Made by a program: the position numbers and the translations under genes
In this document: piece by piece, positions 1 to 64,000 of the stretch
Position numbering within the stretch: position 1 is the stretch's first letter
How the letters are laid out: the number at the start of each line of letters is the position of its first letter
Assembly: GCA_041489155.1 (NCBI GenBank)
Contig: JBGPQP010000005.1
Coordinates: 2,509 to 66,508, forward strand
DNA from: Candidatus Aenigmatarchaeota archaeon
GTDB lineage: Archaea; Aenigmatarchaeota; Aenigmatarchaeia; QMZP01; QMZT01
DNA: 64,000 bases
Direction: 5' to 3'
The notes under the pieces: model-generated
The model's database searches: none
What the model was told of the DNA's origin: nothing
The model's input: the letters and a program-made list of their open reading frames with translations, nothing else

Positions 1-2616
1 AACGAAGAAAGTTCACTCGCAGGCTATCTCGCAGGTCTGAGAAAGGGCTTCATAATATTTATCGACAACAAAAGCGTGGAAAACATACACAAGAAGATAG
101 AAGAAAATAACGAATATCTGAAGGAAAGGGGTCTTTTTTCGGGTTCTGTTGACTACAAGAAAGGAGATATCTTATATCTGGCGATCATCGGCGGTAACGA
201 TTCTGTTCCTTTCTGGCATTTCCGTGATCCAGCATTCGAGGTTCTTAACAACAAAGATGGCGATATTCTGTACTCAGACCTGATATATGGTGACATCAAC
301 AAAGACGGGATGCAGGAATTGGCCGTTGGTCGATTAGATGGAGGCATGACATCAATCGCCCTGAACCTTGCAAGACAAAGATTGCCAAAAGGAAACAAGG
401 CGGTTCTTATAGGTGAATACCGGCACGGCAAAATCATCGATGCCATGAACATGTTTGGCGGCATGTCGCAGGCATGGTTTATTGACAACTTCGTTTTAAA
501 GGGGTTCGAGGTACAGAGAACAGTGGAAAAAAGGATAGAATTCCCAAATCTTAATCAGGATCTTGATGATTTTATCAATGAAATTTACGGGCAACTAGCC
601 CAAGAATGTGTTCAATTATTGCTTGGGCCAATTGGCAAAATCTGGTCATACTCCGACCTTGGAATATCGGCGATGTACTCTGTTTTCGAATTTGACTGGA
701 AAAAGTGGCCAAAGCACAATTTCAATATAATACCGGACCACCTTCCCGTGGTAAGCCAGGATATGAACGAAAACATATCCAAGGCCTCTCTGGTAGGTTA
801 TTTCGGCTTGGGAGACAGCTATTGGCTGATTCCTCCGCAGGACAGAAACTGGGTCGAGCTGTATTTCAGACCTTATGATCGTTCAGCAAATTTCACTAGC
901 ATAGATTTTTCGGGGTTCCTTTACGACGACCACGACTTGTCGGCTGATTCGGAAATAAAAAAGCAGGTTCTGGAACAGGGTGGCAGCGTTCTCGGCTCAT
1001 CCGGCGTTATACATGACACTTATACGGCGATTACATCTGCATGCTTCTTTTCCAGCTTGGCATCAGGCAAATCACTGGGTGAATCACTTAAAGATATGAT
1101 AAACAGTCAACCAGCAGGCCAAGGGATTTCAATAATATATCCAAGCGCTTCGTTTACCAAAAGCCCATACCTTTATATAAAAGATATTTCGGAGAGGATA
1201 CTTTTTGCCGATCCGGCATATAGGCCGGCATCCAACAAATATTTTTCAAAGGAACAACTGTATTCGATAAAACCGTCCAATTCTTTCACGATTGAGTCTG
1301 AAATTGAAAGCAACTATACAATTGACGGTAGGGAAATAACTTTCCATAATGCAGATGCTTATCTTGTCGAAAAGGAAGAACCATTGATACCGATGTTTGT
1401 CAGAGAATTCTTGTTGCCGACAAATGCTTTGTTGAAATCGGTGAATGTCGATATCGATTATTCACGAAAATCCAATCTGGATAAAAAAATAATTTACAAT
1501 GATTCTTATTACTCGAACTATTCGGTGCTATTGGACGAATGCATTCAGGAAATTGGCATCGGAAATTCGGAGCCAACCAGCGAAGAGGAAACCAAGATCT
1601 ATGAATGCTTGAAGAATAAAGCCGCGCCAAAAATAGACTATCCATACCCAAACGAGAGCTATTGGTACAAGACGCAAAAACTGCTCGACAATAGGACAGT
1701 TGTATATGTCTATGTGCCTGCAATTCTGCATAAAAACAGACTGTTATCAAACCTTGTCGAGGATGCCAGAATAACGGTGGAATACGAATCGGCAGTGGAA
1801 CTGTTTTTAGAAACCGGCGATATAGGACTTGATCAGAATGAAAACATTAAAATCACGCTGTCCAGCAGTGACGGTGAAATATCTGGGGAATTACTATTGT
1901 GGATAGAGGGAAACGAATCATGGAATTTTTCTGAAAGCATCACCATTCCTACGAATTCTTCAGTATTGCGGGAGTTTTCTATCACCCCATGCTGCGCAGG
2001 CTCATACGAGGTCAGGGCGTTGTTTATATCTAATGATTTGACAATAGGTCCACGAATTTCGTATTTCGAGGTTGGCGGTTTGGATTTTGAAGCCAACAAA
2101 AAATTCGCCCCTTCGGAAGTCAGATTTTACAGAAAGGTATACATGCCTCCTGTCAACTTCCCTCAAATAAACATAAAAAACACCGGCATCTTGGATATAA
2201 CTTCGATAAATATTACTGATGAAATCCCGGCAGGATTCAAAATACCGGGTCACAGGCAACTAGACAGGATCGAGGTCGAAAAGGAATTTTTTGATACGGA
2301 CGATAAAATCCCGGTTTTCATTTTCCTTGTTACTGAAGAAAACAATCACCTTCTCAAGAAGGGAATTAAGATGTTAAACAGGAAATACTATAATGCGACA
2401 TTGGCTGGAAATAAACTTCTGATAATCACAGAAGATTTTTCAAAAACAAATTTCGGCAGGGATCTTGATAGAGGCGACACGCTTTTAATAAAATACATAA
2501 TTTTAAGCGATAAGGTTGATACGCCATTAAATACAACAACCAGCACAATCATTGATGCTTTCTCGGATGAGTTTTATTCGGAAAAAACAATCAAATCCGA
2601 ACTTCTGATCAAATGA
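1..2616 (+). CDS. Peptidase C25 (gingipain)-like surface protein, 5'-truncated; C25 core, propeptide-like region and Ig-like C-terminus
   Basis: Frame is open from position 1. 'YSDLIYGDINKDGMQELAVGRL' and 'LFADPA' resemble C25 motifs; 'EPLIPMFVREFLLP' resembles the C25 propeptide. Confidence 0.6.
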   Translation, partial: NEESSLAGYLAGLRKGFIIFIDNKSVENIHKKIEENNEYLKERGLFSGSVDYKKGDILYLAIIGGNDSVPFWHFRDPAFEVLNNKDGDILYSDLIYGDINKDGMQELAVGRLDGGMTSIALNLARQRLPKGNKAVLIGEYRHGKIIDAMNMFGGMSQAWFIDNFVLKGFEVQRTVEKRIEFPNLNQDLDDFINEIYGQLAQECVQLLLGPIGKIWSYSDLGISAMYSVFEFDWKKWPKHNFNIIPDHLPVVSQDMNENISKASLVGYFGLGDSYWLIPPQDRNWVELYFRPYDRSANFTSIDFSGFLYDDHDLSADSEIKKQVLEQGGSVLGSSGVIHDTYTAITSACFFSSLASGKSLGESLKDMINSQPAGQGISIIYPSASFTKSPYLYIKDISERILFADPAYRPASNKYFSKEQLYSIKPSNSFTIESEIESNYTIDGREITFHNADAYLVEKEEPLIPMFVREFLLPTNALLKSVNVDIDYSRKSNLDKKIIYNDSYYSNYSVLLDECIQEIGIGNSEPTSEEETKIYECLKNKAAPKIDYPYPNESYWYKTQKLLDNRTVVYVYVPAILHKNRLLSNLVEDARITVEYESAVELFLETGDIGLDQNENIKITLSSSDGEISGELLLWIEGNESWNFSESITIPTNSSVLREFSITPCCAGSYEVRALFISNDLTIGPRISYFEVGGLDFEANKKFAPSEVRFYRKVYMPPVNFPQINIKNTGILDITSINITDEIPAGFKIPGHRQLDRIEVEKEFFDTDDKIPVFIFLVTEENNHLLKKGIKMLNRKYYNATLAGNKLLIITEDFSKTNFGRDLDRGDTLLIKYIILSDKVDTPLNTTTSTIIDAFSDEFYSEKTIKSELLIK

Positions 2617-4165
2617 ACCTCTTGATCAGGTTTCTGAGAGGCTTTATTCTAATGCCAGTCTTTTCTTCGACCCCCTTCAGTATCATTATGTCATCCTCAC
2701 CGAGACCCCTGAATACAAGAATCAGCAGAGAATATGCAGTGATGAATATTATGAACATCGGCGTCAGGAGAAACACGTTTAGTTCTGTGAACAAGGTTTT
2801 GGTCAGGATAAAAACACCGGTTATCGAAATGATTCCTGCCAGCATCGCCTTTATCATGTCATTGTGGAATGGCGAATAACCTGAGATAAAATAAGCTTCC
2901 GCCATTATCATAAACGTATAAACAGAAAAGGTTATAAGAGTAGACAGAGCCGCACCGTTAATGCCATAGATAGGTATCAACATATAGTTAAAAACCACGC
3001 TTATGACCAGCGATGTGCCAGCGTTAATGATGTGATACTTTGTTTTTTTATGTAGGTTTATCATTCCGGAAGAGAGAATACTCATGGAATTGATAAAATA
3101 TGTTATTGACAATATCCTAAGGCACATTCCTGCCTCCAGATACTCCGAGCCGAAAAGTATGTTGATTACGGCATTGGGATATGCAATAAAAACGAGAAGC
3201 ATCGGCAGGTTGATATACAAAATCCACTTGTTCACGGTTTTATAGACCTTTTCTATTTCGCTTCCTTTGTTTCTTGACAGAAGTTCTGATACAACAGGAA
3301 TGAATATCGCGGCAAGCGCACCCGGAATGACATAAACAAATCTTGATGTCGGCCAGGCCGTCTGGTAAATGCCGACATCGGTGGATGTCTTGAGAATGCC
3401 GAGCATAAAGGTATCCACTTTGTCCATCACATCTAACAAAACCCCTGATACCAGAAGCGGTATCGAAAATGCCAGAAGCTCCTTTTTTGCGGGAATACTC
3501 TTCAGCTTGCTGCCCAAAAGAGGAAAAATCCTCTTTTCGAAAAAGATGAACGACAGAATGGCCGAAGTCGCGAACCCGATCGCATATCCTACTGTCGAAC
3601 CAATCAGGCCAAAGCCAAGAATCCAAAAAGCAATGACAGCGAAAAGCGTAGCCAGCGACCTGCCTACATGCCAGGATAGCATCTCATATTTGACTGCCTT
3701 AAACGCCATCGTCGAACAGGAAAATGTCTTGTATATGACGAAAATCGGCAGGGTGAATGAAAAAATTTTTAATATGAGCGATAATGAAGGTTCATGAAAA
3801 AATGAGGTGGCTATCTCATCGGAAAAGAAAAAAACCAATATGCATGCCAAGGCAGAGAAGGGTAGTGTTATTTTAAAGGTGGAAAGTATTATTCCTCTCA
3901 CTCTTTTCTGGTCATTTCTTGCGTTATAGTAAGGGACATATCTTTCTATGCTGCCTCCAAGTCCCAGCATGACAAAAGTCATGAGTACGCTTATGAAAGA
4001 CAAGCCCAAAAAAAGCAGGCCGTATTCGGATGGCGTCAGTGCCCTTGCCAGGACAAGTCTCAAGAGATAAAGAATTATCTGTGACGAGAGCATTCCGGCA
4101 AAGGTTATGCTTGATACCTTTGCAACTGTTTTCAGCGCCTTGTCTTTCGATATTTCATCGACCAT
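2609..4165 (-). CDS. Oligosaccharide flippase (Wzx/MOP family)
   Basis: 518 aa polytopic protein with 'LARALTPSEYGL', 'DTFMLG', 'VGIYQTA', 'LIPIYGINGAA'. Confidence 0.9.
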   Translation of the reverse strand: MVDEISKDKALKTVAKVSSITFAGMLSSQIILYLLRLVLARALTPSEYGLLFLGLSFISVLMTFVMLGLGGSIERYVPYYNARNDQKRVRGIILSTFKITLPFSALACILVFFFSDEIATSFFHEPSLSLILKIFSFTLPIFVIYKTFSCSTMAFKAVKYEMLSWHVGRSLATLFAVIAFWILGFGLIGSTVGYAIGFATSAILSFIFFEKRIFPLLGSKLKSIPAKKELLAFSIPLLVSGVLLDVMDKVDTFMLGILKTSTDVGIYQTAWPTSRFVYVIPGALAAIFIPVVSELLSRNKGSEIEKVYKTVNKWILYINLPMLLVFIAYPNAVINILFGSEYLEAGMCLRILSITYFINSMSILSSGMINLHKKTKYHIINAGTSLVISVVFNYMLIPIYGINGAALSTLITFSVYTFMIMAEAYFISGYSPFHNDMIKAMLAGIISITGVFILTKTLFTELNVFLLTPMFIIFITAYSLLILVFRGLGEDDIMILKGVEEKTGIRIKPLRNLIKRFI

Positions 4166-4212
4166 AGAAATAATTATTTTTCAATAAATAAAAGCCCGGG
4201 ACATGCGATGTT

Positions 4213-5145
4213 TTATAACTTCTTGAACCACTCAATCGTCCTTCCGAGGCCGTCGTCGAAGGCGACTTTTGGCTCCCAGCCCAGTCTTTCCTTCGCCTTG
4301 TTCATGTCCGGCCTCCTCTTTTCAGGGTCGTCCTCCGGCAGGGAGTTGAAGATTATGCCGGATTTTGAATTTGTAAGTTCCCTAATCTTTTTGGCGACAT
4401 CGATTATCCTTCTCTCGTCCGGATTGCCGAGGTTGAAAGGTTCGCCGGCGCAATCGGATTCCATCAGCTTTATCAGGCCGGAGACCATGTCGGAGACGTA
4501 GCAGAAGCTCCTCGTCTGTTTTCCATCGCCGTAGACCGTGATGGGTTTGTTCATTAGCGCCTGATTGATGAAGTTGGGTATGACCCTGCCATCGTTTGAC
4601 CGCATCCGCGGTCCATAAGTGTTGAATATCCTCGCTATCCTAACGTCGATTCCGTGGATCCTGTGGTATGCCATTACCAAGGCCTCGGCGAACCTTTTCG
4701 ACTCGTCATAGGGAGAGCGCGGCCCGATAGGATTAACATTGCCCCAGTAGTTCTCGCTCTGCGGATGCTTCTCCGGGTCGCCATAGACCTCGGAGGTCGA
4801 GGCGAGCAGGAGTCTTGCCTTCTTCTCCTTCGCCAAATCGAGCACGTTCTTCGTTCCGAAAGAATTGACCATCATCGTTTCTATCGGCCTCTGCATGTAA
4901 TCGACCGGGGAGGCCGGCGATGACAGATGGAAGATGTAGTCGATTTTGCCGGCGATTTTCAGCGGTTTTGAAGCGTCGTGTTTTATGAACCTGAAATTCT
5001 TGTGCTTGGCGAGATGGGAGATGTTATTTCTCTTTCCAGTGGACAGGTTGTCTACGCATATTACTTTGTTGTCTCTGACGAGCGCGTCTATCAGGTGAGA
5101 ACCGATAAACCCTGCCCCTCCGGTCACCAGAATGGTTTTGTTCAT
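4213..5145 (-). CDS. UDP-glucuronate decarboxylase-like NAD-dependent epimerase/dehydratase
   Basis: GGAGFIG, 'STSEVYGDP', 'YWGNVNPIGPRSPYDESKR', 'RIFNTYGPRM'. Confidence 0.92.
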   Translation of the reverse strand: MNKTILVTGGAGFIGSHLIDALVRDNKVICVDNLSTGKRNNISHLAKHKNFRFIKHDASKPLKIAGKIDYIFHLSSPASPVDYMQRPIETMMVNSFGTKNVLDLAKEKKARLLLASTSEVYGDPEKHPQSENYWGNVNPIGPRSPYDESKRFAEALVMAYHRIHGIDVRIARIFNTYGPRMRSNDGRVIPNFINQALMNKPITVYGDGKQTRSFCYVSDMVSGLIKLMESDCAGEPFNLGNPDERRIIDVAKKIRELTNSKSGIIFNSLPEDDPEKRRPDMNKAKERLGWEPKVAFDDGLGRTIEWFKKL

Positions 5146-5177
5146 AAGAAATGACTTGTCATTCTGTTCTTAAAAAT

Positions 5178-6776
5178 CTAACCGCAGCGGTAGATATAGC
5201 CGAACTCGAAGCCGTTCGAGTAAAAGCTTTTCTCCATTTCGCATCCGCTTACCATGTCCTTGAAGTTCTGGGATTTCGTGAAATCCTGCACATCGCATGC
5301 AAGAATGCAGCCTTCGATGCCTTCCGGAGGGGAAGTCATGTCAATAAAGCTTACGCCGTCCAGGTAATACGTGAAGGTTTTATCAGTGGAATATGGCTTG
5401 CAATCAAGATCGTGGGTCTTGTAGTAATCCGTCATTTCGAGCGCTGTACTGGTAAAATTCGGGCCGACAGTGGGGTAAAACGACTGGACAACCACGAAAA
5501 AATTGAAGGCAAGGCCGATGGCGATTATCGGGACGAGCAAGCTTCCATACCTGAAAGAGAGCAGGAACATGACGATTGAAGCTGCGATTAAAAAGATGAT
5601 GGAATGAATATGTATCGCAAATGGCGTGCTCGCAAAGCCAGAATACCAGAACATCGAGTTTTCGAATAGAAGGCTGGCCAGCATTTTTTTCGAATTGAAG
5701 GATTCATGGACGCCATAGCTGTTGAGGGCCATGATGATGACAAGGAACGCGAAGAAAAGGCAGGCAAATCTTATGGCATCTCGCCTTTCGAATTTTTTGG
5801 CAAGCAAGGTAATGCTTTTTGATGACAGCATCGCTAGGACGGGGACTGCGGGCATCAGGTACCTTGCCTTCGCCCCTCCTGGCAAAACTAATGTGTAAAA
5901 AAGCAAAATCATTGCAATATAGAAGAATAGAATGAAATCCTTCTTCTCGCGTTTTCTGATCAGGAGAAGTGGAAGCAGACAGAGCAATGGAGTGCCGTAT
6001 TGGAATAAGAATATGACGAGTTTCCCTACGGACAGGATATATGCATAAAGAACGTTCTCGGCGTCTGTGCGCCCTATGTTTCCGCCGCCCCATTCCAACG
6101 TGCTGACGAACATCTCAGGAGAATTCGTAGCAAACGAGAATAGCGGGAACAGCGAGAATACCGTAAGGCCCACAGCCGCAAATGCAGCGATGTATTTAAG
6201 GTTTCCGAGCTTGTTTGAAATCCAGTCGTATAAAATTATGACGGGGACAAGTAGAATGGCCGGATATTTTGTCAGCATGGCAAGGCCAAAGGATAAACCC
6301 GTTAATAAAAGCCATTTTTTATCCCTGCCGCTTTCGAACTTGTGGAAAGAGAAAAGCGTCATGACGGAAAACAGGGTCAGGAGATTTCCGTCGATGTCTA
6401 TGTATAACGACATCCATACGTGGTAGAATATCACCGACATGAGGAAGGCGGTTATGACTGCAGTCTTTTTGCCGTAAAGCGACTTGGCGAAGTAATATGA
6501 AACCGCTATTGTAAGCAGGCCGGCGCAGAGAGGCATCAAACGGAACGCGGATACTGAAACTCCGCCCGCTAGGGCAAACATGCCGTACGCCAAAAAAGCC
6601 ATAGGCGGATGGAAAAGCGGCTGGGAGCCGTGCAGCATGCCGCCGACCATGGACAGCCAGAAATTTTCATCAAAAAATGGGGCCATGCTCAGCCCACATA
6701 GCCTGAGGAGAAAGGCTACGATAATTGCAATAATCAAAAACTTATCCTCGTTTAATGCCGCTTTAAATTTATTCAT
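5178..6776 (-). CDS. GT-C membrane glycosyltransferase (ArnT/PMT, GT39/83-like)
   Basis: 'FFDE', 'HPP', 'LTKYPA', 'RYLMPAVP' and many TM helices. Confidence 0.85.
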   Translation of the reverse strand: MNKFKAALNEDKFLIIAIIVAFLLRLCGLSMAPFFDENFWLSMVGGMLHGSQPLFHPPMAFLAYGMFALAGGVSVSAFRLMPLCAGLLTIAVSYYFAKSLYGKKTAVITAFLMSVIFYHVWMSLYIDIDGNLLTLFSVMTLFSFHKFESGRDKKWLLLTGLSFGLAMLTKYPAILLVPVIILYDWISNKLGNLKYIAAFAAVGLTVFSLFPLFSFATNSPEMFVSTLEWGGGNIGRTDAENVLYAYILSVGKLVIFLFQYGTPLLCLLPLLLIRKREKKDFILFFYIAMILLFYTLVLPGGAKARYLMPAVPVLAMLSSKSITLLAKKFERRDAIRFACLFFAFLVIIMALNSYGVHESFNSKKMLASLLFENSMFWYSGFASTPFAIHIHSIIFLIAASIVMFLLSFRYGSLLVPIIAIGLAFNFFVVVQSFYPTVGPNFTSTALEMTDYYKTHDLDCKPYSTDKTFTYYLDGVSFIDMTSPPEGIEGCILACDVQDFTKSQNFKDMVSGCEMEKSFYSNGFEFGYIYRCG

Positions 6777-6784
6777 AACCCAAC

Positions 6785-7387
6785 CTATACGGATTTTTTT
6801 GCTATTATCATGTACCTTTCATACATGAATGCCGAGGCGTTTTTAACCGCGCTTATGGAAAAACCGCGCGCTTTGATCATATTTATCGCATCTTCCCTTG
6901 CGATATAATTCAGCTTTGTCGTCCTTGAAAATACCATATCATGCGCGTAGTTCCAGAGATACTTCACCAGGGGTTTTTTGTTCATCTCGACCAGCACGAA
7001 GATGCCGTTTGGCTTCAGGAACATGTAGGATTTTTCGACAACTTTTGCGTGAAGGCTTCTCGGCATGTGATGCATCACGTCCAGGCAGGTTATGGCATCG
7101 AATTTTTCGTTCGTCTGGAATTCAATGAAATCTGAGGCAACAAAATCTATATTGCCCAGGCCACTGGCCTTTTCTCCCGAACTTTGGGCTCTTTTTTTGT
7201 CGATTTCGACGCCTGTTATTGATATATTCCTTTTCGTCTTGGCAGCGTATATGGTGAACGTTCCGTGGCTGCTCCCTATGTCAAGAACCTTCCCCTCATT
7301 CGGAATCTCTTCAAGAATCTTGTCAAAAGGTATTATGAGAGAGCGCAGTTTGTCATATGCCTTTGATTTCATGCTCATAAAAATCAT
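6785..7387 (-). CDS. Class I SAM-dependent methyltransferase
   Basis: 'VLDIGSSHG', 'FDAITCLDVMHH', 'LKPNG'. Confidence 0.88.
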   Translation of the reverse strand: MIFMSMKSKAYDKLRSLIIPFDKILEEIPNEGKVLDIGSSHGTFTIYAAKTKRNISITGVEIDKKRAQSSGEKASGLGNIDFVASDFIEFQTNEKFDAITCLDVMHHMPRSLHAKVVEKSYMFLKPNGIFVLVEMNKKPLVKYLWNYAHDMVFSRTTKLNYIAREDAINMIKARGFSISAVKNASAFMYERYMIIAKKSV

Positions 7388-8082
7388 AAAAGATTTGAAA
7401 GTATAATCTTTATCATTCTAAGGCCGACCCTGAAGGCCTTGGTCTTCTTGCCTGTTATTTTGGATTCGCCTTTTCTGGGTTTATAGTTTACAGGTATTTC
7501 TATTGTTCTTATTTTATGTTTCAGAGCGAGTATCATCATTTCCGGGGAAAAATGAGAGCTGCCGACCGTGAACTTATCCTGTATTCTCTCAAGCGCCTGC
7601 TTCTTGATCAGCCTGTAGGTGCAGCCCACGTCGCTTAAATCGGGTCCGTTGTATAAAAATTCGACCATCTTCGCGAGGAAAACGTTGCCCCATTTCAGAA
7701 AAGGCCCCATGTTCGAGCCTTTCCATATTAGCTCCCTTGACGTCCTAGTTCCGAGAACGAAATCGAAGTCCTTGCTGTAGGCCAAAAATTTCAGGACGTC
7801 TTCAGGGTCAAACGTGCCGTCCGGTTCAACCAGAATAATATGAAATCCGCTTGCGCTTTTCATGGCGGTCTGGCAGGCGAAGCCGTAGCCCTGCCTCTTT
7901 TCCTCGACGACCCTTGCGCCAGCTTTCGTTGCGAGTTCCCTGGTCCTGTCGCTCGAGTTGTTGTCGCATACCACGACCTCGTCCACGTAGTCGAGTTTCC
8001 TGAAGTCGGCGACGGCGTTGCCTATGTTCGCTTCCTCGTTGTAGGCTGGCATGACGACTGAAACCTTCTTGCCGTTGAACAT
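7384..8082 (-). CDS. GT2 glycosyltransferase (dolichol-phosphate sugar synthase-like)
   Basis: 'VVMPAYNEE', 'DNNSSDRT', 'GYG', 'EIPVNYKPRKGESK'. Confidence 0.9.
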   Translation of the reverse strand: MFNGKKVSVVMPAYNEEANIGNAVADFRKLDYVDEVVVCDNNSSDRTRELATKAGARVVEEKRQGYGFACQTAMKSASGFHIILVEPDGTFDPEDVLKFLAYSKDFDFVLGTRTSRELIWKGSNMGPFLKWGNVFLAKMVEFLYNGPDLSDVGCTYRLIKKQALERIQDKFTVGSSHFSPEMMILALKHKIRTIEIPVNYKPRKGESKITGKKTKAFRVGLRMIKIILSNLL

Positions 8083-8100
8083 AGTAATTATTTCCGCATC

Positions 8101-9084
8101 TTATTTTAAATTAAGCTTCAGGGAGCTCATGCTCAGCGCACCCGCTATCATACTCATCCAGAAGGTGAAGAATCTTGCCATGAGAACCACCGCGGTGACA
8201 GAAGCGAATGGAAGGGAATAGACGCTCGTGAAAAGCAGGACCATAACAACCTCGCTCGAGCCGAGGCCGCCCGGCAGCATCGAGGTCACCCCGATGAGTA
8301 TGGATATCGACATTAACGCTATCGCCGCGAACTCGTCGATTCTCATGCCCACCGACAGGAAGCAGACGTAGACTATCAGGCCCTCTATGATCCAGATGCA
8401 GAAGGACAGGAAGAAATTCTTTGCAAGGAGGGGGGCGTTCTTGTACTGGGCTATCGAGGCGTTGAATTTTTCGGCGAAGCCCTCCAGGAATTTTTCCATC
8501 CTTTTTATCAGCGGGAGCCACCTGAAAAGCCCGACCATTTTTTTGGAAAACCAGTATATTCTTTTCCTGTCGGCGCTTATGTACAGCACGGCAACTATTG
8601 CTAGCAGATAAGCGATCACGACTGGAAAGAGCAGCGCCTCGACATTGTTTGGAAGCGCCATTACGCTTATGCCGGCCAAGGAAAGCAGGATCATCGAGAT
8701 TATGTCCGAGATCTTTTCTATGAAAACGGACGGCAGCGTCTTCGAAATCGAGAGGCCCGAGGTCTTCTTGAGCATGTAGCTTTTCACCGGCTCGCCTATC
8801 TTCCCGGGAGTGAAGTTGGAAAGCATCATGCCTGACATGTAGACTGCAAAAAGCCTCCGGAAACCGACATGCATTTTTATTCTCTGCAGCAGGATCTTCC
8901 ATCTGTAAGTCCTTATCAGCATGAGGGCAAGGGAAAGGACTAAAGCGACGGACACGTAATACAGATCAGCGCCCGATATGACCTCAGCAACCTTGCCGAT
9001 GTCCGAGAAATAAACCAGCGAAAGCAGCATGATGACGCTGAAAGAAAAAAGCAGCACTCTTATCTTCGTCTGCAAAGATGGCAT
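8101..9084 (-). CDS. Flippase-like membrane protein (LPG synthase TM/UPF0104 family)
   Basis: 'RW', 'NFTPGKIGEPVK', 'PGGLGSSE', 'RFFTFW'. Confidence 0.85.
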   Translation of the reverse strand: MPSLQTKIRVLLFSFSVIMLLSLVYFSDIGKVAEVISGADLYYVSVALVLSLALMLIRTYRWKILLQRIKMHVGFRRLFAVYMSGMMLSNFTPGKIGEPVKSYMLKKTSGLSISKTLPSVFIEKISDIISMILLSLAGISVMALPNNVEALLFPVVIAYLLAIVAVLYISADRKRIYWFSKKMVGLFRWLPLIKRMEKFLEGFAEKFNASIAQYKNAPLLAKNFFLSFCIWIIEGLIVYVCFLSVGMRIDEFAAIALMSISILIGVTSMLPGGLGSSEVVMVLLFTSVYSLPFASVTAVVLMARFFTFWMSMIAGALSMSSLKLNLK

Positions 9085-9089
9085 TGGCT

Positions 9090-9929
9090 TTACCTTCCGT
9101 TTTCTTCGTCGTGCTTCCTGACTTTTTTCATCATCCTTTCCCGCTCTTCATAATGCTTGTCAAGGTCGATCACGCCGCGCAGGAATTTTTCGGTCTCCTT
9201 CACCGTGTGCCATTTCCCTATGTCCAGGTATCGTCCTTTCAGCACGAAGCCGTTTATTTTCTCCCCGCTTTTGAGGGCGAGGGCCATCGCGTCCGTAAGC
9301 TGTATCTCGTTTTTGTGGCCCGGGCGGGTTTTTGCTATGTATTTGAAGATTCTCGGCTCGAACACGTATGCCCCGCACAAAGCGTAAAATTTGCCGTTGG
9401 TTTCCAGCTTCGCGGCCTTGCTCTTGGAAGGCTTTTCAAACATGTTCTCTATTTTACCGGTCCCTTTATCGAGCTTCCTGAACTTCGCTATGCCGTAACC
9501 TGACACATCATCGACTTCGAAAACCATAACCGTTGCCAGCGGCCTTTCTTTCTTGTGGTAATCTATCATTTCTTTCATCTCTTCCTTGGGCTCTATGAAA
9601 GAGTCGCCGAGAAGCGTGACGAAAGTCTTGTCTATCCAGCCCTTACCCTGCAGTATGCTGTGGCCTAATCCCCGTCTCACCATCTGATAGAGATAAACGA
9701 CGTTGACGCCGAAGAACGAGCCGTCGCCCACGTAGTCCATGAGCGCGCCTTTCTGGTAGCCGACCACCATGTATATGTTCCTTATTCCGCCAATCTTCAG
9801 GTTCTCTATCGTATGTTCTATGACGGCCTTGCCGAATATGGGATACATTTCCTTCGGGACAGCGCGCGAAAAAGGATAGAGCCTCGTCCCTATGCCAGCT
9901 GCAGGTATCAGGCCGACTATGTCGCTCAT
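9090..9929 (-). CDS. Sugar-1-phosphate nucleotidyltransferase (GalU/RmlA/AglF-like)
   Basis: 'IPAAGIGTRLYPFSRAVPKEM', 'EKP', 'EIQLTDA', 'YLDIG'. Confidence 0.9.
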   Translation of the reverse strand: MSDIVGLIPAAGIGTRLYPFSRAVPKEMYPIFGKAVIEHTIENLKIGGIRNIYMVVGYQKGALMDYVGDGSFFGVNVVYLYQMVRRGLGHSILQGKGWIDKTFVTLLGDSFIEPKEEMKEMIDYHKKERPLATVMVFEVDDVSGYGIAKFRKLDKGTGKIENMFEKPSKSKAAKLETNGKFYALCGAYVFEPRIFKYIAKTRPGHKNEIQLTDAMALALKSGEKINGFVLKGRYLDIGKWHTVKETEKFLRGVIDLDKHYEERERMMKKVRKHDEENGR

Positions 9930-10531
9930 CTCTTCACCGTTGGTTTAATTAATTTGTGGAGGCGTTTTAAAAGCGTTGTTTTTATGTTGCCTGCCCAGAC
10001 GAGCCACAGTATCCATATGGCGAGAACAAGGGAAATGAGGCCCGCCTGCCAGAAGTAGTCGTGTATTGCCAGCGCTGTTTCCAGGCCGTACGCTTTCCAG
10101 GCGGATATCACGAGGAGTATGCGCGAAAGGTTTCCTAGGTAAACCAGAGGAACGCCTATCGCCGCCCCCGCGAGCCGCTTTCGCATAGCGACTTTCGGGA
10201 CCGCAAACATAAGAGCGACAAGGAACAGCATGCTCTTCCAGCCCGTGCAATCTTCTGAAACGAAGAATATTATTTCATCGGCTCTTAACAGAAACCCGTC
10301 TCTGACCGCGCCGTAGCCGAGAAAATTGAGCATCGCCATAACGTTCTGGCTGACTATTTCTTGGAGCGGAAAAAGAAGCCCCGGCAGGGACATTATTACG
10401 TACAGAGGAAGCGCGAATATCAGCAGCTTTGCAAGGAAGATGAGCGTGTCGAAAAGTTTCCTCTGCTGCCTGTTCAGTTTTATCCCTCCGGTTTTTGCCT
10501 TCTTCCTGCCGCCAACACGCTTCCTTTTCAT
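9926..10531 (-). CDS. Archaeosortase/exosortase family protein
   Basis: Membrane protein with the family Cys-Arg-His triad: 'VSEDCTG', 'GNLSRI', 'IHDYFW'. Confidence 0.85.
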   Translation of the reverse strand: MKRKRVGGRKKAKTGGIKLNRQQRKLFDTLIFLAKLLIFALPLYVIMSLPGLLFPLQEIVSQNVMAMLNFLGYGAVRDGFLLRADEIIFFVSEDCTGWKSMLFLVALMFAVPKVAMRKRLAGAAIGVPLVYLGNLSRILLVISAWKAYGLETALAIHDYFWQAGLISLVLAIWILWLVWAGNIKTTLLKRLHKLIKPTVKR

Positions 10532-10604
10532 CTGATATAATTTTTGAAGGCTTGGATAAATAAGACGGATGATATTTTTTAAACCGCTTTACATATTGAA
10601 ATCC

Positions 10605-11186
10605 ATGAGATTCGAATTGGCCAGGCAGGCAGTCCACCTGTCCGGCCTGCTTTTTGTGATAGTGGCGCAATTCGTCAGAAAAGAAATCGCTGTCAGTTAT
10701 TTCCTGCTGATAGCGCTTTTCTTCTTCATTTATTCATGGTACGTGAGGACCCAGGAAAAGAAAATTGCCGGCCTTCTGGGGAAACTGGAAGCGAGATTCA
10801 GGGATTTCACGCTGGGCTTTGAAAGAAAAAACGCCAATCCCTTTACAGGGGCAATGTTCTTCTATCTGGGCTGCGCCATCGCCTTTGCGCTGTTCCCGCT
10901 GCCTTTCGCTTCAGCCGCCTGCGCCATGCTGGCGATAGGCGACGCGCTGTCAACGGTGGTGGGAGTGAATTACGGGAAGCACGAGATATGCGGCAAGACC
11001 CTGGAAGGGGCAATAGCCTGTTTTTTCGGCTCGCTGGTTGCAGGCATATTTTTCGTCAATATTTACTTGGCTGTAACAGGAGCGTTTTTCGCTTCTCTGG
11101 CGGAGCTTGTCCCCAAAATAGACGACAACCTTACTATCCCCGTCTTTTCAGGCCTGGCGATGTTTTTGGTTTCACTTGCATTCTGA
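10605..11186 (+). CDS. Dolichol/phytol kinase-like CTP-dependent membrane kinase
   Basis: 'RQAVH', 'GDALSTVVG', 'GKTLEG', 'DDNLTIP'. Start placed at MRFEL; ORF track start is 10569. Confidence 0.82.
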   Translation: MRFELARQAVHLSGLLFVIVAQFVRKEIAVSYFLLIALFFFIYSWYVRTQEKKIAGLLGKLEARFRDFTLGFERKNANPFTGAMFFYLGCAIAFALFPLPFASAACAMLAIGDALSTVVGVNYGKHEICGKTLEGAIACFFGSLVAGIFFVNIYLAVTGAFFASLAELVPKIDDNLTIPVFSGLAMFLVSLAF

Positions 11187-11197
11187 AGTAAAACACG

Positions 11198-11629
11198 CTA
11201 ACCAGCGACTGATTTCTGCTTTCCTGACGTGAGAAACAGCTCGCTTATCTGCTCCACCAGCTTCGGTTCCGCCGCCATTATCTCCATAGCCGTCACTACG
11301 CCTACGAGGACATTGTTTTCGACGATGGGCAGCCTCTTTATGTTGTTGCTCGTCATTATCTCGGCGGCTTCGGCGACCTCGATTTCCGGGGAAATGATTA
11401 TGACCTTTTTGATCATTATCGTCTCGAGCTTCGCGCTTAAAACGTCCTTGCCGCCAATGGCGATCTTTCTGACGAAATCCCATTCAGTCACGATCCCCAG
11501 AAGCCTTTCCTTGTGCGTAACGATGAGGAATTTGGTGTTCTGGTCCACCATTTTTTTCGACGCCTCGTGCAGCGTCGCGGTCGGCTCGATGGTCACGACG
11601 TTCTTGTTCATTATCTCCTTCACTTGCAT
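11198..11629 (-). CDS. CBS-pair domain protein
   Basis: 'VKEIMNKNVVTI', 'GIVTEWD', 'IKRLPIV', 'GVVT'. Confidence 0.9.
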   Translation of the reverse strand: MQVKEIMNKNVVTIEPTATLHEASKKMVDQNTKFLIVTHKERLLGIVTEWDFVRKIAIGGKDVLSAKLETIMIKKVIIISPEIEVAEAAEIMTSNNIKRLPIVENNVLVGVVTAMEIMAAEPKLVEQISELFLTSGKQKSVAG

Positions 11630-11699
11630 ATTAAATAATTGTCCAGTCTGCTATTAATACATTTGAAACAGCCATATGCATAAGAGGTGTGCATGGCAA

Positions 11700-12590
11700 T
11701 TAAGCGCTAGAATAAGCGTATGCAGGCCTCGCGAAAGTAGTTTCCAGGAAATTCCTTGCGTATTTTTTTACTGTCGAATAAGCCTCTTTAAGACTATCTG
11801 CAAACGTGTAGCTCTGAACCAAATGGGTCGGAGAAGCCAAGCCGCTTGCATCAAGGGCATCAGAAGAGCGCTCCTTGAATCTGGCGTATGTTGAAGGGTC
11901 TTTCCTGGCCCTTTCTTTGATCTGGTAATTTGTCTGAAGACCCTTCATCACCTGGTCGGTCATGCCGTCATTCAAGCCTTCAATCATCGGTATTATCGCT
12001 TTGTTGGCCAGAAGGCCGGTGAAAGGCCTGATGTATTTAGGCAGCTTTCCCGCGTCAATCATTTCGCTCAAGGCCTCTTTCGTGGCTAGGTAAAGATGGT
12101 CGATCAGGTTTTCATCCCTGTCCTTCGCTGCTTCAGGCTTCAGGTCGATTTGCGTGTACTGATGCAGTTTTTCATGCACTATCGTTTTTAGCAGGTTGTA
12201 ATACGGGTTGCTCATCATTTTGTTGTAAAGATATTGGCCAAACCTGCTGTTTGAATTTTGCAGGTATCTGCCAAATTTATAGAAAAGATTTGTCCCGGGC
12301 ACAATGTGCTCGTTGACGCCTATCCTGCTGCCATCCCCTTTTATGTAAGCACCTACAACCCCTTCGTCACCGGCTTCTAGGCTTTCTACATAAACAGGTA
12401 TGGGTAGACCCTTTTTTCTTATGCCGTTTCTGCCAAGATAATCGCCAACAACCTGCTCAGCGCTGTGAACCGCGCTCTGCACCATGCGGTTCGCTGCCGG
12501 GTTAGGACCGAAAACGGTCGTCGCTGGCATGGCTGCTATGGTCTCGTCATAAAGCGCTCTTTCAGCTCCTTGCAAGGCTAATGGTAACAC
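11700..12590 (-). CDS. Hypothetical protein with HExxH motif (possible gluzincin)
   Basis: 'TIVHEKLH' plus downstream 'IEGLND'; GTG start preceded by AGGTAGA. Confidence 0.55.
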   Translation of the reverse strand: MLPLALQGAERALYDETIAAMPATTVFGPNPAANRMVQSAVHSAEQVVGDYLGRNGIRKKGLPIPVYVESLEAGDEGVVGAYIKGDGSRIGVNEHIVPGTNLFYKFGRYLQNSNSRFGQYLYNKMMSNPYYNLLKTIVHEKLHQYTQIDLKPEAAKDRDENLIDHLYLATKEALSEMIDAGKLPKYIRPFTGLLANKAIIPMIEGLNDGMTDQVMKGLQTNYQIKERARKDPSTYARFKERSSDALDASGLASPTHLVQSYTFADSLKEAYSTVKKYARNFLETTFARPAYAYSSA

Positions 12591-12777
12591 ACAAATCTAC
12601 CTGTTTATGCTATCTGTTTGTATATTTATATACTTTTTAGTGGCAAAAATAGCTTCAATTAGCCGCCTTATAGCGGATTTGCAGGCTGTTTTAAGGCAAC
12701 GTTTAAACATTTCCTATAACATCGTTATCTATTTCTATGGGCTCGGCACAATTATTAAATAATAAGAAGATAGGAAG

Positions 12778-13665
12778 ATGGCCGATATGCTTATCCGTAA
12801 GAAGAGCCTCAAGATACAGGAAAGGCTTGGGATGAGAATAGGCGTCGCTTACGGCAGCGCCAAAATCCCCGTTGTGAAGAAGGCCAGCGACGCGCTTAAC
12901 GTACTGGAAGACCTGTACAAGGTCGGCTTCAAGGCCTTCCTCCTGCCTCGCCAGCTTTTCGACAACGTGAAGGACATGTCCGACCTGTACAAAGACCATT
13001 ACACCAACTTGCTGAGGATAAAGACCATCGCCTCCAAATACAACATCGAGCTCGCCATACACAACAATGCCATGCCCGAAGAGCCGATGCTCGACAACGC
13101 CTTCAAGATATACTGCAACATCGCGAATGTCATGGACGCGAAAACGCTTATAATCCATCCCACCTTCTATTCGCGCATGCCGCATCAGCAGGCGCTCCGC
13201 CTGACGGTGCACAAGGTAAACGAAGTCGTGAATGAGATGCGCACGAGGATGAAAATCGGCATAGAGACGACTGGAAAGATCGATGAGCTGGGCAGCGTAG
13301 AAGACGTGATAGACATGGTGAAGCGCACGACGCGAACTGAACCGATCCTCAACTGGGCCCACATACACGGCAGGGACCGCGGCCTGCTGACGCACGAATC
13401 CGATTTCAGGAGGATAATAGACAAGGTGCGCGCCGAAGTCGGGCAGCAGTGGTTGAACGACGCCTATTTCATTTTCTCCGGCGTCACTTACGAAAGGAGT
13501 GGCGCCATACAACACAAACCCATCGCAAGATCCGAAATGCGCCTCGAGCATCTCGTGAAATCCATACAGGCTCTCAGCATAAAGGGCACGCTGATTTTCG
13601 AGACGCCCAACAGGGAAGAGGACGTCGTCGACCTGCTGCAGGAGATAGGCGACATGGTCAGGTGA
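12778..13665 (+). CDS. Endonuclease IV-like TIM-barrel protein (divergent)
   Basis: 'IHP', 'ETTGK', 'WAHIHGR', 'FSG', 'FETP' follow the archaeal EndoIV pattern. Confidence 0.75.
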   Translation: MADMLIRKKSLKIQERLGMRIGVAYGSAKIPVVKKASDALNVLEDLYKVGFKAFLLPRQLFDNVKDMSDLYKDHYTNLLRIKTIASKYNIELAIHNNAMPEEPMLDNAFKIYCNIANVMDAKTLIIHPTFYSRMPHQQALRLTVHKVNEVVNEMRTRMKIGIETTGKIDELGSVEDVIDMVKRTTRTEPILNWAHIHGRDRGLLTHESDFRRIIDKVRAEVGQQWLNDAYFIFSGVTYERSGAIQHKPIARSEMRLEHLVKSIQALSIKGTLIFETPNREEDVVDLLQEIGDMVR

Positions 13666-13683
13666 CGAGAGAAAGGCGATGAG

Positions 13684-14241
13684 ATGATAATAACGCTTTC
13701 TGGCATGCCTGGTTCAGGCAAGACGACGGTCGCGAAGCTGCTCGCGAAGCGCCTGAGGATGAAGCATTATTATATGGGCATGATGAGGCGCAGGATGGCG
13801 AAGGAACGGGGGATGACCCTTGCCGAGTTGAATGAACTGGGCGAAAAAGAGGCGTGGACGGATAGGCTTGTCGATGATTACCAGCGTGAACTGGGGAGGA
13901 AAGAGGACAACTTCATAATCGAGGGCAGGACCAGCTTTTTCCTCATACCGCATTCAGTCAAGATATTTCTCGACGTTGACCTCACGACAGGCGCGCGCAG
14001 GATTTTCATGGACATGAAAAAGGGCGACTGCGAGAGGAACGAGGGTGAGCTGAAAACCCTTGATGACGTCATAAGAAGCGTTAAAGAAAGGACTGCGAGC
14101 GACAGGAAGAGGTACTTGAAATATTACAAAAAAGACTTCACGAATAAAAAAAATTACGATCTAGTTATAGACACTACGAAACTGACGCCGCAGCAGGTTG
14201 TGGAGAAGATAATCAGAATGATAAAACAGAAAAAGCAATGA
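13684..14241 (+). CDS. cmk: Cytidylate kinase (archaeal type)
   Basis: 'ITLSGMPGSGKTT', 'IEGR', 'RYLKYY', 'YDLVIDT'. Confidence 0.88.
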   Translation: MIITLSGMPGSGKTTVAKLLAKRLRMKHYYMGMMRRRMAKERGMTLAELNELGEKEAWTDRLVDDYQRELGRKEDNFIIEGRTSFFLIPHSVKIFLDVDLTTGARRIFMDMKKGDCERNEGELKTLDDVIRSVKERTASDRKRYLKYYKKDFTNKKNYDLVIDTTKLTPQQVVEKIIRMIKQKKQ

Positions 14242-14245
14242 GCGT

Positions 14246-15439
14246 TCAGGTTTTGATCTTGCCCCTGATGATTTTGCCCGCTTCCTTTATGAACTTTCTG
14301 ACGTATTCCCTGTGCATGAGGATGTCGTTCTTCTGCAGGTCGAGGATCTTCCCCTCCTTCACCAGCTTCTTCATCTTGTCAAGCTCGTTGAAAACCTCGA
14401 GATAGGTGTCGGCGACGAGGCCGGGCTTGACGACATACTCCTCGAAATACTGCCCTATCTTCTCCTCGTTCTGCGGCAGCTTGTCCATCGATTTGAGTAT
14501 GGTCATTATGGTCTCGGCCATTATCGAATACGACTTCTCGATAAGGTTCTCGCGCTTCAGCACTTCGATGCGGACGAGCGTCTTCTGCATCTCCTTCACG
14601 AACTTCTTCGACTTATCTATCCACTCGTCCAGCTCCTGCCCCGGCAGGGCTTTCATCTGTTTGTGCTCGATTTCTTTCCTTCTTTTTATGATGCCGTCCA
14701 GCCAGTCTGCGTATTCGGGCTTCACCAGCTTCATCTCGACGAGCGTTTTCTTCATCGCGTCCGCGGCGTCGCTGGGTCTCGGCGGGTTCTTGCCGAGAAA
14801 CATGAGCACGGCCTGCAGGCTTTCCAGCATCGCGTAGTAGCAGTCTTCAGCGACCATGTACATCTTGGCCTGCTCGACCCGCTTTATCCTCTTGGGCGCG
14901 CGGTCGATGTATTTCTCGACCGCCTCCTTCGACGGCTTTATCTCGCCCATCTGCAGCAGGCGTTTTATCGGCAGGAAAATGTCGCGGTCGAACACCGGGA
15001 CGCCTTCGCGTATGAAATTGAAGACGATGGGATGCCCTATTCTCACCATGTTCCAGAATTCAGTCAGCAGGTATGGTTGCTGGACCGAGAGCTTGTCCGA
15101 CAGCTTCTTCGCTATGACGTCAAGCTCTTCCTCCATCTGCTCTTTAAGAGTGGGCGATATCTTGTGCTTGGTGTCGTCGATGATTATGAATACGTCGATG
15201 TCGCTTTCCTTGTGCCATGAGCCGCGCGCGCTAGAGCCGAAGAGCACGACAGAACGTATCATCGAGCCGTATTTTTTGAGAATTTCCTTCGTGAAATTCT
15301 TGATTATCTGGACCCTTTTCTTTTCGTCAGCGGCCTTGTCGTAGGCTTCCTGCTTTTTTGTCTTTTTGCCCTTGCCTGCCTTTGCCGCTTCCTTTGCTTC
15401 CGTCTTCGCTGCCTTTTTGTCCGCCTGCGTCTTGGCCAT
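14246..15439 (-). CDS. Minimal nucleotidyltransferase fused to HEPN domain(s)
   Basis: 'LFGSSARG...SDIDV' followed by HEPN 'CYYAMLES' and 'RKEIEH'. Start placed at MAKTQ. Confidence 0.8.
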   Translation of the reverse strand: MAKTQADKKAAKTEAKEAAKAGKGKKTKKQEAYDKAADEKKRVQIIKNFTKEILKKYGSMIRSVVLFGSSARGSWHKESDIDVFIIIDDTKHKISPTLKEQMEEELDVIAKKLSDKLSVQQPYLLTEFWNMVRIGHPIVFNFIREGVPVFDRDIFLPIKRLLQMGEIKPSKEAVEKYIDRAPKRIKRVEQAKMYMVAEDCYYAMLESLQAVLMFLGKNPPRPSDAADAMKKTLVEMKLVKPEYADWLDGIIKRRKEIEHKQMKALPGQELDEWIDKSKKFVKEMQKTLVRIEVLKRENLIEKSYSIMAETIMTILKSMDKLPQNEEKIGQYFEEYVVKPGLVADTYLEVFNELDKMKKLVKEGKILDLQKNDILMHREYVRKFIKEAGKIIRGKIKT

Positions 15440-15500
15440 ATGAATAATTGAATGCCAGAAATTTATAAGTTTAAAATGCAGGCGGCTCAAATAATTAATT

Positions 15501-17978
15501 ATGCAACCCAAACAGGCGGCAGTCGCAGTTTCGAGCTTCTTCGCCTGCTATCTCATATTCTCTCTGTCGTTCGTTTTGGCGTACGAGATCGGGGATTTTT
15601 TTAACGGCGGCAAGGTCAGACTGGCGCTGGAGCCGGTAATGAAGATTGTTGACGACATCAAGCCGCTTACCTGCGCCTCTTCGGGTTCGTTTATTCTGCA
15701 TGCCTATGTCGAAAACATACCAGAATTCGACATAACGGGCATAGACGCATCGGTTTACGAAGCGTCGAACGATGTCTATTACAACGTGACTTCAGCGGTC
15801 TCCTGTGGTCCGAGAACCGGCCTCATAAGCAATCAGGAATTCGCCTGCACGGTCAACGTCAAGGAGTTGCTGACCAAGCTGCCGAAATGCCCGATGGAAA
15901 TGATGGAGAACGCTTTCTACCTGACCGCTGAAATCGCTTACGGCAAAAACAAGGAGAAGGTGACCGAGTCGAAAGTCCTGACGCTCATAAGGCAGGGCAT
16001 AAAGCCGGAGATGGAAATAGACTTCGCTGTTTCCCGTCCAGCCTACCCAGTGCCTGAAATAAACTGCGTGACTGGCAGCGAGATAGACGTGCCAGTGGTT
16101 ATACGCAATGCAGAAGCCATGTTCGGCAGCATAGGCTGGTCGTATGTTGCAGGCAACATAACTTCCTCGCAGATAAGCTGCAATAAAATAATGAGCAGGG
16201 AGGACGAGGGAAGGGAGGACATATACCTCTGCATCCTGACTGTCCCCAGCACGCTGTTCCCGAAATGCGAGGACGGCACAGAAGTCACGGTCACTATAGG
16301 CGCGAGAACCAGCGAGCATAACCTCAACAGCAGCTTCACGACCGTTCTTGTTTCCGAAGAGCTCCAGCTCGCCCTGAAAGTTTCCGGCATGAAAAAGGTC
16401 GACTGCCAGATAATAGATGAGGAAGGCACCTGCGTACCCAAAGAGCCGCAGCGCAACGTCACCGTCACCATCACGGGCAACGCGCCTGAAAGGCTGAAGG
16501 TCTTCGAGAGCAAGTACAAGCTCGGCAGCGAGAAGGAGAGCACGGTTTCCTGCAGGCAGATAAGCACCAACAGATACGAATGCGCGACTTTCGTGACCAT
16601 CGACAAGCTGCCCGTCCCTGCAAGCGTAGACGAGACTACAAATGCCTCAAGGGACCTTAGCGTCACATTCGAGGTCAAGTATCTGAATTACTACAAGAGC
16701 ATAACCTCCTCGACGGATGTTACCATGGAGGGCAAGGCGCTGGACGAGCTGATAAACACGATGAAGACACTAGACGAGGAAAATAAGTTTCTGAAGGCCC
16801 TTGAAAAACTTGTAACGGCGCTCAACAATGCGATAAAAGTTGTAGACTTCGTAAGCAAATGCTGCACGTTCCCAAGCATGATAAACCAGTTGGGGCAAAA
16901 GGTAATAGGCAAGGGTGCGACCAAAAAAACCCTCAGTGAATTCGTAAAGGATTTTGTTGAAAACAAACTGGAAGAAAAACTGCTCAAGTATTTAGGTTAC
17001 GATGTTGCCCTCAAAAAAACATTTGGCACCTATGCAAAGAAGATTTTCGAGTATTTTGCCAAGGATTTCCTGAAGAAGCTCGTTCTGGACACCATTAAAC
17101 AGATAGGCGTCGATAGCATCTGGTGCATAGCTTTGGGCGGGTCAAAGGTAATTGAAGAGCAGCAAAAGAATCTTGACAAGTTCGAGAAAGGCGAAATAAA
17201 TTCAATGAATGTGCCGCAGAATTTCGGAGACTACGTGTGGGAGATGATTAAGGCCAACGCGCCGAATTGTTTTAAACAGTCCTTCTGGAACCAGTTCAAA
17301 GACACCACCAAGTTACTTGCATACCTTTGCATACTCGTGGGCGCTATTGTCACGTACTTCATTCCCGTTGCCATGAGTCTGATATGCAACTACTTGTCAA
17401 CTGGCGCAGGAGTAATCAGCCTCGTGCTAAACGTAGCAGTGATGCTCATCTCGGTGATGACCGCATGGGATGCCTACCAACGCGTGCACAAGGCAGTCGC
17501 CCTCGCGACGGAGAGAATAAACCTGCAGACCAAGGCCAGCAACATCATGCAGGAATACGCAACTGACCTCCAGAACACCATGCAGAACTTGCTCATGAGC
17601 CAGGCGGCTGCGGCGATATTCACCGAGGCTTTCAATCCCCCGATGGAAACAACAAAACTCATATTTTATTCAGACAGGACTGGCGTCTTGGGGCAGGGCG
17701 ATGACATCTGCACCGGGGATGAGATAACCATAGAGTACAATTTCGACAAGCTCAACCAGACGAGCGGCTTCACTTCGCAGTTGGCCATGACCAATTCGCA
17801 TTCGAAGACCCTGCGCTTCGACGCCCTTAACGGCACGTACGGGCCATACCAGACGGACAAGCTGCTCGGCACTGATCCCGCGAACGACCCTTCCGAGGAT
17901 TACACCTTCACCCTCTCCTACGGGAGCAGGAGGCTGGATTACAAGCTGCATTATGTTAATCATGAATGCGTCACGTAA
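15501..17978 (+). CDS. Cys-rich secreted/membrane protein: about 3 Ig-like domains, helical hydrophobic region, C-terminal beta domain (gene A)
   Basis: Signal peptide, paired Cys, NxS/T sequons, late hydrophobic helices; colinear with the C-terminal half of 21876..28865. Confidence 0.75.
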   Translation: MQPKQAAVAVSSFFACYLIFSLSFVLAYEIGDFFNGGKVRLALEPVMKIVDDIKPLTCASSGSFILHAYVENIPEFDITGIDASVYEASNDVYYNVTSAVSCGPRTGLISNQEFACTVNVKELLTKLPKCPMEMMENAFYLTAEIAYGKNKEKVTESKVLTLIRQGIKPEMEIDFAVSRPAYPVPEINCVTGSEIDVPVVIRNAEAMFGSIGWSYVAGNITSSQISCNKIMSREDEGREDIYLCILTVPSTLFPKCEDGTEVTVTIGARTSEHNLNSSFTTVLVSEELQLALKVSGMKKVDCQIIDEEGTCVPKEPQRNVTVTITGNAPERLKVFESKYKLGSEKESTVSCRQISTNRYECATFVTIDKLPVPASVDETTNASRDLSVTFEVKYLNYYKSITSSTDVTMEGKALDELINTMKTLDEENKFLKALEKLVTALNNAIKVVDFVSKCCTFPSMINQLGQKVIGKGATKKTLSEFVKDFVENKLEEKLLKYLGYDVALKKTFGTYAKKIFEYFAKDFLKKLVLDTIKQIGVDSIWCIALGGSKVIEEQQKNLDKFEKGEINSMNVPQNFGDYVWEMIKANAPNCFKQSFWNQFKDTTKLLAYLCILVGAIVTYFIPVAMSLICNYLSTGAGVISLVLNVAVMLISVMTAWDAYQRVHKAVALATERINLQTKASNIMQEYATDLQNTMQNLLMSQAAAAIFTEAFNPPMETTKLIFYSDRTGVLGQGDDICTGDEITIEYNFDKLNQTSGFTSQLAMTNSHSKTLRFDALNGTYGPYQTDKLLGTDPANDPSEDYTFTLSYGSRRLDYKLHYVNHECVT

Positions 17979-17989
17979 ACGATGATAGA

Positions 17990-19900
17990 ATGAAATTGAA
18001 TATCCGAAAGAAAGGGCAGGTGGAATTTGTCGTAATTGCAGCCCTGATAATCATAGCCATCGCTGTCATGATCCTTGCCTCGAGGCAGTTTGTCATCAAT
18101 CCGCCTGTCACGACCGGCATACCTGACGAGGCGAAGACGATAAAAGACGCCGTAATGAATCTCATAAAGGCAGGCACCAATGACAGGCTGGCACTGATAT
18201 ACAATCAGGGCGGCACCTTCAGACCAGGTTACTCCGTCAAATTCGGCATGTTCGACACGGAGGTGTGGCTGGCATGCGGCAACCAGAAAATCCCTGACGT
18301 CTCGCAGGAGATCGGCGCTGCCATACTCGATTACCTCAGGGAAAACCTGCAAGACGAGATGAATTTCTACGGTAAAAACACGCAGTTCGATTTCAGCAAA
18401 TCAAGATACGAAGTGGAGATTTTCAAGGACAAGATAAGCATCCGCATATATCTGCCGACGCTGGTTGAAGCGTATGAAATGCCGCAACCATATGAAGTCA
18501 TTGTCGACAGCAAACTTTATGATGTGCTCGAGCTTTCGAAAAACCTTGTAAAAGACGCGAGCGAAACCAGCTTCTTCGAGATGGTAACCCTGGCGACCAT
18601 GATTAATACCAATCCCGAAAATAAAACTTGGACGCCGCTCGCGGGCGCAAGGGCAGGTTGCGGCAACTACCTTTTCAGAACAAGGACACAGCTGCTGTCC
18701 GGCATAAAGGAGGTTGCCAGATACACGGCTTCTCATATCGTCTGGAACAACAGGGGTCTAAGGCTCGCAGAAAACCCGTTCTATCCGCTGACCGGAGTGG
18801 GCGGCAAAGATTATTCCGACATGGATGTTATGTTTTCCTATCCCACTTCATGGGACTCAGAAATGGACAAATATTTCACTTTTTCACCGGATCCGCTGCG
18901 CGTCATACCAAAACCGCCCATACCCCTCGTACCCTTCTGCATGAGTTCCTATGCCGTGAGTTACAACCTGCGTTATCCGATAATCGTCATGGTGCATGAC
19001 TCGATCCTCAATCAATGGCTCAAATTCGGGGTCATGGTCAACATAGAAGACACCGCTCCTGGAAACTGCTCCGTGCAGATGGGCAATGCGTCGCAGTACG
19101 CAAAGCTTTGCATAAGCAACGCCAAATGCGATGCGGAAATAAAGGTCAAGAACACCACAGGAGACCTGATGCAGGGCGTTGACGTCGGCTTCTACATATG
19201 CGACCTAGGCACCACGAACGAAAAAGGCGTGGTTGAAGGCAAAATTCCGTGCATGATAAGCGAGTTGAGCGCCTTCAAACCCGGTTACAAGAGCTATGGC
19301 GATTTGGTATCCTCGGATGATTTGAAGGACAAGACTGTGAAGATGACAAGGGTCGCCGAGAACATATCGATATATATGAAAGGCCTTAAAACATACGCCT
19401 CAGGCGACGGTTTGGACGGCACTGACGATGACGGCAAATACGCTAACTATGCCGTTGTTGACAAGGCCAAAGACATAGCTGACCTAGGTTATGATGAATT
19501 CGACCTGAACCTGACAACCACCATCGCCTTCTCGCCGGCCGACCCGAACTATTTTACAGGTGAGGACACGCCGCTTGTTATACTGAACTATGACAACAAC
19601 TGGAATGCGGTGTCAGCGGTGAATGTTTCCGGTCTGCTGCCGATAGGATATAACATATTAGTTGCTGTAAACACGGAAGACGGTGACGACAGCCTGCCGG
19701 TTGGCTTCCTCAATACATCATACACGCTACAGGAAGGCCAGACATCGCTTTACTTTTACATACCAGTCGTGGTCAAGGGGGACGGCCTTTTTGATCTGGA
19801 TGCACCCGGCATCGACGCCAGCGAGGCCGACCAGCTGACAAACCTTGCCATAAGCACCTGCGGCGCGGCAATCAGCAAGGACGAAATCACAACTTGCTGA
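17990..19900 (+). CDS. Large type IV pilin-like protein with class III signal peptide (gene B)
   Basis: 'RKKG/QVEFVVIAALIIIAIAVMIL' then 'YNQGG'; paralog of the next gene. Confidence 0.75.
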   Translation: MKLNIRKKGQVEFVVIAALIIIAIAVMILASRQFVINPPVTTGIPDEAKTIKDAVMNLIKAGTNDRLALIYNQGGTFRPGYSVKFGMFDTEVWLACGNQKIPDVSQEIGAAILDYLRENLQDEMNFYGKNTQFDFSKSRYEVEIFKDKISIRIYLPTLVEAYEMPQPYEVIVDSKLYDVLELSKNLVKDASETSFFEMVTLATMINTNPENKTWTPLAGARAGCGNYLFRTRTQLLSGIKEVARYTASHIVWNNRGLRLAENPFYPLTGVGGKDYSDMDVMFSYPTSWDSEMDKYFTFSPDPLRVIPKPPIPLVPFCMSSYAVSYNLRYPIIVMVHDSILNQWLKFGVMVNIEDTAPGNCSVQMGNASQYAKLCISNAKCDAEIKVKNTTGDLMQGVDVGFYICDLGTTNEKGVVEGKIPCMISELSAFKPGYKSYGDLVSSDDLKDKTVKMTRVAENISIYMKGLKTYASGDGLDGTDDDGKYANYAVVDKAKDIADLGYDEFDLNLTTTIAFSPADPNYFTGEDTPLVILNYDNNWNAVSAVNVSGLLPIGYNILVAVNTEDGDDSLPVGFLNTSYTLQEGQTSLYFYIPVVVKGDGLFDLDAPGIDASEADQLTNLAISTCGAAISKDEITTC

Positions 19901-19962
19901 TTTTGCTCATTTTTAGACATATTGAAACGCCAAAAAGACATGCCTGCGCCTGTGTGGTACAT

Positions 19963-19975
19963 GAAAAGGTTATAA
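19963..19975 (+). promoter_or_regulatory. Putative BRE-TATA promoter for gene B'
   Basis: GAAAAGGTTATAA about 25 nt upstream of ATG 19999. Confidence 0.5.
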
Positions 19976-19998
19976 GTGATACTATGAAATATTATTAT

Positions 19999-21873
19999 AT
20001 GTATTCCCGCAGGAAGGGACAGGTGGAATTCATAGTCGTCGCTGCCCTGATTGTCATCGGCATAGCCGTCGTCATTCTCGCCTCAAGGCAGGCCATTATC
20101 ACCCCTCCTGTTGTGACAGGTGTAACCGAGGAAGCCAAGACCGTGAGGGATTCTGTAAGCAATCTGATAAGGGCGGGCGTGAAAGAAAACCTGCAGATAT
20201 TGTATAACCAGGGAGGCCTGCTTGATGTCGGGCCTTCGATAAGGTTCGGCATGTTTGAGACGTCTATCTGGTCTTTCTGCGGCGAAACAGACATACCTGA
20301 TGTTTCCAGCGAACTTAACAACGGCCTTCTCGCCTATCTCAACCAGAACCTTCAGGACAATCTCGACAGCAACGATGAGATGGAATTCTCTGGCGTAAAG
20401 GCCAAGTTCGATTTCAGCGAAGTGAGCTCCAAAGTTGAGATAATAAAGGACAGAATCGTGGTCAGGGTCAACCTTCCGACGGAAATTGGCACATACCAGG
20501 TTCAGCAGCCATACGAGGTTTCGGTGAACTCGAAACTCTATGATATCCTGGATTTCTCAAATAATTTCGTAAGCGAAGTGGGCAAGGACAAGTATTTCGA
20601 ACTCTGCACGATACAAAACATGCAGCATTCAGATGCGCCGATGATGGGCGTGATTTCCGACTGCGGCAAAATCGTGCACATGACAAGGGCGCAGACCCTG
20701 CCCGTCGCTAAGGGTGTCGCGAATTATGTCATTTCTCACACCGTGTGGAACAAGCAGCCTGTGTATATGGAAAGAAATCCGCCCTGTCCGCCGATCAACA
20801 GCGTTGGCGACAAGATATATCCCGGCCTGGAGGTCGCCTTTGCCTACCCGCCGTCATGGGATTCCGAGATGGACAGGTACTTCAACATGTATCCTGACCC
20901 GGCGATATTCGTCCCGCAGCCCATAGGCTCGCTCATACCCGTCTGCATGACTCCTTACAGCATTTTCTACTCCTTCCGCTATCCTGTCATTGTTATGGTC
21001 GAGGACTCGACGCTCGACCAGTGGTTCAAGCTTGCCATGATGATCGAGATAGAGAACAACGAGCCGGGCTCATGCTTCGGCTATCTGCAGGAGGAATCAG
21101 AGTACAACAACAGATGCAAAGAAGATGTAACCTGCGATGCCACCATAAGGGTAAAGGATTCCGAAGGTAAACCTGTGGAAGGCGTCGATGTGTTGTTTTC
21201 AATATGCAACATAGGCACTACAGACAGCGAAGGAAAAGTCGAGAGCAAAATACCCTGCATAATCAGCAACCTGAGGGTATACAAGGAAGGCTACAGGAGC
21301 TACGGGGAAAGCATGCTGTCCTTCGGAGACATGGTAGACAAGAACATAACGCTGCAGAAAACCGCAGGCTCGGTGACAATCCATCTGAAGGGCCTCAGGA
21401 CCATGGCCTATGGCAGCGAGGGCGGAGGCAAATTCAGCAGTTACCAAGTCACTGAAAGCGCGAAGGATATCAGCGAGCTTAACGACAAGCTTCTGGTGCT
21501 CGTCTCTTTCACGCCGGCGCAGCCTGACCAGATGTCAAACATGGATCTCGAAATATACGCTACAAACCTCGAGGAAGAAACATACACTGATACGATAGCT
21601 TCCGAAGGCCTCCAGCCCATAAAATACAATGTCAGCGTGAGCGCCGAGGACTTCAGCAATGAAACCTCGACTTCGGTTGTAAGCCTGCTGAGCACCTCAT
21701 TCGAGCTGAAGGAAGGGGAGAAGGACATTTATATTTATCTGCCGGTCGTGCTCAAGACGGAGACGGGTGATATAGAAGCTCCTGGCATAGACGTCTCGGA
21801 AACAGGCCAGCTGACTGATGTTGCTGTAAGCCGCTGCGGCTCGGCGGTAAGCGCTACAGAAAGGTCGTGTTGA
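19999..21873 (+). CDS. Large type IV pilin-like protein with class III signal peptide (gene B')
   Basis: 'RRKG/QVEFIVVAALIVIGIAVVIL'; shares 'SWDSEMD', 'RYP', 'KIPC', 'APGID' with gene B. Confidence 0.75.
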   Translation: MYSRRKGQVEFIVVAALIVIGIAVVILASRQAIITPPVVTGVTEEAKTVRDSVSNLIRAGVKENLQILYNQGGLLDVGPSIRFGMFETSIWSFCGETDIPDVSSELNNGLLAYLNQNLQDNLDSNDEMEFSGVKAKFDFSEVSSKVEIIKDRIVVRVNLPTEIGTYQVQQPYEVSVNSKLYDILDFSNNFVSEVGKDKYFELCTIQNMQHSDAPMMGVISDCGKIVHMTRAQTLPVAKGVANYVISHTVWNKQPVYMERNPPCPPINSVGDKIYPGLEVAFAYPPSWDSEMDRYFNMYPDPAIFVPQPIGSLIPVCMTPYSIFYSFRYPVIVMVEDSTLDQWFKLAMMIEIENNEPGSCFGYLQEESEYNNRCKEDVTCDATIRVKDSEGKPVEGVDVLFSICNIGTTDSEGKVESKIPCIISNLRVYKEGYRSYGESMLSFGDMVDKNITLQKTAGSVTIHLKGLRTMAYGSEGGGKFSSYQVTESAKDISELNDKLLVLVSFTPAQPDQMSNMDLEIYATNLEEETYTDTIASEGLQPIKYNVSVSAEDFSNETSTSVVSLLSTSFELKEGEKDIYIYLPVVLKTETGDIEAPGIDVSETGQLTDVAVSRCGSAVSATERSC

Positions 21874-21875
21874 AT

Positions 21876-24800
21876 ATGAGAATAAAGAATTGGCAGTTAT
21901 TGGCGCTCCAGATTATAGCTGTATTTTGTTCTTATCTTATATGGAGTACCACGGGCGCCACAGCGCTCGAGATAAGGATATTCACTTCCGGCGGGCAGCA
22001 GTCGACGACGACCATACCGAAGTTCTCCGACATGATACAGAAGGAGCTGTCCTACCCGTACCAGCAGAACTACCAGTATTTGGAGATGAAGCTCTCGAGC
22101 AAGAGTGCCTCTTATGTCATAAAGAAGATTTATCTCTTCAGATGCAAGGACCTGGACCCGGTCAGCTGCATAGAGAAAGGAGTTAATCCTGTCATATCTG
22201 TCAATCCGGGCAGCTCGAGTCTGGTTTTCGACGAGACCTACAAATGGGACGACGTCAGCTCGAACAACGTGGGCAACTTCCTGGCCATGGTGAAGCTCGA
22301 CATCGCAGGCAAGGAAGTATGGACGAGCAGCTGGGACAAGGTAACGAAGACAGGCATAAGGAATTTCTACAATGAAAACAACGACGTCGACAGGCTTGAC
22401 CTTTATATCAAGGGTGCTTCAGCGGATGTCGCGACGAGCTATATTGAGAACTATTATGCCATTCCCTCCGACCAGATGAGCCGCTCCATTTTCGAGAGCG
22501 TCGGAGGCTCGGGCGTGACGAAGCTTTACGATCTTTCCGGCAACAAAGACAGGCTTGACCCATCCGGCACGGGGATCCCTTCCCTGAAATTCAGCAGTAT
22601 GTCCGGCAATATTTTCAACAAGAGCACGGACACGTGGGACTTCATAATCGCTGCTGATGGCAAGGCCGGCAACCCTGTCGTTTTCTACTCGACTGAGGCC
22701 GGTCCTCCTATCACGGGCGGCGCTAAGCTTGTCATTGATGACTGGTCGCCGCAGATAGTCACGTGCTACAGCGGCGAGGTAATCAAAGCGACCATGCATG
22801 CGGAGAACGCCAGTAGCATCGGCTACTTCCAGTCTTATTATTACACTATTGATGGCGTGAAGGCTAACGAGGGCACGATGACCTGTTCGCTCGTGAGCCC
22901 GAATGCCAGCATCTATTCCTATCAGTGCTCGATCCCCGTCGAAACCTTCCCGGCGTGCACTGCCCCGGGCACATCGACGATAAAGGTATTTTTCAATTAC
23001 CAGGGAGGCGTCCAGCTCTCCGGCAGTTTTCCCGTCACGCTTAAAGCGCCGAGTCCATCGATAAGCGTGACTTCTCTTTCCCCAACGCCATTCGACTGCG
23101 GCATAGACAACGAGATAACGGCGAAACTGCAGGTTTCAAACCCCGGAGAAGGCGCACCAGAGATGGAGTACACTTTTGACGGAGAAAATTTCAACACCCT
23201 GACCTGCACGGGCTCCGGCGGCAGCTACACCTGCACCGTTCCCGAGAGCAGGATATGCGAGCTTGTCCAGGAGAGCCTTTCGCTCGTGTTCAAATTCACT
23301 TACGGCGAAACGGAGGTGCTTTCCCTGCCTTCCACGATACTTGTCACCTTCCCGCCTCCCAGTGTGGGCATTGACACGGTAACGCCGCAGGCGATCGACG
23401 CGGACAAGACCACTGCCGTGAGCGTCCTGCTGCACGTGAATTACCCTGACTTCATCACGTACAACGAAAACAATTTCAACTACAAATATCTTGACAAGCC
23501 TTTCGCGCCCGCCACGTGCACGCTCGAGACTTCCTATTCCAACATAAAGTATTACCGCTGCAATGTCGCTCTTGCAATTCCCAGCGGCAGACAGGGTGTC
23601 GAAACTCTTGCGTTCAGGCTGGACGGCTTCGCTGAAGGCAAGCCCAAGCAATTGACAGCCAATGCCTTCTACGAAATCATGCAGCCCCCGCCCGAGCCGA
23701 GGTTCACGATAATCTCCACGTCCTCGCCGGTCGACTGCACTGCCGACAATTTCCTGACGGTAAATATCAAGGCAGAGAACGTCGACATGACTACGCTGCA
23801 CGAAAAGGTGGAGTACACCACGAACAGTTCCGGCTATTACTATGCGCCGTGCACCGCCAGCGCAAATATCATGACATGCTCGTTGCCTGCAAAGGACTTG
23901 TGCGACCAGATGCAAAACGTTCTTGGGATACAGTTCAGGCATATGGTCGTAACCGCAGACAAGAACAAGACCTATTACAGCAATTCCCAGAAGGTATATT
24001 TCAATTTGCCAGAGCCGCACATGCAGGTTTACGCGGTGAGTCCGGATTCGTTGCCGGCGGGGGCGAAGACCGCTGCGACGGTCAGCCTTTACCTGCAGTA
24101 TCCTAACATGGTCGGTAGCAGCCCGGCATTCCTGTACACTTATTTAGGCAAAATCAACCAGAAGATGACGTGCACGAAAGTCTCCTCGACCGCCAACCGC
24201 GACTTCTACGACTGCGCGAACACGAACTTCGAGATTCCTGCCGACTACTCGGAAAGCGATGTGCCGGTTGTCTTCTCGGTGCAGGGCACGACCATCTCCT
24301 TCCCGTTCACTATACCCGTGGTAGCGCTGAGCAAGATAAATCCCTGGCTAGAAATCGTTGCCTCGACCCCGTCCCGCATAGAAGTCGTCCAGGGCAACGA
24401 GACTTCAGCTTCATTCTACGTGACGATACACAATGCCGCCGAAAGCGAGCTTAAGCATCAGGCAACAGTCATAACGAACAGCATGATAGCCAGCGGCACC
24501 TGCAAGGAGGCGGACGTGGTGTATGACTTCAACTGCGATGTCAAGATAAAGGCATCCAAGACGACGAATGTCGGCGCTAATACAGCCAACCTCACCCTGA
24601 GGGTGGAGGGCAAGAAGACATATGATGTGACGAACTCGACCACTGTTTACGTCCTCGGCGAGCAGGCGAGAGTCGACATACAAAGCGCCTCGCCGGAGAC
24701 GCTTTACTGCGAGGGCAACAAGCAGCAGAACCCGGACGCCGTCAAGATCACAGCCAACGCGAAGAACGTCGCGAGTTTCACGGTCCTTGAGGAGCAGATA

Positions 24801-27800
24801 AGCTTCAATGAGCTGACCATAGACCACACCGCCAAATACTGCTCCCAGCAGGCGCAGACCATCACCTGCAATATTCCGACAGACAAGCTCTTTGAAAAGG
24901 TGACCTGCGGCCAAGACGAGCTTGCGCCTGGCCAGGGTTCGAAGTATTATCCGCTTACCCTGACATTCCTTGTCAGGGCGGGCAACGAGCAGCTGACGAT
25001 TTCAGGCACGAAGGACATATCCGTCTCAGCGAGACCGCTGGAGCCCTACCTGGACATTGTTGACAACGACATCTCAGGTGGAACGCTTCAGAACCCGATA
25101 AACTGCCTCGGTTCCAAGTCGATAAAGCTCGGCGACAGCGGCTACGTCAGGATAATGTACGCCGACCTGCTGCACCCCGAGCCCAAGGAAGACGACCTCG
25201 TGTGGTCCTACAAGCTTGAGGCTCAGGACGACAAGGGCAAACTGACCCAGGGCACGGGCGTGTCGCCTGAAGCGAACGCGACAGTTTGCAAATTCATTAC
25301 CTATCAAAAAGTCGGGACCCATCGCATAGAAGACTATGAATGCTCCCTTTACGTGACCAGCAAGATGTTCCAGAGATGCGAGATGGGCGAAGGCACGATA
25401 AAGCTTTACGCTTCTTCCGGCACGGGTAAGAAGGCCGAGGGAGTCTTCGATATCTATGTTATAAGGGACGAGAGCCCGTACCAGATAGAGATGGAAATCC
25501 TTGGCACGCCGCCGAAGGACATAAACTGCCAGATACAGACAGACGACGGGCAGTGCACTCTCGCTTCCTATTCGCAGCTCAACGTCAGCCTGAGGATTTA
25601 CAACAGGAATGCTGACGTCGGCATCCCGGACCTGCAGGTTTACGATTTCGACGCCAACCTCACAGGCAAAACCGTCAACGCCAACCTGAGGTCGCTGGGC
25701 AACTGCCAGAAGACTTCGCAGGAGGCCAACAAGTATATCTGCCCCTTCGAGATAGGCCCGACCATAAAGCTGCCGGACACGCCGGAATACAAGATAAACA
25801 AGGAGAACCCCGACACGCAGGAGTTCCCACCCATTTCCCTCGGCGCAGTGCAGGTCGCCGTTTACATAAAATACCTTGACAACAAGGTGCAGAAGACGCT
25901 GACCGCGAACGACGGCACCATAACCATCCACCCGAAGCTGCTCGACAGCTACATCGACTACCTGAAGAGGCTGAAGGAGGCGCAGGACGCCTACAACAAG
26001 ACGAAGGCTATCATGGTCACTGCGATAAGGTTCCTTTCCCTGTGCGCGACCTGCGTGATGGTCAACAAGTTCATGAAGGAGATATTTGGCGATGCTCCGA
26101 GCATATGCAACAGCGACAATGACTGCACGAAAAACGACCCGAATGCCAAGTGCGTGGGCAACCAGTGCATGGGGACCACAGGAGGTCAAAACAGCACTCA
26201 GAACCAAAATTCTGCATCTGCGTTGAAGACACAATGCGAAAATTGCATAAATGGCGGCGGATGCTGGTGCAAAAATGACAACAAATGCGGCAACACTGTC
26301 GGTTCTAACTGCGTGCAGCAAAGCCCGGCGCCATTTCTTATTTGCACTGCTATGTCTTGCGGTTCATATTATACGGCCGCTAATTCCCCGTCCGACTACC
26401 AGCCCGAGACCAGCGGAGCGAAACTAGCTGGTTCAGCTGTCGCAGCCGATTTCGCCGGTGAGAGCGGAGACGAAGGATTGTATCAGCCTGAGACGAGTAC
26501 GCTAAACTTTGCATCATCAACCAGCCCCAAAGGAGATTGTGAGCGAACTGGACCCAACCCAGCTAATGGTTGTACAGTTTCATTAGAAGTGGTGATGAAT
26601 AAACCTTTCGCTGGCGATTATTTTGGTGTATATGCCCGAGCTAAATGCGACAAAATGGAAGAGGTTTCCGCACCTTTGATAAAAATAACCGATAAAAAAT
26701 CAGGCACAGTCATTGTTGATGCAACTCCAAGTTCTAAATGTAGAGGCCCATGGGGCAGTAAAGACTATGAGTGCATGGTTAAGGTCAACTACCCCAAGTC
26801 CGGTGAACAGACGTTGGAAGCACAACTTTATGCTTATGAAAAAGACCAATTGTTTGGCCTAGTTACCATGCAAGAAGAAATTTATAAATGCGAAGGCGTA
26901 AACACGAGACTTACATTTAATGTTTTCGAGTCGGTCGATTGCAACACGTATGCGCAGAAAGTTGCAAAATCAAATGTTAAGATCTATGGCTACTGCGCCT
27001 CGAATGACGATCAGTGCAACAATGTTTGTGCACAAAAAGGAAAAGAGGCTACTGCATCTTGGGCATGGCCACCAGACGGAAACAAATTAAAGGAATTTAC
27101 AGAACAAAATCTACCTTGTGGCGATCAAGCAGCATGTTGCGCCTGCAAGGACAAGGAGCCCGAAACCTTCGGCTCCTGCGCCGCTCCCTGCGGCAGCGAA
27201 AAATGCTATGACAGCACGAAGGACAAATGCCCGGAAGGCAAGGAGTTCAAGGATGACTGGTGCTCCGGAGGGGCGAACATCAAATGCTGCGTTCCAACGG
27301 GAACGCCTAACAAAAGCGGAGACGCTACGAACTCGCCGCCCCAGTGCAAGCCGCCGTGCAATAACGTCAATTCCGGCCAAGAATGCAGATGCGAAGGCTA
27401 CTGTTTGTGCACTGATAGCAAAGGCGTGAAAACTTACATAGCCAAGGGCGTGAAGTGCGACGAAAATGCAGCTCCGAATGCAGCTTTACCCGCAGTAACA
27501 GGAAACGCCCCCGGAAGTGCAGGAGCAGCCGCGCCTGCGGCGCTCGACCTGACCAGCATAAAGACCCAGTTTGACAATTTTGGAGATTACTTCAGCTCAG
27601 GCAACTGGTGGAAAGTTGTCATAGGTGCCCTGGGGATAGCACTGCTCATCCTGCTTGTCGCTACTAAACTATTCAAGTGGTTTGAGGAAAAGGAAGGAGA
27701 AAGCGAATACACCTCGGCGCTTAAATGGGGCATTAAATGGGGCATAGTATGCGGCGCGGCAGCGCCGCTCATCGAGGCAGTCTTCCCGAAGGAGCAGAAA

Positions 27801-28865
27801 GGCACGGCAGGCGACATAAGCAACGTGCTGCAGAAGATTCTCAACTTCCCTTACAAGGTGTGCAAGTTCCTGATGGACAACCTCAGCACCATAATGATGC
27901 TGGTCAACATCTACTTCCAGTACCAAATGTTCGAGTATTGCATGAAGAACCTCGAGGACAGGGTTAGGCAGACGTATAACTATGGGGCGGCGTCTACCAC
28001 CAGCGCAGCCGCCTCCCAAGCGTATAGCTCCGTCAACATGGCCAATGAGATGATGCAGTGCTTCAGCATGATGAAGGACATGACCTGCATGGCGATGGGA
28101 GCCTTCAACTCGCTTACCTTCTCGGGTCAGGGGATATTCAGCGACGGCGTTATGGAGGTAACACAGGATGGTTCAAGGAAGAAAACAGGCGACACCATTT
28201 ACAACGGGAAGCTGGAGGTAAGGGTTTCCGGCTTCTGCGAGAAGGTCGGCAGAAACGGCAAATACCAAGTCAGCATAACGGCGGTAATGGAGGACGGGAC
28301 GACCAAGGTATGTAAACCTGCTGATTATAACTGCGGCTCGAGCGGCGTCTATACTCCGTATTACACGCAGTCATATTATCCGTCGTATTATTCGTCATAT
28401 GGTTCCAGCTATGGTTCCAGCAGCGGCTGCAGCCAATACATGAGCTATAACCCGAGCTCCGTCAACCAGAACATCCTTACCCTTTATATGCAGGACACCA
28501 ACGACTGGAACATCTGTGAAAGCGGAGGCACGATAAAGAAAGTGAGAATTGAGGGCCCGTGGGACCCGGTTGTGTTGAACTTCGCGAAGAAGGGAGGAAC
28601 GACGCCCACCACCAAAAAGAAATCCGGCGACACATGCGCAAATAATGTAGACTGTGAATCTGTCGTTTGTTGCTATACATCTTGGAATGACCTCACAATA
28701 ACCGGTAAAAAAGTTTGCGTCAATGATCCGGTTGCATGTATATGCAAATATCCTGCCACTTCGGGCATTGGGTTATGTAAAGGGGAAGATTATAAAAATG
28801 CTACTACGCCAACATGCGACGGAAAAGCGGAATGCCCGAACGAAAAGTATTATTGCTGCCGGTAG
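21876..28865 (+). CDS. Giant (about 2330 aa) Cys-rich surface protein with about 9 Ig-like repeats, Cys-rich inserts and a hydrophobic helical region (gene A')
   Basis: Signal peptide; recurrent 'SP..l.C' repeat starts; TM-like 'WWKVVIGALGIALLILLVATKLF'. Confidence 0.8.
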   Translation: MRIKNWQLLALQIIAVFCSYLIWSTTGATALEIRIFTSGGQQSTTTIPKFSDMIQKELSYPYQQNYQYLEMKLSSKSASYVIKKIYLFRCKDLDPVSCIEKGVNPVISVNPGSSSLVFDETYKWDDVSSNNVGNFLAMVKLDIAGKEVWTSSWDKVTKTGIRNFYNENNDVDRLDLYIKGASADVATSYIENYYAIPSDQMSRSIFESVGGSGVTKLYDLSGNKDRLDPSGTGIPSLKFSSMSGNIFNKSTDTWDFIIAADGKAGNPVVFYSTEAGPPITGGAKLVIDDWSPQIVTCYSGEVIKATMHAENASSIGYFQSYYYTIDGVKANEGTMTCSLVSPNASIYSYQCSIPVETFPACTAPGTSTIKVFFNYQGGVQLSGSFPVTLKAPSPSISVTSLSPTPFDCGIDNEITAKLQVSNPGEGAPEMEYTFDGENFNTLTCTGSGGSYTCTVPESRICELVQESLSLVFKFTYGETEVLSLPSTILVTFPPPSVGIDTVTPQAIDADKTTAVSVLLHVNYPDFITYNENNFNYKYLDKPFAPATCTLETSYSNIKYYRCNVALAIPSGRQGVETLAFRLDGFAEGKPKQLTANAFYEIMQPPPEPRFTIISTSSPVDCTADNFLTVNIKAENVDMTTLHEKVEYTTNSSGYYYAPCTASANIMTCSLPAKDLCDQMQNVLGIQFRHMVVTADKNKTYYSNSQKVYFNLPEPHMQVYAVSPDSLPAGAKTAATVSLYLQYPNMVGSSPAFLYTYLGKINQKMTCTKVSSTANRDFYDCANTNFEIPADYSESDVPVVFSVQGTTISFPFTIPVVALSKINPWLEIVASTPSRIEVVQGNETSASFYVTIHNAAESELKHQATVITNSMIASGTCKEADVVYDFNCDVKIKASKTTNVGANTANLTLRVEGKKTYDVTNSTTVYVLGEQARVDIQSASPETLYCEGNKQQNPDAVKITANAKNVASFTVLEEQISFNELTIDHTAKYCSQQAQTITCNIPTDKLFEKVTCGQDELAPGQGSKYYPLTLTFLVRAGNEQLTISGTKDISVSARPLEPYLDIVDNDISGGTLQNPINCLGSKSIKLGDSGYVRIMYADLLHPEPKEDDLVWSYKLEAQDDKGKLTQGTGVSPEANATVCKFITYQKVGTHRIEDYECSLYVTSKMFQRCEMGEGTIKLYASSGTGKKAEGVFDIYVIRDESPYQIEMEILGTPPKDINCQIQTDDGQCTLASYSQLNVSLRIYNRNADVGIPDLQVYDFDANLTGKTVNANLRSLGNCQKTSQEANKYICPFEIGPTIKLPDTPEYKINKENPDTQEFPPISLGAVQVAVYIKYLDNKVQKTLTANDGTITIHPKLLDSYIDYLKRLKEAQDAYNKTKAIMVTAIRFLSLCATCVMVNKFMKEIFGDAPSICNSDNDCTKNDPNAKCVGNQCMGTTGGQNSTQNQNSASALKTQCENCINGGGCWCKNDNKCGNTVGSNCVQQSPAPFLICTAMSCGSYYTAANSPSDYQPETSGAKLAGSAVAADFAGESGDEGLYQPETSTLNFASSTSPKGDCERTGPNPANGCTVSLEVVMNKPFAGDYFGVYARAKCDKMEEVSAPLIKITDKKSGTVIVDATPSSKCRGPWGSKDYECMVKVNYPKSGEQTLEAQLYAYEKDQLFGLVTMQEEIYKCEGVNTRLTFNVFESVDCNTYAQKVAKSNVKIYGYCASNDDQCNNVCAQKGKEATASWAWPPDGNKLKEFTEQNLPCGDQAACCACKDKEPETFGSCAAPCGSEKCYDSTKDKCPEGKEFKDDWCSGGANIKCCVPTGTPNKSGDATNSPPQCKPPCNNVNSGQECRCEGYCLCTDSKGVKTYIAKGVKCDENAAPNAALPAVTGNAPGSAGAAAPAALDLTSIKTQFDNFGDYFSSGNWWKVVIGALGIALLILLVATKLFKWFEEKEGESEYTSALKWGIKWGIVCGAAAPLIEAVFPKEQKGTAGDISNVLQKILNFPYKVCKFLMDNLSTIMMLVNIYFQYQMFEYCMKNLEDRVRQTYNYGAASTTSAAASQAYSSVNMANEMMQCFSMMKDMTCMAMGAFNSLTFSGQGIFSDGVMEVTQDGSRKKTGDTIYNGKLEVRVSGFCEKVGRNGKYQVSITAVMEDGTTKVCKPADYNCGSSGVYTPYYTQSYYPSYYSSYGSSYGSSSGCSQYMSYNPSSVNQNILTLYMQDTNDWNICESGGTIKKVRIEGPWDPVVLNFAKKGGTTPTTKKKSGDTCANNVDCESVVCCYTSWNDLTITGKKVCVNDPVACICKYPATSGIGLCKGEDYKNATTPTCDGKAECPNEKYYCCR

Positions 28866-28875
28866 ACTTTAGAAC

Positions 28876-29112
28876 TTATTTTATCATTCCCAGCTCTTTC
28901 AGTATCTCCAGCCATGCCCAGGCCCAGATTATCGTCTCGAAACTGCGAATAAGGTCGCCTTTCTTAGCGAAGTGCTTCGAGTCCTTGACATAGGCCTTTA
29001 TGTTCGCGACGAAGGACGCGTTCTTGCCGGTGATTTTTGTATCTGCCATTTCTTTCTCGATTTTCCTGGTCCACTTTTTTGTTTCTTTCTTCAGGCTGCC
29101 TGCGAGGCTCAT
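28876..29112 (-). CDS. DUF357 family protein
   Basis: 'AYVKDSKHF..KGD...FE...WAWAWLE' pattern. Confidence 0.75.
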   Translation of the reverse strand: MSLAGSLKKETKKWTRKIEKEMADTKITGKNASFVANIKAYVKDSKHFAKKGDLIRSFETIIWAWAWLEILKELGMIK

Positions 29113-29196
29113 AATTCTAATTGCCGGCAGTGATTAAATAAACCGCGCCGGCAATCGGCAAAATAAGAATAAAAAAGGCCTCGCTAATTATTATTT

Positions 29197-29547
29197 ATGT
29201 TTGAATTCCTTGGCGCGCTGGGCGGAGACCAGAACATACTGCTCTTTTTCGCGGTTTTCATAATTTTCACCATCCTTGCCTACAAGCTGGTCAAATTCGT
29301 TTTCAAGGTGCTGATGATAGGCCTGGTAGCTGCGATATTCCCGGTGGTCGGGAGCATGTTTTTCGGCCTGAACATCCCCATAAACCTGAGCAACATGATA
29401 TGGTTTGCTGTCACTGGTATGGGCCTGTTCATAGCGTATTCCGCCGTCAGGATGGGCTGGAAAGCGATAAAACTCGCGCTCTCGCCGCTCAAGCTGTTCA
29501 GGCGCAAGGGCGGCAAGAAGGAAGCGCCACCGCAGCCGCAGAAATGA
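29197..29547 (+). CDS. Small membrane protein (3 TM)
   Basis: Three hydrophobic helices and a basic tail. Confidence 0.7.
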   Translation: MFEFLGALGGDQNILLFFAVFIIFTILAYKLVKFVFKVLMIGLVAAIFPVVGSMFFGLNIPINLSNMIWFAVTGMGLFIAYSAVRMGWKAIKLALSPLKLFRRKGGKKEAPPQPQK

Positions 29548-29599
29548 CGGCAGAGCGCCAGAGACATCTGCTTTTTAAACAGACAGGCAAATAACAATT

Positions 29600-30583
29600 A
29601 TGATTGAGGAAGTCGAAAGAATTCTAAACGAGCGCGGTGCGCTCATACAGAAGGAAATCGAGAAAGCCATCCCCCGCGCCGGCATCCAGAACCTCCACGA
29701 CGCGGTCTGGTACCACCTCGACACCGGCGGCAAGCGCATAAGGCCGGTCTTGGCGTTGCTGACGTGCGAGGCGCTGAAAGGCGACGTGGAAAAAGCGACG
29801 TCATTCGCCGCCGCCTGCGAAATCCTCCACAACTGGCTGCTCGTGCATGATGACATCGAAGACGGCGACAAGGTCAGGAGGGACAAACCGGCAGTTTGGG
29901 TCAAATATGGCTTGGGCCATGGCATAAACATCGGCGACTTCATGTCGGAGAAGGTCTATGAGCTCGTCACCAAGTCCAACCTCGGCGAAAAGACGAAGAT
30001 AGACCTGATAAACGAAATCGTGGAGACATGCGTGAAGACGGCAGAAGGCCAGACCATGGACATGAATCTGCGGGACAACAACAACCCGAAGGAAGCGGAT
30101 TACATGAAGATGATAGGCTTCAAGACCGCCTGGTATCTTACGCTGCCGATGGTCGGCGGCGCGGTAATCGCCGGCAGGCCGGAGCTTACCGATAAAATAA
30201 AGCAGTTCGGCATGAAAATCGGGCCCGCCTTCCAGATCGCCGACGACCTGCTCGACCTGACGAAAGGCAAAGGGCGAGGCGAAATCGGCTCGGACATAAA
30301 AGAAGGCAAGCGCAGCATCATGGTAATACACTGCATATCCAAATGCACTGAGGACGAGAAGGATACGCTCTTCGAGATTCTCAACAGACCCAGGGAGAAC
30401 ACGAGCCCGGCTGACATCCAGGCCGTCAAAGCGCTATTCGAGAAATACGGCTCCATCGACTATGCCGAGAAGAAGGCGAAGACGCTGGTGAAGGAAAGCA
30501 AGGCCGTAACAGCGAAGATGCCAAAGGAGCTGCAGCATGTCCTGGACCAGTTCGCAGATTACATAGTCGAGAGGAAAAAATAA
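29600..30583 (+). CDS. idsA: Short-chain polyprenyl diphosphate (GGPP) synthase
   Basis: 'GGKRIRP', 'WLLVHDDIEDGDKVRR', 'GQTMD', 'KTA', 'FQIADDLLD'. Confidence 0.88.
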   Translation: MIEEVERILNERGALIQKEIEKAIPRAGIQNLHDAVWYHLDTGGKRIRPVLALLTCEALKGDVEKATSFAAACEILHNWLLVHDDIEDGDKVRRDKPAVWVKYGLGHGINIGDFMSEKVYELVTKSNLGEKTKIDLINEIVETCVKTAEGQTMDMNLRDNNNPKEADYMKMIGFKTAWYLTLPMVGGAVIAGRPELTDKIKQFGMKIGPAFQIADDLLDLTKGKGRGEIGSDIKEGKRSIMVIHCISKCTEDEKDTLFEILNRPRENTSPADIQAVKALFEKYGSIDYAEKKAKTLVKESKAVTAKMPKELQHVLDQFADYIVERKK

Positions 30584-30656
30584 CCGCCCTATAGTGAAAT
30601 TCATTTCTGCAATTTCTTTTTAACAGATTTAAGTAGGGGCAAGACAAATATTTAAT

Positions 30657-31379
30657 ATGCCCAAAAAAGCAGATTTATCTTCACCTTTCAGGTCGTCGAT
30701 GGAGAGGGTTTCCACAGGCATCCCGGGCCTCGACGATGAGATGGAAGGCGGTTTTGTAAAGGGCTCTGTCATTCTTGTGACAGGCGGAACAGGCACGGGC
30801 AAAACGACTTTCTGCGGACAATATTTATGGGAAGGCCTGAAAAAAGGGGAAGCCGGCCTTTACATTTCTCTGGAGGAAGACCCCGAGGACATAAAGACCG
30901 ATCTCAAGCGTTACGGCTTCGAGTTCGAGAAATACGAAAGGGAAGGGACATTCAAGCTCGTTTACCAGAACCCCTTCGAGGTTTCGGATTTGCCGTCGGC
31001 TGTTATAAACGCGATAAATTCGGTTAACGCGAAGCGGATAGTCATAGACCCTATTTCGATAATTGCGATGTATCTGAAAGACGCCGCCGTCATGAGGAAG
31101 CGGCTGTTCGAGCTCATACGCCTTCTCAAGAAAACGGGCGTTACGGCGGTCGTGACATCCGAAATCCTTGACAACGAGATAGGCGAGCGCGTCGGAGGCA
31201 GCCTGTCGAGGGACGGCGTCAGCGAGTTCGTGGCTGACGGTGTTATAGTTCTAAACCTGTTTGGCATAGGCGGGGGTATAACAAGATCAATACTGATAAG
31301 GAAAATGAGACGAACAAAGCACGGCATGGACATCTATCCGATAGAAATGGGCCCGAATGGCATCTACTTGAAAACATAG
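30657..31379 (+). CDS. KaiC-like/RAD55 RecA-superfamily ATPase
   Basis: 'RVSTGIPGLD', GGTGTGKT, 'SLEE', 'KMRRTKH'. Confidence 0.9.
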   Translation: MPKKADLSSPFRSSMERVSTGIPGLDDEMEGGFVKGSVILVTGGTGTGKTTFCGQYLWEGLKKGEAGLYISLEEDPEDIKTDLKRYGFEFEKYEREGTFKLVYQNPFEVSDLPSAVINAINSVNAKRIVIDPISIIAMYLKDAAVMRKRLFELIRLLKKTGVTAVVTSEILDNEIGERVGGSLSRDGVSEFVADGVIVLNLFGIGGGITRSILIRKMRRTKHGMDIYPIEMGPNGIYLKT

Positions 31380-31398
31380 ATTTCTTTTCAATTCGACA

Positions 31399-31911
31399 CT
31401 AAGAAACCTTTGCACAGAACTGGCAATACCTGTTCCCCTTTGCAATGCATGATACCTCTTGGCAGCAAACCCTTTTTCCGAAAAATTCAGTGAAAAACCC
31501 GCCTATCATGCCGGCCAGGATTTCATCGGCATTCTCTTTCTTGCCGAGTCTGACATACTCCGATGCGATGGGGGAGTTTTTGCAATTCACTACGACAGAG
31601 CACTTATCGTTGCTTATTTCGATTATTTCCATGTCGCCGAAGCCCGATAAATTGATCATGTTGAGCCAGAATTTCATGCACTCGTCCTTTTCGGTCCCCA
31701 TTTTTTTGGAATATTCAAAGATGCTCTTTGAGATATCCTCTCCGAATTTGTAAAGTACATCTAGTGAATTCTTGCTCTTAAGCTCTTCCCTGAGCTTCAC
31801 AAACGCCATCACTGGTCCAAGAAAAAAGTTTTTGTTGAAAATTTTGAATTCGCCGTTTCCCACGTCGACCGTTCTCGAGAACAGCAGTTTTTTGAAAAAT
31901 GGTGATATCAT
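31399..31911 (-). CDS. V4R domain protein
   Basis: 'SGFG', 'AGMIGG', 'EVSCIAKGNRYCQF'. Confidence 0.85.
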   Translation of the reverse strand: MISPFFKKLLFSRTVDVGNGEFKIFNKNFFLGPVMAFVKLREELKSKNSLDVLYKFGEDISKSIFEYSKKMGTEKDECMKFWLNMINLSGFGDMEIIEISNDKCSVVVNCKNSPIASEYVRLGKKENADEILAGMIGGFFTEFFGKRVCCQEVSCIAKGNRYCQFCAKVS

Positions 31912-31913
31912 AT

Positions 31914-32504
31914 TCAGTCATTAGTCAGCTTCAATACAAACTCGCAGAATTCGTCACCCTTCCCCTTGCATTTAGACTCCACCGATTCTATTTTTTTGCC
32001 GAGCAGCTTTGCGAAAAACGATTTGAACATGCCCAGTATAAAGAGGCATGACATTTCTTCAAAAACAGGCAGGCCGCAGCATTCGCCGCATTCCCTGAGC
32101 CTCAATATCACTTCATTGCCTTTGAAATCGCCAATTTCCAGAATGCCATAGCGGGAATTGAGCATGAACTTTTTGAACTCCCCTACTATTGTGTTACTTT
32201 CAATGTCCTTTTTTGTCTTGGCTTTCCTGATATTCTCAAGATTTTTCGATGTTTCAGGGCACAACGGCGCATAATCGCAGTAGGCTTCACCCAAAAAATT
32301 GCCTATGAATTCACCGTTTTCCGTCATCTTCTTCCTGCATTCCTGACTTGTCAGTAAAAGAGGAACGCTCATCTGCGAAAAAATAACGTTAATCTCGTTA
32401 CCCATCTTTGGTCTCACGATGCTCATTTTGTCATGGACTATGTCGTAGTATTTCAGGAGCAAGGCGTCTCTGAAAGAATTTAGATCATCGTTTTCTTTGC
32501 CCAT
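31914..32504 (-). CDS. V4R domain protein
   Basis: 'ECGECCGLP', 'CLFILG', 'ESKCKGKGDEFCEF'. Confidence 0.8.
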   Translation of the reverse strand: MGKENDDLNSFRDALLLKYYDIVHDKMSIVRPKMGNEINVIFSQMSVPLLLTSQECRKKMTENGEFIGNFLGEAYCDYAPLCPETSKNLENIRKAKTKKDIESNTIVGEFKKFMLNSRYGILEIGDFKGNEVILRLRECGECCGLPVFEEMSCLFILGMFKSFFAKLLGKKIESVESKCKGKGDEFCEFVLKLTND

Positions 32505-32505
32505 T

Positions 32506-32754
32506 TTATCCCATCCTGATTATCAGTCTCCAACTTCCATCTTCCTTCTTGACTTCTTCGACTTTTGCCCCTATTTTTTTTGCTATTTCCGGAATGCTTT
32601 TCAGGGCGTCGCAATCGGTGACTATGACTTCTAGTTCGATTCTTTTTATGCCTTTTTTCTTCAGTTCCCTGAGCTTATTGCTGACAGAAATGATAGGATA
32701 GGGACAAACCTTTCCGCTTAAATCCAGAGTTTCCATGATTTTTATTTGTTGCAA
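32506..32754 (-). CDS. tusA: TusA/SirA family sulfur carrier
   Basis: 'LDLSGKVCPYP'. Confidence 0.85.
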   Translation of the reverse strand: MQQIKIMETLDLSGKVCPYPIISVSNKLRELKKKGIKRIELEVIVTDCDALKSIPEIAKKIGAKVEEVKKEDGSWRLIIRMG

Positions 32755-32766
32755 TCCCTATTTAAA

Positions 32767-34644
32767 TTAAAAGAACCAGCCTGCAATTTTTTCTGCAAAT
32801 TTCGGATGCCTGACGGACCCGTCCCTTCCTTTATCCCTTCTGAAGTGTCTCTCAACGGTTTTATAACACCAAGGCTTTTCATAAGAACTCAGGCCGTTTT
32901 GATGGTTGTACTCCCGAAAGGCCTCCTGAAAACCACGGAAGCCACTGCCATTACTTACATGTTCAGCGAAACCTATCGCAGACTCACTTAGCATTTTCCT
33001 CATTTTTCTAACAGAGACTTTTCCGTTGATGCCAGGTAATTTATTTCCACCGAATATATGCCTTATATGGGCATTGTACTTGTCGGTTAGAACATCATTC
33101 TGTAAAGTTAACATTTCTCTGTACGATTGTGGATGTAGTTCTGATGGAAAGAACAGGTCGGGAGCGCGTTGATCAGCCTCCTTTATCAGGGCAGCCAGTT
33201 TTCTGCTTTTCGAATCATCTCTTTTCATGCCTCCGTAGTTTTTTGCAACAAAATTCACATTGTCCAGTATTTTTTCAACATCATCTTTCGTAGTGTCCCA
33301 TCCGAGGCTTAACCTGGCGGTTCCTCTTATGTTTTCGCCGGTTATTTCTTTCAGCAGAGGATATGCGCAGTGGCAACCACTGCGCCCCTGTACCCTGTAC
33401 CTAACAGGTATGATTTTTCCTTCATATTTTCCATCAAGCAACATTGCCAGTTGGTCTGAGTGCATTTCGCCGATGTTTATGGAGAATGTCGGAACCCTGT
33501 CCTTTGGATTTCTTGGTCCGTACAATTTCAGGCCCGGTATGCTTCCAAGCCCTCTTACCATCTGCTCTGAAAGGGCCATTTCATGTTCCCTTACCCCCTC
33601 CATGGCAATTCTCATGTACTTTCTCCTGTCGGTAGGGTTTTCAATCCTGCCTTTATGATCGTCGCCTGCGATTTTCTGGCCCATTTCAATCAGGAAATCG
33701 GTCATTGCGCCAAGCCCTATGGCATTTCCTATGTCAGGCGTTCCGGCCTCGAACCTGTCTGGCACCGGGGCAAGGAAATAGCCGTCGGATTCTATATGCA
33801 ACGGTGTGCCCCCGCCAATATCGGCAGGGCCCATTCTCTTGAGCAATTCCTTCCTTCCGTAAACTATGCCCACGTTTGGGGCAAACATTTTATGCGCAGA
33901 CGCGACCCAGAAATCGCAATCCAGTTTTTTGACATCAACAGGCAAGTGCGGGGCGGCCTGTACGCCATCGACAATGACAACTGCCCCTTTCTCATGGGCC
34001 ATTCTGTTTATCGTTCTTATATCGTCTATGGCTCCGGTAACGTTCGATACGTGTGTTACGGCCACGACTTTCGTGTTACCGTCTATGAGACTTTCTGCTT
34101 GGTTTAGGTCAGTGTCATAACCGGGTGTTATGCCTACCCATCTTAATTCATAGCCGTTCCTTCGTGCTTCGTCCATCAACGGCATAACATTTGAGCTGTG
34201 ATTTATTTTTGAAAGAACAATGTTATCTTTGTCACTGCCATTTCCGTGTTTACTGTATTCTTCTTTGAACAAAGAATGGATTATCTGGTTCAAAGCCGCT
34301 GTTGCATTTTGCCCGACAAAAAGAATTTCACCTCTAGGATCGGCGCCGAAAAGATCAGCGACTTTCTCGTGCGCTTTGTCATATCTATCGCTGGCTTCCT
34401 GCGAACGTTGGTAAATGCCCCTGTGGACGTTTGCCTTTTTTATCGTGTTAAATTCGTCAACGGTTCTCTGTATGCGTTCCAGCATCGGTGTCGTTGCGGT
34501 GTGATCACAATAAATATTGAGCCTGCCATTTTCCGTGTAGTTTAAGTTGCCGGACAATTCCGGTCTTACCATATCTGGTACGATGTCTGTATTGTATTTG
34601 TTCAGGCCAGCACTGCCACGTCCGACTTCCAAATTACTTGACAT
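32767..34644 (-). CDS. Group II cysteine desulfurase (SufS-like) with C-terminal extension
   Basis: 'DHTATT', 'ANVHRG', 'DGVQAAPH', PLP lysine 'SAHKM', 'FEAGTP', catalytic 'RSGCHCA'. Start placed at MSSNL. Confidence 0.88.
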   Translation of the reverse strand: MSSNLEVGRGSAGLNKYNTDIVPDMVRPELSGNLNYTENGRLNIYCDHTATTPMLERIQRTVDEFNTIKKANVHRGIYQRSQEASDRYDKAHEKVADLFGADPRGEILFVGQNATAALNQIIHSLFKEEYSKHGNGSDKDNIVLSKINHSSNVMPLMDEARRNGYELRWVGITPGYDTDLNQAESLIDGNTKVVAVTHVSNVTGAIDDIRTINRMAHEKGAVVIVDGVQAAPHLPVDVKKLDCDFWVASAHKMFAPNVGIVYGRKELLKRMGPADIGGGTPLHIESDGYFLAPVPDRFEAGTPDIGNAIGLGAMTDFLIEMGQKIAGDDHKGRIENPTDRRKYMRIAMEGVREHEMALSEQMVRGLGSIPGLKLYGPRNPKDRVPTFSINIGEMHSDQLAMLLDGKYEGKIIPVRYRVQGRSGCHCAYPLLKEITGENIRGTARLSLGWDTTKDDVEKILDNVNFVAKNYGGMKRDDSKSRKLAALIKEADQRAPDLFFPSELHPQSYREMLTLQNDVLTDKYNAHIRHIFGGNKLPGINGKVSVRKMRKMLSESAIGFAEHVSNGSGFRGFQEAFREYNHQNGLSSYEKPWCYKTVERHFRRDKGRDGSVRHPKFAEKIAGWFF

Positions 34645-34706
34645 TTTACCACTATTTAATAATAACATTTGGGTATTTAAATACCTTTCTGCCAGCTATC
34701 CGGATG

Positions 34707-35114
34707 TTAGAACGTCATCGTGGTGTTTGCGTTTGTCGTTATCTCCAGGAACTCAGCCGCACCGACTTCCTTGTCCACGACTTCTATGAAATCGCTCATC
34801 TTCAGGCCGAATGCAGCCATAGTCGTCTTGCAGGCGTATATCTTTGCTCCCATCGATTTGGCCTGTTTTATCATTTCCTGTACAGGCGGTATGTTCATTT
34901 CCTTGAATCTTTGCGGAAGCATTTTTTCGTAGCTCTTGTAATCACTTCCCATCTTCAGGTCAGCGTTTTTCTTGATCGCATTTATCCCGAAGAACGAGAA
35001 GAATATATGCGTCTTCATATTCATCGATGCCGCGGTCATGCCGAATATCATCGCTGAATACACCCTTTCTAACGTATCACCAGTTACGATGATTGCAACT
35101 GTTTTTGCCATCAC
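34707..35114 (-). CDS. DsrE/DsrF-like sulfur relay protein
   Basis: 'IFFSFFG', 'KIYACKTTM', 'VGAAEFL'. Confidence 0.85.
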   Translation of the reverse strand: MMAKTVAIIVTGDTLERVYSAMIFGMTAASMNMKTHIFFSFFGINAIKKNADLKMGSDYKSYEKMLPQRFKEMNIPPVQEMIKQAKSMGAKIYACKTTMAAFGLKMSDFIEVVDKEVGAAEFLEITTNANTTMTF

Positions 35115-35123
35115 ACATCCCTC

Positions 35124-35426
35124 CTATTCCGTCTTCAACAGTTCGTGTATTATTCTCAGTTTTTCGATGTCTATCGGCCATGCAATGTACGTGTTTCCTA
35201 GCTTTTTCATTTCAATGAGATCAATGGTTTTGAGTTTTCTGAAATGGTAGAGATATTTGGCCGACAGGCTTTTGTTTTTTCCATTCTCTCCCAATTCATT
35301 TGCGACTTCGGTTGGATTCGCTGGCCATTTGGAGCAGATGATTTTGAAGACCCTCAGCGTTAAGTCGCTAATATTCATTTCTTTTCTGTTTCTGTCGCTG
35401 ATTATCCCTTCTGCTCCGGTTGGCAT
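35124..35426 (-). CDS. Winged-helix transcriptional regulator
   Basis: 'NPTEVANELG', 'YHFRKLKTIDLIEMKKLGNTY'. Start placed at MPTGA. Confidence 0.7.
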   Translation of the reverse strand: MPTGAEGIISDRNRKEMNISDLTLRVFKIICSKWPANPTEVANELGENGKNKSLSAKYLYHFRKLKTIDLIEMKKLGNTYIAWPIDIEKLRIIHELLKTE

Positions 35427-35433
35427 ATTTAAA

Positions 35434-35480
35434 GAATATTCCAAAACCTATATAAATGTTTATTATGGAATATTCCAAAA
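35434..35480. promoter_or_regulatory. Duplicated operator-like motif GAATATTCCAAAA in a divergent promoter
   Basis: Copies at 35434-35446 and 35468-35480; perfect palindrome TGGAATATTCCA at 35466-35477; TATA-like TTTATATA on the minus strand between them. Confidence 0.6.
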
Positions 35481-35519
35481 TAAATTTAAAAAATTAACTG
35501 CCATAGCTTAGTGGGAATT

Positions 35520-36440
35520 ATGGCAAAATACAGCATTTTGGATGCGATTGGAAATACGCCACTGGTAGAATTGATTAATTTAAACGGGCAGCCTGGAATT
35601 AGAATTTTAGGTAAATACGAGGCACGCAATCCCGGCGGCTCGGTAAAAGATCGCCCAGCTTATTATATGATAAAAGAGGCAGAAGAAAATGGAGAACTCA
35701 CCAAAGATAAGACAATCCTTGAACCGACGTCGGGTAACACGGGTATCGCCTTGGCGATGATAGGGGCTGCAAAAGGATACAGAGTTAAACTCCTGATGCC
35801 GGAGTGTGTTAGCAGCGAGAGGCGCAAGATCCTTGAAGCCCTAGGCGCAGAAGTTATACTCACACCCGGGGAAAAGGGTACAGATGGAGCTATCAGGAAA
35901 GCACATCAGATTCTCGAAGAGGATCCGGATAAGTATTATATGCCCGATCAGTTCAAGAATAAAAACAATATCCTATCCCACTATGAAACAACCGGCCCTG
36001 AGATATTCTCCCAAACCGATGGGTCTATTGACATATTCGTTGCCGGCATGGGGACAACAGGAACGCTGATGGGTGTGAGCAGATACCTGAAAGAGAGAAA
36101 ACCGGGAATAAAGATTATTGGAGTCGAACCCCGAATTGGACACAAGATTCAGGGGCTTAAAAATATGGAGGAGTCCATAATTCCTGGCATATACAATCCA
36201 AGGGCATTAGATGAGAGAATAAGAATTGATGACGAAGAGGCTTTCGAAATGGCAAGATTACTGGCAAGAAAAGAGGGGATATTTGTTGGCATGTCAAGTG
36301 GCGCAGCCGTGGCAGGCGCAAAGAAGATAGCGAGAGATGCAGGCAAGGGCACAACTGTTGTTGCGCTACTGCCTGATGGCGGAGAACGTTACTTGAGTAC
36401 GACGCTGTTCAGGTCAATCTGTGCGAAGTGCCCTCCATAA
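35520..36440 (+). CDS. cysK: Cysteine synthase (CysK/CysM family)
   Basis: 'IGNTPLV', 'NPGGSVKDR', 'TSGNTG', 'GMGTTGT', 'PDGGERYLST'. Confidence 0.9.
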   Translation: MAKYSILDAIGNTPLVELINLNGQPGIRILGKYEARNPGGSVKDRPAYYMIKEAEENGELTKDKTILEPTSGNTGIALAMIGAAKGYRVKLLMPECVSSERRKILEALGAEVILTPGEKGTDGAIRKAHQILEEDPDKYYMPDQFKNKNNILSHYETTGPEIFSQTDGSIDIFVAGMGTTGTLMGVSRYLKERKPGIKIIGVEPRIGHKIQGLKNMEESIIPGIYNPRALDERIRIDDEEAFEMARLLARKEGIFVGMSSGAAVAGAKKIARDAGKGTTVVALLPDGGERYLSTTLFRSICAKCPP

Positions 36441-36500
36441 ATAAACATATGTTTCTTTTTACTGAACGAATTTTTATAACATAAAGCAGAATATATTATC

Positions 36501-37136
36501 ATGGGCTGGAAGGGGAATAGGAAAGCGCAAACTGAAGCCATAACGCTAGTTCTTATATCGGGCATCGTAATCGCCCTCGTCGGCTTCGCCTACACGTGGG
36601 GCAGGCCCATGATAGACAAGCGCTCGACCGTTTCGCAGTTTACTTCCGCGGTCAAATTCATGGAGGACCTCGACAAGAAAATCGTCGGCATGGCCGGCTC
36701 CTGCTCCTTCGAGGGCGCGTGCGAGGAGACGCTCGTCCTCCCTGTCGCCGGGGTTATAGCGATAGACGAGGCCAATAACACCATCACCTATACCGTCCAG
36801 GTCACGCAGCCGCTGATAACGAAGGGCGAAGTCCTGTTCAACACGGCCGACAACGCGTCCGTCGCGAGGTACGGCGAAACGCCCGGAGTCATAAGCCTGC
36901 GCGGCGAAAGCCAGCCGGGGCAGCAGGCCATATACAATCTCGTATTCTCGCTGCGCTACAGAGAGCTGGACAGCGACGAGCCTTGGAAAGGGTACAAAAT
37001 CCAGCTTCTCGAGACCCAGAAAAAAAGCGGCAACAACAAAATCATTTTTTCGTACAGCGGGCCTGAGACGCAGCAGGGCCAGGCCAGGAATAACGGCGAC
37101 CTCATTGTTTCTAAAATAAAAGTGCAGCCGCTATGA
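36501..37136 (+). CDS. Type IV pilin-like protein
   Basis: Class III signal 'RKA/QTEAITLVLISGIVIALVG'. Confidence 0.75.
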   Translation: MGWKGNRKAQTEAITLVLISGIVIALVGFAYTWGRPMIDKRSTVSQFTSAVKFMEDLDKKIVGMAGSCSFEGACEETLVLPVAGVIAIDEANNTITYTVQVTQPLITKGEVLFNTADNASVARYGETPGVISLRGESQPGQQAIYNLVFSLRYRELDSDEPWKGYKIQLLETQKKSGNNKIIFSYSGPETQQGQARNNGDLIVSKIKVQPL

Positions 37137-37585
37137 GGGCGAAGGGAGCGAAGCGCATGAAACGCAAGGGACAGATGATGGTTTTCGAGCAGGTCCTGCT
37201 CTTCACCATAGGCGTCATCATTCTTATGACGTCATTCACGCTTTTCGCGATGTACCAGAGCTTCTATCTTTCCTCCACATCCCAGGACCATCTCACGGAG
37301 GTAAAGGAATATGTGCTTTCCAGCATAATCATGCTTTCGGAGAACAGTGAGGCGAATTCCTCAGTCGTTCTCTCCATACCCAAAACGATAGGCAACAAAT
37401 TCTACAGGCTGCGCCTCTCGCCCGAAGGCCTCAATGTTACACAGGAACCTGAAGGCCATCTCGAGGCTTTCTCGAGGCTCCACGGGCTCAACACCACCTT
37501 TGCTTTCTCGGGGAGGGTCGACAGCGACCTGGGAAAAGTTGTGCTCTACAAATACGGCAACTCAATCGTTCTTGATGCGAAATAA
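37133..37585 (+). CDS. Type IV pilin-like protein
   Basis: Class III signal 'RKG/QMMVFEQVLLFTIGVII'. Confidence 0.75.
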   Translation: MRAKGAKRMKRKGQMMVFEQVLLFTIGVIILMTSFTLFAMYQSFYLSSTSQDHLTEVKEYVLSSIIMLSENSEANSSVVLSIPKTIGNKFYRLRLSPEGLNVTQEPEGHLEAFSRLHGLNTTFAFSGRVDSDLGKVVLYKYGNSIVLDAK

Positions 37586-37667
37586 GCGCATGAATCCTAT
37601 AATTTATAAGAGAAGGAATTCAATTATTATACGATATAACCTTATTTAGCGAGGGGCGCGGGGTTTT

Positions 37668-39458
37668 ATGAAGGTAAAAAAATTCAGGGTCTCGAAAACG
37701 CCTGCAAAGAATGAAAAGCCGGGCCAGCCTGCAAGGAAGATAATTAAAAGGCTGAAGCACGGCTACCTCATGCAGAAGGAGATGAAGGGAACACCTTACA
37801 GGGAAACGTTCGTTTTCTCCCATACGGAAAGAACACCTTCATCGCCGTCTGCCGTTGCGCCAGTTGTAGCTCCGATAATAATAAAGGAGACGCCGGGCAT
37901 ACAGATGGTAATCCCCAAGGAGCCCGCTCCTCTTACGACGCCGCTTTCGAGCGAGGAAAAGGAGATGCTCAGGAACATAAACATAACCTATCCCCTGATC
38001 CCCGACAAGCCTGGAAAGAACGAGAGGGTTTATGCATATGCGAGGGTCAAATGGGAGCCCAGACAGAACGAGGTAGTTTATTCCGTCATAGAACCTTACA
38101 TCACCGACAAGGACAAGGAAGTAATAGAATACGTCAAGAAAGAGCTTGAAGAACGCCTGGACATCGATTTCATGAGGCTCGGGGAAATCCGCGCCAAAGA
38201 GCTGCTGGTCAATGAGATAAGGAACATAATATCGAGAATCAAATATCCTGACCAGGGCAAGGTGGACGTAATCAGATATTATGTGCAGAGGGATATCATA
38301 GGTCTCGGAAAAATAGAACCGATGATAAGGGACAAGGACATAGAAGACATATCATGCGACGGCGATAGGATACCGCTTTATATTTACCACCGCAATCCCC
38401 TTCTCGGCTCAGTGGTGAGCAATGTCGTTTTCGGTAACACGGACGATCTTGACACGTTCGTGATGAAGCTTTCGCAGAAATGCGGCAAGTCGATTTCAGT
38501 CGCCGAGCCGCTCGTAGAGGGCTCGCTGCCGGACGGCTCCAGGGTCCACGCGACGCTAGGAACTGACATCGCTCGTCGCGGCTCGAATTTCACCATACGC
38601 AAGTTCACGAAAGCGCCTCTAACGCCTGTCCACATGCTTGAATACGGCACGATGGATTCGACGCAGCTCGCATATCTATGGCTGGCGATAGAGAACAGGA
38701 AGTCCATCCTCATCTCAGGAGGGACGGCGTCAGGCAAAACCTCGCTTCTCAACGCCCTGTCGCTCTTCATCAGACCGAGCATGAAAATCGTCTCCATTGA
38801 AGACACGCCTGAGCTGAACCTGCCGCACCCGCACTGGGTTCCCGAGGTGGCGAGGACGCCGATATCCGAGGGCAAGAAAGCGGGAGAAGTCAGCCTTTTC
38901 GACCTGCTCAAATCGTCCCTGAGACAGAGGCCCGATTACATAATCGTCGGAGAGGTCAGGGGCATGGAAGCTTACGTTTTGTTCCAGCAAATCGCTACAG
39001 GTCACGCAGGCCTTGCAACCATACACGCGGCGAACCTGCCGCAGCTTATCGACAGGCTCACAACTCCGCCAATCAGCCTTCCACCCAGCCTGATACAGAA
39101 CCTTGACATACTGATTTTCCTTCTGCAGGTGAAGTCAAGGGACCGCTACGTAAGGAGGGTAAACCAGATACTAGAGGTTACAGGCCTCAAGGGAGACAAG
39201 CCGTCAACGATCGAAATTTTCAGGTGGAAGCCGGTCGACGACAAGTTCGAGGCGATCGAGAAGAGCCAGACGCTTGAGCATATCGCCAGATCCATCGGCC
39301 TTACCGAGACAAGCCTGAGGGAGGAGATGAGAACGAGAAAAGGCATCCTTGAATGGATGTGGGAGAGGCGGATGTTCGATTACAGGGAAGTTGCTAACAT
39401 AATAACAGGTTATTACTCCAATCCGGAGAGGATAATCGGCCTTGTGGAAGGGTTTTAA
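37668..39458 (+). CDS. Type IV pilus/T2SS assembly ATPase (ArlI/PilB/VirB11-like)
   Basis: 'IEDISCDG', 'LPDGSRV', 'TIRKF', GGTASGKT, 'SIEDTPE', 'LRQRPDYIIVGEVRG', 'TGH'. Confidence 0.93.
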   Translation: MKVKKFRVSKTPAKNEKPGQPARKIIKRLKHGYLMQKEMKGTPYRETFVFSHTERTPSSPSAVAPVVAPIIIKETPGIQMVIPKEPAPLTTPLSSEEKEMLRNINITYPLIPDKPGKNERVYAYARVKWEPRQNEVVYSVIEPYITDKDKEVIEYVKKELEERLDIDFMRLGEIRAKELLVNEIRNIISRIKYPDQGKVDVIRYYVQRDIIGLGKIEPMIRDKDIEDISCDGDRIPLYIYHRNPLLGSVVSNVVFGNTDDLDTFVMKLSQKCGKSISVAEPLVEGSLPDGSRVHATLGTDIARRGSNFTIRKFTKAPLTPVHMLEYGTMDSTQLAYLWLAIENRKSILISGGTASGKTSLLNALSLFIRPSMKIVSIEDTPELNLPHPHWVPEVARTPISEGKKAGEVSLFDLLKSSLRQRPDYIIVGEVRGMEAYVLFQQIATGHAGLATIHAANLPQLIDRLTTPPISLPPSLIQNLDILIFLLQVKSRDRYVRRVNQILEVTGLKGDKPSTIEIFRWKPVDDKFEAIEKSQTLEHIARSIGLTETSLREEMRTRKGILEWMWERRMFDYREVANIITGYYSNPERIIGLVEGF

Positions 39459-39503
39459 GGCGATTGGTTCTCCGGTTTTGCAACACATGAGCAAGGGTTC
39501 AGC

Positions 39504-40352
39504 ATGATTGAAAAATTATCTCACAGGCTTTTCGGAAAACTGGTTGATTCGTATTCTGACTATTTTGACGCCCTGGGCGCGCAGCTCAAGCAGGCAGGCA
39601 TGAAGTACACGGTGGAGGAATATGTTTCGATGGTTTTATTTTATTCGCTCTTGAGCTTCGTGGTAGTAATACTAGCCGGGTCGTTTTACATCACCATCAC
39701 GACAACCCACGCCTTCTATTCCTACACGCTTTCGATAATTTTGTCCTTCGCCGCCACGGCAGGCGTGTTCTTCTTCGGCTACTACTATCCGAACATGAGG
39801 GCAAAGGGCCTGCAGGGCAAAATAAACAAGACCCTGCCTTTCACCACGATATACATGTCGACGGTCGCCGCGTCGGACATGAACCCCGCCGATCTCTTCA
39901 AGGTGGTTTCGCTCAGAGGAGGGGAGATTGGCAAGGAATGCGAGAGGGTATACAGGGACATACATATGCTCGGCATGGACGTGACGACGGCGATAACCAA
40001 GGCAGCCAACCGCACGCCGTCAGCGAAATTCTCGGAGCTGCTGTGGGGCATGCTCTCGGTTATAAGAAGGGGCGGCGACGTCGGCGAATACCTGAGCGAC
40101 AAGTCAAAGGAGCACATGGCCGATTACAGACGCTCGCTGAACGATTACTCGAAGCAGATAAGCTTCTACACGGAAATTTACATAACACTTATAATCGTCG
40201 GAACGCTGTTCTTCATCGTGCTCTCGTCAATAATGTCGCCCCTAGTCGGAGGGGACATACTTATGATGCAGACCTTCCTGGTGTTTTTCTTCATACCCGC
40301 GGTTTCATCCGGGTTCCTCGTGCTGCTGAAGAGCCTATCGCCAACGGAGTGA
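39504..40352 (+). CDS. Type IV pilus membrane platform protein (TadC/ArlJ-like)
   Basis: T2SSF-like fold, 'RTPS', follows the ATPase. Confidence 0.85.
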   Translation: MIEKLSHRLFGKLVDSYSDYFDALGAQLKQAGMKYTVEEYVSMVLFYSLLSFVVVILAGSFYITITTTHAFYSYTLSIILSFAATAGVFFFGYYYPNMRAKGLQGKINKTLPFTTIYMSTVAASDMNPADLFKVVSLRGGEIGKECERVYRDIHMLGMDVTTAITKAANRTPSAKFSELLWGMLSVIRRGGDVGEYLSDKSKEHMADYRRSLNDYSKQISFYTEIYITLIIVGTLFFIVLSSIMSPLVGGDILMMQTFLVFFFIPAVSSGFLVLLKSLSPTE

Positions 40353-40356
40353 TGTC

Positions 40357-41286
40357 ATGGAAAGGGAAAGAAAAATCGTGCTGGTCTCAATCATGGTCGC
40401 CGTCTTACTCATAACCACGTTCGCCTTCCTCACCCAGGACACAGGCATCATCGTGAACGTCAGCGTGATTGCAATGTTCATCGTCATCACGCCCATTTTC
40501 CTCATAAAATACACGGAATTCCTGTGGATAAAATCCATAGAAAAGGAGTTCCCCGCCTTCATACGCGACGTCGCAGGCCTGAAGCGTTCGGGCATAACGC
40601 TTTCCGAGGCCATAAAGATGACGACAAAAAACAACTACGGCAAGCTCACACCCGAAGTCCAGAAATTCTCCAACCGCCTGTCGTGGGGCGTCCACTTCAC
40701 CCGCGCGCTTGACATTTTCGGGAAAAGATTCAAGGCCTCGAAACTGATAGCAGAGGTTCTGAGCATACTCAAGGAGTCGTATCTCTCCGGAGGCAACATC
40801 GCCATCACCCTTGATTCGCTGTCGAGAGACATGGTGATGCTGAAAGAGATAGACGAGGAGCGAAAATCGATAGTCCGCCAGCACGTCATGATAATGTACG
40901 GCATATTCTTCATGTTCGTGGCAATATCCATCGCGATAATTATCGTCCTCATACCGATGATGAGCCAGACGCAGACCGGAACAACAGGCGTCACGTCGCC
41001 GCTGGTCCTGGCCTTCAACAACCCCTGCGACAAGTTCTACATAATCTTCCCGTGCGCGTATTTCGACGTTGTTTGCAGCTCTTTCTCAGTTGCGGCGGGC
41101 ATAGGATGCTATTATTTCGCGCTGTTCTTCACCGTCCTCCTGATACAGGCGTTTTTCATGGGCCTGATATCCGGACAGCTCGGAGAAAACTCGATTATCG
41201 CTGGCGTCAAGCACTCGCTCATAATGCTGGCAGCGGTCTTCATAATATTCATGTTCATGATAAGAAGCGGCTTTCTCCCCGTCTAA
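40357..41286 (+). CDS. Second pilus membrane platform protein (TadC-like)
   Basis: 'FPAFIRD', 'SGITL', 'YGKLTPEV', 'SWG', 'SGG', 'GVKH'. Confidence 0.85.
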   Translation: MERERKIVLVSIMVAVLLITTFAFLTQDTGIIVNVSVIAMFIVITPIFLIKYTEFLWIKSIEKEFPAFIRDVAGLKRSGITLSEAIKMTTKNNYGKLTPEVQKFSNRLSWGVHFTRALDIFGKRFKASKLIAEVLSILKESYLSGGNIAITLDSLSRDMVMLKEIDEERKSIVRQHVMIMYGIFFMFVAISIAIIIVLIPMMSQTQTGTTGVTSPLVLAFNNPCDKFYIIFPCAYFDVVCSSFSVAAGIGCYYFALFFTVLLIQAFFMGLISGQLGENSIIAGVKHSLIMLAAVFIIFMFMIRSGFLPV

Positions 41287-41332
41287 CGCCTTCGCTAGCC
41301 GGCTTATATAAAAGAGCGCTTCAATAAAAACT

Positions 41333-42172
41333 ATGGACTTCATAAACGAGTATTTTCTGAATCCCATCCTCTCGAATGGCTGGTTCAACCCGGTCAATTC
41401 GATAGCATACGGCGTAATACTCGTAATCGCGGTTTATGGCGTTTTCAAGATGCTAAGAAAGATGAAGATACGCATAGACCGCAAATTTCTTTATGCGATT
41501 ATCCCTTTCATCCTGTGGGGCTCTAGCACGCGGGTCCTGCATGACGCCGCGTATTACGGAGCGCTCACAGGAGCGCTGGGCGACTTTTATTCGCTTCCCG
41601 TATTCCCGACTCCAGGCTCGTATTTCATCACGTTCACGCTTGCGCTAATCGTGCTTGTGATATCCATAGCCATACAGAAATACGCCGGGTTCCCTTACTG
41701 GAAAATCATGCTAGTCGCAGGCGTGGCGCTTGACATCATAAACTTTGCATTGATGCCGAGATTTTATTTCATCCCCATGCTGATGATTCTGGGAATAACC
41801 GCCCTGTGGATTGCGTTGTTCCTGCTACTGTACAAATTCTCGGAGAAGACGGGCTTCGCAATACTGAAACAGGTTTTCACCCTTGAGAACTCAGCAATCC
41901 TTTCCGCGCACATGCTCGATGCCAGCGCGACCTATGTCGCTCTCGCTTTTTTCGGCTACGCGGAGCAGCATCCCCTGCCGAGATTCCTGATAGACATGAG
42001 CAACCCGGCGGCGATGTTCCTGCTGAAGCTCGTGGTCCTTATTCCAGTGCTTTACGTCATCGACCGCTATTCGGAGAAAGGGGAGTTCAGGAACTTCCTG
42101 AAAATAGTGATATTCATCCTTGGTCTGGCGCCAGGTTTAAGGGATGCGATACGCCTTATGGTCGGCGTCTAG
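41333..42172 (+). CDS. DUF63 family membrane protein
   Basis: 'NPVNS', 'RVLHD', 'TPG', 'HMLDASAT', 'EQH', 'LGLAPGLRD'. Confidence 0.82.
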   Translation: MDFINEYFLNPILSNGWFNPVNSIAYGVILVIAVYGVFKMLRKMKIRIDRKFLYAIIPFILWGSSTRVLHDAAYYGALTGALGDFYSLPVFPTPGSYFITFTLALIVLVISIAIQKYAGFPYWKIMLVAGVALDIINFALMPRFYFIPMLMILGITALWIALFLLLYKFSEKTGFAILKQVFTLENSAILSAHMLDASATYVALAFFGYAEQHPLPRFLIDMSNPAAMFLLKLVVLIPVLYVIDRYSEKGEFRNFLKIVIFILGLAPGLRDAIRLMVGV

Positions 42173-42180
42173 AAGCATTA

Positions 42181-45100
42181 TTACGTGCTGCTTGCGTTTC
42201 CCGGGTGGGCCAGCAGGTATTTTGCCCAGCATACGTCCCTGAAGTTTATCAGCGTGTCCTTCTCGTCCCATTTGTTGAAAACGTATTCCGCTTTCGCTGA
42301 AAGCGTGTAGGTCTTTTTCGGGACTTTTATGTCCTTGAGACCATCAGGATAGAAGCAGAAACTCGCCTTCGATGGCGTACCAAGATCGAAACGCAATACG
42401 TTATAGGTTCCTTCTGTCCCCGTCAGCTGTGCTCCCTGGCACTTTTCAGCACCTCCGAATTCACTCGGCACAGTAAGCCACACCTGCGCATAGTCTATGT
42501 GGCTGTTGGGGCCTTCCGCAGAGGAGATGTTGAAGCCAAGGTTGAACGGGTTGTTTTCCTTTATCGGCTGGTCGGCCGTCCCGAGACTGAGTTTTGCAGG
42601 TGCGCTGCTTATCTTCGAAGGCACCTGACCCCTTACCAGTTTGTTGTCGACGGAGAGCCTTTTCCACTCCTCCTCGCTTATGAAGTCTATCTGCAGGGTC
42701 GATTCGGAATCATACGTGTAGGTAAGATTCGCGACAAAGGGTATGTATTTCTCCCTCGTTTCCGAGAGCTCCCTGTCGTTTACCGGGCATGGCAGCTTAC
42801 CTACGATGAACAAGTCCTTTACATCCTGCCTCTCTATTTCCATTTTGTCGAAATTGATAGTGTACACGAAGATTCTACCATAACCTGAGGTGAAGGTCAT
42901 GGTTTTGCCGAAAAATGATTCAGGCGTGCTTATGTCTATCTGCCTCTGGACAGGGACCAAAGGAACCTTGTTGTATTCGAGTTCTATGTTATCAATGGTG
43001 GTTACTATGTCGAGCCTTATGTTCCTCGCCTTGAAAGTTCCCTTGTTAGCAAGGTTTATCTGTATGGTGAACGGCTCTTCGGGATAGATAGACTGGACCT
43101 GGAATTTGTCAATTTCAAGGCCAAAGGCTCCGGCTTTGCTTATATCATCCCCAACGAAATTACCCTCTGTTATCTGCCTCGCGTAGCACGTCGGGCATGA
43201 CAGCAGAAGCCAGGACTGGCCGAATGTCGACTGCAGCTGGCCGAACATTTCCCCGAAGGGTTTCATCGCGTCGATAACTGTGTTGTGAACGCTGGGCCAC
43301 CACTCGCCGAAAAGCGCCCCTCCGAGCGTCTGAGAGCCCGGCCCAAGGCCAAACAATACGAGGGCTGTCGCTAGCATAAGTATGCCTGTGTAAGGTCTTG
43401 TCTCAGGCGGCGAGAAGAAGCCGCCGATAGCGGATATGAACCATATTGCATAGAAGACATAAAGCGAATCCCCGGTCAGGCCCCACTGGCCTGCCCATGC
43501 CTGGAACATCGGGAGCGGTATTAGAATTGTTCCCGTTGTGACCGCAAGGCCCCATATCATTATGCCTATGAATATTATTTTGTCAAGCATTTCCGCGGTT
43601 GTCAGCGTTCCTGCAAGGCCGACTCCCATTATCTGGGCGAGATTTTTGGTCTTGGTGGGCGTAGGTACGACTGCAAAGAAGGCCAGCGAAATGAGCGCAA
43701 GCGGGAAGGACTGGAAAATGCCGTTAAATATCATGAAGGGTATGACTATGAAGCCTATGAAAAATCTTATCATGCCACCCATCACCTCGTACGGGTATTC
43801 GGGGTTGTAAGAACCCGGCAGCGAGAAATAAGAAACGAAGGCGAAGCCTATGAAGAACAGTGCAGCAAAGGGGAATGAGGTCTTGCTGAAATCCCACAGG
43901 GCCCAGCCTACGAAAAAGATGCACGCAACCTTGCACGTCAGCTTGAAAGCCGCCTGGCCCGTCTTCCAGGCGTTTCCTCCGCGCCACATGGTGCCGTATT
44001 CCCTTTCCCATGCGCTCGGGACAGGTATGGCGATGAAGCCTCCGAGGCACGCGAGGCCGACTATGAACTGCCATATGCCGGTTAGAGCTGCAATGACGAT
44101 GCCAAGAACGATCATGACCAACGACATGATTATGCCGGTGGTTTTGCCTGCCCTGCGGGAATATCTGGTGAGACCTCCTAAAAGAGGATTCTCTTCCATT
44201 GCGCCAACAATCCCGGGTCGCGGAGTCCTCGTAGCCCTGCCGCTGCCATGGTCGACATCCCATCTGTCGGTCCAGTCTTTATGGAGCCTGTCTTCAAATG
44301 GTGGAGGAGGAAAATGCGCCCCAAAGGCATTGCCGGGATTTTGCGTTCTTCCCAAAAATTTCGAGGGCATGTCAACAAGGGTCAATGTAACTTCCTTTCT
44401 CTCTTCCCCCGCCCTGAATGTGACGTCCACATGCCCTACCGCATCATGCTGATTGTCTTCGTCATCATAATAAAAAACCCTTGCGTTTATCCTGTAATTG
44501 CATGCAGGATTGCCTTGTGGCATTGGAACAAGAGAGGCAGGAACATGATCGAATATGAATTGTCCGTGGTTATCCGTTTCTCCTTGGAGAACTGCCGGCG
44601 GTGGTGCCGGCAAATTGGGTGGCGGATTGATGCTTTCCAATTGCACAAAAACATGTCCTATCGGAAGGTTTTCGTTGTTGACAACCGTAACACGAACAGT
44701 AGCTTCGTACGGACCCCCTCCAACCCCACCAGGTCCAGCCCCGCCGCCATGCACAACGGTGGTTTGTCTGACATCTATACCAATCGGTCTCACTCTTCCT
44801 TCATCTTTTCTGCCACCCCTTCCTCTACCACCGCCACCTCCACCCCCTCTAGCGGCAGCAGTAACTCTAAAAATGAAGTTTACAGTAAATCTTTGGCCTG
44901 TTTGAATGGTAAAATATTCTTGGCCAGAATCAACTGCCGGGTATCTAGCCTTCAGCACGCCGTATTGAGGACTCTCGAACTTGGCCAGCAGTTGATATCT
45001 GCCGGGAGGCACAGGGAGATTGTCAAATGGTATCGGCTTGTTAACAAGAATTTCAGGGAGATATTTGGGCTCTTCCATCACAGCGTTTACTTCCATTGGC

Positions 45101-45591
45101 TTGCTTCTGCCTATTTGTAGATATGCCCTCGCAGAAAGATAGGCAGAAGCTCCTTCTTTTTTAGGTAAAAATTCTCCTATTCCCCTACCTTCTTTCATTC
45201 TCTCTTCAAAACTTGGAACGCCTTTGTATTTGTCTTCTTTGGACCATTGCTCAAGGAATCTGTCTATTTCCCTTACGTTGTAGCCTGCCAATCTCAAAAA
45301 GTCAACAGCACTGTTTGTATCTCCTCTTCTGAAATGATATCTAGCAGCTTTTTCGTATTCCTCTTTGCTCTGTTGCTGAGCAACTGGTTCGGGTTCTGCT
45401 GTTCTGATCCTTTTCGGTGCAGTGACCTGCGTCGCAAGCATTTTAAGGCCGGGTAATGTGGCTTCATTGCCGCATCTGGAGCAATGAAAAACCCTTTCCC
45501 TTCCGCCCCATCTGTTGCGCTCTCCCCAGCCTACTTCGTCAAGTTTTACTCTTCTGTTCTCCCTTGCGCATATGGGACAATAATCAGGCAA
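42181..45591 (-). CDS. Large mosaic membrane protein: Zn-ribbon N-terminus, Gly/Pro linkers, multi-TM core, extracellular beta-rich C-terminus
   Basis: 1136-aa ORF, TTG start after GGGGGA; CPIC...CSRC; about 12 hydrophobic helices. Confidence 0.75.
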   Translation of the reverse strand: MPDYCPICARENRRVKLDEVGWGERNRWGGRERVFHCSRCGNEATLPGLKMLATQVTAPKRIRTAEPEPVAQQQSKEEYEKAARYHFRRGDTNSAVDFLRLAGYNVREIDRFLEQWSKEDKYKGVPSFEERMKEGRGIGEFLPKKEGASAYLSARAYLQIGRSKPMEVNAVMEEPKYLPEILVNKPIPFDNLPVPPGRYQLLAKFESPQYGVLKARYPAVDSGQEYFTIQTGQRFTVNFIFRVTAAARGGGGGGGRGRGGRKDEGRVRPIGIDVRQTTVVHGGGAGPGGVGGGPYEATVRVTVVNNENLPIGHVFVQLESINPPPNLPAPPPAVLQGETDNHGQFIFDHVPASLVPMPQGNPACNYRINARVFYYDDEDNQHDAVGHVDVTFRAGEERKEVTLTLVDMPSKFLGRTQNPGNAFGAHFPPPPFEDRLHKDWTDRWDVDHGSGRATRTPRPGIVGAMEENPLLGGLTRYSRRAGKTTGIIMSLVMIVLGIVIAALTGIWQFIVGLACLGGFIAIPVPSAWEREYGTMWRGGNAWKTGQAAFKLTCKVACIFFVGWALWDFSKTSFPFAALFFIGFAFVSYFSLPGSYNPEYPYEVMGGMIRFFIGFIVIPFMIFNGIFQSFPLALISLAFFAVVPTPTKTKNLAQIMGVGLAGTLTTAEMLDKIIFIGIMIWGLAVTTGTILIPLPMFQAWAGQWGLTGDSLYVFYAIWFISAIGGFFSPPETRPYTGILMLATALVLFGLGPGSQTLGGALFGEWWPSVHNTVIDAMKPFGEMFGQLQSTFGQSWLLLSCPTCYARQITEGNFVGDDISKAGAFGLEIDKFQVQSIYPEEPFTIQINLANKGTFKARNIRLDIVTTIDNIELEYNKVPLVPVQRQIDISTPESFFGKTMTFTSGYGRIFVYTINFDKMEIERQDVKDLFIVGKLPCPVNDRELSETREKYIPFVANLTYTYDSESTLQIDFISEEEWKRLSVDNKLVRGQVPSKISSAPAKLSLGTADQPIKENNPFNLGFNISSAEGPNSHIDYAQVWLTVPSEFGGAEKCQGAQLTGTEGTYNVLRFDLGTPSKASFCFYPDGLKDIKVPKKTYTLSAKAEYVFNKWDEKDTLINFRDVCWAKYLLAHPGNASST

Positions 45592-45672
45592 ACATATCCC
45601 CCGCTGTCTAGATATTAATTAATTGGACGGCAAGGTTAAAAAATAATAGAATGGCAGAAAGCAAGGGCGAGC

Positions 45673-46107
45673 CTATTTCTTCCCGAACCACAGCTTCAGC
45701 TCGGCTTCCGCCTCTTCTCTCGTTCCCGAGGCGTGGATGAGATTGTAGATGGAACGGTGTTCCTGGTCAGCTTTCTCCCGCGAATCGTTGCCGAGGTCGC
45801 CGCGTATCGTTCCTTCGTCAGCTTTCGAAGGGTCGGTCGCGCCGACTATTTTCCTCACATGCGCTACTGCATCCTTCCCTTCGAGCACCATTGCCACCAC
45901 GTGCCTGTCTGCGAGATAGTCGACGAGAAGACTGAAGAAAGGCTTGTCATTGTGCATGGCGTAATGCGTTTTCACGAACTCCTTCGTCGGCGTAGCCATC
46001 TTCATATCAGTGACCTTCAGGCCGCCTTCCTCGAACCTCTTTATTATCTCGCCTATCAGATTTCTTTCAACGCCGTCAGGCTTTATCAGCACCAGCGTTT
46101 TTTCCAT
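45673..46107 (-). CDS. ndk: Nucleoside diphosphate kinase
   Basis: 'IKPDGV', 'GTIRGD', 'NLIHAS'. Confidence 0.95.
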   Translation of the reverse strand: MEKTLVLIKPDGVERNLIGEIIKRFEEGGLKVTDMKMATPTKEFVKTHYAMHNDKPFFSLLVDYLADRHVVAMVLEGKDAVAHVRKIVGATDPSKADEGTIRGDLGNDSREKADQEHRSIYNLIHASGTREEAEAELKLWFGKK

Positions 46108-46108
46108 G

Positions 46109-46765
46109 TCATTCCCTCCGAGTTTTCGCTTTCATAAATGCGCCAAGCGCTTTCTCGACGTTTTTTGTCACTTTATCGCTGCTGCCACGGGCGTCAACGT
46201 CGACAAGTATTCCTTTATTTCTATAATATGATATTAAAGGTTTTGTCTGCTTTTCGTAGACTTCAATACGTTTTGTCAATACCTCAGCTTTCTGGTCCTC
46301 CCTCTGGTAGAGCTCGCCTCTGCAGCTGTCGCAGACGCCGCGCTTCTTCGGCGGCGAATGCTTCAGATGGTAAATCTGCCCGCAGCCTTTGCATGTCAGC
46401 CTTCCGGCCATCCTTTCTATGAGTTCTTTTTTAGAGGCGGAGAGGTTGAGAACAAGGTCGATTTTTGTTATTTTTTCAAGGGCTTCTGCTTGCGCCAGCG
46501 TGCGGGGAAAGCCGTCGAGAACGAAGCCTTTCCTGCAGTCGCTTTCGCTGAGCCTTTTTCTTATGATTGCCATAACGATGCTGTCGGGCACAAGTTCGCC
46601 GCGCTGCATGTAACTGCTGGCATCCTGGCCGAGCTGCGTTTTCCTTTTGATTTCTTCTCTGAACATGTCGCCTGTCGAGATTTTGGGTATTGAGAATTTC
46701 GCTGACAAAATCTCGGCCTGCGTCCCCTTTCCTATCCCCGGCGGACCAAGCAAAATCAGGTTCAT
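46109..46765 (-). CDS. adk: Adenylate kinase (bacterial type, Zn lid)
   Basis: 'GPPGIGKGTQA', 'STGDMFR', 'LDGFPRT', CxxC...CxxC lid. Confidence 0.95.
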   Translation of the reverse strand: MNLILLGPPGIGKGTQAEILSAKFSIPKISTGDMFREEIKRKTQLGQDASSYMQRGELVPDSIVMAIIRKRLSESDCRKGFVLDGFPRTLAQAEALEKITKIDLVLNLSASKKELIERMAGRLTCKGCGQIYHLKHSPPKKRGVCDSCRGELYQREDQKAEVLTKRIEVYEKQTKPLISYYRNKGILVDVDARGSSDKVTKNVEKALGAFMKAKTRRE

Positions 46766-46779
46766 TCCATGCCTCTGCG

Positions 46780-48678
46780 CTATCCTATAAATATGGGCCT
46801 CTTGGTAAGAAGCCTGGGAAGCGGCAGCGCCTTGAAGGGCTTGCCTTCCGTCTGCTTCTTTATCATGTCTACAAACGCTTTCTGCGTATGTTTCTCGACC
46901 TTCCCTGTTTCCCTTAGTCTCACAGCAAGTTTGTTTTCAGTCAGTTCCCTTTCCCCGATAACGACGGCGAAGGGTACCCATTCAATCTCCGAGTCGCGTA
47001 TTTTCTTCTGGACGCTTTCTTTTCTGTCGTCAACGTCGACCCGTATCCCTTCCTTCGCGATTTCCTCGGCTATTGCTTCCGTCTGCTTCAGGAACTTGTC
47101 TGACACGGGGATGAACCTCGCCTGCGTTGGGCAGAGCCACAAAGGAAGGATTGGGTTCTTGCCTTTGGCCGATTCCATGTGGGCCTTTTCAAGCAAAGCA
47201 TACATCACCCTTTCTATCGCGCCTGAAGGTGAGAGGTGAAGGATGATCGGATATTTCTTCGTGTTGTCGCTGTCCATGTACATTATGCCGTAGCGTTTAG
47301 CGTTCTCGACGTCTATCTGGTCCGTCGTCAGCGCTGCTGCTTTGTCAAGCGCATCGACGAAGTTCAGGTCGTACTTGAAAATGAAGTAGAAGAACTGCTT
47401 GCTCCACATTTCGAGCAGGACCGGCTTGCCTATTTTCTTGACAACAGTCTTCAGGAAATCTCTGTTATCATCGTAGAAATCTTTCACCACCCTGAGCGCG
47501 CCTTCCAAGTTTTCGTTCAGCGGCACGCCGACGCCATTCAGGATGTCCTTCGCCAGGTCCAGGCGCGTCAGCATCTCCCCCTTCGCCTGCTCAATATCCC
47601 TGCACATCGCATGGCAATCAGGCATGGTGAACGCGCGAAGCCTGCGAAGTCCAGCGAGCTCGCCTCGCTGCTCCACGCGGAAAGAATAGCGCGTAAGCTC
47701 GTACATTCTCATCGGAAGATTGCGGTAGGAAATATTCGCGTCCTTCGCCATCAGGAATTGTCCGAAACACGCTGAAAAGCGCAGGAATACGCGCTTGTTG
47801 GGCGTCTCGATTGTATACTGCCTCGCAGGGAAGCGGTTCAGATAATCCTTGAGCGCAGGATGCTCGTAATCATACATTATCGGTGTCTCGACTTCCATCC
47901 CGCCGTAACCGATTACCTTCCCGGTGACATATTCTTCCAGAAGCGATTTTATCAGCCTTCCCTTGGGAAGGAAGCGCAGGTTGCCCGGGTCGCTGCCGCT
48001 TTCGTAATCCACCAGTTCGAGCTTCCTCATCAAGCGCACGTGCGGAGGCTCTTTGTCAGCGACTCTCGATTTCGCCATCTCGTAACGGGCGAATTTCTCC
48101 AAGTTATTGTGTTTCGAAAAATCGAAGCCTTTCACATTCCCTTCTTCTATGCTGAGCTTGTGCAGCTTCCCTTCTATGTCAAGCACATACCAATCCGAAG
48201 CGAGCGTCTTCTCCTTCTCGAGCGCCTTTGAAACCTCGGCCTTCGCTTCCACCACGTCGTCTGCGACTATCTCCCTTGAAAGCTCGGAAAGCGGGTGGCC
48301 CTTTACGGCGATGGTGAATCTTTTGTAATAGCCGAAAGGCGCGCGGTGAACGCTGTACTTCATTCCCTTGAGCTGGGTTTCAACTCCTTTCAGAACAGTC
48401 AGGGCGGCGGACGGCGATGAAGGCGTTTTGCTCAGATGAACATAAGGGTAAACGACGATGTTATTTGCTTTCACTTCTTTCGCTACTTTGTCTATCTCCT
48501 CCGAAGTCTTGTCTATTATGGTCTTTTCCTTGCCTTCGTCATTTTTCTCCACCGCGGAAAAAACCACCAGCACGTCCTTTACGCTGCTTACTTTCTTTTC
48601 GATTTCCTCCGCGTTTTTAATCGCTTTTTCTTTCGGTTCCCATTCTATGAAATCCGAATGCAACAACAGGATTTTCAT
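46780..48678 (-). CDS. thrS: Threonine--tRNA ligase, archaeal type with N-terminal editing domain
   Basis: 'YPYVHLS', 'APFGYYK', 'KGHPLSELSR', 'LRFSACFG', 'RLRAFTMPDCH', 'HLSPSGAIER'. Confidence 0.96.
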   Translation of the reverse strand: MKILLLHSDFIEWEPKEKAIKNAEEIEKKVSSVKDVLVVFSAVEKNDEGKEKTIIDKTSEEIDKVAKEVKANNIVVYPYVHLSKTPSSPSAALTVLKGVETQLKGMKYSVHRAPFGYYKRFTIAVKGHPLSELSREIVADDVVEAKAEVSKALEKEKTLASDWYVLDIEGKLHKLSIEEGNVKGFDFSKHNNLEKFARYEMAKSRVADKEPPHVRLMRKLELVDYESGSDPGNLRFLPKGRLIKSLLEEYVTGKVIGYGGMEVETPIMYDYEHPALKDYLNRFPARQYTIETPNKRVFLRFSACFGQFLMAKDANISYRNLPMRMYELTRYSFRVEQRGELAGLRRLRAFTMPDCHAMCRDIEQAKGEMLTRLDLAKDILNGVGVPLNENLEGALRVVKDFYDDNRDFLKTVVKKIGKPVLLEMWSKQFFYFIFKYDLNFVDALDKAAALTTDQIDVENAKRYGIMYMDSDNTKKYPIILHLSPSGAIERVMYALLEKAHMESAKGKNPILPLWLCPTQARFIPVSDKFLKQTEAIAEEIAKEGIRVDVDDRKESVQKKIRDSEIEWVPFAVVIGERELTENKLAVRLRETGKVEKHTQKAFVDMIKKQTEGKPFKALPLPRLLTKRPIFIG

Positions 48679-48725
48679 CCGCCACCACCTTTACCTTTAT
48701 TTTTTTGTTTTAGCCGTTAATTAAA

Positions 48726-48770
48726 CTCCCGGCTGGCCGAGAACCGAAAGAATCAGTCCGGCCGCAGACC
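48726..48770 (-). promoter_or_regulatory. GC-rich stem-loop region in the thrS leader
   Basis: Minus strand GGCCG-GACUGA-UUCUU-UCGGUU-CU-CGGCC hairpin between the leader ORF and thrS (paired by eye). Confidence 0.6.
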
Positions 48771-48775
48771 AAGAA

Positions 48776-48832
48776 CTAACACGTCGTAGTGGTTGTCGTA
48801 GTTGTTTTAGTCGTGGTCTTGCCGGAGTTCAT
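48776..48832 (-). CDS. Putative thrS leader peptide MNSGKTTTKTTTTTTTTC
   Basis: ATG AAC TCC GGC AAG ACC ACG ACT AAA ACA ACT ACG ACA ACC ACT ACG ACG TGT TAG; 11 of 18 codons are Thr; ends 97 nt upstream of thrS on the same strand. Confidence 0.85.
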   Translation of the reverse strand: MNSGKTTTKTTTTTTTTC

Positions 48833-48853
48833 GAAAATAATTTGGTCGTCAGA

Positions 48854-48868
48854 TTTTAAAAACCTTTC
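48854..48868 (-). promoter_or_regulatory. BRE-TATA promoter for leader-thrS
   Basis: Minus strand GAAAGG-TTTTTAAAA ending 21 nt before the leader ATG. Confidence 0.6.
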
Positions 48869-49701
48869 AGAAACGAGTAAACACATTCCGGCAGTCTTTC
48901 GCTGTAGCCGCCCTCGAGAATCGCGAAGCGTGGCTTGTTGAGATCGGCTATCATCTTTGAGATTTTCGAATACGTGTCGACCTCGAGCTTCAGCCCCGCC
49001 AGCGGATCGCCTTCGAATGTGTCGAAACCTGCTGACACCGCTATCATATCCGGCTTGAACTTTTTTATTATCTCGAGCGCGACCTCGAGCTTCTGGAGGT
49101 ACAGCCTTTCGTCCGTTCCGCTGTCGAGCGGGAAGTTGTGGCAGTTCGCTTCAGAATGCTTGCCCGTTCCGGGGTAGAAATTGCCGTACTGATGCAGGGA
49201 AACGTAAATCACGTTTTTCCTGCCAAGGAAAATGTCCTGCGTGCCGTTGCCGTGATGCACGTCGATGTCGAGGATTGCAACCTTTGCTTCCCTTCGCAGC
49301 GCCTTCACAACAGCGATGGCGATGTTGTTGAAATAGCAGAAGCCTTCGAACTTCGCTCTGCCTGCATGATGGCCGGGTGGCCGCATTAGAGAGAAGGCTT
49401 TGTCTTCCTCGAGGGCGATGAACATCGCCCTTACCGCCGCGCCCGCGGATAGCCTTGCATGGTTGTATATGCTTGGCAGCGCAGGCGTTTCGGGGTTAAC
49501 GAAATTCCCCCGTTTTATGGTGTCTATCAGTTTTGGTGTATGGACGAGGAGCAGATCCTGTCTCGTGCAGGGTTCTGGCTTTACGAATTCGAAGTTCCCG
49601 GTTTTTCCCAGAAGCTCGTACGTCCTTCGTACCCGTTCGCTCGATTCGGGATGGCCTTGCATGTCGTAATTCAGGCATTCAGGCGAAAAAACAACCTTCA
49701 T
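48856..49701 (-). CDS. Histone deacetylase family protein
   Basis: 'HPES', 'RPPGHHA', 'GFCYFNN', 'DIDVHHGNGTQ', 'SAGFD', 'LEGGY'. Confidence 0.93.
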   Translation of the reverse strand: MKVVFSPECLNYDMQGHPESSERVRRTYELLGKTGNFEFVKPEPCTRQDLLLVHTPKLIDTIKRGNFVNPETPALPSIYNHARLSAGAAVRAMFIALEEDKAFSLMRPPGHHAGRAKFEGFCYFNNIAIAVVKALRREAKVAILDIDVHHGNGTQDIFLGRKNVIYVSLHQYGNFYPGTGKHSEANCHNFPLDSGTDERLYLQKLEVALEIIKKFKPDMIAVSAGFDTFEGDPLAGLKLEVDTYSKISKMIADLNKPRFAILEGGYSERLPECVYSFLKGF

Positions 49702-49757
49702 TAGTATAGATTGTTTTGCATGCCAAATAATTTAACCCCTTCCATTAATCTATAGCT

Positions 49758-51071
49758 ATGATGGATCTAAGGAAGGTTTACGAATACTACTCCAGAGAGG
49801 ACATACAGAATTTCCTCCTGGAATTCGGCAAAGACAGGGAGGTTGTCGGCGTCTTCAGGAATGGCAATTTTTCACAGAGGCCGAACGTCTTGCTGTACCA
49901 GAAAGACATAACCGCCATGGTGAAGACCGGCGTAATAGAATTCCACGGCTCTCTCGAACGCTGGTCACAGCCAATGAGCCTCAGGTCTGATAATTATGAG
50001 CAGCTGAGGAAGGGATGGGATCTGATATTCGATCTGGACTGTAAGCTGTTCGAACACGGCAAGATTGCCGCCGAAGCTTTCATATGGGGCCTGAAAAAGC
50101 ATGACATACGGAGCGTGTCTGTCAAATTCACGGGAGGGACAGGGTTTCACATAGGCGTGCCATGGGAAGCGATTCCGAAGACCGTTGATTACAAACCCAG
50201 CGTGAGCCTCTATCCAGAGCTCGCGAGAAAGATTGTAATGTACCTCAGGGACTTTGTTTTCGAAAGACTGGAAAGAAATCTTTTCAAAAAATTCACAGCC
50301 GAGGAGATATCCGGCCAGATAAACAAGCCGCTAGGTAAAATTCTGACCGATGACGGCATGAACGTTTACGAGGTCGTTGATGTCGACCCGGTTCTCATTT
50401 CACCTAGGCACCTTTTCCGCCTACCATATTCGCTGAATGGAAAGTCGTTCCTGGCGTCGCTTCCCGTCAAGCCGGAAAGGCTTGAAGGCTTTGAAAAAAT
50501 GCAGGCAAGACCAGACACAGTTAAGGTGGAGAACAAGTACCTTGAGCCCGGCGAAGACGGAGAAGCAGAGTTGCTTATAGCAGAAACCATAGACTGGTTC
50601 ATGAGGGCCAAGAAAAAAATTGAAGAGAGGAGCGAAAGGAGGCTGGAAATAACAAGACCCATCCCGGTCGAAAGCTTCCCGCCATGCATAAAAAACATAA
50701 TGAACGGTCTTTCTGACGGAAGAAAGAGGTCGATATTCATTCTTTTGAACTTCCTCCGCTCGTCCAAATGGACATGGGACGAAATCGAAAAATTCCTCAT
50801 AGAATGGAACTCGAAAAACAAACCCCCGCTGCGCGAGAGCTACATCCGCTCGCATCTGAGGTGGCACAGAGCAAGGAACAAGGAAGTTCTTCCGCCGAAC
50901 TGCGCGAACGAGGGATGGTACAAGAATTTCGGCGTCTGTAAGCCCGATGAAAAATGCTCGAAGATAAAGAACCCGGTGAATTACGCCATAAGATCGATGA
51001 CTGCCGCCAGGCAGGCGAAAGCACCGGCAGCGGGAAGAAAAAACTACAGGACAGCGAAGAAGGGGAAATAG
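49758..51071 (+). CDS. DNA primase, fused PriS-PriL
   Basis: PriS 'WDLIFDLD', 'KFTGGTGFH', 'RLPYSLN'; PriL Fe-S domain 'FPPCI...GRKR...PPNC...C...C..KNP'. Confidence 0.9.
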   Translation: MMDLRKVYEYYSREDIQNFLLEFGKDREVVGVFRNGNFSQRPNVLLYQKDITAMVKTGVIEFHGSLERWSQPMSLRSDNYEQLRKGWDLIFDLDCKLFEHGKIAAEAFIWGLKKHDIRSVSVKFTGGTGFHIGVPWEAIPKTVDYKPSVSLYPELARKIVMYLRDFVFERLERNLFKKFTAEEISGQINKPLGKILTDDGMNVYEVVDVDPVLISPRHLFRLPYSLNGKSFLASLPVKPERLEGFEKMQARPDTVKVENKYLEPGEDGEAELLIAETIDWFMRAKKKIEERSERRLEITRPIPVESFPPCIKNIMNGLSDGRKRSIFILLNFLRSSKWTWDEIEKFLIEWNSKNKPPLRESYIRSHLRWHRARNKEVLPPNCANEGWYKNFGVCKPDEKCSKIKNPVNYAIRSMTAARQAKAPAAGRKNYRTAKKGK

Positions 51072-51076
51072 CGAAA

Positions 51077-51250
51077 TTACATGTAGAAACTAGGCCAGCA
51101 GAATTTCCAGTCAATGCATTCCTTGAAGGTGCCGCCATTCGAAACGGTGCAGCAGTTCTTGCATAAGTGCTTTTGGGTATTCCGGCACAAAGCTATATCT
51201 CCGTTGTTGCTGCTTCTTTCGCATTTGTGGCACACGCGTTTTTCTTCCAT
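51077..51250 (-). CDS. Small Cys-rich protein (57 aa, 8 Cys)
   Basis: Hand-translated MEEKRVCHKCERSSNNGDIALCRNTQKHLCKNCCTVSNGGTFKECIDWKFCWPSFYM; fills the intergenic gap. Confidence 0.7.
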   Translation of the reverse strand: MEEKRVCHKCERSSNNGDIALCRNTQKHLCKNCCTVSNGGTFKECIDWKFCWPSFYM

Positions 51251-51329
51251 GCGTTGACCCTAAGTTTAAAATTATACTTGAATCAGGGGTATAAATAGTT
51301 ATGTTTTGCGATAAAATTTGCGCATGCAA

Positions 51330-51446
51330 TTACTTTTTCAGCTTCTCCAGCCTGACAGAGCCGCATTTCGGACAAACTTTCGTGACCGGCTCCATTATGA
51401 TGGGTTTCCCTTCCCATCTGCACTGCAGACACCTGAATTTGGCCAT
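51330..51446 (-). CDS. CPxCG-type zinc-ribbon microprotein (38 aa)
   Basis: Hand-translated MAKFRCLQCRWEGKPIIMEPVTKVCPKCGSVRLEKLKK. Confidence 0.8.
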   Translation of the reverse strand: MAKFRCLQCRWEGKPIIMEPVTKVCPKCGSVRLEKLKK

Positions 51447-51490
51447 GATTGTTATTCCTGCGCTGAATTTAAATTGTTTGGTACCTGCGC

Positions 51491-52561
51491 CTATCTCATG
51501 TGAAGCTCAACGACGTCGCAGTCCTTCAGAATGTGCCTGACTCCGACTTTCTGCTCCGGGAATTTCGCAGAATTCCCCCATATCCTTGCGTATTCAAGGT
51601 TCCTTGCGAATTCCTTGTGTATCCTTTCGGCGATTTCATAGACAGTCGAACCTTTCCTGACTATGAGCGGCTTTTCCATATCCGGCTGCTTGCCGATTCT
51701 CTTCATGTAGATTCTCATAAGGTCCATATTTTCCCATATCGCTTTCTTGAGTTCTGCCACGCCTTCGTTCGTGAACGAGGAGACTTTTATTATGTTTTTC
51801 TGCAGCCCTCTCCTTTGTTCTGCAGAGAGCAGGTCAGCTTTCGCCTGTATCACGATTGCTTTAACATAAACCCTGTTGCTGCATGTAACGTCGATGAGCC
51901 GGTCGAGCGTCAGATCCTCGCGCACGACAATCTCGGCATTGTGTATGCCCCGCTCGTTCAACACCATCTTTATCATCTTCTCATCTATGTGCTTCTGCCT
52001 GACGCCGCTCAACTTTATCCCACCTCTCTCGGTTTTCTTCATGACCACATCGGGCCTCTTCTCGTTCAGGCGGAAGCCCGCGTCATGAAGCTCCCTTTGA
52101 ATGACGCCAAGCTGTTCGGATTTGTCTATCATTATGATCAAGAGGTCAGCGTTCCTAATGACCGAAAGTATCTCCTTCCCCCTGCCCCTTCCGGAAGAAG
52201 CGCCCGTGACAACTCCCGGGATGTCGAGTATCTGTATTTTCGCAGAATTGTATTCCATTATTCCGGGGATGACGTCAAGCGTGGTGAAATCATAATCCCC
52301 GACCTTCGAAGCGGCGGAAGTTATCTTGTTGAGGAGGGTGGATTTGCCAACGGACGGGAAGCCCACGAGAAGGGCAGTCGCATCGCCAGTCTTCCGGACC
52401 GAAAAAGCCTTTCCCCCGGAGATTGATTTTTTGGTCATAGCCTCCTCTTTCAATCTTGCAATCTTGGCCTTCAGCAGGCCGAAGTGATATTGTGTTGCCT
52501 TGTTGTATTTCATTTTCTGCATTTCTTCCTCGATTCTAGCGATTTCCTCTTCCCTTCCCAT
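51491..52561 (-). CDS. DRG/OBG-family GTPase with TGS domain
   Basis: 'VGFPSVGKSTLL', 'YDFTTL', 'LDIPG', 'GRGRG', 'ARIWG'. Confidence 0.93.
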   Translation of the reverse strand: MGREEEIARIEEEMQKMKYNKATQYHFGLLKAKIARLKEEAMTKKSISGGKAFSVRKTGDATALLVGFPSVGKSTLLNKITSAASKVGDYDFTTLDVIPGIMEYNSAKIQILDIPGVVTGASSGRGRGKEILSVIRNADLLIIMIDKSEQLGVIQRELHDAGFRLNEKRPDVVMKKTERGGIKLSGVRQKHIDEKMIKMVLNERGIHNAEIVVREDLTLDRLIDVTCSNRVYVKAIVIQAKADLLSAEQRRGLQKNIIKVSSFTNEGVAELKKAIWENMDLMRIYMKRIGKQPDMEKPLIVRKGSTVYEIAERIHKEFARNLEYARIWGNSAKFPEQKVGVRHILKDCDVVELHMR

Positions 52562-52602
52562 ACTGATCCCGATTTTTATTATTGGTGATATTAAATTATA
52601 AT

Positions 52603-54249
52603 ATGGCTCTGCCTCTTTTGTTCGACGTCGGCATCATAGTTCTGGTTTCAGCGGTGCTGGCATATGCTGCGCGTTTTCTCAGGCAGCCGGTGATACTCGC
52701 ATACGTCGTCGCCGGCCTAATAGTCGGTCCTGTGGGCCTTGGCATAATAACAAACACCGAAGAGATAAGCCTCCTATCCGAACTGGGCATAATCTTCCTC
52801 CTGTTCTCGATCGGCCTCGAGCTGGATTTCAGGCGCATCGAAAACGTTGGCTTCGCCACAATCATCGGCGGTTCGGTCCAGATGATACTGACGTTCGCCA
52901 TCGGTTTTCTTGCTGCCACGGCATTCGGCCTGACAGGCATGCTGGGGATTTATATAGGCCTGATGATGGCCATCTCGAGCACCATGATAGTGGCGAAAGT
53001 TCTGACGGACAAGGACGAGCTCGGCACGCTGCACGGCAGGATAATGGTCGGCGTGCTCATTTTACAGGACATCGTGGCCGTCATAGTGCTGCCCATGCTT
53101 AGCCTTTACCTTTCAATGCCAGTAATATCATTTGATGTGATTGCCTGGTTCGCGCTGAAAGGCCTCGGCTTCTTCGCCTTTGCCTTCCTCGTGAACAAAT
53201 TCCTTTTTCCCAGGGTCCTGGACTATGCTGCCCAGAAGCACGAGATACTCTTCATCACGGCTGTTGCCAACTGTTTCCTGTTCATAGGCCTTTCCTATGT
53301 TCTTGGCTTCACCATCGCGATAGGCGGTTTCATTGCCGGGCTTTCCATGGCGAATTTCCCGTACAACTTGGAAATAGAAGGCGAAGTCCACTCGCTCCGC
53401 GACTTCTTCTCCATACTGTTTTTCTCAAGCATGGGCATGCAGCTCAACTTCCTGGCCATAGGCAACGCCTTGCCCTTTTTCATAACCGTCCTGCTCCTGC
53501 TGATGTTCATTAAACCGGCAATACTGGCGGGTACATATCTTCTCTTGGGCTACGGCGGCAGGACAGCCGCATACATAGGCCTTGGCCTTGGCCAGACAAG
53601 CGAGTTTGTTTTCATAATAGCCGCAGAGCTGCTTAGGGTAGGCAGCATAACGCAGGAATTCTACTCGCTTCTCGTAAGCATGGTCGTCATCTCCATAGTA
53701 ACCACGCCTTATATGATTTCAGCAAAAAACATTTTCTACAACTTCTTTTCGCGCTTCAGAATCCCGATGTCGCATCTGATACATCCAAAAAGCATCAGGG
53801 ACATGGAGAACCCTCCCGATGCCCTTAGTAACCATACGGTTCTTTTCGGCGCCCACATGATGGGGGATAAAATAATCCATTACCTAAAGGGCAGAAGGGA
53901 GAAACTTGTCGTTGTAGAAAGAGACCCAGAGATAGTGAAGAATCTCAGGCGCAGGGGCATATATGTCTTGTACGGCGACGCGGAAAACGAGGAGATGCTA
54001 AGCAAGATTTTCCTTGACAAGGCGAAACTGCTCGTGACGACCATACCCTATGCAGACGTCACCGCTTTCGTTGTGAGAAAGGCCAAGCGCATCAACCCAA
54101 AGATAAGAATATTCGCGCGCGCGCCTGACAGGAGAGAGGCTGAAAGAATATACAAGGCAGGCGCCGACATTGTGATTATACCCGAATACGTCTCCGGAGA
54201 CAGGTTTGTTCAGAAAATAGATCATTTTTTGAAAGAGAAAAAATTATGA
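52603..54249 (+). CDS. CPA2/Kef-type cation:proton antiporter with TrkA-N domain
   Basis: 'SELGIIFLLFSIGLE', 'SSTMIV', 'QD', 'RDFF', 'YGDA'. Confidence 0.92.
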   Translation: MALPLLFDVGIIVLVSAVLAYAARFLRQPVILAYVVAGLIVGPVGLGIITNTEEISLLSELGIIFLLFSIGLELDFRRIENVGFATIIGGSVQMILTFAIGFLAATAFGLTGMLGIYIGLMMAISSTMIVAKVLTDKDELGTLHGRIMVGVLILQDIVAVIVLPMLSLYLSMPVISFDVIAWFALKGLGFFAFAFLVNKFLFPRVLDYAAQKHEILFITAVANCFLFIGLSYVLGFTIAIGGFIAGLSMANFPYNLEIEGEVHSLRDFFSILFFSSMGMQLNFLAIGNALPFFITVLLLLMFIKPAILAGTYLLLGYGGRTAAYIGLGLGQTSEFVFIIAAELLRVGSITQEFYSLLVSMVVISIVTTPYMISAKNIFYNFFSRFRIPMSHLIHPKSIRDMENPPDALSNHTVLFGAHMMGDKIIHYLKGRREKLVVVERDPEIVKNLRRRGIYVLYGDAENEEMLSKIFLDKAKLLVTTIPYADVTAFVVRKAKRINPKIRIFARAPDRREAERIYKAGADIVIIPEYVSGDRFVQKIDHFLKEKKL

Positions 54250-55061
54250 GCCGGGAAAGGATCGATCTAAAGACGTCAAAAGACCAGCATCTCATGACCA
54301 ATCAGGAAACCATCGAAAAAATAGTAGATGCTGCATCAATAAAACGCGGAGATAGGGTAGTTGAAATAGGCGCAGGAGAAGGAGCGCTTACGAAGAAACT
54401 TGTAATGAAAGGTGCAAGGATAACAGCCATAGAAATGGACGAGAGATTCAAAGGCCCCCTTGGCAAACTGAATTACGGCAACGTGGAAATAATATACGGG
54501 AACGCCCTCGACATAATCGACAAAATCGAATTCAACAAGATAGTTTCGAACATCCCCTATTCCATCTGCGAACCCCTTTTGAGCAAGCTCGGTGGAAGAA
54601 ATTTCGACCTCGCGGTAATAAGCATCCCTGAAAATTTCTACAAAACAATTTCTTCCAGATTCGGAGAAAAAAATTATTCCGTGCTTACCATAAGAACTGA
54701 AAGTTTTTTCAGGGTCGAGTGCAAATTCAAAATCCCAAAAGGCGATTTCAATCCTGTACCAAAGACAGAATCGGTCGTCGTCGTCATAAAACCGCTCTCA
54801 AAGGCCGACTATGAAAAGGACCCCAGGAAATTCATTCTCAGGGAAATTTTTCTGCAGAAGAAAAAGAAGCTGGGCAATTCGCTAATGGAAGCCCTGATAA
54901 ACCTTAACAAAAACATTTCCGGAAAAAATTTCACCAAAAAAATGGCAAGGAAAGCCATAAAGAAAATGAGGCTTGGGGCGCACCTCCTTGGCAAACGTCC
55001 TGCTCAAATGAGCAAGGAAGATTTCGGGAAAATAAGGGAGAAATTGATTATTTCGCTATGA
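54246..55061 (+). CDS. rsmA: 16S rRNA adenine dimethyltransferase
   Basis: 'VEIGAGEGALT', 'SNIPYSI', 'FNPVPKTES'. Confidence 0.85.
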   Translation: MSRERIDLKTSKDQHLMTNQETIEKIVDAASIKRGDRVVEIGAGEGALTKKLVMKGARITAIEMDERFKGPLGKLNYGNVEIIYGNALDIIDKIEFNKIVSNIPYSICEPLLSKLGGRNFDLAVISIPENFYKTISSRFGEKNYSVLTIRTESFFRVECKFKIPKGDFNPVPKTESVVVVIKPLSKADYEKDPRKFILREIFLQKKKKLGNSLMEALINLNKNISGKNFTKKMARKAIKKMRLGAHLLGKRPAQMSKEDFGKIREKLIISL

Positions 55062-55740
55062 AGGCTTCGCCTTCTGGTTGCACGACAACGCCCTGTTCCG
55101 TTATCTTGTAAGGATGCAGCTTTTTCGAGTGGTCAGAACCGCTCATCTTCCATATCTGAATCGCGCGGGTGAAGGTGAACTCGTTCCTTTCGTAATAAAG
55201 CACAATGACGCTGTCGGTCACGAACTCCTCGACCCCGTAACGCGAAATTCCTTTTTTTCCGGGAACTATTTCCGAAACAAGAAGCGCCGTGCAACCCAAC
55301 TTCCTGAGGATCGCCGAAAGGTTGAATATCATCCTTCTCAGTTCTGCCTTGTCCCTTACGTGTATCCCCAGAGCCGAGATGGAGTCTATTACTATTCTTT
55401 GCGCTCCCATATCCCTTATCGCATTCTCAAGGACGTCGAAAACTTCTTCCACGTGGTACGGATCGTATTTCAGGAAGGCGAATTTCCCTGCCTTTTCATA
55501 AGGCTCGAAATTTATCCCGAACTGCCTTACGTTGTTCTTTATGTTCTGCGGCAGCTCCTCGAATGAAAGATATATGCCGTTTTCCTTGAATTTCGTCAGG
55601 CCGTTGTAGATGTATTGCGAGCAGATGGTGGTTTTCCCGGTGCCGCAGGTCCCGGACAAAAGAACGAGCTGACCCTTGGGAATTCCGCCATTCATTATTT
55701 CGTCAAGACCTTCTACCCCTGTTTTGACCCTTTCCATCAT
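55048..55740 (-). CDS. KaiC-like/RAD55 ATPase
   Basis: 'KTGVEGLD', GTCGTGKT, 'SFEE', 'IDSIS', 'GVEEFVTD'. Confidence 0.9.
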   Translation of the reverse strand: MMERVKTGVEGLDEIMNGGIPKGQLVLLSGTCGTGKTTICSQYIYNGLTKFKENGIYLSFEELPQNIKNNVRQFGINFEPYEKAGKFAFLKYDPYHVEEVFDVLENAIRDMGAQRIVIDSISALGIHVRDKAELRRMIFNLSAILRKLGCTALLVSEIVPGKKGISRYGVEEFVTDSVIVLYYERNEFTFTRAIQIWKMSGSDHSKKLHPYKITEQGVVVQPEGEAFIAK

Positions 55741-55847
55741 TGTCGATCAATCAAAAGTTTGTATACAAAAGATATGCTATCTTTCTCTATATATTGATAT
55801 TGCTTTTTTATTATTAAAAACCAAAACCAGCCCGTTCCCGTTAATTT

Positions 55848-56867
55848 TCATACAAACCATTTGTTAAGACTTTCGCAGTTTCTGTTTTTAAGGGCCGAAA
55901 GCCTTTCGATGGTTTTGCCAACCCTTTCTTCCGAGAAATCAAAATCAAGCATGAATTCTCTGAGCTTTTCGAAATCAGGTTTTCTTCTTTTTATCTCAAC
56001 TTCGGAAACAGGAGGCTTCATGAAGAATTCCAGTATCTCCTTCGGATCGGTTTCGAATTCCCATTTTACATCCGAAAAAATCTCTTTGAAGGCCTTTTCC
56101 TTGGCCATTTTAAGCGCAGTTTTCGGGCCGATGCCTTTGACGCCTCCCGGGTTGTAGTCCGTTCCTATCAGAATGCCTATGATTATAAGCTGCTCCTTTT
56201 CTATCCCCAGTTGCGAAAGCGCTTGTTTAAGCTCGATTATTTCAGGCTTGACCTCAACATAATCCTCTTTCCTGGCTATTTTCCTTCTACCGCTCAAGGT
56301 TAGATTTTTTACCATTTTATCTGCACCAAAAAGAAGCGAGTCCCAGTCCTGCGAGCCGCTTGCCCAGGCCTTTCCGGCGTTTACCATGTAAGCCGCCTGC
56401 GCTTCACCTTCGCTTGGCGCCTGGACAACAGGAATGCCCATGTGTTGAAGCAGGGTTTTCGCGCTTTCTATCATTTCTCCTGTCAGCCTCGAGGTTGCCT
56501 GCGCATATCTCCTTATAGCTTCTACATCTCCTTTCGCTCTCGCATCCTCAAGCCTTTCTTGCGCCTCCTTCTTTACCAGACTGCGCATTTCAGTCGTCCT
56601 TTTTTTGAAATGCGGCGGCGTTCCGTCGAAAACGAACACGGGATCGATGCCGTTTTCGAGAAGATTCGTGGTTCTGTAGAAAAGCCCTGAAAGATGCGAT
56701 GTCACCCGCCCCTTCGAATCCCTGAGAGGCTCGCCCGTGAACCTGTCGCGGATTATCGAAATGAACTGGTAAAGCGTATTGTAGGCATCTATCGCTATCG
56801 TCCTGCCCCTCATGTCAGCAAGCTCTATCTGTCTTCCTGAAACAATGCCTGATAGATTTACGCCCAT
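55848..56867 (-). CDS. fen: Flap endonuclease 1
   Basis: 'MGV', 'IDAYN', 'TSHLSG', 'APSEGEAQ', 'SQDWD', 'GTDYN', C-terminal PIP-like 'ESLNKWF'. Confidence 0.96.
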   Translation of the reverse strand: MGVNLSGIVSGRQIELADMRGRTIAIDAYNTLYQFISIIRDRFTGEPLRDSKGRVTSHLSGLFYRTTNLLENGIDPVFVFDGTPPHFKKRTTEMRSLVKKEAQERLEDARAKGDVEAIRRYAQATSRLTGEMIESAKTLLQHMGIPVVQAPSEGEAQAAYMVNAGKAWASGSQDWDSLLFGADKMVKNLTLSGRRKIARKEDYVEVKPEIIELKQALSQLGIEKEQLIIIGILIGTDYNPGGVKGIGPKTALKMAKEKAFKEIFSDVKWEFETDPKEILEFFMKPPVSEVEIKRRKPDFEKLREFMLDFDFSEERVGKTIERLSALKNRNCESLNKWFV

Positions 56868-56909
56868 ACTAAAAAATTGCTTCCAGTTTTAATAAAAAAC
56901 TTGGAAGGC

Positions 56910-57251
56910 TTAACAGGTCGAATGGATGACAGCAACTACTCGCTTCTTGTCCGCCATGAAGCCGTTGAACATCTTCGCTGCTTTGGGCGAAAGTTCCTTA
57001 TATATTTCGATGCCCTTGTCCTCCGCCGCTTGGTCCACTTCCTCGAGAACCTTGCATATGTTGTTCATCCCTGTGCCTATTATTATGATTTCCGGCTTTC
57101 TTTCGGCGAGTTTAAGAAATTCGCTTATGCCTATTATATGCGACTTCTCTCGGAACTCGATTTTGCCGTCCCACCATACTATCATGTCCGAGAAATAGGT
57201 CTTGCCGCTTATCTCGACTTCTCCGAACTTTACCGAATTTATCTTTATCAT
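56910..57251 (-). CDS. Mth938-like domain protein
   Basis: 'FG.V.I.G..Y..D', 'IIIGTG', C-terminal 'IHSTC'. Confidence 0.85.
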   Translation of the reverse strand: MIKINSVKFGEVEISGKTYFSDMIVWWDGKIEFREKSHIIGISEFLKLAERKPEIIIIGTGMNNICKVLEEVDQAAEDKGIEIYKELSPKAAKMFNGFMADKKRVVAVIHSTC

Positions 57252-57301
57252 TCAATTCACCTTCTAATGGCACAGGTTATACCTGTATACGTTGCTGGTC
57301 A

Positions 57302-57423
57302 TAGCCCCGGGCGGATTCGAACCGCCGTCAGCCGGTTTCCCCCGATTTTGATTTTTGCTGAAGCCCTTTTCCTAAAAAGCTTCGTCCAGAGCCGGCTATC
57401 CTTGGCCGCTAGACTACGGGGCT
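57302..57423 (-). tRNA. tRNA-Gln(CUG) with 49-nt intron at 37/38 (intron 57337-57385)
   Basis: AGCCCCG/CGGGGCT acceptor stem, GCCGG/CCGGC anticodon stem, CTG anticodon, TTCGAAT T-loop; bulge-helix-bulge GGA / CTCT:GGGG / AAA; no encoded CCA. Confidence 0.93.
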
Positions 57424-57547
57424 GAAGTCTTTAAGGTGTGTGCTGCCATGATACTTATTTTTGGTTTGTCTGTTTAAAATCATATTGCGCCTTTTAAATA
57501 TAAGAAAACAAAACTAAACTTTAAAACAATGACTGATAGGTGTTGCT

Positions 57548-58768
57548 ATGACCCATGAAGACATACGCAAGAGAAGATTGAAAGATTTAGTCGAAGAGCT
57601 GGAAAACTTCCGAGGTCGCCACACAGAACTGGTTTCAGTCTACATCCCCGCTGGCTTCAACCTCTTCAAGGTGGTCGAGCAGATAAACAACGAAAAGTCG
57701 ACTGCGCAGAACATAAAGTCCAGATCCGTGCGCAAGAATGTTTCATCCGCGCTCGAGCGGATAACGCAGCATCTTAAACTTTACAAGCAGACGCCGCCCA
57801 ACGGTCTGGTCATATTTGCAGGCAACATTTCCGAGCGAGAAGGCGTTGCTGACATAGAGATATTCGCGCTCGAGCCGCCTGAACCGCTGAAACAGCGTCT
57901 GTACCGCTGCGACCAGAAATTCGTGCTCGATCCCCTAAAGGAAATGATAAGGGAACGCGAAATCTTCGGCATAGTGGTTCTGGACAAATCAGAGGCCGAC
58001 ATAGGCATACTCGTGGGCAAGAAGGTAAGACATCTTAAGCATCTGGATTCCCTGGTCCCGGGGAAGACCGACAAGGGCGGTTGGTCCCAGGCGAGATACG
58101 CCAGGATTCGCGAGGGCCTGCTCAACGACTTCTTGAAAAAAGTCGGGGAAGTCGCTTCGCAGCAATTCGTTGAATTCAAGGACATGGTGGGCATAATCAT
58201 TGGCGGGCCAGGGCCGACTAAAGACGCGTTCGGTAGCGGAGGCTTTTTGAGGTACGACATGCAGAAAAAAGTAATCGCCACCGTCGATATCTCTTATACC
58301 GGCGAATACGGCCTTGATGAAGCAGTTAACAGGTCAGAAGATGCCTTAAAGGAAGCCTCGATCATGAAGGAAAAGAAACTGCTGGCCAGGTTTTTCAATG
58401 AGCTTGGAAAGGACTCGGGCCTGGCGGTATACGGCCTGAAGGAAGTGCTGGAAGCGCTTAAGTCAGGTATCGTTGAAACCCTGCTGGTATCCGAGAAACT
58501 TGACTGGGTTAAGGCAAGACTTCGCTGCCCCAAATGCGGAGAAGAAAAGGACGTTATAATGACGAGGGATAAGCTGGAAGGGATGAAGTGCCAGAAATGC
58601 AGCGAGCTTTATGAAATACTGGCCGAGAAGGATCTGACTGATGAAATAATAAAAATGGCAGAGGAAATGAGCACGAACGTAGAGATGGTTTCTAACGACA
58701 CGAAAGAAGGGAACCAGCTTAGAGAGATGGGCGGAATAGGCGGGCTTTTGAGGTATAAATCCCAATAA
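57548..58768 (+). CDS. prf1: Peptide chain release factor aRF1
   Basis: 'TELVSVYIP', NIKS, 'YRCD', 'KGGWSQARY'. Confidence 0.96.
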   Translation: MTHEDIRKRRLKDLVEELENFRGRHTELVSVYIPAGFNLFKVVEQINNEKSTAQNIKSRSVRKNVSSALERITQHLKLYKQTPPNGLVIFAGNISEREGVADIEIFALEPPEPLKQRLYRCDQKFVLDPLKEMIREREIFGIVVLDKSEADIGILVGKKVRHLKHLDSLVPGKTDKGGWSQARYARIREGLLNDFLKKVGEVASQQFVEFKDMVGIIIGGPGPTKDAFGSGGFLRYDMQKKVIATVDISYTGEYGLDEAVNRSEDALKEASIMKEKKLLARFFNELGKDSGLAVYGLKEVLEALKSGIVETLLVSEKLDWVKARLRCPKCGEEKDVIMTRDKLEGMKCQKCSELYEILAEKDLTDEIIKMAEEMSTNVEMVSNDTKEGNQLREMGGIGGLLRYKSQ

Positions 58769-58770
58769 AA

Positions 58771-59295
58771 TCAATAAAGAAAACTGAGGATTTTTGGCTT
58801 TTTCTCGTAAATTTTCAAGACAAGTATCGGGATCGCGATGCCTATACATGTCCCTGCCAGTATGTCAACTATCCTGTGCACTTGCAGGAAGTATCTTGAA
58901 GAGGCTACCAGAAGCGGTATCAGGAACAGCGGATACGTCCATCTCTTTCGCAGCACCAGCCAGACAGGCATGAAGGCGGCAAATATAGTTGCTGCATGGC
59001 CCGAAGGGAAGGCATTGTCAGACAAGCAGTATGGATTGCAGTCTGTAAACTGGAAAATGCATGGTATGCATGGCCTGTCTGTCTGCAGCGCATTTTTCAG
59101 CACGAGCACCGTTGCTACCGTAAGTAAAATACTGATTATGTAGATTGCAGCGAATTTTTTAAAAAGCGCTTTCTTCTCAGGCTTCAGTTTTTTTCTGAAT
59201 AAAAAATACGCAAGCAGGACAAGCAGTGTTGAAAACGTCCAGATTTCCGGGCCGCCAGCAAGCGTGATGCCATACCACAAGTCCATAGAAATCAA
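58771..59295 (-). CDS. PAP2 family membrane phosphatase
   Basis: K..RP, 'FPSGH', 'SRYFLQVH...D'. Confidence 0.9.
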   Translation of the reverse strand: MISMDLWYGITLAGGPEIWTFSTLLVLLAYFLFRKKLKPEKKALFKKFAAIYIISILLTVATVLVLKNALQTDRPCIPCIFQFTDCNPYCLSDNAFPSGHAATIFAAFMPVWLVLRKRWTYPLFLIPLLVASSRYFLQVHRIVDILAGTCIGIAIPILVLKIYEKKPKILSFLY

Positions 59296-59326
59296 TTTGA
59301 TTTCTGCAAATAAAACAATGATTGCT

Positions 59327-60325
59327 TTACTGCTGCGAACCCGTGTGGATGGCTTTCAGGTCAACAGGTTCCTTAACTTCTGTTTTTCTGAAAGATTTCC
59401 TGAAAAACACCAGTCTTTTTTTAGCGCCTGGAACAGAACCTTCTACCAGGATGAATTTCTTCTTCACCTCGCCGTAATTCACAAAGCCCCCGGCTACCTT
59501 TACGCCGTCAGCCCCTATTTTTAACAGTCTTTTGTTGAATTCTGTTCTGTTCTGGAAGCCCATCTGCCCTGCCTGCGCGATGGTGCCAGGCAAAACCCTG
59601 CTGGGTGTGACAGCACCCATGGTTCCGAGATGACGCATCTTGCCCTTGTTCTTCCTCGACCTTATCTTTATGCCGAATCTCTTGACAGGACCCTGGTAAC
59701 CTTTGCCTTTGGTGACGCCTTTGACATCTATGTATTCCCCTTCAGAGAATACCTCAGAAACATCAATTTCCTTGCCGAGCTTTTCCTTCGCGTATTTCCA
59801 TTTGTCCTGTATGTTGCCGGTTAGGTCCACCTCGAAAACTTCCGGCTTTTTCTTCCCAATGCCCGTTTCCCTGGGCTGCGTCTGGACGAGCAGGCGTATG
59901 TCAGCTACATCGTTTAATCTGCTGTCAAAGTTCTGGACATCAGCGGGAGGCCTTTTCGGGACGTCGAGTTTCCTTACGATTTCCCTCTTCAGGTCCTTTG
60001 TCCATATCATGCCGATGTCTTTGTAACCGTAAGGGTCCTTACCAAAAAGTTTTATTGCGAAAACGTAAAGTGGAGGGCATTCAATGACGGAAACAGCCCT
60101 GCTTGCTTCCTGCCCGTGCGTGACGCTTTTCTTTTTGGTTTCCATGAGAATTACGTGAGTCATTCCGGCCTTGTAGCCGGCGAATTCCAGTGGTTTTGCA
60201 GCGCTTGTTTTGCCGGCAATTATTTCAAGCTGTTTCGAGTGCTTGAACCTTGGATAAATCCTTTTTGCCCTTTTCCTCGGCCAGAAAGCACGAGAACCAG
60301 CCCTTGGTTTGTGGCCTTTTGCCAT
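59327..60325 (-). CDS. rpl3: 50S ribosomal protein L3
   Basis: 'PRKRA', 'GYKAGMTH', 'TKGKGYQGPVKRFG', 'GQMGF..RTEFNK'. Confidence 0.96.
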   Translation of the reverse strand: MAKGHKPRAGSRAFWPRKRAKRIYPRFKHSKQLEIIAGKTSAAKPLEFAGYKAGMTHVILMETKKKSVTHGQEASRAVSVIECPPLYVFAIKLFGKDPYGYKDIGMIWTKDLKREIVRKLDVPKRPPADVQNFDSRLNDVADIRLLVQTQPRETGIGKKKPEVFEVDLTGNIQDKWKYAKEKLGKEIDVSEVFSEGEYIDVKGVTKGKGYQGPVKRFGIKIRSRKNKGKMRHLGTMGAVTPSRVLPGTIAQAGQMGFQNRTEFNKRLLKIGADGVKVAGGFVNYGEVKKKFILVEGSVPGAKKRLVFFRKSFRKTEVKEPVDLKAIHTGSQQ

Positions 60326-60328
60326 GTT

Positions 60329-60718
60329 TTACACCCTTCTGCCCCCTCTTCCTCCCGCCTTTCTCGTTGTGTCGTGAGGAACGGGCGTGACGTCTTCAAT
60401 CCTTCCAACCCTCAGGCCTGCCCTTACCAGCGCTCGTATCGCAGGCTGAGCCCCTGCACCGGGAATTCTCTTCTTGTGGCCGCCCTGCGCGCGGATCCTG
60501 AGATGAACGCCCACAAGGCCCTTCGCAAGCGCTTCCTCGGCGACTTTCTTCGAGGCCTTCATGGCGGGGAACGGCGAACCCTTGTCCTTGTCCCTGCTGG
60601 TTATCATGCCGCCCGAACAGCGTGCGATGGTTTCAGAACCAGTAAGGTCCGTTATGTGAATGATCGTGTTATTGGTTGAAGAATATATGTGCGCGATGCC
60701 CCATTTCTCGTCCTTCAT
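60329..60718 (-). CDS. rps11: 30S ribosomal protein S11
   Basis: '[15 protein letters not shown]', '[10 protein letters not shown]'. Confidence 0.96.
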
Positions 60719-61185
60719 TTAGAACCACCCTTTACGTTTATCGTGTTTTCCTTTTTGACGGAGACCATGTAGGAAGGGAAAGTCGTTTTCCTCCCGTCCA
60801 CGTAAACATGACCATGCACGATCCTCTGCCTCGCGTCCTTGGCACTTGTCGCAAAGCCTTTCTTGAAAACAAGCGTCTGAAGCCTTCTGTTGAGGACGTC
60901 ATACGCCTTTAGCTGCAGCACATGGTCAAGGCCCTGCTCCTTCTGTATCAGGCCCATTTCCACGAGTCTTTCCAGAAGGATTTTCGTTTTCGTTTCGTCT
61001 TTTTCCGCGATCAGGGTTCTTGCCCTTCGCCTGAAATTGCGCACGACTGCCTCCGCTCTCCATATTTCGCCTTTTTTCTTCAGGCCGAATTCTTTTGTCA
61101 GCTTGTTTTCTTCTTCCATCCTGGTCGAGTCCCAGCGTGACCTTGGTCTCTTAAGCTTTTTCTTCAGTTTTCTCATAAGCATCAC
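60715..61185 (-). CDS. rps4: 30S ribosomal protein S4
   Basis: '[10 protein letters not shown]', 'RRLQT', 'ARQRIVHGH'. Confidence 0.95.
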
Positions 61186-61739
61186 TTGGATTCCTTAGCG
61201 GCGGCAGCTGCCTTGGCGGCTTTCCTCTGCACACCCACAGTCCCGCCGCTTCTGAAAGAGCTTCTTGTTCTCTGCCCGCGGACGGGCTGGCCAAGCATGT
61301 GCCTTACGCCCCTGTAGGACCTTATTTTCTTCTCTCTGTCGATGTCGCCTCTCTGGGAAAGCTCAAGCTGCGAAGTGGTCATGTGAGCGACGCTGCCTTT
61401 CTCGACCGCCTTTCTTCTGTTGTACATCCAGGAAGGGATTTTGTATTTTTCAGGATGATCCATGATGTCCTCGAGCTTCTGCAGTTCGTTTTCCTTGAGC
61501 TCGGAAACCTTTCTTTCCCCGAGGCCTGAAATGTCTGCTATGATGCGGGAAAATGAGAATGAAATGCCCGGTATTTCCAGTATAGCCGAAGAAACCTTTC
61601 TGTTGCCGTCGAGATTCGTTTCCCCAAGCCTCACAACGTTAAGAAGCCTCTTTTCAGGCCTGGCGAATTTCTCTTCCTTCTTCTCCGCCTTTTCCTCTTT
61701 CTTCGCTCCCTTCTCTTTCGCTTCCTTTTCGGCAGTCAT
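61182..61739 (-). CDS. rps13: 30S ribosomal protein S13
   Basis: 'IPSWMYNRRK', 'YRGVRH..GQPVRGQRT'. Confidence 0.95.
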   Translation of the reverse strand: MTAEKEAKEKGAKKEEKAEKKEEKFARPEKRLLNVVRLGETNLDGNRKVSSAILEIPGISFSFSRIIADISGLGERKVSELKENELQKLEDIMDHPEKYKIPSWMYNRRKAVEKGSVAHMTTSQLELSQRGDIDREKKIRSYRGVRHMLGQPVRGQRTRSSFRSGGTVGVQRKAAKAAAAAKESK

Positions 61740-61824
61740 TGAGTCACCTTGCTATACCAGTGTATGAGTATGTAAAGACAATTATATAAATGAATATTTA
61801 AATATTATAAGCCGGCTTCCGCGC

Positions 61825-62526
61825 CTATTCAGAACAAACGCTTGCGAGCTCTTCCGCCTTTGTCCGCATGTTTTCTGCCTGATACAGCGCTCGTCCTATT
61901 ATGGCGTGCCAGTCGCTTCCCGCCGCTTTGGCCGCTTCCGTCAGGTCGCCTCCCTGGGTTATCATGCCTGGCGAATAGAAAACCGGGCTCACGCCTTTCG
62001 AAACCAACATTTTTTTGTAGTCAGCTATGCGTTCGGGTTTGTTCCCCGGGACGACGAAATCGCGAACCCCCAGCGAGGCAGCGAGTTCGTAAATCGCCAT
62101 AGGCGCAGAATTTTTTATGAAGCCGCCGTCGTTCTCAAGATATTTGGGATGCGTCATCTCGCCGCCGATTATGACACCAAGGCCTTCTTTCTTCGCGGCT
62201 TCTATCCAAGCGCGCTCGGTCTCAGGCCCGGCCTGAGGGAAAAGAATGACAGCGTCGACGCCTTTGCATGCCCTCATGAACTTCTCGCCGGTGTCGGGTA
62301 TGTCCGTCCCGGCCTTCTGGTGGTCATATATTATCGGCAGGTCTGTATGCTTTCTTATAGTTTTTATCACGCTTTTCATGCCGAATGGTATCACCAGTTC
62401 GAAACCTATCTTGTAGCCGCCGACGCCTCTGACTTCGCAGGTTTCCTTTACCAGCTTCTCGAGCGCCTCCAGCGTCGGCAAATCACATGCCGGTATTATG
62501 CTTCTTTTGAGTTTTATTATTGCCAT
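61825..62526 (-). CDS. pyrF: Orotidine 5'-phosphate decarboxylase
   Basis: 'ACD', 'YKIG', 'DHQKAGTDIPDT', 'PG', 'IIGR'. Confidence 0.88.
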   Translation of the reverse strand: MAIIKLKRSIIPACDLPTLEALEKLVKETCEVRGVGGYKIGFELVIPFGMKSVIKTIRKHTDLPIIYDHQKAGTDIPDTGEKFMRACKGVDAVILFPQAGPETERAWIEAAKKEGLGVIIGGEMTHPKYLENDGGFIKNSAPMAIYELAASLGVRDFVVPGNKPERIADYKKMLVSKGVSPVFYSPGMITQGGDLTEAAKAAGSDWHAIIGRALYQAENMRTKAEELASVCSE

Positions 62527-62538
62527 AAAATCACCGTA

Positions 62539-63186
62539 TTATTCAAGGCCCATCTTCCTGCCCCAGTTCTGCGGATCCTTGTTCCATGCAAGCACCTTTC
62601 CGCTTTCTTCAGGGCCTATGTATTCCATTTCTTTCGCGGTTTTTATCAGCGTTGTGAAGTTGCTGAGCGTTATCAGCTCGCAGTTCGCATTGCGGAACGC
62701 GTCTTTCGCCTTTTCCATCTCGTACGTGAAAATCGCCACGCAATGATTCACGACGCCGCCCTGCGACCTCACGGCCTCTACGCCGTTTATGCTCGATCCT
62801 CCTGTCGAGACTAGATCTTCCACTATAAGGACCCGCTGGCCCTTGTCAAGCTTGCCTTCTATGAGATTCTCCTTGCCGTGCTCCTTGGTTTCCTTCCTTA
62901 TGTAAATCATCGGCTTGCCGAGCTTGTCAGCCAGCCAGGCGGCGTGCGGAATCCCTGACGAGGCGATGCCTGCAACCACGTCGAATTCAAGATGCCTTTC
63001 CTTTATCAATTCTGCAAGATAGGCGATGATTTTCCTCCTTTTGTCAGGATACGACATGAGCAGGCGGTTGTCGCAATATATCGGGCTAAGTATGCCGGAA
63101 GCGTATCTGTATGGTTTCTGAGGGCTGAGAGTGACAGCCTTTATCTCGAGCAGTATTTTCGCGACGTCTTCAGCAGTTTCATTCAT
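62539..63186 (-). CDS. pyrE: Orotate phosphoribosyltransferase
   Basis: 'ASGILSPIYCDNR', 'RKETKEHG', 'VEDLVSTGGS'. Confidence 0.95.
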   Translation of the reverse strand: MNETAEDVAKILLEIKAVTLSPQKPYRYASGILSPIYCDNRLLMSYPDKRRKIIAYLAELIKERHLEFDVVAGIASSGIPHAAWLADKLGKPMIYIRKETKEHGKENLIEGKLDKGQRVLIVEDLVSTGGSSINGVEAVRSQGGVVNHCVAIFTYEMEKAKDAFRNANCELITLSNFTTLIKTAKEMEYIGPEESGKVLAWNKDPQNWGRKMGLE

Positions 63187-64000
63187 ATTGAACCATCCTC
63201 CCCCTGTTTTTGCTTGTTATCTCGCCGTTTTTGAAAACTACGCCACCGTTGACTATCGTGACAACAGGCCAGCCTCGGAGCTCAAAGCCTTCGAAAGGCG
63301 ACCAGCCGCACTTAGTGAACAGCCCATCGTTTCTTACTTTCTTTTTGAGTTTCATATCTATTATCGTCAGATCGGCGTCAAAACCCTCATTTATGAAGCC
63401 CTTGTTTTTCAGTCTGAATATTTTCGCAGGGTTTTCGCACATGGTTTCCGCAAGCCTTCTGAGTGTTGTCATCCGCCTGTTCACCGCGTCAAGCATGAGC
63501 GGCATCCGCGTCTCCACGCCAGGCACCCCGTAAACCTCGCCGGTTGCCTTTTCCTCCAGAGTGTGCGGCGCGTGATCGCTGCCTATCGTGTCTATCGTCC
63601 CGTCATTAAGAGCGGACCATAGGCTTTTCCTATCCGCATCGCTCTTGAGGGTAGGCTTCATAATTACGTATTTGTTCTGGTTCTTTTCTGTGAGGAAAAG
63701 GTGATGTGGCGTGACCTCTGTGAAAACATTTTTCTTTCCGTTCTGCTTTACGTAGTCTATCTCATTCTTCAGGCACGCGTGACAAAGATAGAATTTCTTT
63801 CCCAGAGAGGCGGCGATGTCAAGCGCCTTTTTCGCATTCTCGTCCTCCGCATGAAAGGTCGCAATGCGCGAGGCATCTATTATTTTTCTTATCGCGTTTT
63901 CATCGGTTATCAGCATGTTGCCCGTCGAGGCGTTCATGAAAATTTTTACCGATGCAACGCCCTTCGCTTCTTTTATATCGTCTATGTTTTCGGTCGACGA
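63179..64000 (-). CDS. pyrC: Dihydroorotase, 5'-truncated by window end
   Basis: Frame open to 64000; 'KIFM', 'HAED', 'EVTPHHL', 'SDHAPH', 'NPAKIF'. Confidence 0.9.
   Translation of the reverse strand, partial: SSTENIDDIKEAKGVASVKIFMNASTGNMLITDENAIRKIIDASRIATFHAEDENAKKALDIAASLGKKFYLCHACLKNEIDYVKQNGKKNVFTEVTPHHLFLTEKNQNKYVIMKPTLKSDADRKSLWSALNDGTIDTIGSDHAPHTLEEKATGEVYGVPGVETRMPLMLDAVNRRMTTLRRLAETMCENPAKIFRLKNKGFINEGFDADLTIIDMKLKKKVRNDGLFTKCGWSPFEGFELRGWPVVTIVNGGVVFKNGEITSKNRGRMVQYE

Follow-up and report, generated by a model that had tools for sequence, protein, structure and literature searches.

What might be built by four abutting genes for large exported proteins, two of them with the N terminus of a pilin precursor, when none of the four falls into a named family? 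The question is raised by a cluster in the genome of a Candidatus Aenigmatarchaeota archaeon, an organism that is tiny and probably symbiotic; no member of the Aenigmatarchaeota was reported as cultivated in the literature searched. The cluster lies within the window analysed here, a stretch of 64,000 nucleotides (nt) of contig JBGPQP010000005.1. Its named homologues come from Aenigmatarchaeota, which bears out the DPANN origin proposed in an earlier sequence-only reading of the same DNA. We refer to the genes, in order, as A, B, B' and A':

15441–15500, + strand, AT-rich spacer of 60 bp between a divergent nucleotidyltransferase gene and A, read from the sequence
15501–17978, + strand, gene A, open reading frame (ORF) of 825 amino acids (aa)
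17966–19900, + strand, gene B, ORF of 644 aa
19894–21873, + strand, gene B', ORF of 659 aa
21867–28865, + strand, gene A', ORF of 2332 aa

The four ORFs share the + strand and abut with successive overlaps of 7–13 nt as listed, just as that reading had described them: tightly spaced and co-oriented. Translation of B probably starts at 17990, downstream of the ORF start, because the database copy of the protein (P0005) has 636 aa. Likewise, B' probably starts at 19999, downstream of its ORF start, because its database copy (P0032) has 624 aa and the family alignment is concordant. The start of A' is probably 21876, the first ATG of its ORF. A TTTATAA-like box in the spacer, about 25 nt 5' of the ATG of gene A, marks a possible archaeal promoter, from which the operon transcript may be leaderless or carry a short leader. 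None of the 11 sequencing runs listed is of RNA.

Pilin-like and stalk-like proteins of the cluster

B and B' had been put forward as full-length paralogues with class III signals, and both halves of that claim hold. The two proteins are identical at 276 of 636 positions (43%, E = 0), and both carry K-G-Q-V-E-F at the N terminus (KKG followed by QVEFVVIAALIIIAIAVMILAS in B; RRKG followed by QVEFIVVAALIVIGIAVVILAS in B'). We take the FlaFind-type class III motif to be a short charged leader ending in [KR]-[GA] and directly followed by a hydrophobic stretch of at least about 20 residues, a pattern that both proteins display. All 30 aligned members of the B family retain the K, Q and E of a K-G-Q-x-E motif, and the −1 residue is G in 28, A in one and S in one; the leader before the motif varies in length, and a hydrophobic helix of about 25 aa comes after it. 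These sequence features support the assignment of B and B' as putative class III (prepilin-like) proteins. Neither protein matched PF04021 (Class_IIIsignal) or PF07790 (Pilin_N) in Pfam at E ≤ 1, or any such family in NCBIfam. Two Peptidase_A24 matches in the genome (C6:50184–50519 and C22:2682–2993) exceed the Pfam cut-off, and the genome encodes many further short N termini in which [KR][GA] precedes Q.

The predicted structure of B (mean pLDDT 88.2, pTM 0.72) divides the protein as follows:

N terminus, hydrophobic helix, then a Pro-rich linker
about 52–375, alpha/beta head
384–465, transthyretin/CarboxypepD_reg-like domain
467–605, beta-sandwich
C terminus, helix with a terminal Cys

The model places the first helix at 17–42, a low-confidence Pro-rich linker at 40–50 and a second helix at 52–80, followed by strands. 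With such a linker, B could serve as a membrane anchor no less readily than as a filament subunit. Fold searches with B, which were dominated by residues 384–605 and barely sampled 52–375, revealed no pilin fold in the head; a match at Z 12.0 (r.m.s.d. 2.0 over 79 residues) is confined to B 386–467. In the ESM Atlas, B 9–380 scored 0.91 to Nanobdellota clusters of about 295 aa, a resemblance that we treat as a lead only, and a search for shorter B relatives returned a single fragment of 310 aa. Two other roles for B were considered and rejected: these fold searches and the family scans gave no match to a bindosome-type substrate binder, and the family alignment contained no catalytic-looking set of invariant residues that would mark an enzyme.

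The outer genes encode Ig-rich proteins of very different length. A comprises:

N terminus, Sec-type signal or N-terminal helix
about 45–413, three Ig-like domains
420–711, helical module with an invariant Cys-Cys at 454/455 and hydrophobic helices at 602–659
719–819, C-terminal Ig-like domain

and A' comprises:

N terminus, Sec-type signal, then an additional stretch of about 930 aa that contains Ig-like repeats
931–1406, A-like core of three Ig-like domains and the first long helix with C1393/C1396
about 1410–1900, Cys-rich insert
1912–1940, hydrophobic helix, with a weaker second one
C-terminal to these, helical region, beta region and Cys-rich tail

By BLASTP, A and A' are only weakly related (E 3e-6, 23% identity over 265 aa). 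The significant profile alignment whose absence had been named as evidence against the original proposal is provided by hhalign, which equates A 44–472 with A' 931–1406 (probability 99.7%, E 1.8e-25, 412 columns). The motif pairs from which colinearity of A with part of A' had been deduced (EINC/PINC, LFPKCEDG/MFQRCEMG, VDCQIIDEEGTC/INCQIQTDDGQC and VKYLN/IKYLD) are matched to each other in this alignment, and the shared region is larger than had been claimed. An A profile search of the genome matched A' at 7.6e-17. In a plain hmmsearch with the A profile, the window's own A' was absent at E ≤ 1e-3, and the same search picked up nine full-length and three contig-truncated A' proteins of relatives. 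Ig-like repeats, also foreseen, were confirmed within A' residues 290–830 as units of about 105–110 aa that match one another down to E 5e-16.

The model of A is less certain (mean pLDDT 73.5), and the helical module is of low confidence, with pLDDT < 50 at 455–528 and 598–642. Hydrophobic helices were another element of the sequence-only reading. They are present in A (602–632 and 631–659) and in A' (1912–1940), and a strong hydrophobic segment follows the first helix in 10/10 A' orthologues, but the claim does not extend to the whole superfamily: the hairpin of A is missing from one of 16 A homologues and from the subfamily that we call A''. An alignment of 24 A-family representatives has six invariant cysteines in and around the helical module, and cysteines are numerous throughout the cluster (97 in A', 21 in A, 10 in B and 14 in B'). 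Signal peptides, high Cys content and fast evolution point to a surface location for all four proteins.

Apart from generic Ig-like or transthyretin-like domains, no counterpart of the four proteins turned up among curated families or solved structures. Nothing scored above the cut-offs in Pfam or NCBIfam, including any pilin, class III or adhesin family, and the best Pfam match, CarboxypepD_reg in B' (E 9e-4), was below cut-off. Sequence-profile searches of the PDB with the B and A alignments reached E 0.028 at best and found no solved-structure relative, and A 415–825 had no meaningful match in the ESM Atlas (best score 0.75). With A, Foldseek against the PDB, VIA-align and Foldseek against a viral library returned generic Ig-like or helical-bundle matches only, tandem Ig-like ones alone in the viral library, with the helical module barely sampled; with B, Foldseek against the PDB and VIA-align returned generic Ig-like or transthyretin-like matches only.

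Conservation of the gene order and ties to small pilin-like genes

A synteny survey found 16 related loci with an A-B-A' or A-B-B-A' layout, four with a paralogous pair, B''-A'', and six (type-3) in which small pilin-like genes are followed by B and A'. In all 26 loci outside the window, the next same-strand gene after B belongs to the A superfamily. A'' was recognized by profile from its last Ig domain and first helix, which match A' (E 3.7e-10), and from its C-terminal beta domain, which matches A (E 1.6e-5); the homology of A'' and A was not significant by BLASTP and emerged only with profiles. The B profile is present in 68 of the 72 sampled genomes of one Aenigmatarchaeota order and in 3/228 from the rest of the phylum. 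The co-occurrence in other genomes on which the original proposal depended is therefore order-wide. The number of B paralogues per genome is two to four, and the A-type partner, between 450 and 2300 aa in length, differs from one paralogue to the next.

In a quick tree of the B family, B' and P0031 nest inside the type-1 B clade, and the B' duplication is confined to this lineage. The four-gene layout is a local duplication variant of a three-gene A-B-A' layout. Of the A-B-B'-A' apparatus first described, the gene association is real, but the four-gene form is only a local elaboration. Between the same loci, identity is 24–50% for A, 35–57% for B and 36–64% for A'. In the eight type-1 loci that also carry the flanking genes, the corresponding values are 34–50%, 39–57% and 47–64%, compared with 66–90% for the flanking AP-endonuclease-like, nucleotidyltransferase, polyprenyl synthase and KaiC genes, so A, B and A' diverge more quickly than the genes around them.

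In sister families, B and A' are the last genes of an operon with five or six small pilin-like genes, and B directly follows small class III-like genes in five of the six type-3 loci (L023, L024 and L027–L029; not L025). All six small pilin-like proteins of L027 have orthologues in the present genome, five of them collinear at C2:77656–81106 and another at C4:39284–39688; two small neighbours of B in L027 gave sub-threshold matches only (PF04021, E 0.082; PF07790, E 0.011). A putative link between the module and pilins is supported by this gene order, because the sister-family B and A' close the small pilin-like operon. In this genome the A-B-B'-A' cluster is not adjacent to small pilin-like genes. 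A T2SSE ATPase gene and two T2SSF genes lie at window positions 37668–41286, and such a set occurs at a similar distance from the module in three other genera; the assembly ATPase gene closest to A' lies 8.8 kb downstream of it, beyond housekeeping genes. Three separately encoded sets may be parts of one putative apparatus: the A-B-A' cluster, the B''-A'' pair and the operon of small pilin-like genes.

A predicted B''–A'' complex and the explanations it bears on

Complex prediction was carried out on the genome's third pair, the paralogous B'' (residues 40–605) and A'' (28–457) from contig C6, which stands in for the window's own proteins. The pair scored an ipSAE of 0.83 (runs 0.81, 0.83 and 0.84) versus 0.00 for the best of three controls. 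In a benchmark that is only a rough guide here, the alignments being custom ones, 58 of 80 solved complexes attained the 0.83 mark, as did 2 of 110 mismatched pairs. Agreement between the runs covers at least 87% of contacts, and the pLDDT of the partners is at least 82. Recall of a known complex is an unlikely source of the score, because no solved-structure relative was found by sequence profile. The predicted interface is centred on a helix common to A, A' and A'' and includes A'' 145–180, which aligns with A' 1356–1400. Conservation gives it no support (0.47 at the predicted interface of B versus 0.54 in the rest of the protein; 0.65 versus 0.64 for A''). The prediction for the paralogous pair supports the heteromeric complex that the sequence-only reading had envisaged and corrects it on one point: the first long helix, the one ending in Cys, is predicted to be the B-binding surface instead of a membrane element.

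On balance, we favour the explanation that the four genes specify a lineage-specific surface complex related to type IV pilins, with pilin-like B as the holder of Ig-stalk partners of the A type and cell contact as the probable purpose. Behind it stand results computed here: paralogy within the cluster, synteny across the order, the class III motif, A24 peptidase genes in the genome and the predicted B''–A'' interface. B and B' would be exported as class III (prepilin-like) precursors and probably cleaved after K-G by one of the two A24 peptidases. The hydrophobic helix left after cleavage, beginning with Q-V-E-F, would fix the mature proteins in the membrane or within a short assembly resembling a pilus, which may be built together with the five or six small pilin-like proteins. 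Each B-type protein would bind an A-type partner, with A/B and B'/A' as the presumed pairs in the window, through contacts between the alpha/beta head and beta-sandwich domains of B and the helical module of the partner, chiefly the first of its long helices beyond the last Ig domain. Stalks of Ig-like domains, three in A and many more in A', would be the contribution of the A-type partners, and hydrophobic helices probably also tether A and A' to the cell's own membrane. Once assembled, this would be a surface device rich in disulfides and quick to evolve, its role most likely adhesion or cell contact.

A different view of the same proteins is that A and A' are membrane-anchored, Ig-rich wall proteins or local wall remodellers, with B as an anchoring partner and its pilin-like N terminus a mere anchor, comparable to the two-component SlaA/SlaB layer of Sulfolobus; we consider this unlikely. 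Near-universal presence in the order (68/72) is what would be expected of a core envelope part, and the arrangement of A (signal, three beta-sandwich domains, long helix, hydrophobic helices) recalls SlaB, which we presume to consist of beta-sandwiches, a long helix and a membrane helix. SlaB (8qox_B) is indeed among the fold matches of B (Z 10.1, r.m.s.d. 2.2, 80 residues aligned), but the match covers one generic 80-residue sandwich to which many unrelated proteins align equally well. With A, hundreds of generic Ig-like matches were obtained; the S-layer chains 4aq1_C and 8c8m_A are two of them, with query TM-scores of 0.12, and the fold searches yielded no specific S-layer match of the kind that had been named as speaking against the original proposal. 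No MSTP-type S-layer gene was detected in this genome (89.65% complete), as would suit a cluster that itself supplies the wall, and the available parts of two surveys describe S-layer-like Ig-fold proteins within archaeal type IV filament loci (PMC13705601, PMC4858521). Against this, the accessible portion of Johnston et al. predicts MSTP-like S-layer proteins, of a different fold class, for Aenigmatarchaeota (bioRxiv 10.1101/2024.05.28.596244). In Pfam, PF07752 (MSTP) matched none of A, B, B' and A', and it was above cut-off in 0/301 genomes of the phylum, so it is uninformative either way on S-layer distribution. Several other large secreted proteins of the genome could form an S-layer, and multiple B paralogues with partners of such differing size fit adhesin-like diversification better than a single lattice protein.

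The hydrophobic helices invite readings directed at a second cell. A-B-A' might be the contact organ of the order, in which B sits on a short pseudopilus of the five or six small pilin-like proteins and carries the A-type proteins, whose Ig stalks reach the partner cell and whose disulfide-locked helical module releases its hydrophobic hairpin into that cell's membrane. We regard this as very unlikely; if true, it would be a protein-built bridgehead without a described parallel in any domain of life, and would give direct access to the way in which DPANN cells initiate contact with hosts. Highly improbable, in our judgement, is membrane attack proper, in which A and A' conceal a hydrophobic hairpin within a bundle formed by their helical module, much as colicin, Bcl-2 or the diphtheria toxin T-domain do, and insert it into the host membrane, with B and the Ig stalk presenting it at a distance. 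The hydrophobic pair at A 602–659 does lie between long amphipathic helices and is followed by an extracellular-type Cys-bearing domain; the six invariant cysteines would suit such a device; and the available text of PMC11291902 documents host cell-to-cell contact in cultivated members of other DPANN phyla. Yet no pore-forming, fusogen or translocon fold appears among the listed matches of A, whose helical module is modelled with low confidence; that part reaches only Z 7.3–7.8 to generic or designed helical bundles, below the level that is meaningful for helices, and the viral library gave tandem Ig-like matches alone. Moreover, the hydrophobic helices are absent from one of the 16 A homologues and from the whole A'' subfamily, and the first helix is predicted to bind B. 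It is barely credible that the genes are cargo derived from a mobile element or virus, or that the four simply adjoin, unrelated and without a shared function. They are unannotated, fast-evolving and Cys-rich, as is common in island cargo, but they are flanked by housekeeping genes (nucleotidyltransferase, cytidylate kinase and AP endonuclease upstream; polyprenyl synthase and KaiC downstream) that are syntenic across many genera, and their GC content (about 50%) resembles that of the surroundings. The window contains no tRNA gene, no integrase-family match was found among the neighbouring ORFs scanned, and the distribution tracks taxonomy, with an A-type gene after B in all 26 loci outside the window. 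We rejected the mobile-element origin as contradicted by synteny and distribution.

Relation to described systems and significance

The pilin-related surface complex that we favour has relatives on the level of layout. The sequence-only reading could name no described system of this kind, but comparable layouts are predicted in other archaea, as the available part of PMC4858521 shows. According to it, type IV pilus loci of Thermoproteales clades 4B and 4G encode predicted small minor pilins and a large signal-peptide protein ('adhesin or minor pilin') (PMC4858521; updated PMC13705601), together with a large Cys-rich 'S-layer-like' protein with a C-terminal TM (Makarova, Koonin and Albers 2016, PMC4858521). 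The sister-family operons share this parts list (small class III proteins, a large class III B and a very large, Cys-rich, Sec-signal A' with C-terminal hydrophobic helices), and conserved cysteines occur throughout both. The differences are that Pfam and NCBIfam revealed no sequence or family link to A, B, B' or A', and that here the large proteins are encoded away from the ATPase, platform and small pilin-like genes, with an extra A paralogue and a duplicated B. The Thermoproteales sets, too, are predictions without experiments.

Makarova et al. (2016) likened the archaeal sets to bacterial minor-pilin operons with PilY1, in the available part of their paper (PMC4858521). On paper, FimU-PilVWXE plus PilY1 of Pseudomonas aeruginosa does resemble the present case, as a small pilin-like set encoded with a large Sec-exported non-pilin partner (here A') to carry or prime. 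A and A' had no Pfam match to the PilY1 C-terminal beta-propeller or DUF2341, and the model of A contains Ig-like and helical parts only. Unlike A and A', PilY1 presumably lacks hydrophobic helices of its own, and in the present system direct binding is predicted for B, a giant pilin-like protein.

The Sulfolobales bindosome, described in the accessible part of PMC13705601 as class III sugar-binding proteins, which are not themselves filament subunits, and 'functionalised' type IV filaments, likewise has a large globular protein with a pilin-type N terminus, displayed on or anchored by type IV filament machinery. B differs in having no similarity to substrate-binding proteins and no ABC transporter nearby, and in its predicted pairing with an Ig-stalk protein. 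SlaA/SlaB of Sulfolobus (PDB 8QOX) are also encoded by two adjacent genes, for a large beta-sandwich-rich surface protein and its partner, but B has a class III signal, several paralogous pairs occur per genome, and the sole structural match is the generic 80-residue sandwich. Cluster 2 DPANN have conserved loci of type IV pilus and coiled-coil proteins next to CpaF/TadC (Hamm et al. 2024, PMC11291902, as available in part). They belong to the same superphylum, and the same idea is raised there, of pilus-linked helical surface proteins mediating host contact; the A-B-A' module, by contrast, has no internal ATPase or platform gene, and its proteins are not described in the accessible text.

The analysis brings into view a module that is near-universal in one archaeal order, fast-evolving and absent from the family libraries and structure collections searched. 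It comes with a specific prediction, that a giant pilin-like protein binds an Ig-stalk partner through a defined helix, and offers concrete targets for antibodies, pull-downs, cryo-ET labelling and heterologous expression. The module may be a further example of proteins with class III signals that display large non-filament cargo.

Gene order, paralogy and domain structure

Contig C5, which holds the window in a 1.13-Mb genome (89.65% complete) whose named relatives are all Aenigmatarchaeota (DPANN phylum), encodes four + strand open reading frames (ORFs) that fill 15501–28865 and are, as the sequence-only reading had it, tightly spaced and co-oriented. As listed, neighbouring ORFs overlap by 7–13 nt; with later starts for B, B′ and A′ the four genes still nearly abut. 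The spacer before A is a putative promoter.

Genes of the A–B–B′–A′ cluster
Directly upstream of gene A: AT-rich spacer, 60 bp, with a TTTATAA-like box
Begins 15501, +: gene A, ORF of 825 aa, Ig-stalk-like surface protein
Start placed at 17990 from database copies and the family alignment, +: gene B, ORF of 644 aa, pilin-like
Start placed at 19999 on the same grounds, +: gene B′, ORF of 659 aa, pilin-like
Start placed at 21876, ends 28865, +: gene A′, ORF of 2332 aa, Ig-stalk-like surface protein

B and B′, previously described as full-length paralogues, share 43% identity across their entire length. BLASTP detects a weak match between A and A′ (E = 3e-6), and alignment of a 16-sequence A profile with a 10-sequence A′ profile (hhalign) places A 44–472 on A′ 931–1406 (probability 99.7%, E = 1.8e-25), confirming that A is colinear with part of A′; every A/A′ motif pair quoted in the sequence-only reading is matched to its counterpart in this alignment. 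A's three Ig-like domains and its first long helix, as far as the conserved cysteines, all fall within the homologous stretch. A plain hmmsearch with the A profile at E ≤ 1e-3 matched the A′ proteins of relatives, 9 of them full-length and 3 contig-truncated, and did not list the window's own A′, on which a profile search of genomes with the same A alignment scored 7.6e-17. The Ig repeats claimed for A′ are also present, since units within residues 290–830 match each other (down to E = 5e-16); the protein carries a repeated Cys-rich module as well.

Curated families (Pfam, NCBIfam) do not match A, B, B′ or A′, and a sequence-profile search of solved structures found no relative. Confidence is high for the structure model of B (mean pLDDT 88.2, pTM 0.72) and lower for that of A (mean pLDDT 73.5). 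For the Ig-like, sandwich and helical parts, fold searches yielded nothing beyond generic matches.

Domains in the structure models of B and A
B 17–42: hydrophobic helix
B between this helix and the head: Pro-rich linker, low confidence
B about 52–375: alpha/beta head
B 384–465: transthyretin/CarboxypepD_reg-like domain (fold match, Z 12.0, rmsd 2.0, 79 residues aligned)
B thereafter: second sandwich, then C-terminal helix
A N terminus: helix
A 45–413: three Ig-like domains
A 420–711: helical module, pLDDT below 50 in part
A thereafter: C-terminal Ig-like domain

In a protein-language-model search, B residues 9–380 (window 17990–19105) lay near Nanobdellota clusters of ~295 aa (score 0.91, 203 of 256 features shared). 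DPANN may widely encode a shorter relative of B's head; a sequence search for it did not confirm this lead.

Class III signals and conserved layouts

Class III signals, the prepilin-type signal peptides cut by Peptidase_A24 after [KR]-[GA], had been proposed for B and B′. An alignment of 30 B sequences shows no variation at K, Q and E of the motif K-G-Q-x-E, and the residue preceding Q is G in 28, A in one and S in one. Leaders of varying length precede the motif and a membrane helix follows it; such an invariant motif looks like a peptidase recognition site, which a plain signal anchor would not need. The genome has two Peptidase_A24 genes and many other short [KR][GA]↓Q N termini. B has no match to the Pfam models for class III signals and pilins, and its class III membership therefore rests on motif and context, which together support the proposal.

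A scan of species-representative genomes found 25 loci encoding a B relative, which together with a third copy on contig C6 of the window's genome make 26, in three layouts.

Layouts of the 26 B loci
Type 1, 16 loci: A–B–A′, or A–B–B–A′ in L012 and L020
Type 2, 4 loci, including C6 of the window's genome: B″ (about 600 aa), then A″ (about 450 aa)
Type 3, 6 loci, sister families: B and an A′-like protein of 983–1807 aa

In 26/26 loci the next gene 3′ of B, in the same orientation, is an A-superfamily member, so the expected co-occurrence of A- and B-type genes holds in other genomes. The A′ profile matches all type 1 loci and four type 3 loci; a type 3 A′ profile matches L023 (4e-216), L025 (5e-43) and type 1 A′ proteins; and an A″ profile from which L022 and L026 were left out matches both at about 1e-36. 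A″ also aligns with A′ 1208–1400 (E = 3.7e-10), and its alignment with A (E = 1.6e-5) falls in the C-terminal domain of the latter. At least one hydrophobic segment lies within the helical module in 15/16 A homologues, a strong one occurs in 10/10 A′ orthologues, and none besides the signal peptide is found in the four members of the short A″ subfamily. Type 1 loci adjoin the same upstream housekeeping genes as the window's cluster, and B′, which nests within the type 1 B clade of a quick tree, is a local duplication.

In type 2 loci, the divergent upstream gene encodes a Cys-rich Peptidase_C25-like protein (E = 6.8e-11). The C6 module (6944–13350) encodes a B″ of 605 aa with the N terminus KA↓QVEF and an A″ of 457 aa without hydrophobic helices, divergent from a 1060-aa protein of this kind; in sister families A′ is followed by a 480-aa secreted protein, a homologue of which lies nearby at C6 4600–6069 (−).

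Small genes with class III-like N termini precede B in five of the six type 3 loci, L025 being the exception. The full run in L027 and L028 encodes 131, 195, 156–162, 371–388, 169 and 170–177 aa, and L029 keeps only the last. All six L027 proteins have orthologues in the window's genome, five at C2:77656–81106 in the same order and one at C4:39284–39688, which argues that the B/A′ end of the operon moved, and gained A, in the window's family. No assembly genes lie alongside these small genes at either site.

Among 301 sampled genomes of the phylum, the B profile occurs in 72, the window's included: 21/22, 3/3, 9/11, 35/35 and 0/1 by family within the window's order, and 3/228 outside it. Full-length A is found only in the window's family (20/22 genomes). 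Flanking AP-endonuclease-like, nucleotidyltransferase, polyprenyl synthase and KaiC genes are 66–90% identical between loci; in the same comparisons identity is 24–50% for A, 35–57% for B and 36–64% for A′ (34–50%, 39–57% and 47–64% in the eight type 1 loci that also have the flanking genes). The module is inherited vertically, belongs to the core of the order and evolves fast, as is usual for surface proteins.

Other genes in the window

A type IV filament locus occupies 36501–42172, with a 211-aa gene bearing a KA↓Q class III-like N terminus, a 150-aa gene that weakly matches DUF7266, an ATPase (T2SSE + PilB3_C), a DUF63 membrane protein and two T2SSF genes for the platform. Three other genera of the family likewise encode an ATPase of about 600 aa at 10–17 kb downstream of B. 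Directly after the locus, a 1136-aa ORF (42181–45591, −) without a Pfam or NCBIfam match is a possible surface or S-layer candidate; an open-ended ORF of > 871 aa at 1–2616, cut by the window edge and with no match beyond a weak DUF11-repeat one, is possibly a large surface protein. The last gene of a glycosylation/envelope block (2609–10531, including a flippase-like protein, epimerase, PMT-type glycosyltransferase, GT2 and LPG_synthase_TM) is short and archaeosortase-like (Exosortase_EpsH, E = 1.2e-15), a hint that the cell may sort some of its surface proteins through a C-terminal signal. At 32767–34668 (−), a class V aminotransferase (cysteine desulfurase-like) has a Pfam match split in two; at 633 aa it is longer than expected for its family and may therefore carry an insertion or fusion.

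A predicted pilin-related surface complex

Complex prediction on the smallest complete pair, B″(40–605) and A″(28–457), scored 0.83 (runs 0.81, 0.83, 0.84), with the best of three controls at 0.00. Of solved complexes 58/80 reach this level, and of mismatched pairs 2/110, counts that apply only approximately because the prediction used our own alignments. The runs share at least 87% of contacts with partner pLDDT of at least 82, and the prediction supports B″–A″ binding. The modelled interface is large (about 350 contacts), involving residues 192–316 and parts of the sandwiches of B″ and helices 145–180 and 236–344 of A″; helix 145–180 aligns with A′ 1356–1400 and, by extension, A 420–470. It counts against the prediction that conservation at interface positions is no higher than elsewhere in either protein.

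A type IV pilin-related surface complex accounts best for these results. Its B-type proteins would be processed like pilins and be held in the membrane, or else join the small pilin-like proteins in a short pilus-like assembly, each B-type protein holding an A-type Ig-stalk partner via the partner's helical module; A and A′ probably have their own anchors too. Relevant passages of the literature predict, for Thermoproteales, type IV pilus loci in which minor pilins go with a large signal-peptide protein and a large Cys-rich C-terminal-TM protein (Makarova et al. 2016, PMC4858521), and describe cluster 2 DPANN loci for pili and coiled-coil proteins (Hamm et al. 2024, PMC11291902) and class III proteins acting as displayed cargo (2026 survey, PMC13705601). 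Full-text searches and the passages cited here gave no description of the A, B or A′ families or of their pairing, and within that literature the A–B–A′ surface module is undescribed.

An S-layer-like canopy is unlikely. For Aenigmatarchaeota, MSTP-like S-layers are predicted (Johnston et al., bioRxiv 10.1101/2024.05.28.596244). In the 2026 survey, many archaeal type IV filament loci include Ig-fold proteins of adhesin-like and S-layer-like kinds (PMC13705601). We give little credence to a device that would target a partner cell by inserting into a membrane. Least credible, and very improbable, is that the four genes are island cargo or unrelated neighbours.

The four genes picked out by the sequence-only reading are real and form a conserved surface module, and the mechanism of the proposed pilin-related complex is partly supported by computation. 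From the architecture of the proteins, their rapid evolution and the group's biology, we infer that adhesion or cell contact is its likeliest role.

Follow-up and report, generated by a model that had tools for sequence, protein, structure and literature searches.

The threonyl-tRNA synthetase gene (thrS) of a Candidatus Aenigmatarchaeota archaeon is preceded by a gap holding a short ORF, more than half of whose codons specify Thr, the amino acid cognate to the synthetase. The question raised by this locus is whether the ORF (here called uORF) belongs to a leader through which a translating ribosome adjusts thrS expression to the supply of charged tRNA-Thr and, if so, what the output of such a leader may be in an archaeal cell.

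Locus and host genome

The gap lies on the minus strand between a gene of the histone deacetylase (HDAC) family and thrS. It is part of the window, that is, the whole 64,000-nucleotide stretch of DNA that was analyzed. The source assembly consists of 39 contigs (1.13 Mb, about 90% complete), and its relatives go by the title of Candidatus Aenigmatarchaeota MAGs in public records, which places them in DPANN. A search of sequencing runs found the locus in 15 DNA runs from sediment, wetland, and soil metagenomes and in no RNA run. ARAGORN called no tRNA-Thr in the assembly or the window, a result that is uninformative because just 11 tRNAs were called in the assembly. The features of the region are listed in Table 1.

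Table 1 Features of the thrS upstream region and the flanking genes in window coordinates
Feature	Position	Strand	Basis or remark
Histone deacetylase-family gene, upstream neighbor	49701-48856	-	PF00850
Predicted promoter 1: BRE-like GAAAGG and TATA box TTTTTAAAA	48854..48868	-	Sequence, PWM, homologous leaders
uORF MNSGKTTTKTTTTTTTTC, predicted leaderless; 18 codons and TAG, 11 Thr codons	48776..48832	-	ATG 48832-48830, TAG 48778-48776; sequence, uniqueness, conservation
Segment A, uORF codons 2-4 (AACTCCGGC); 5' strand of P1, alternative partner segment C	48821..48829	-	
Thr codon tract: 3 ACN, AAA, 8 ACN	48782..48817	-	Sequence
P2 5' strand AGACCA, 5' part of Thr tract	48819-48814	-	Folds
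Post-stop segment	48766..48775	-	Holds P2 3' strand TGGTCT (48771-48766); folds
Hairpin P3	48735..48765	-	De novo prediction; 95% of cells paired in CM alignment
Segment C GCGGCCGGA in P3	48765-48757	-	
U-rich loop/tract CTGATTCTTTCGGTTCT in P3, after C	48756-48740	-	
Segment C' CGGCC in P3	48739-48735	-	
Segment A' AGCCGGGAGTT, 3' strand of P1	48724..48734	-	Fold predictions, CM alignment
AT-rich palindromic box TTTAATTAA, candidate second promoter (TATA box) of thrS	48717..48725	-	38 nt before thrS ATG
Shine-Dalgarno-like (SD-like) GGTGGTGG of thrS	48682..48689	-	Sequence; genome-wide SD-like peak at -12 to -9
thrS, archaeal-type threonyl-tRNA synthetase, 632 aa	46780..48678	-	PF08915 4.4e-49, PF03129 1.2e-19, PF00587 2.5e-17

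A Thr codon tract unique in the genome

The uORF is situated 97 nt upstream of thrS. A sequence-only reading of this DNA had described it as an ORF at 48832-48776 of the minus strand with 11 Thr in 18 residues and the four Thr codons mixed, preceded by a TATA element that ends 21 nt before its ATG. On re-reading, the ORF was found as described, and the element is TTTTTAAAA at 48862-48854. The Thr codons form one run of 3 and one of 8 and include all four ACN codons; the genome-wide share of Thr codons is 5.3%.

A six-frame scan of the 1.13-Mb genome for ATG-initiated ORFs of 6 to 45 codons, with at least six identical residues in eight, returned 85 short ORFs (sORFs). The only Thr-rich ones are the thrS uORF and its own in-frame upstream extension. 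In a screen of intergenic sORFs, the thrS uORF was the sole case with seven identical residues in seven, followed by 5/7 cases for Leu and Lys, and no other leader of the cognate type was found in this genome. The five next-best homo-amino-acid sORFs precede genes for SecY, an EF-G-family protein, and a GH10-like protein and two genes without a Pfam match. The Thr tract is real, and chance is excluded in practice as its origin.

Reading frame and codon constraint

A tract of low complexity whose length varies among relatives could be taken for a chance or slippage repeat without function. ACN tracts (at least five ACN in seven triplets) were sought in any frame, with no ORF required, in 111 distinct thrS upstream regions of Aenigmatarchaeota MAGs and metagenome contigs. 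A sense-strand tract was present in 29 of them. All 29 tracts are preceded by an in-frame ATG with no stop in between, and all 29 are followed within a few codons by TAG, which is the rarest stop codon in the host genome (181 of 827, 22%). The uORFs range from 9 to 22 codons across the homologues with the frame kept, so that every indel has been in frame.

The codons themselves fall into two classes of constraint. The third position of the Thr codons has an entropy of 1.92 bits; different codons are used in 73 of the 113 columns in which Thr is aligned with Thr. The corresponding entropies of codons 2, 3, and 4 are 0.85, 0.00, and 0.31 bits, respectively, with a synonymous difference in just 9 of 48 comparisons. 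This contrast indicates a constraint on coding for Thr in the Thr block and on the nucleotide sequence itself at the start of the frame. The peptides vary in length and sequence, the cognate amino acid being their only conserved coding feature. The sequence-only reading had argued for selection on Thr rather than a slippage repeat and had named conservation with synonymous variation in related DPANN genomes as the check. The synonymous variation of the Thr codons, the in-frame length changes, and the occurrence in three families all agree with that argument, as does the ATG-to-TAG frame around each of the 29 tracts. A functionless repeat is also at odds with the uniqueness of the tract in the genome and with the preservation of the start and stop codons (ATG and TAG) and of the promoter spacing, and we regard its probability as negligible.

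Distribution among relatives

A Thr-rich uORF precedes thrS in 15 of the 23 genomes of the host's family, covering 9 of its 10 genera; seven genomes are without it, and one more is cut by a contig end. One of the 15 uORFs (G017) is degenerate, with two Thr. Two further families of the same order contain carriers, namely family f5 (G060, G053, G035, and weakly G050, whose uORF has three Thr) and family f6 (G047 and G046). The order comprises 91 genomes, in which 81 thrS upstream loci were examined. An sORF with at least five Thr in seven codons is found at 18 of these 81 loci, including those of G060, G053, and G035 in f5 and G047 in f6. The uORF is also present at 14 of the 39 metagenome thrS loci whose start was located, with new variants among them.

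The uORF remains with thrS despite differing upstream neighbors. It is also kept with both of the two ThrRS kinds that occur within one family. The second kind is a single open frame of about 575 aa that is about 60% identical to the ThrRS of the window in the editing domain and just 27 to 30% identical in the catalytic part; it is found in G002, G003, G011, G015, G016, G019, and others (loci L037, L040, L045, L047, and L048). In three genomes (G012, G021, and G014), the uORF and the hairpins are deleted, and about 50 nt before thrS is retained. The loss of the uORF in these genomes, with the AT-rich box kept, indicates that the leader is dispensable.

A wider search used a strict pattern of six ACN triplets followed by TAG within 3 to 12 nt, which was matched in 51 of the 371 genomes of the class. 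Outside the order, 20 matching sites were inspected; each is part of a long Thr-rich coding region, and none of them adjoins thrS.

Several other arrangements were observed at thrS loci. In L130, from a record titled Candidatus Micrarchaeota, MDPSVVIVATGGTTTTTC closed by TAG extends from -156 to -99 before a thrS that is just 52% identical over the editing domain; a TATA-like hexamer before the candidate uORF ATG was not found in L130. This locus may be a more distant instance of the uORF. In L049 (G016), the 300 nt before thrS contain, in place of a uORF, a repeat (GCTACCA...ATTACAAGGCGA-like) of some 25 nt in three copies. Many genomes in families f3 and f5 have a divergent tRNA-Gln(CUG) gene just upstream of thrS (L030, L050, L064, L074, L082, L087, and L090), and other loci have a tRNA-like stretch with an apparent insertion that was not called by ARAGORN.

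A predicted leaderless promoter and a thrS-proximal box

TATA-like motifs in the host genome peak at -30 to -28 from the start codons (110 motifs versus 6 to 49 in other bins, 565 genes), which indicates that most first genes are leaderless in this organism. A PWM was built from 99 leaderless promoters of the host genome. Promoter 1, which overlaps the stop codon of the HDAC-family gene, has a score of 12.9. This is the best score in the gap, compared with a training median of 9.6, and is reached by 0.01% of background positions. The start predicted by the PWM is 48832, the first base of the uORF ATG. Of 29 homologous leaders, 27 have a TATA-like hexamer that begins 27 to 31 nt before the uORF ATG. 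The spacing at the window's uORF, previously proposed to be nearly leaderless, thus equals the geometry of the host's leaderless genes. The uORF has no SD, and thrS has the SD-like GGTGGTGG at the usual distance.

In 26 of 30 leaders, a second TATA-like element (the AT-rich box TTTAATTAA in the window) falls between -48 and -38 relative to the thrS ATG. This spacing of the box is constant even where insertions part it from segment A', and the box is kept in relatives lacking the uORF. In the host, SD-bearing genes with long upstream gaps show an enrichment of TATA-like motifs at -51 to -39. The retention of the box without the uORF suggests that thrS may have a basal promoter of its own downstream of the uORF, with the TTTAATTAA box as its TATA element. 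The PWM score of the TTTAATTAA region is well below that of promoter 1. With such a basal promoter, the leader would add inducible transcripts and not be the sole source of thrS mRNA.

The last 45 nt or so before the thrS ATG (48682-48725 of the window) are conserved in nucleotide sequence between genera, also in the absence of the uORF. The parts of this stretch are the SD, the palindromic TTAATTAA, and a run rich in A that contains AAAATAAAG. This A-rich run is also a weak TATA-like PWM site, whose implied start is the thrS ATG.

The constant position of the AT-rich box, its retention where the uORF is deleted, and the TATA-like motifs at -51 to -39 of SD-bearing host genes would also suit an arrangement in which thrS is transcribed from the proximal promoter only. 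The uORF would then belong to a separate small transcription unit terminating short of thrS, be it a small RNA or a micro-peptide gene; the U-rich tract after the uORF could be adduced for this, and the link of the unit to thrS would be trans-acting or historical. We consider this arrangement improbable. Wherever it occurs, the element immediately precedes thrS on the same strand, across changes of neighbor and of ThrRS type, and peptides of 9 to 22 aa with varied sequence share nothing but the cognate amino acid as a conserved coding feature. In addition, the host genome has no run of T4 or longer between the uORF and thrS, and promoter 1 scores far above any downstream site.

RNA structure of the leader

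Conserved structure was predicted by RNAalifold on MAFFT alignments of 9 and of 20 leaders. Two helices were obtained de novo, namely P1, in which segment A pairs with A' about 100 nt downstream, and P3, in which C pairs with C'. Single-sequence folds give a further helix, P2, between the first Thr codons and the stretch after the stop. A CM-guided alignment was made from 33 matches, of which 26 are distinct; 89.9% of its cells are paired, double changes occur in 12 of 19 pairs, and none of 500 shuffles paired as well. This alignment is fitted to the structure, and the higher double-change count rests on divergent rows. Within the main family, a double change is seen in just 1 of 17 de novo pairs. 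The alternative pairing between A and C is 91% paired, and its partners have changed together in divergent lineages (11 bp in L061, 9 bp in L068, and also L058 and L067). The pairing options are A with C or A' and C with C', with modest covariation and permissive shuffle controls.

The fold of the whole leader is not better than that of shuffled sequences (z -1.49). When the nascent RNA was modeled as cut just after segment C, a hairpin closed by A:C was predicted in 30 of 30 leaders, a weakly discriminating outcome in that 380 of 500 shuffled leaders also form a 5'-closing hairpin. In each of 25 leaders, the hairpin energy is below the mean of the shuffles (median z about -1.2). The 16 nt after segment C have a mean U content of about 40%. 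Most relatives have a U-rich tail at this place, and runs of U4 to U6 follow C in L132, L145, L040, L045, and L065; the tract of the window has U3 runs only. A simple terminator scan showed no enrichment (17 found versus 12.7 ± 3.7 expected). Runs of T5 or longer are enriched 0 to 40 nt past the stop codons in the host genome, which makes termination at oligo-T plausible in this organism. To our knowledge, a dependence of intrinsic termination by archaeal RNA polymerase on a hairpin is not established. The hairpin and the U-rich tract after the uORF are a weak candidate for a terminator.

The effect of a stalled ribosome was simulated for 17 leaders. The unpaired probability of the thrS SD shifted in no consistent direction, and the SD region is mostly unpaired in all modeled states. 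Masking of the thrS SD by the Thr tract, which the first fold had suggested, was dropped as the main model because no consistent effect was seen over the 17 leaders.

Proposed mechanism

Here, we propose a mechanism for the thrS leader based on the sequence comparison and the folding models. The gap is probably a cis-regulatory leader of thrS that acts as a leaderless, ribosome-mediated sensor of Thr-tRNA, a reading for which the comparative support is good. Transcription from promoter 1 would start the RNA at the AUG of the uORF. When charged tRNA-Thr is scarce, the first ribosome would stall in the block of Thr codons and keep segment A and the Thr codons outside the RNA structure. When Thr-tRNA is plentiful, the ribosome would reach the UAG and depart, and the leader would fold. 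In this scheme, we infer the translation of the uORF, the stalling, the co-transcription with thrS, the termination, and the direction of regulation.

As to the output of the sensor, our preference for premature termination is tentative. Free segment A would pair with C just past the stop codon and close a long hairpin directly before the U-rich tract. A ribosome stalled in the uORF would block this A:C hairpin, and transcription would continue into thrS. Control would then run in the direction expected for a synthetase, since the terminator would arise only with no ribosome in the uORF.

The same stalling sensor might instead have a post-transcriptional output. In the ribosome-free leader, a three-way junction closed by P1 would hinder the initiation of thrS translation or leave the RNA open to decay; stalling in the uORF would either undo this junction or shield the RNA at its 5' end. 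No other helices of the leader are as well supported as P1 and P3, and the 3' strand of P1 ends 21 to 30 nt before the thrS ATG in L003, L131, L047, L048, and L151. The closest leaderless precedent, the polycysteine sORFs of mycobacteria, is described as unmasking an RBS (10.1101/834739). On the other hand, the simulation with a stalled ribosome changed the pairing of the SD inconsistently over the 17 leaders, and the SD is mostly unpaired in every modeled state. Between the 3' strand of P1 and the thrS ATG, the spacing ranges over 21 to 63 nt, which makes precise occlusion an unlikely fit. A post-transcriptional output thus appears unlikely, and premature termination at the A:C hairpin is retained as the preferred output.

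An anticodon-like hairpin in a sister family

In the sister family f6, all 14 thrS leaders (L017, L018, L020, L021, L022, L059, L062, L065, L067, L073, L080, L084, L086, and L088) have a 6-bp stem with a 7-nt loop directly before the SD, in the 60 nt before thrS. Loop positions 3 to 6 are invariably UGUA in the 14 leaders, which corresponds to the Thr anticodon UGU followed by A, as in the anticodon arm of tRNA-Thr. A second motif 10 nt upstream is UGUAA or GGUAA, with a Thr anticodon in both forms. Two of these loci (L065 and L067) have a Thr-rich leaderless uORF as well, about 220 nt upstream. The hairpin is a candidate for a ThrRS-binding operator like that of Escherichia coli thrS, and its location before thrS suggests that RNA-level control of this gene exists in the order.

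The presence of this hairpin in the sister family, the structured nature of the uORF-containing leaders, and the complementarity of ACN triplets to Thr anticodons would be consistent with an untranslated RNA element in the window as well. Such an element would bind tRNA-Thr in a T-box-like manner or ThrRS by operator mimicry, and its reading frame would be fortuitous. However, an incidental frame does not fit the in-frame ATG and the TAG closure seen in 29 of 29 tracts, nor a TATA box that is placed for an RNA starting at the ATG. A search of Rfam with the locus gave nothing near a gathering score. No T-box match was obtained at E values up to 10 on either strand of positions 48500 to 49000, and the best value for Thr_leader (RF00506), 14.5 bits with an E value of 4.9, is below the gathering score of 55 and is no match in sequence or structure. 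Folds of the window's leader contain no 7-nt loop with a Thr anticodon NGU followed by A-A. We therefore consider an untranslated element very unlikely in the window and return to the stalling ribosome as the sensor.

Implications

In its fullest form, the proposal is that the thrS leader is the first archaeal leader-peptide attenuator, in which the position of the pioneer ribosome would set the read-through by RNA polymerase of a weak U-rich terminator, and that the order evolved two thrS sensors. We find the considerations for and against this full form evenly balanced. If it is true, attenuation of the classical kind, mediated by a ribosome, can operate with the transcription machinery of Archaea, and one order has two sensors for one synthetase gene, namely the uORF and, in the sister family, the mimic of the tRNA-Thr anticodon arm. 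Genome-reduced and probably host-dependent DPANN cells would then tune an essential synthetase without a protein regulator, in answer to a fluctuating amino acid supply. With a conserved sensor built from cognate codons, the long-standing issue of whether coupled transcription and translation in Archaea support bacterial-style attenuation would become directly testable, and the leader construct is small (about 155 nt) and portable.

Comparison with known systems

Leader-peptide attenuators are known from amino acid operons of bacteria, including thrL of the E. coli thr operon (Rfam RF00506), trp, and his, and from the synthetase operon pheM-pheST. The thrS leader shares with them a transcript-initial short ORF packed with cognate codons, the overlap of this ORF with RNA segments that are predicted to pair in alternative ways, and a predicted hairpin followed by a U-rich tract. 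It differs in the archaeal host, the leaderless uORF without an SD, the weakness of the hairpin and U tract, and the controlled gene, which is a synthetase and not a biosynthetic operon.

As to thrS itself, the operator of the E. coli gene mimics the anticodon arm of tRNA-Thr and is bound by ThrRS, and the thrS genes of Gram-positive bacteria have T-box leaders. The gene and, under the proposed mechanism, the physiological signal are the same as in the present case, whereas the leader in the window has neither an anticodon-like hairpin nor a T-box match. The sequence-only reading had limited bacterial thrS to these two types of control, which is too narrow, since a leader peptide has been proposed for thrS of Streptomyces lividans TK24 (PMC8079986). 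That report proposes leaderless leader peptides for four synthetase genes (thrL-thrS, alaL-alaS, trpL2-trpS, and leuL2-leuS). Both thrL and the archaeal uORF are leaderless sORFs directly before thrS that are proposed as Thr-dependent attenuators, and both have an unclear termination signal, described for S. lividans as a hairpin without a U-rich stretch (PMC8079986). The bacterial peptide has two Thr in 18 residues and no homopolymeric tract, and it is supported by transcriptome data (PMC8079986), whereas the support for the archaeal uORF is comparative.

A run of one codon type is found in the leaderless polycysteine sORFs of mycobacteria (the "Cys ribulon"), which are described as sensing Cys by ribosome stalling (10.1101/834739). 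The leaderless sORF and the run of one codon type are common to both systems, as would be a supply sensor based on stalling. The mycobacterial one is bacterial, is described as acting by unmasking an RBS, and controls metabolic operons (10.1101/834739), whereas in the present leaders no consistent effect on the SD was seen in the modeling and the gene concerned encodes a synthetase. In full-text searches of the literature, no archaeal leader-peptide attenuator was found, in line with the earlier statement that such reports are nearly absent for Archaea. Within the scope of these searches, the thrS leader is the first candidate for a ribosome-mediated sensor of Thr-tRNA in Archaea.

Follow-up and report, generated by a model that had tools for sequence, protein, structure and literature searches.

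Attenuation by a translating ribosome belongs to the textbook mechanisms of bacteria and relies on the coupling of transcription and translation. The region upstream of the threonyl-tRNA synthetase gene thrS in an uncultured Aenigmatarchaeota archaeon raises the question of whether a ribosome may control its own transcript in an archaeon, and of which termination route such a ribosome would act through. This control can be tested on a compact and well-conserved element, about 150 nt long, in which compensatory changes are clear. The locus lies in a stretch of 64,000 nucleotides, referred to here as the window, from a host genome of 1.13 Mb in 39 contigs. On the minus strand of the window, a deacetylase-like gene ending at position 48856 is followed by a short leader ORF and then by thrS, which starts at 48678, and the stretch under study extends from the ATG of the leader ORF to the last base 5′ of the thrS ATG. 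The features of the locus are listed in Table 1.

Table 1. Features of the thrS leader region (positions are those of the window)
Feature	Position	Strand	Description
Promoter of the leader: GAAAGG (purine-rich), then TATA box TTTTTAAAA	48854..48868	(-)	TATA at -30..-22 from leader ATG
Proximal promoter element, A/T-rich AAATTATTTT, then C at -1	48834..48843	(-)	Conserved as CAATTAA in relatives
Leader ORF MNSGKTTTKTTTTTTTTC and TAG stop	48776..48832	(-)	18 codons, 11 of them Thr
Region 0, AACTCCGGC, ORF codons 2-4	48821..48829	(-)	Partner of region 5 (helix P1) or of region 3 (helix 0:3)
Region 1, AGACCA and Thr-codon run, P2 5′ strand	48782..48819	(-)	Seen in MFE and prefix folds; presumed ribosome stall zone
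Region 2, TTAGTT (with TAG stop) and TGGTCT, P2 3′ strand	48766..48779	(-)	Seen in folds
Region 3, GGCCGGA, P3 5′ strand or partner of region 0	48757..48763	(-)	TCCGGC/GCCGGA in early fold
U-rich tract TGATTCTTTCGGTTCT, P3 loop, directly 3′ of region 3	48740..48755	(-)	Candidate pause or termination site
Region 4, CGGCC, P3 3′ strand	48735..48739	(-)	P3 pairing conserved
Region 5, GCCGGGAGTT, P1 3′ strand closing the three-way junction	48724..48733	(-)	Conserved, covarying
AT box TTTAATTAA	48717..48725	(-)	Probable TATA of a separate thrS promoter; 47 nt before thrS ATG
SD-like sequence of thrS, AGGTGGTGG	48682..48690	(-)	Accessibility unaltered by ribosome masks
thrS	46780..48678	(-)	Archaeal threonine-tRNA ligase with N-terminal editing domain; NCBIfam NF003068, 816.9 bits (cut-off 484)

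A threonine-rich leader ORF precedes thrS

As in leader-peptide attenuators, the leader ORF of the window is enriched in codons related to the downstream gene, with Thr at 11 of its 18 codons. It is the sole leaderless mini-ORF of the window genome with an extreme bias towards a single amino acid, the runner-up containing five Leu in 11 codons, and no leaders for other amino acids were found in that genome.

The thrS loci used for comparison came from 41 related genomes, from a species-genome collection (28 loci) and from metagenomes (43 loci). A Thr-rich mini-ORF was present in nine of the 28 upstream regions from the related-genome set, with a decayed version in one more, and in 31 of the 69 upstream regions from the species-genome and metagenome sets. 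Removal of 13 identical copies left 25 distinct leaders, whose ORFs range from 12 to 22 codons and have kept their reading frame open. Threonine accounts for 194 of the 400 residues encoded by these leaders (48%), and all four Thr codons are used freely (ACG 72, ACA 46, ACC 44 and ACT 32). The final Thr sits one to three codons 5′ of the stop, and this stop is TAG in 25/25 leaders; genome-wide, TAG closes 21.6% of 951 crude ORFs.

A covariance model trained on 24 of the 25 leaders matched 15/23 genomes of the family and 18/91 genomes of the order. The matches outside the family were confined to a second family (3/47 genomes), with none in the 21 genomes of the other four families. Each matching genome carries one copy, except for G018, in which two copies were found on two contigs along with two thrS matches. 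All the matches that could be placed precede thrS, immediately in all genomes but G010, G035 and G054, where one ORF intervenes. In addition, six more divergent leaders were recognised in G010, G011 (MFTSTTTTGTTGSC), G035, G054, G060 and perhaps L052, whose doubtful leader reads MNYPITTTR. With that same reservation for L052, all leaders, the 25 and the six further ones, precede thrS in Aenigmatarchaeota. No Rfam family matched the leader region of the window at its gathering score, the only hits being below threshold.

The leader has decayed in some lineages. Within one genus, the helices described below are all retained in a genome that has lost four of six Thr codons through second-position changes (decayed leader MNSGFMIKTTMSR, intact leader MNSGFTTTTTTSR); two other genomes of the genus have the leader deleted and another one has an unrelated upstream region. 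This natural decay supports the view that the leader acts as a dispensable regulator. Relatives without the leader exist.

The fact that several relatives dispense with the leader would also fit a locus without any regulation, in which the ORF beside the thrS promoter encodes a small poly-Thr protein or has arisen by chance. We regard this as extremely improbable, given that two families share the leader at one and the same place, equally oriented and with covarying helices, that its TAG stop is invariant, and that its spacing from the promoter is exact.

Predicted tandem promoters upstream of thrS

The promoter signals of the window genome were defined on ORFs devoid of an SD sequence. In 594 such ORFs, TATA-like hexamers peak at positions -30 to -27 before the ATG, with a height of 0.26-0.29 per 2-nt bin vs approximately 0.03. 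The consensus derived from 226 SD-less promoters consists of an A-rich segment at -34..-32, the motif TTTTWAAAA at -30..-22, AA at -11/-10, an A/T-rich segment at -9..-2 and a pyrimidine at -1. The sequence upstream of the leader, GAAAGG-TTTTTAAAA-N11-AAATTATTTTC-ATG, matches every element of this consensus. A PWM spanning positions -36..-1 and built from the same 226 promoters gave 20.0 bits at this site, the 99.9th percentile of random genomes being 12.5 bits, and predicted the A of the ATG as the start. The predicted start falls on the A of the leader ATG in 24/25 leaders and at -1 in the remaining one, and a TATA hexamer is located at -30..-27 of the leader ATG in 25/25. A high-scoring promoter whose predicted start coincides with the A of the ATG or with its neighbouring base indicates that the Thr-rich ORF heads a leaderless RNA, and the ORF is probably translated from such a leaderless mRNA. 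Promoter prediction thus places the putative sensory ORF at the 5′ end of the transcript, which is where mycobacterial-type leaderless systems have it. The leader promoter overlaps the stop codon of the upstream deacetylase-like gene.

A second promoter-like element is found between the leader ORF and thrS. Its AT box lies at -48..-39 from the thrS ATG in 23/25 leaders, and the PWM places a second predicted start 9-17 nt before thrS, with a score of 11.9 bits in the window, of at least 6.0 bits (the 99th percentile) in 24/25 leaders and of at least 12.5 bits in 13/25. Three independent and differently bounded deletions of the leader (L007/L008, L009 and L101) have kept the thrS-proximal box together with everything 3′ of it, and in more distant relatives that have no leader (L038, L040 and L074) a TATA-like box precedes thrS by about 45 nt. 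The 3′ strand of helix P1, region 5, is situated 5′ of the AT box in the main group of leaders and 3′ of it in L003, L048, L051, L058, L084 and G010; since region 5 can stand on either side, the box and the helix strand are separate elements.

The locus is predicted to be organised as tandem promoters about 150 nt apart, with region 5 overlapping the core of the second one. Transcripts from the thrS-proximal promoter would carry none of the leader and no Thr codons. As thrS has a promoter-like element of its own, the leader is not required for its expression.

Conserved helices in the leader RNA

A sequence-only reading of the locus had paired several segments of the leader by eye, and all its strings were found at their places on the minus strand. 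The first of these pairings joins the leader start (region 0) to a downstream segment (region 5) through 9 bp with one bulged G, as AACUCCGGC with GCCG(G)GAGUU in the RNA. This helix, P1, is conserved and covaries. Its RNAduplex energy is -16.4 kcal/mol, against -6.4 ± 2.2 kcal/mol for shuffled sequences, and 0/1000 shuffles of the 5′ strand were as good. The strands of P1 differ among lineages and still pair (Table 2); the helix is weak or absent in L084, G011 and L052.

Table 2. Strands of helices P1 and 0:3 in the leaders of different lineages (5′ strand / 3′ strand, RNA)
Lineage	P1	0:3
Main group	AACUCCGGC / GCCG(N)GAGUU	UCCGGC / GCCGGA
L003	CUCCGUCUU / AAGAC(A)GGAG	AUGAACUCC / GGGGUUCAU
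L048		GAACUCCG / UGGGGUUC
L058	GAACCCU / AGGGUUC	AUGAACCC / GGGUUCGU
L085	CACUUUGG / CCAAAGUG	
G010	UCCGCC / GGCGGG	
G035	AUGUACCCC / GGGGUAUAU	
G054	GCAUCCC / GGGAUGC	GCAUCCCAC / GUGGGGUGC
G060		ACCCCGGCACG / UGUGCUGGGGU

The GGCCG...CGGCC hairpin (48763-48735), here named P3, also proved to be conserved, with compensatory changes in relatives. RNAalifold recovered both P1 and P3 from nine sequences. In the alignment of 24 sequences, 90.8% of the cells belonging to the outer part of P1 and to P3 are paired and 12 cells are changed on both sides; neither value was reached by any of 500 shuffles, and at most 56.5% of the cells were paired when the partner was slid. For P3 alone, 92.4% of the cells are paired, with exchanges of C-G for U-A and of G-C for U-G. 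The sequence-only reading had remarked that no long U tract follows this hairpin, which is true for the stretch past the junction, but the loop of the hairpin is itself U-rich.

A further one of these pairings, P2, involves AGACCA (48819-48814) and TGGTCT (48771-48766). Its 6 bp are present and extend inward as GACTAA/TTAGTT, so as to include the TAG stop, but the pairing is not better than that of composition-matched shuffles: with the composition of the post-stop segment kept, p was 0.33 in the window and above 0.04 in 22/24 leaders. The shuffle test is mostly non-significant because the post-stop segment is G/U-rich in composition, and P2 was judged instead by the folds and by the invariant TAG. 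In all folds P2 joins the Thr codons to the stop and post-stop segment. TAG is the only stop codon able to pair with an ACN-ACN repeat, via CUA; the leader TAG is paired to a CUA of the ORF in 17/25 prefix folds, and at least two of its bases are so paired in 21/25.

The comparison of homologous leaders for covariation, which the sequence-only reading had named as a check, therefore leaves its first three pairings as real and conserved, with P1 and P3 covarying. The folding energy of the entire 166-nt stretch is -46.2 kcal/mol (z = -2.2).

Two mutually exclusive folds

Folding of RNA prefixes revealed a further helix, termed 0:3. In 25/25 leaders, the ORF start (region 0) pairs with the 5′ arm of P3 (region 3), and this helix encloses P2. 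When counted by columns, 88.2% of the 0:3 cells are paired, against at most 57.5% when the strands are slid. The column-wise covariation of 0:3 is modest, being equalled in 34-86 of 500 shuffles. This is due to the lineages, which differ in the direction in which they extend the helix (Table 2), and per-lineage shuffle tests were used in its place. Combined by the Fisher method over nine lineage representatives, these tests gave p=1.9e-8 for 0:5 and p=2.8e-8 for 0:3, with six of the nine representatives at p<=0.05 for each helix; these values have to be read in the light of a hand-picked set from which relatedness within the order is not fully removed.

From 0:3, 0:5 and P3 it follows that region 0 has two partners and that region 3 likewise has two. 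The leader thus contains exclusive helices with a strand under the path of the ribosome (0:3 against 0:5, and 0:3 against 3:4), the arrangement expected of an attenuator, and these data strongly indicate that the leader RNA can adopt either of two folds but not both at once. Fold A combines helix 0:3 with P2, in which the stop and post-stop segment takes up the Thr codons; the ORF as a whole becomes one long hairpin, with a U-rich tract behind it in the clade of the window. Fold B consists of P3 (regions 3 and 4) and P1 (regions 0 and 5), and a three-way junction results. The order of transcription allows fold A to form first, since the polymerase reaches region 3 ahead of regions 4 and 5. For the full RNA, the junction was computed to be more stable than the ORF-enclosing fold in 20/24 leaders, by 5.7 kcal/mol on average, and it is the predicted end state. 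Equilibrium folding, which is noisy for the long RNA, speaks against this in the window, where the probability of pairing between region 0 and the zone of region 5 was only 0.22. The position of the helices strongly indicates that any ribosome on the ORF would occupy the strands of fold A or sit between them.

The folds might alternatively serve the RNA itself, by hiding the 5′ AUG after one round of translation, by blocking exonucleases or by binding ThrRS. The first codons are indeed sequestered in both folds, as is the AUG in some lineages, and in a sister family thrS is preceded by a hairpin resembling an anticodon arm, which suggests that protein-RNA autoregulation of thrS exists in the order. 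However, this account leaves unexplained a Thr content of 48% with synonymous variation, found only before thrS, and inspection of the window leader showed no anticodon-like loop. We therefore hold it to be improbable.

Thr codons and the thrS ribosome binding site

The sequence-only reading had proposed a translational switch in which the Thr codons CCACUAC act as an anti-SD by pairing with GUGGUGG just before the thrS ATG, and in which a ribosome stalled on these codons would mask the anti-SD and free thrS initiation. The pairing can be drawn between CCACTAC (48792-48786) and GTGGTGG (48688-48682), with 7 bp including one G-U, but it is at chance level, unconserved and not competitive. The best duplex between the Thr-codon part and the thrS RBS has an energy of -11.8 kcal/mol (p=0.077 vs shuffles), and 8.8% of 283 other SD regions of the genome pair with the Thr run equally well or better. 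Pairing of the Thr run with the RBS was at chance (p>0.05) in 21/24 leaders, and the SD sequences of the relatives vary (GGTGGT, GGTGAT, GGGGAT and GGAGGG). At equilibrium, the RBS and the leader ORF pair with a mean probability of 0.05 in the set of 24 leaders, the window having a value of 0.01; the RBS pairs mainly with the first codons of thrS (mean 0.38).

The accessibility of the SD under a stalled ribosome, the test that the sequence-only reading had itself set, was computed with a ribosome footprint modelled at the stop or at one of three places in the Thr codons (early, middle or late), and was unchanged over 24 leaders. The mean unpaired probability from SD to AUG was 0.45 in the free RNA, 0.42, 0.45 and 0.46 with early, middle and late footprints, and 0.42 with the footprint on the stop; the corresponding values in the window were 0.43, then 0.39, 0.44 and 0.43, and 0.37. 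These values do not support the release of thrS initiation by a ribosome masking a Thr anti-SD.

When the RNA was cut at the thrS AUG, the MFE structure of the window leader and of L059, L060 and L054 paired UCCG...ACCAC with GGUGGUGGCGGA. Only these four leaders show the pairing, which is lost on addition of 30 nt of coding sequence, and no RBS-sequestering duplex opened by a stalled ribosome, as in the mycobacterial type, was found.

A switch of this kind would operate on the read-through RNA, with the leader ORF paired to the thrS SD or AUG until a stalled ribosome frees it. The mechanism exists in bacteria, where it has been described for the poly-Cys leaderless sORFs of mycobacteria (bioRxiv 10.1101/834739), and the complementarity of CCACUAC to GUGGUGG and the cut-RNA structures of the window and its three close relatives speak for it. 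On the other hand, the flat accessibility under the masks, the low equilibrium pairing of RBS and ORF, a duplex that is ordinary among the SD regions of the genome and the differing SDs of the relatives all argue against it, and the proximal promoter would furthermore yield mRNAs without the leader. Such a switch is consequently very unlikely in our view. What stands of the sequence-only reading is an ORF of Thr codons engaged in competing helices before thrS, which points to sensing by a stalling ribosome; the role of the Thr codons as anti-SD is not supported.

Proposed mechanism and transcription termination

The composition of the ORF and the arrangement of the helices give about an even chance, in our estimate, that the leader is a leader-peptide sensor of charged tRNA-Thr that works by ribosome stalling before thrS. 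In this sensor, the promoter at the leader ATG would produce a leaderless RNA headed by the 18-codon Thr-rich ORF. With Thr-tRNA plentiful, the ribosome would finish the ORF and leave, and fold A would close before the polymerase ahead of it has left the U-rich tract; the leader transcript would then end at this tract, either intrinsically or with the help of aCPSF1/FttA. With Thr-tRNA scarce, the ribosome would be held on the Thr codons, fold A would be blocked and the polymerase would continue, so that the RNA would settle in fold B and the transcript would reach thrS. Read-through would add to the basal supply from the thrS-proximal promoter.

Since the first codons of the ORF are the strand shared by both helices, a stalled ribosome would directly veto the ORF-enclosing hairpin. 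A ribosome on the ORF that excludes the enclosing hairpin, together with the U-rich tract and the presence of aCPSF1, favours attenuation of read-through from the leader promoter into thrS, and we infer that the output is read-through of the transcript and not SD masking. It is a little less probable than even that the locus represents the first archaeal leader-peptide attenuator, in which a leaderless Thr ORF gates read-through across a basal promoter and a U-tract with aCPSF1, in place of a terminator of bacterial type, ends the transcript.

As regards the termination signal, the U-rich tract is not universal. A run of at least four T (T4-T6), located 22-30 nt after the stop, is present in 11/25 leaders, and the tract of the window contains only TTCTTTCGGTTCT, with no run of more than three U. 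Among the divergent lineages, strong U tracts were found in G011 and L052 and not in the others. A scan with a terminator consensus returned four sites vs 1.0 expected, three of them in the leader, and the pairings of these sites are not conserved. The sequence-only reading had named archaeal termination factors such as aCPSF1/FttA as an alternative route for the switch; the genome encodes this factor (TIGR03675, 883 bits), and the route stays a candidate. Intrinsic termination in archaea is not known to require a hairpin, and termination assisted by one is here an assumption. In Methanococcus, aCPSF1 works with U tracts (PMC8716108).

Three candidate terminators were rejected. The 2:3 pairing of TGGTCTG with CGGACTGA, obtained from the terminator scan, is absent by eye from L004, L072, L012 and L013, and the hairpin CTTTCGGTT/AGCCGGGAG between the P3 loop and region 5, from the same scan, is not conserved, again by eye, in L002 or L004. 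P1 followed by TTTAATTAA was discarded as a general terminator: a U-rich stretch 3′ of P1, that is, after region 5, is absent in L060 and in the divergent lineages, and the AT box stands 5′ of region 5 in divergent lineages.

Steric exclusion of FttA by a coupled ribosome has been put forward as a hypothesis (PMC11616081). Were the fate of uncoupled polymerases governed mainly by an FttA-type check, the effect could have the opposite sign, with stalling leading to termination. This bears on another explanation, which combines polarity and promoter interference: a stalled ribosome would uncouple transcription from translation, and a putative stop dependent on aCPSF1/FttA at a U/C-rich tract would relieve the occlusion of the proximal promoter. 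Stalling would still raise thrS expression, through termination rather than through read-through. The tandem promoters, the overlap of region 5 with the core of the second one, the presence of aCPSF1 in the genome and the steric exclusion hypothesis of PMC11616081 are in line with this explanation. Nevertheless, the read-through RNA would keep an accessible thrS RBS, which makes a gain from relieved occlusion uncertain, and the conserved 0:3 and 0:5 helices would be left without a role. Polarity with promoter interference is thus an unlikely account of the locus.

Comparison with known systems

Regulation of thrS by cis-acting RNA is known in bacteria. In Escherichia coli, ThrRS binds a mimic of the anticodon arm in the operator of its own mRNA, and the thrS gene of Bacillus subtilis is under the control of a T-box. 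The leader described here shares with both the regulated gene and, if the proposal is right, feedback through a cis-acting RNA, and it differs from them in the lack, on inspection, of an anticodon-like loop. No Rfam match to a T-box or to the ThrRS operator was obtained at E<=10 in positions 48300-49200, and none of the hairpins predicted for the window leader showed an NGUAA loop. The Rfam family Thr_leader (RF00506) reached 14.5 bits (E=8.8), well below its gathering score of 55.

The mycobacterial poly-Cys leaderless sORFs are Cys-responsive attenuators, in which stalling of the ribosome keeps a duplex from sequestering the RBS further downstream (bioRxiv 10.1101/834739). These sORFs resemble the Thr leader in being leaderless mini-ORFs with a run of a single codon type and in their read-out by stalling, which for the Thr leader is proposed. 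They differ in the sequestration of the RBS, which was tested for the Thr leader and was not found.

With archaeal termination at U tracts by aCPSF1 (FttA), the leader has in common a U-rich tract, here placed after an early hairpin, and the presence of the gene for the factor. The sources cited here place termination of this kind at the ends of genes and within operons, and do not describe it as gated by a leader ORF. No report of ribosome-mediated attenuation in archaea was found among open-access PMC papers and bioRxiv, the scope of the search. Should the sensor reading be true, to which the sequence evidence lends about equal odds, the locus would illustrate how a streamlined DPANN genome tunes an essential synthetase. 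Its architecture would then be unlike that of bacterial attenuators, with a promoter dedicated to the sensor and a basal promoter for the essential tRNA synthetase gene.

The pheM-pheST and thr operon (thrL) leaders of E. coli are classical leader-peptide attenuators. Attenuators on bacterial synthetase genes include those of pheST and, in Streptomyces, of trpS and leuS (PMC1262725). The Thr leader is similar to bacterial attenuators in having an ORF of cognate codons directly upstream of the gene and exclusive helices that overlap this ORF, and charged tRNA would likewise be sensed via the position of the ribosome. In contrast with them, it belongs to an archaeal host (DPANN, Aenigmatarchaeota) and its ORF is leaderless. 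Furthermore, the strand shared by both helices lies in codons 2-4, which leaves the ORF enclosed from end to end. A three-way junction is its stable fold, no clear GC hairpin with a U run of the bacterial type is seen, and a second, predicted promoter is located between the switch and the gene.

Stop codon of the leader and pairing of the thrS ribosome-binding site

The leader stop codon (positions 48776-48778) was TAG in all 25 homologous leaders, and inspection by eye found TAG also as the stop of five further leaders, while only 21.6% of stops among the crude ORFs of this genome are TAG. Where two Thr codons meet they can give CUA, and TAG is the sole stop codon complementary to such a junction. 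Further downstream (48660-48690), the thrS ribosome-binding site pairs chiefly with codons at the start of the gene's own coding sequence (GGAU...AUCC around the AUG), a pairing with a mean probability of 0.38 in 24 relatives.

Promoter elements

Four loci (L011, L060, L062 and L063) carry roughly 20 nt of inserted sequence between region 5 (then TTTAG), the 3' strand of helix P1, and the AT box, the probable TATA box of a separate thrS promoter. This insertion parts the helix strand from the box, showing that the two are separable; it resembles an incomplete duplicate of the AT box. In the genome carrying the window, most genes look leaderless, with SD-led ORFs being a minority (283 vs 594 crude ORFs). 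Its leaderless promoters share a tight common grammar: TTTTWAAAA at −30 to −22, AA at −11/−10 and a pyrimidine at −1.

Variation of the leader and of the gene behind it

Leaders of one kind stand before thrS genes of two architectures. In several genomes, two of them belonging to the window's own genus, resemblance to the window's ThrRS is confined to the N-terminal editing domain (59-66% identity, vs 27-28% for the catalytic part). Two genomes of different families, G010 and G054, carry an ORF of about 390 aa separating the Thr leader from thrS, and their thrS alleles also resemble each other. The ORF combines an HTH-like N-terminus with motifs of the LAGLIDADG type, and its matches are intein or homing-endonuclease portions of intein-containing proteins; the arrangement looks like an inserted mobile element or a cassette acquired by transfer.

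In one genus, a decayed leader has its Thr codons substituted (MNSGFMIKTTMSR) with every helix still present. Three independent leader deletions were also found there, each retaining GTGAG-TTTAATTAATA and the sequence 3' of it.

In one genus of a sister family, the leader ORF is absent before thrS, and a conserved hairpin (GCAGCC-GUUGUAA-GGCUGC) lies immediately 5' of the thrS SD, with a 6-bp stem and a 7-nt loop ending in UGUAA. One pair of the stem is altered on both sides and another on one side only, and an additional (U/G)GUAA motif lies 5' of the hairpin. The E. coli thrS operator mimics the tRNA-Thr anticodon arm; the sister-family hairpin is likewise anticodon-arm-like, and looks like a mimic of that of tRNA-Thr(UGU).

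Loci of thrS and leader variants (L, thrS-upstream locus; G, genome)
Feature	Locus and positions	Strand	Genome
thrS with divergent catalytic part behind leader	L102-L106		G002:C8, G003:C7, G015:C16, G019:C29
ORF of ~390 aa between Thr leader and thrS	L128:320-1495	minus	G010
ORF of ~390 aa between Thr leader and thrS	L133:299-1459		G054
Cys/His-rich ORF (62-68 aa) between leader structure and thrS	L130:235-442	reverse complement	G035
Leader decay or loss, one genus	L010, L037, L071		G017
Leader decay or loss, same genus	L007, L008, L009, L101		
Sister-family thrS hairpin	L017, L018, L021, L022: 1431-1503 each		
Sister-family thrS hairpin	L020:3391-3463	minus
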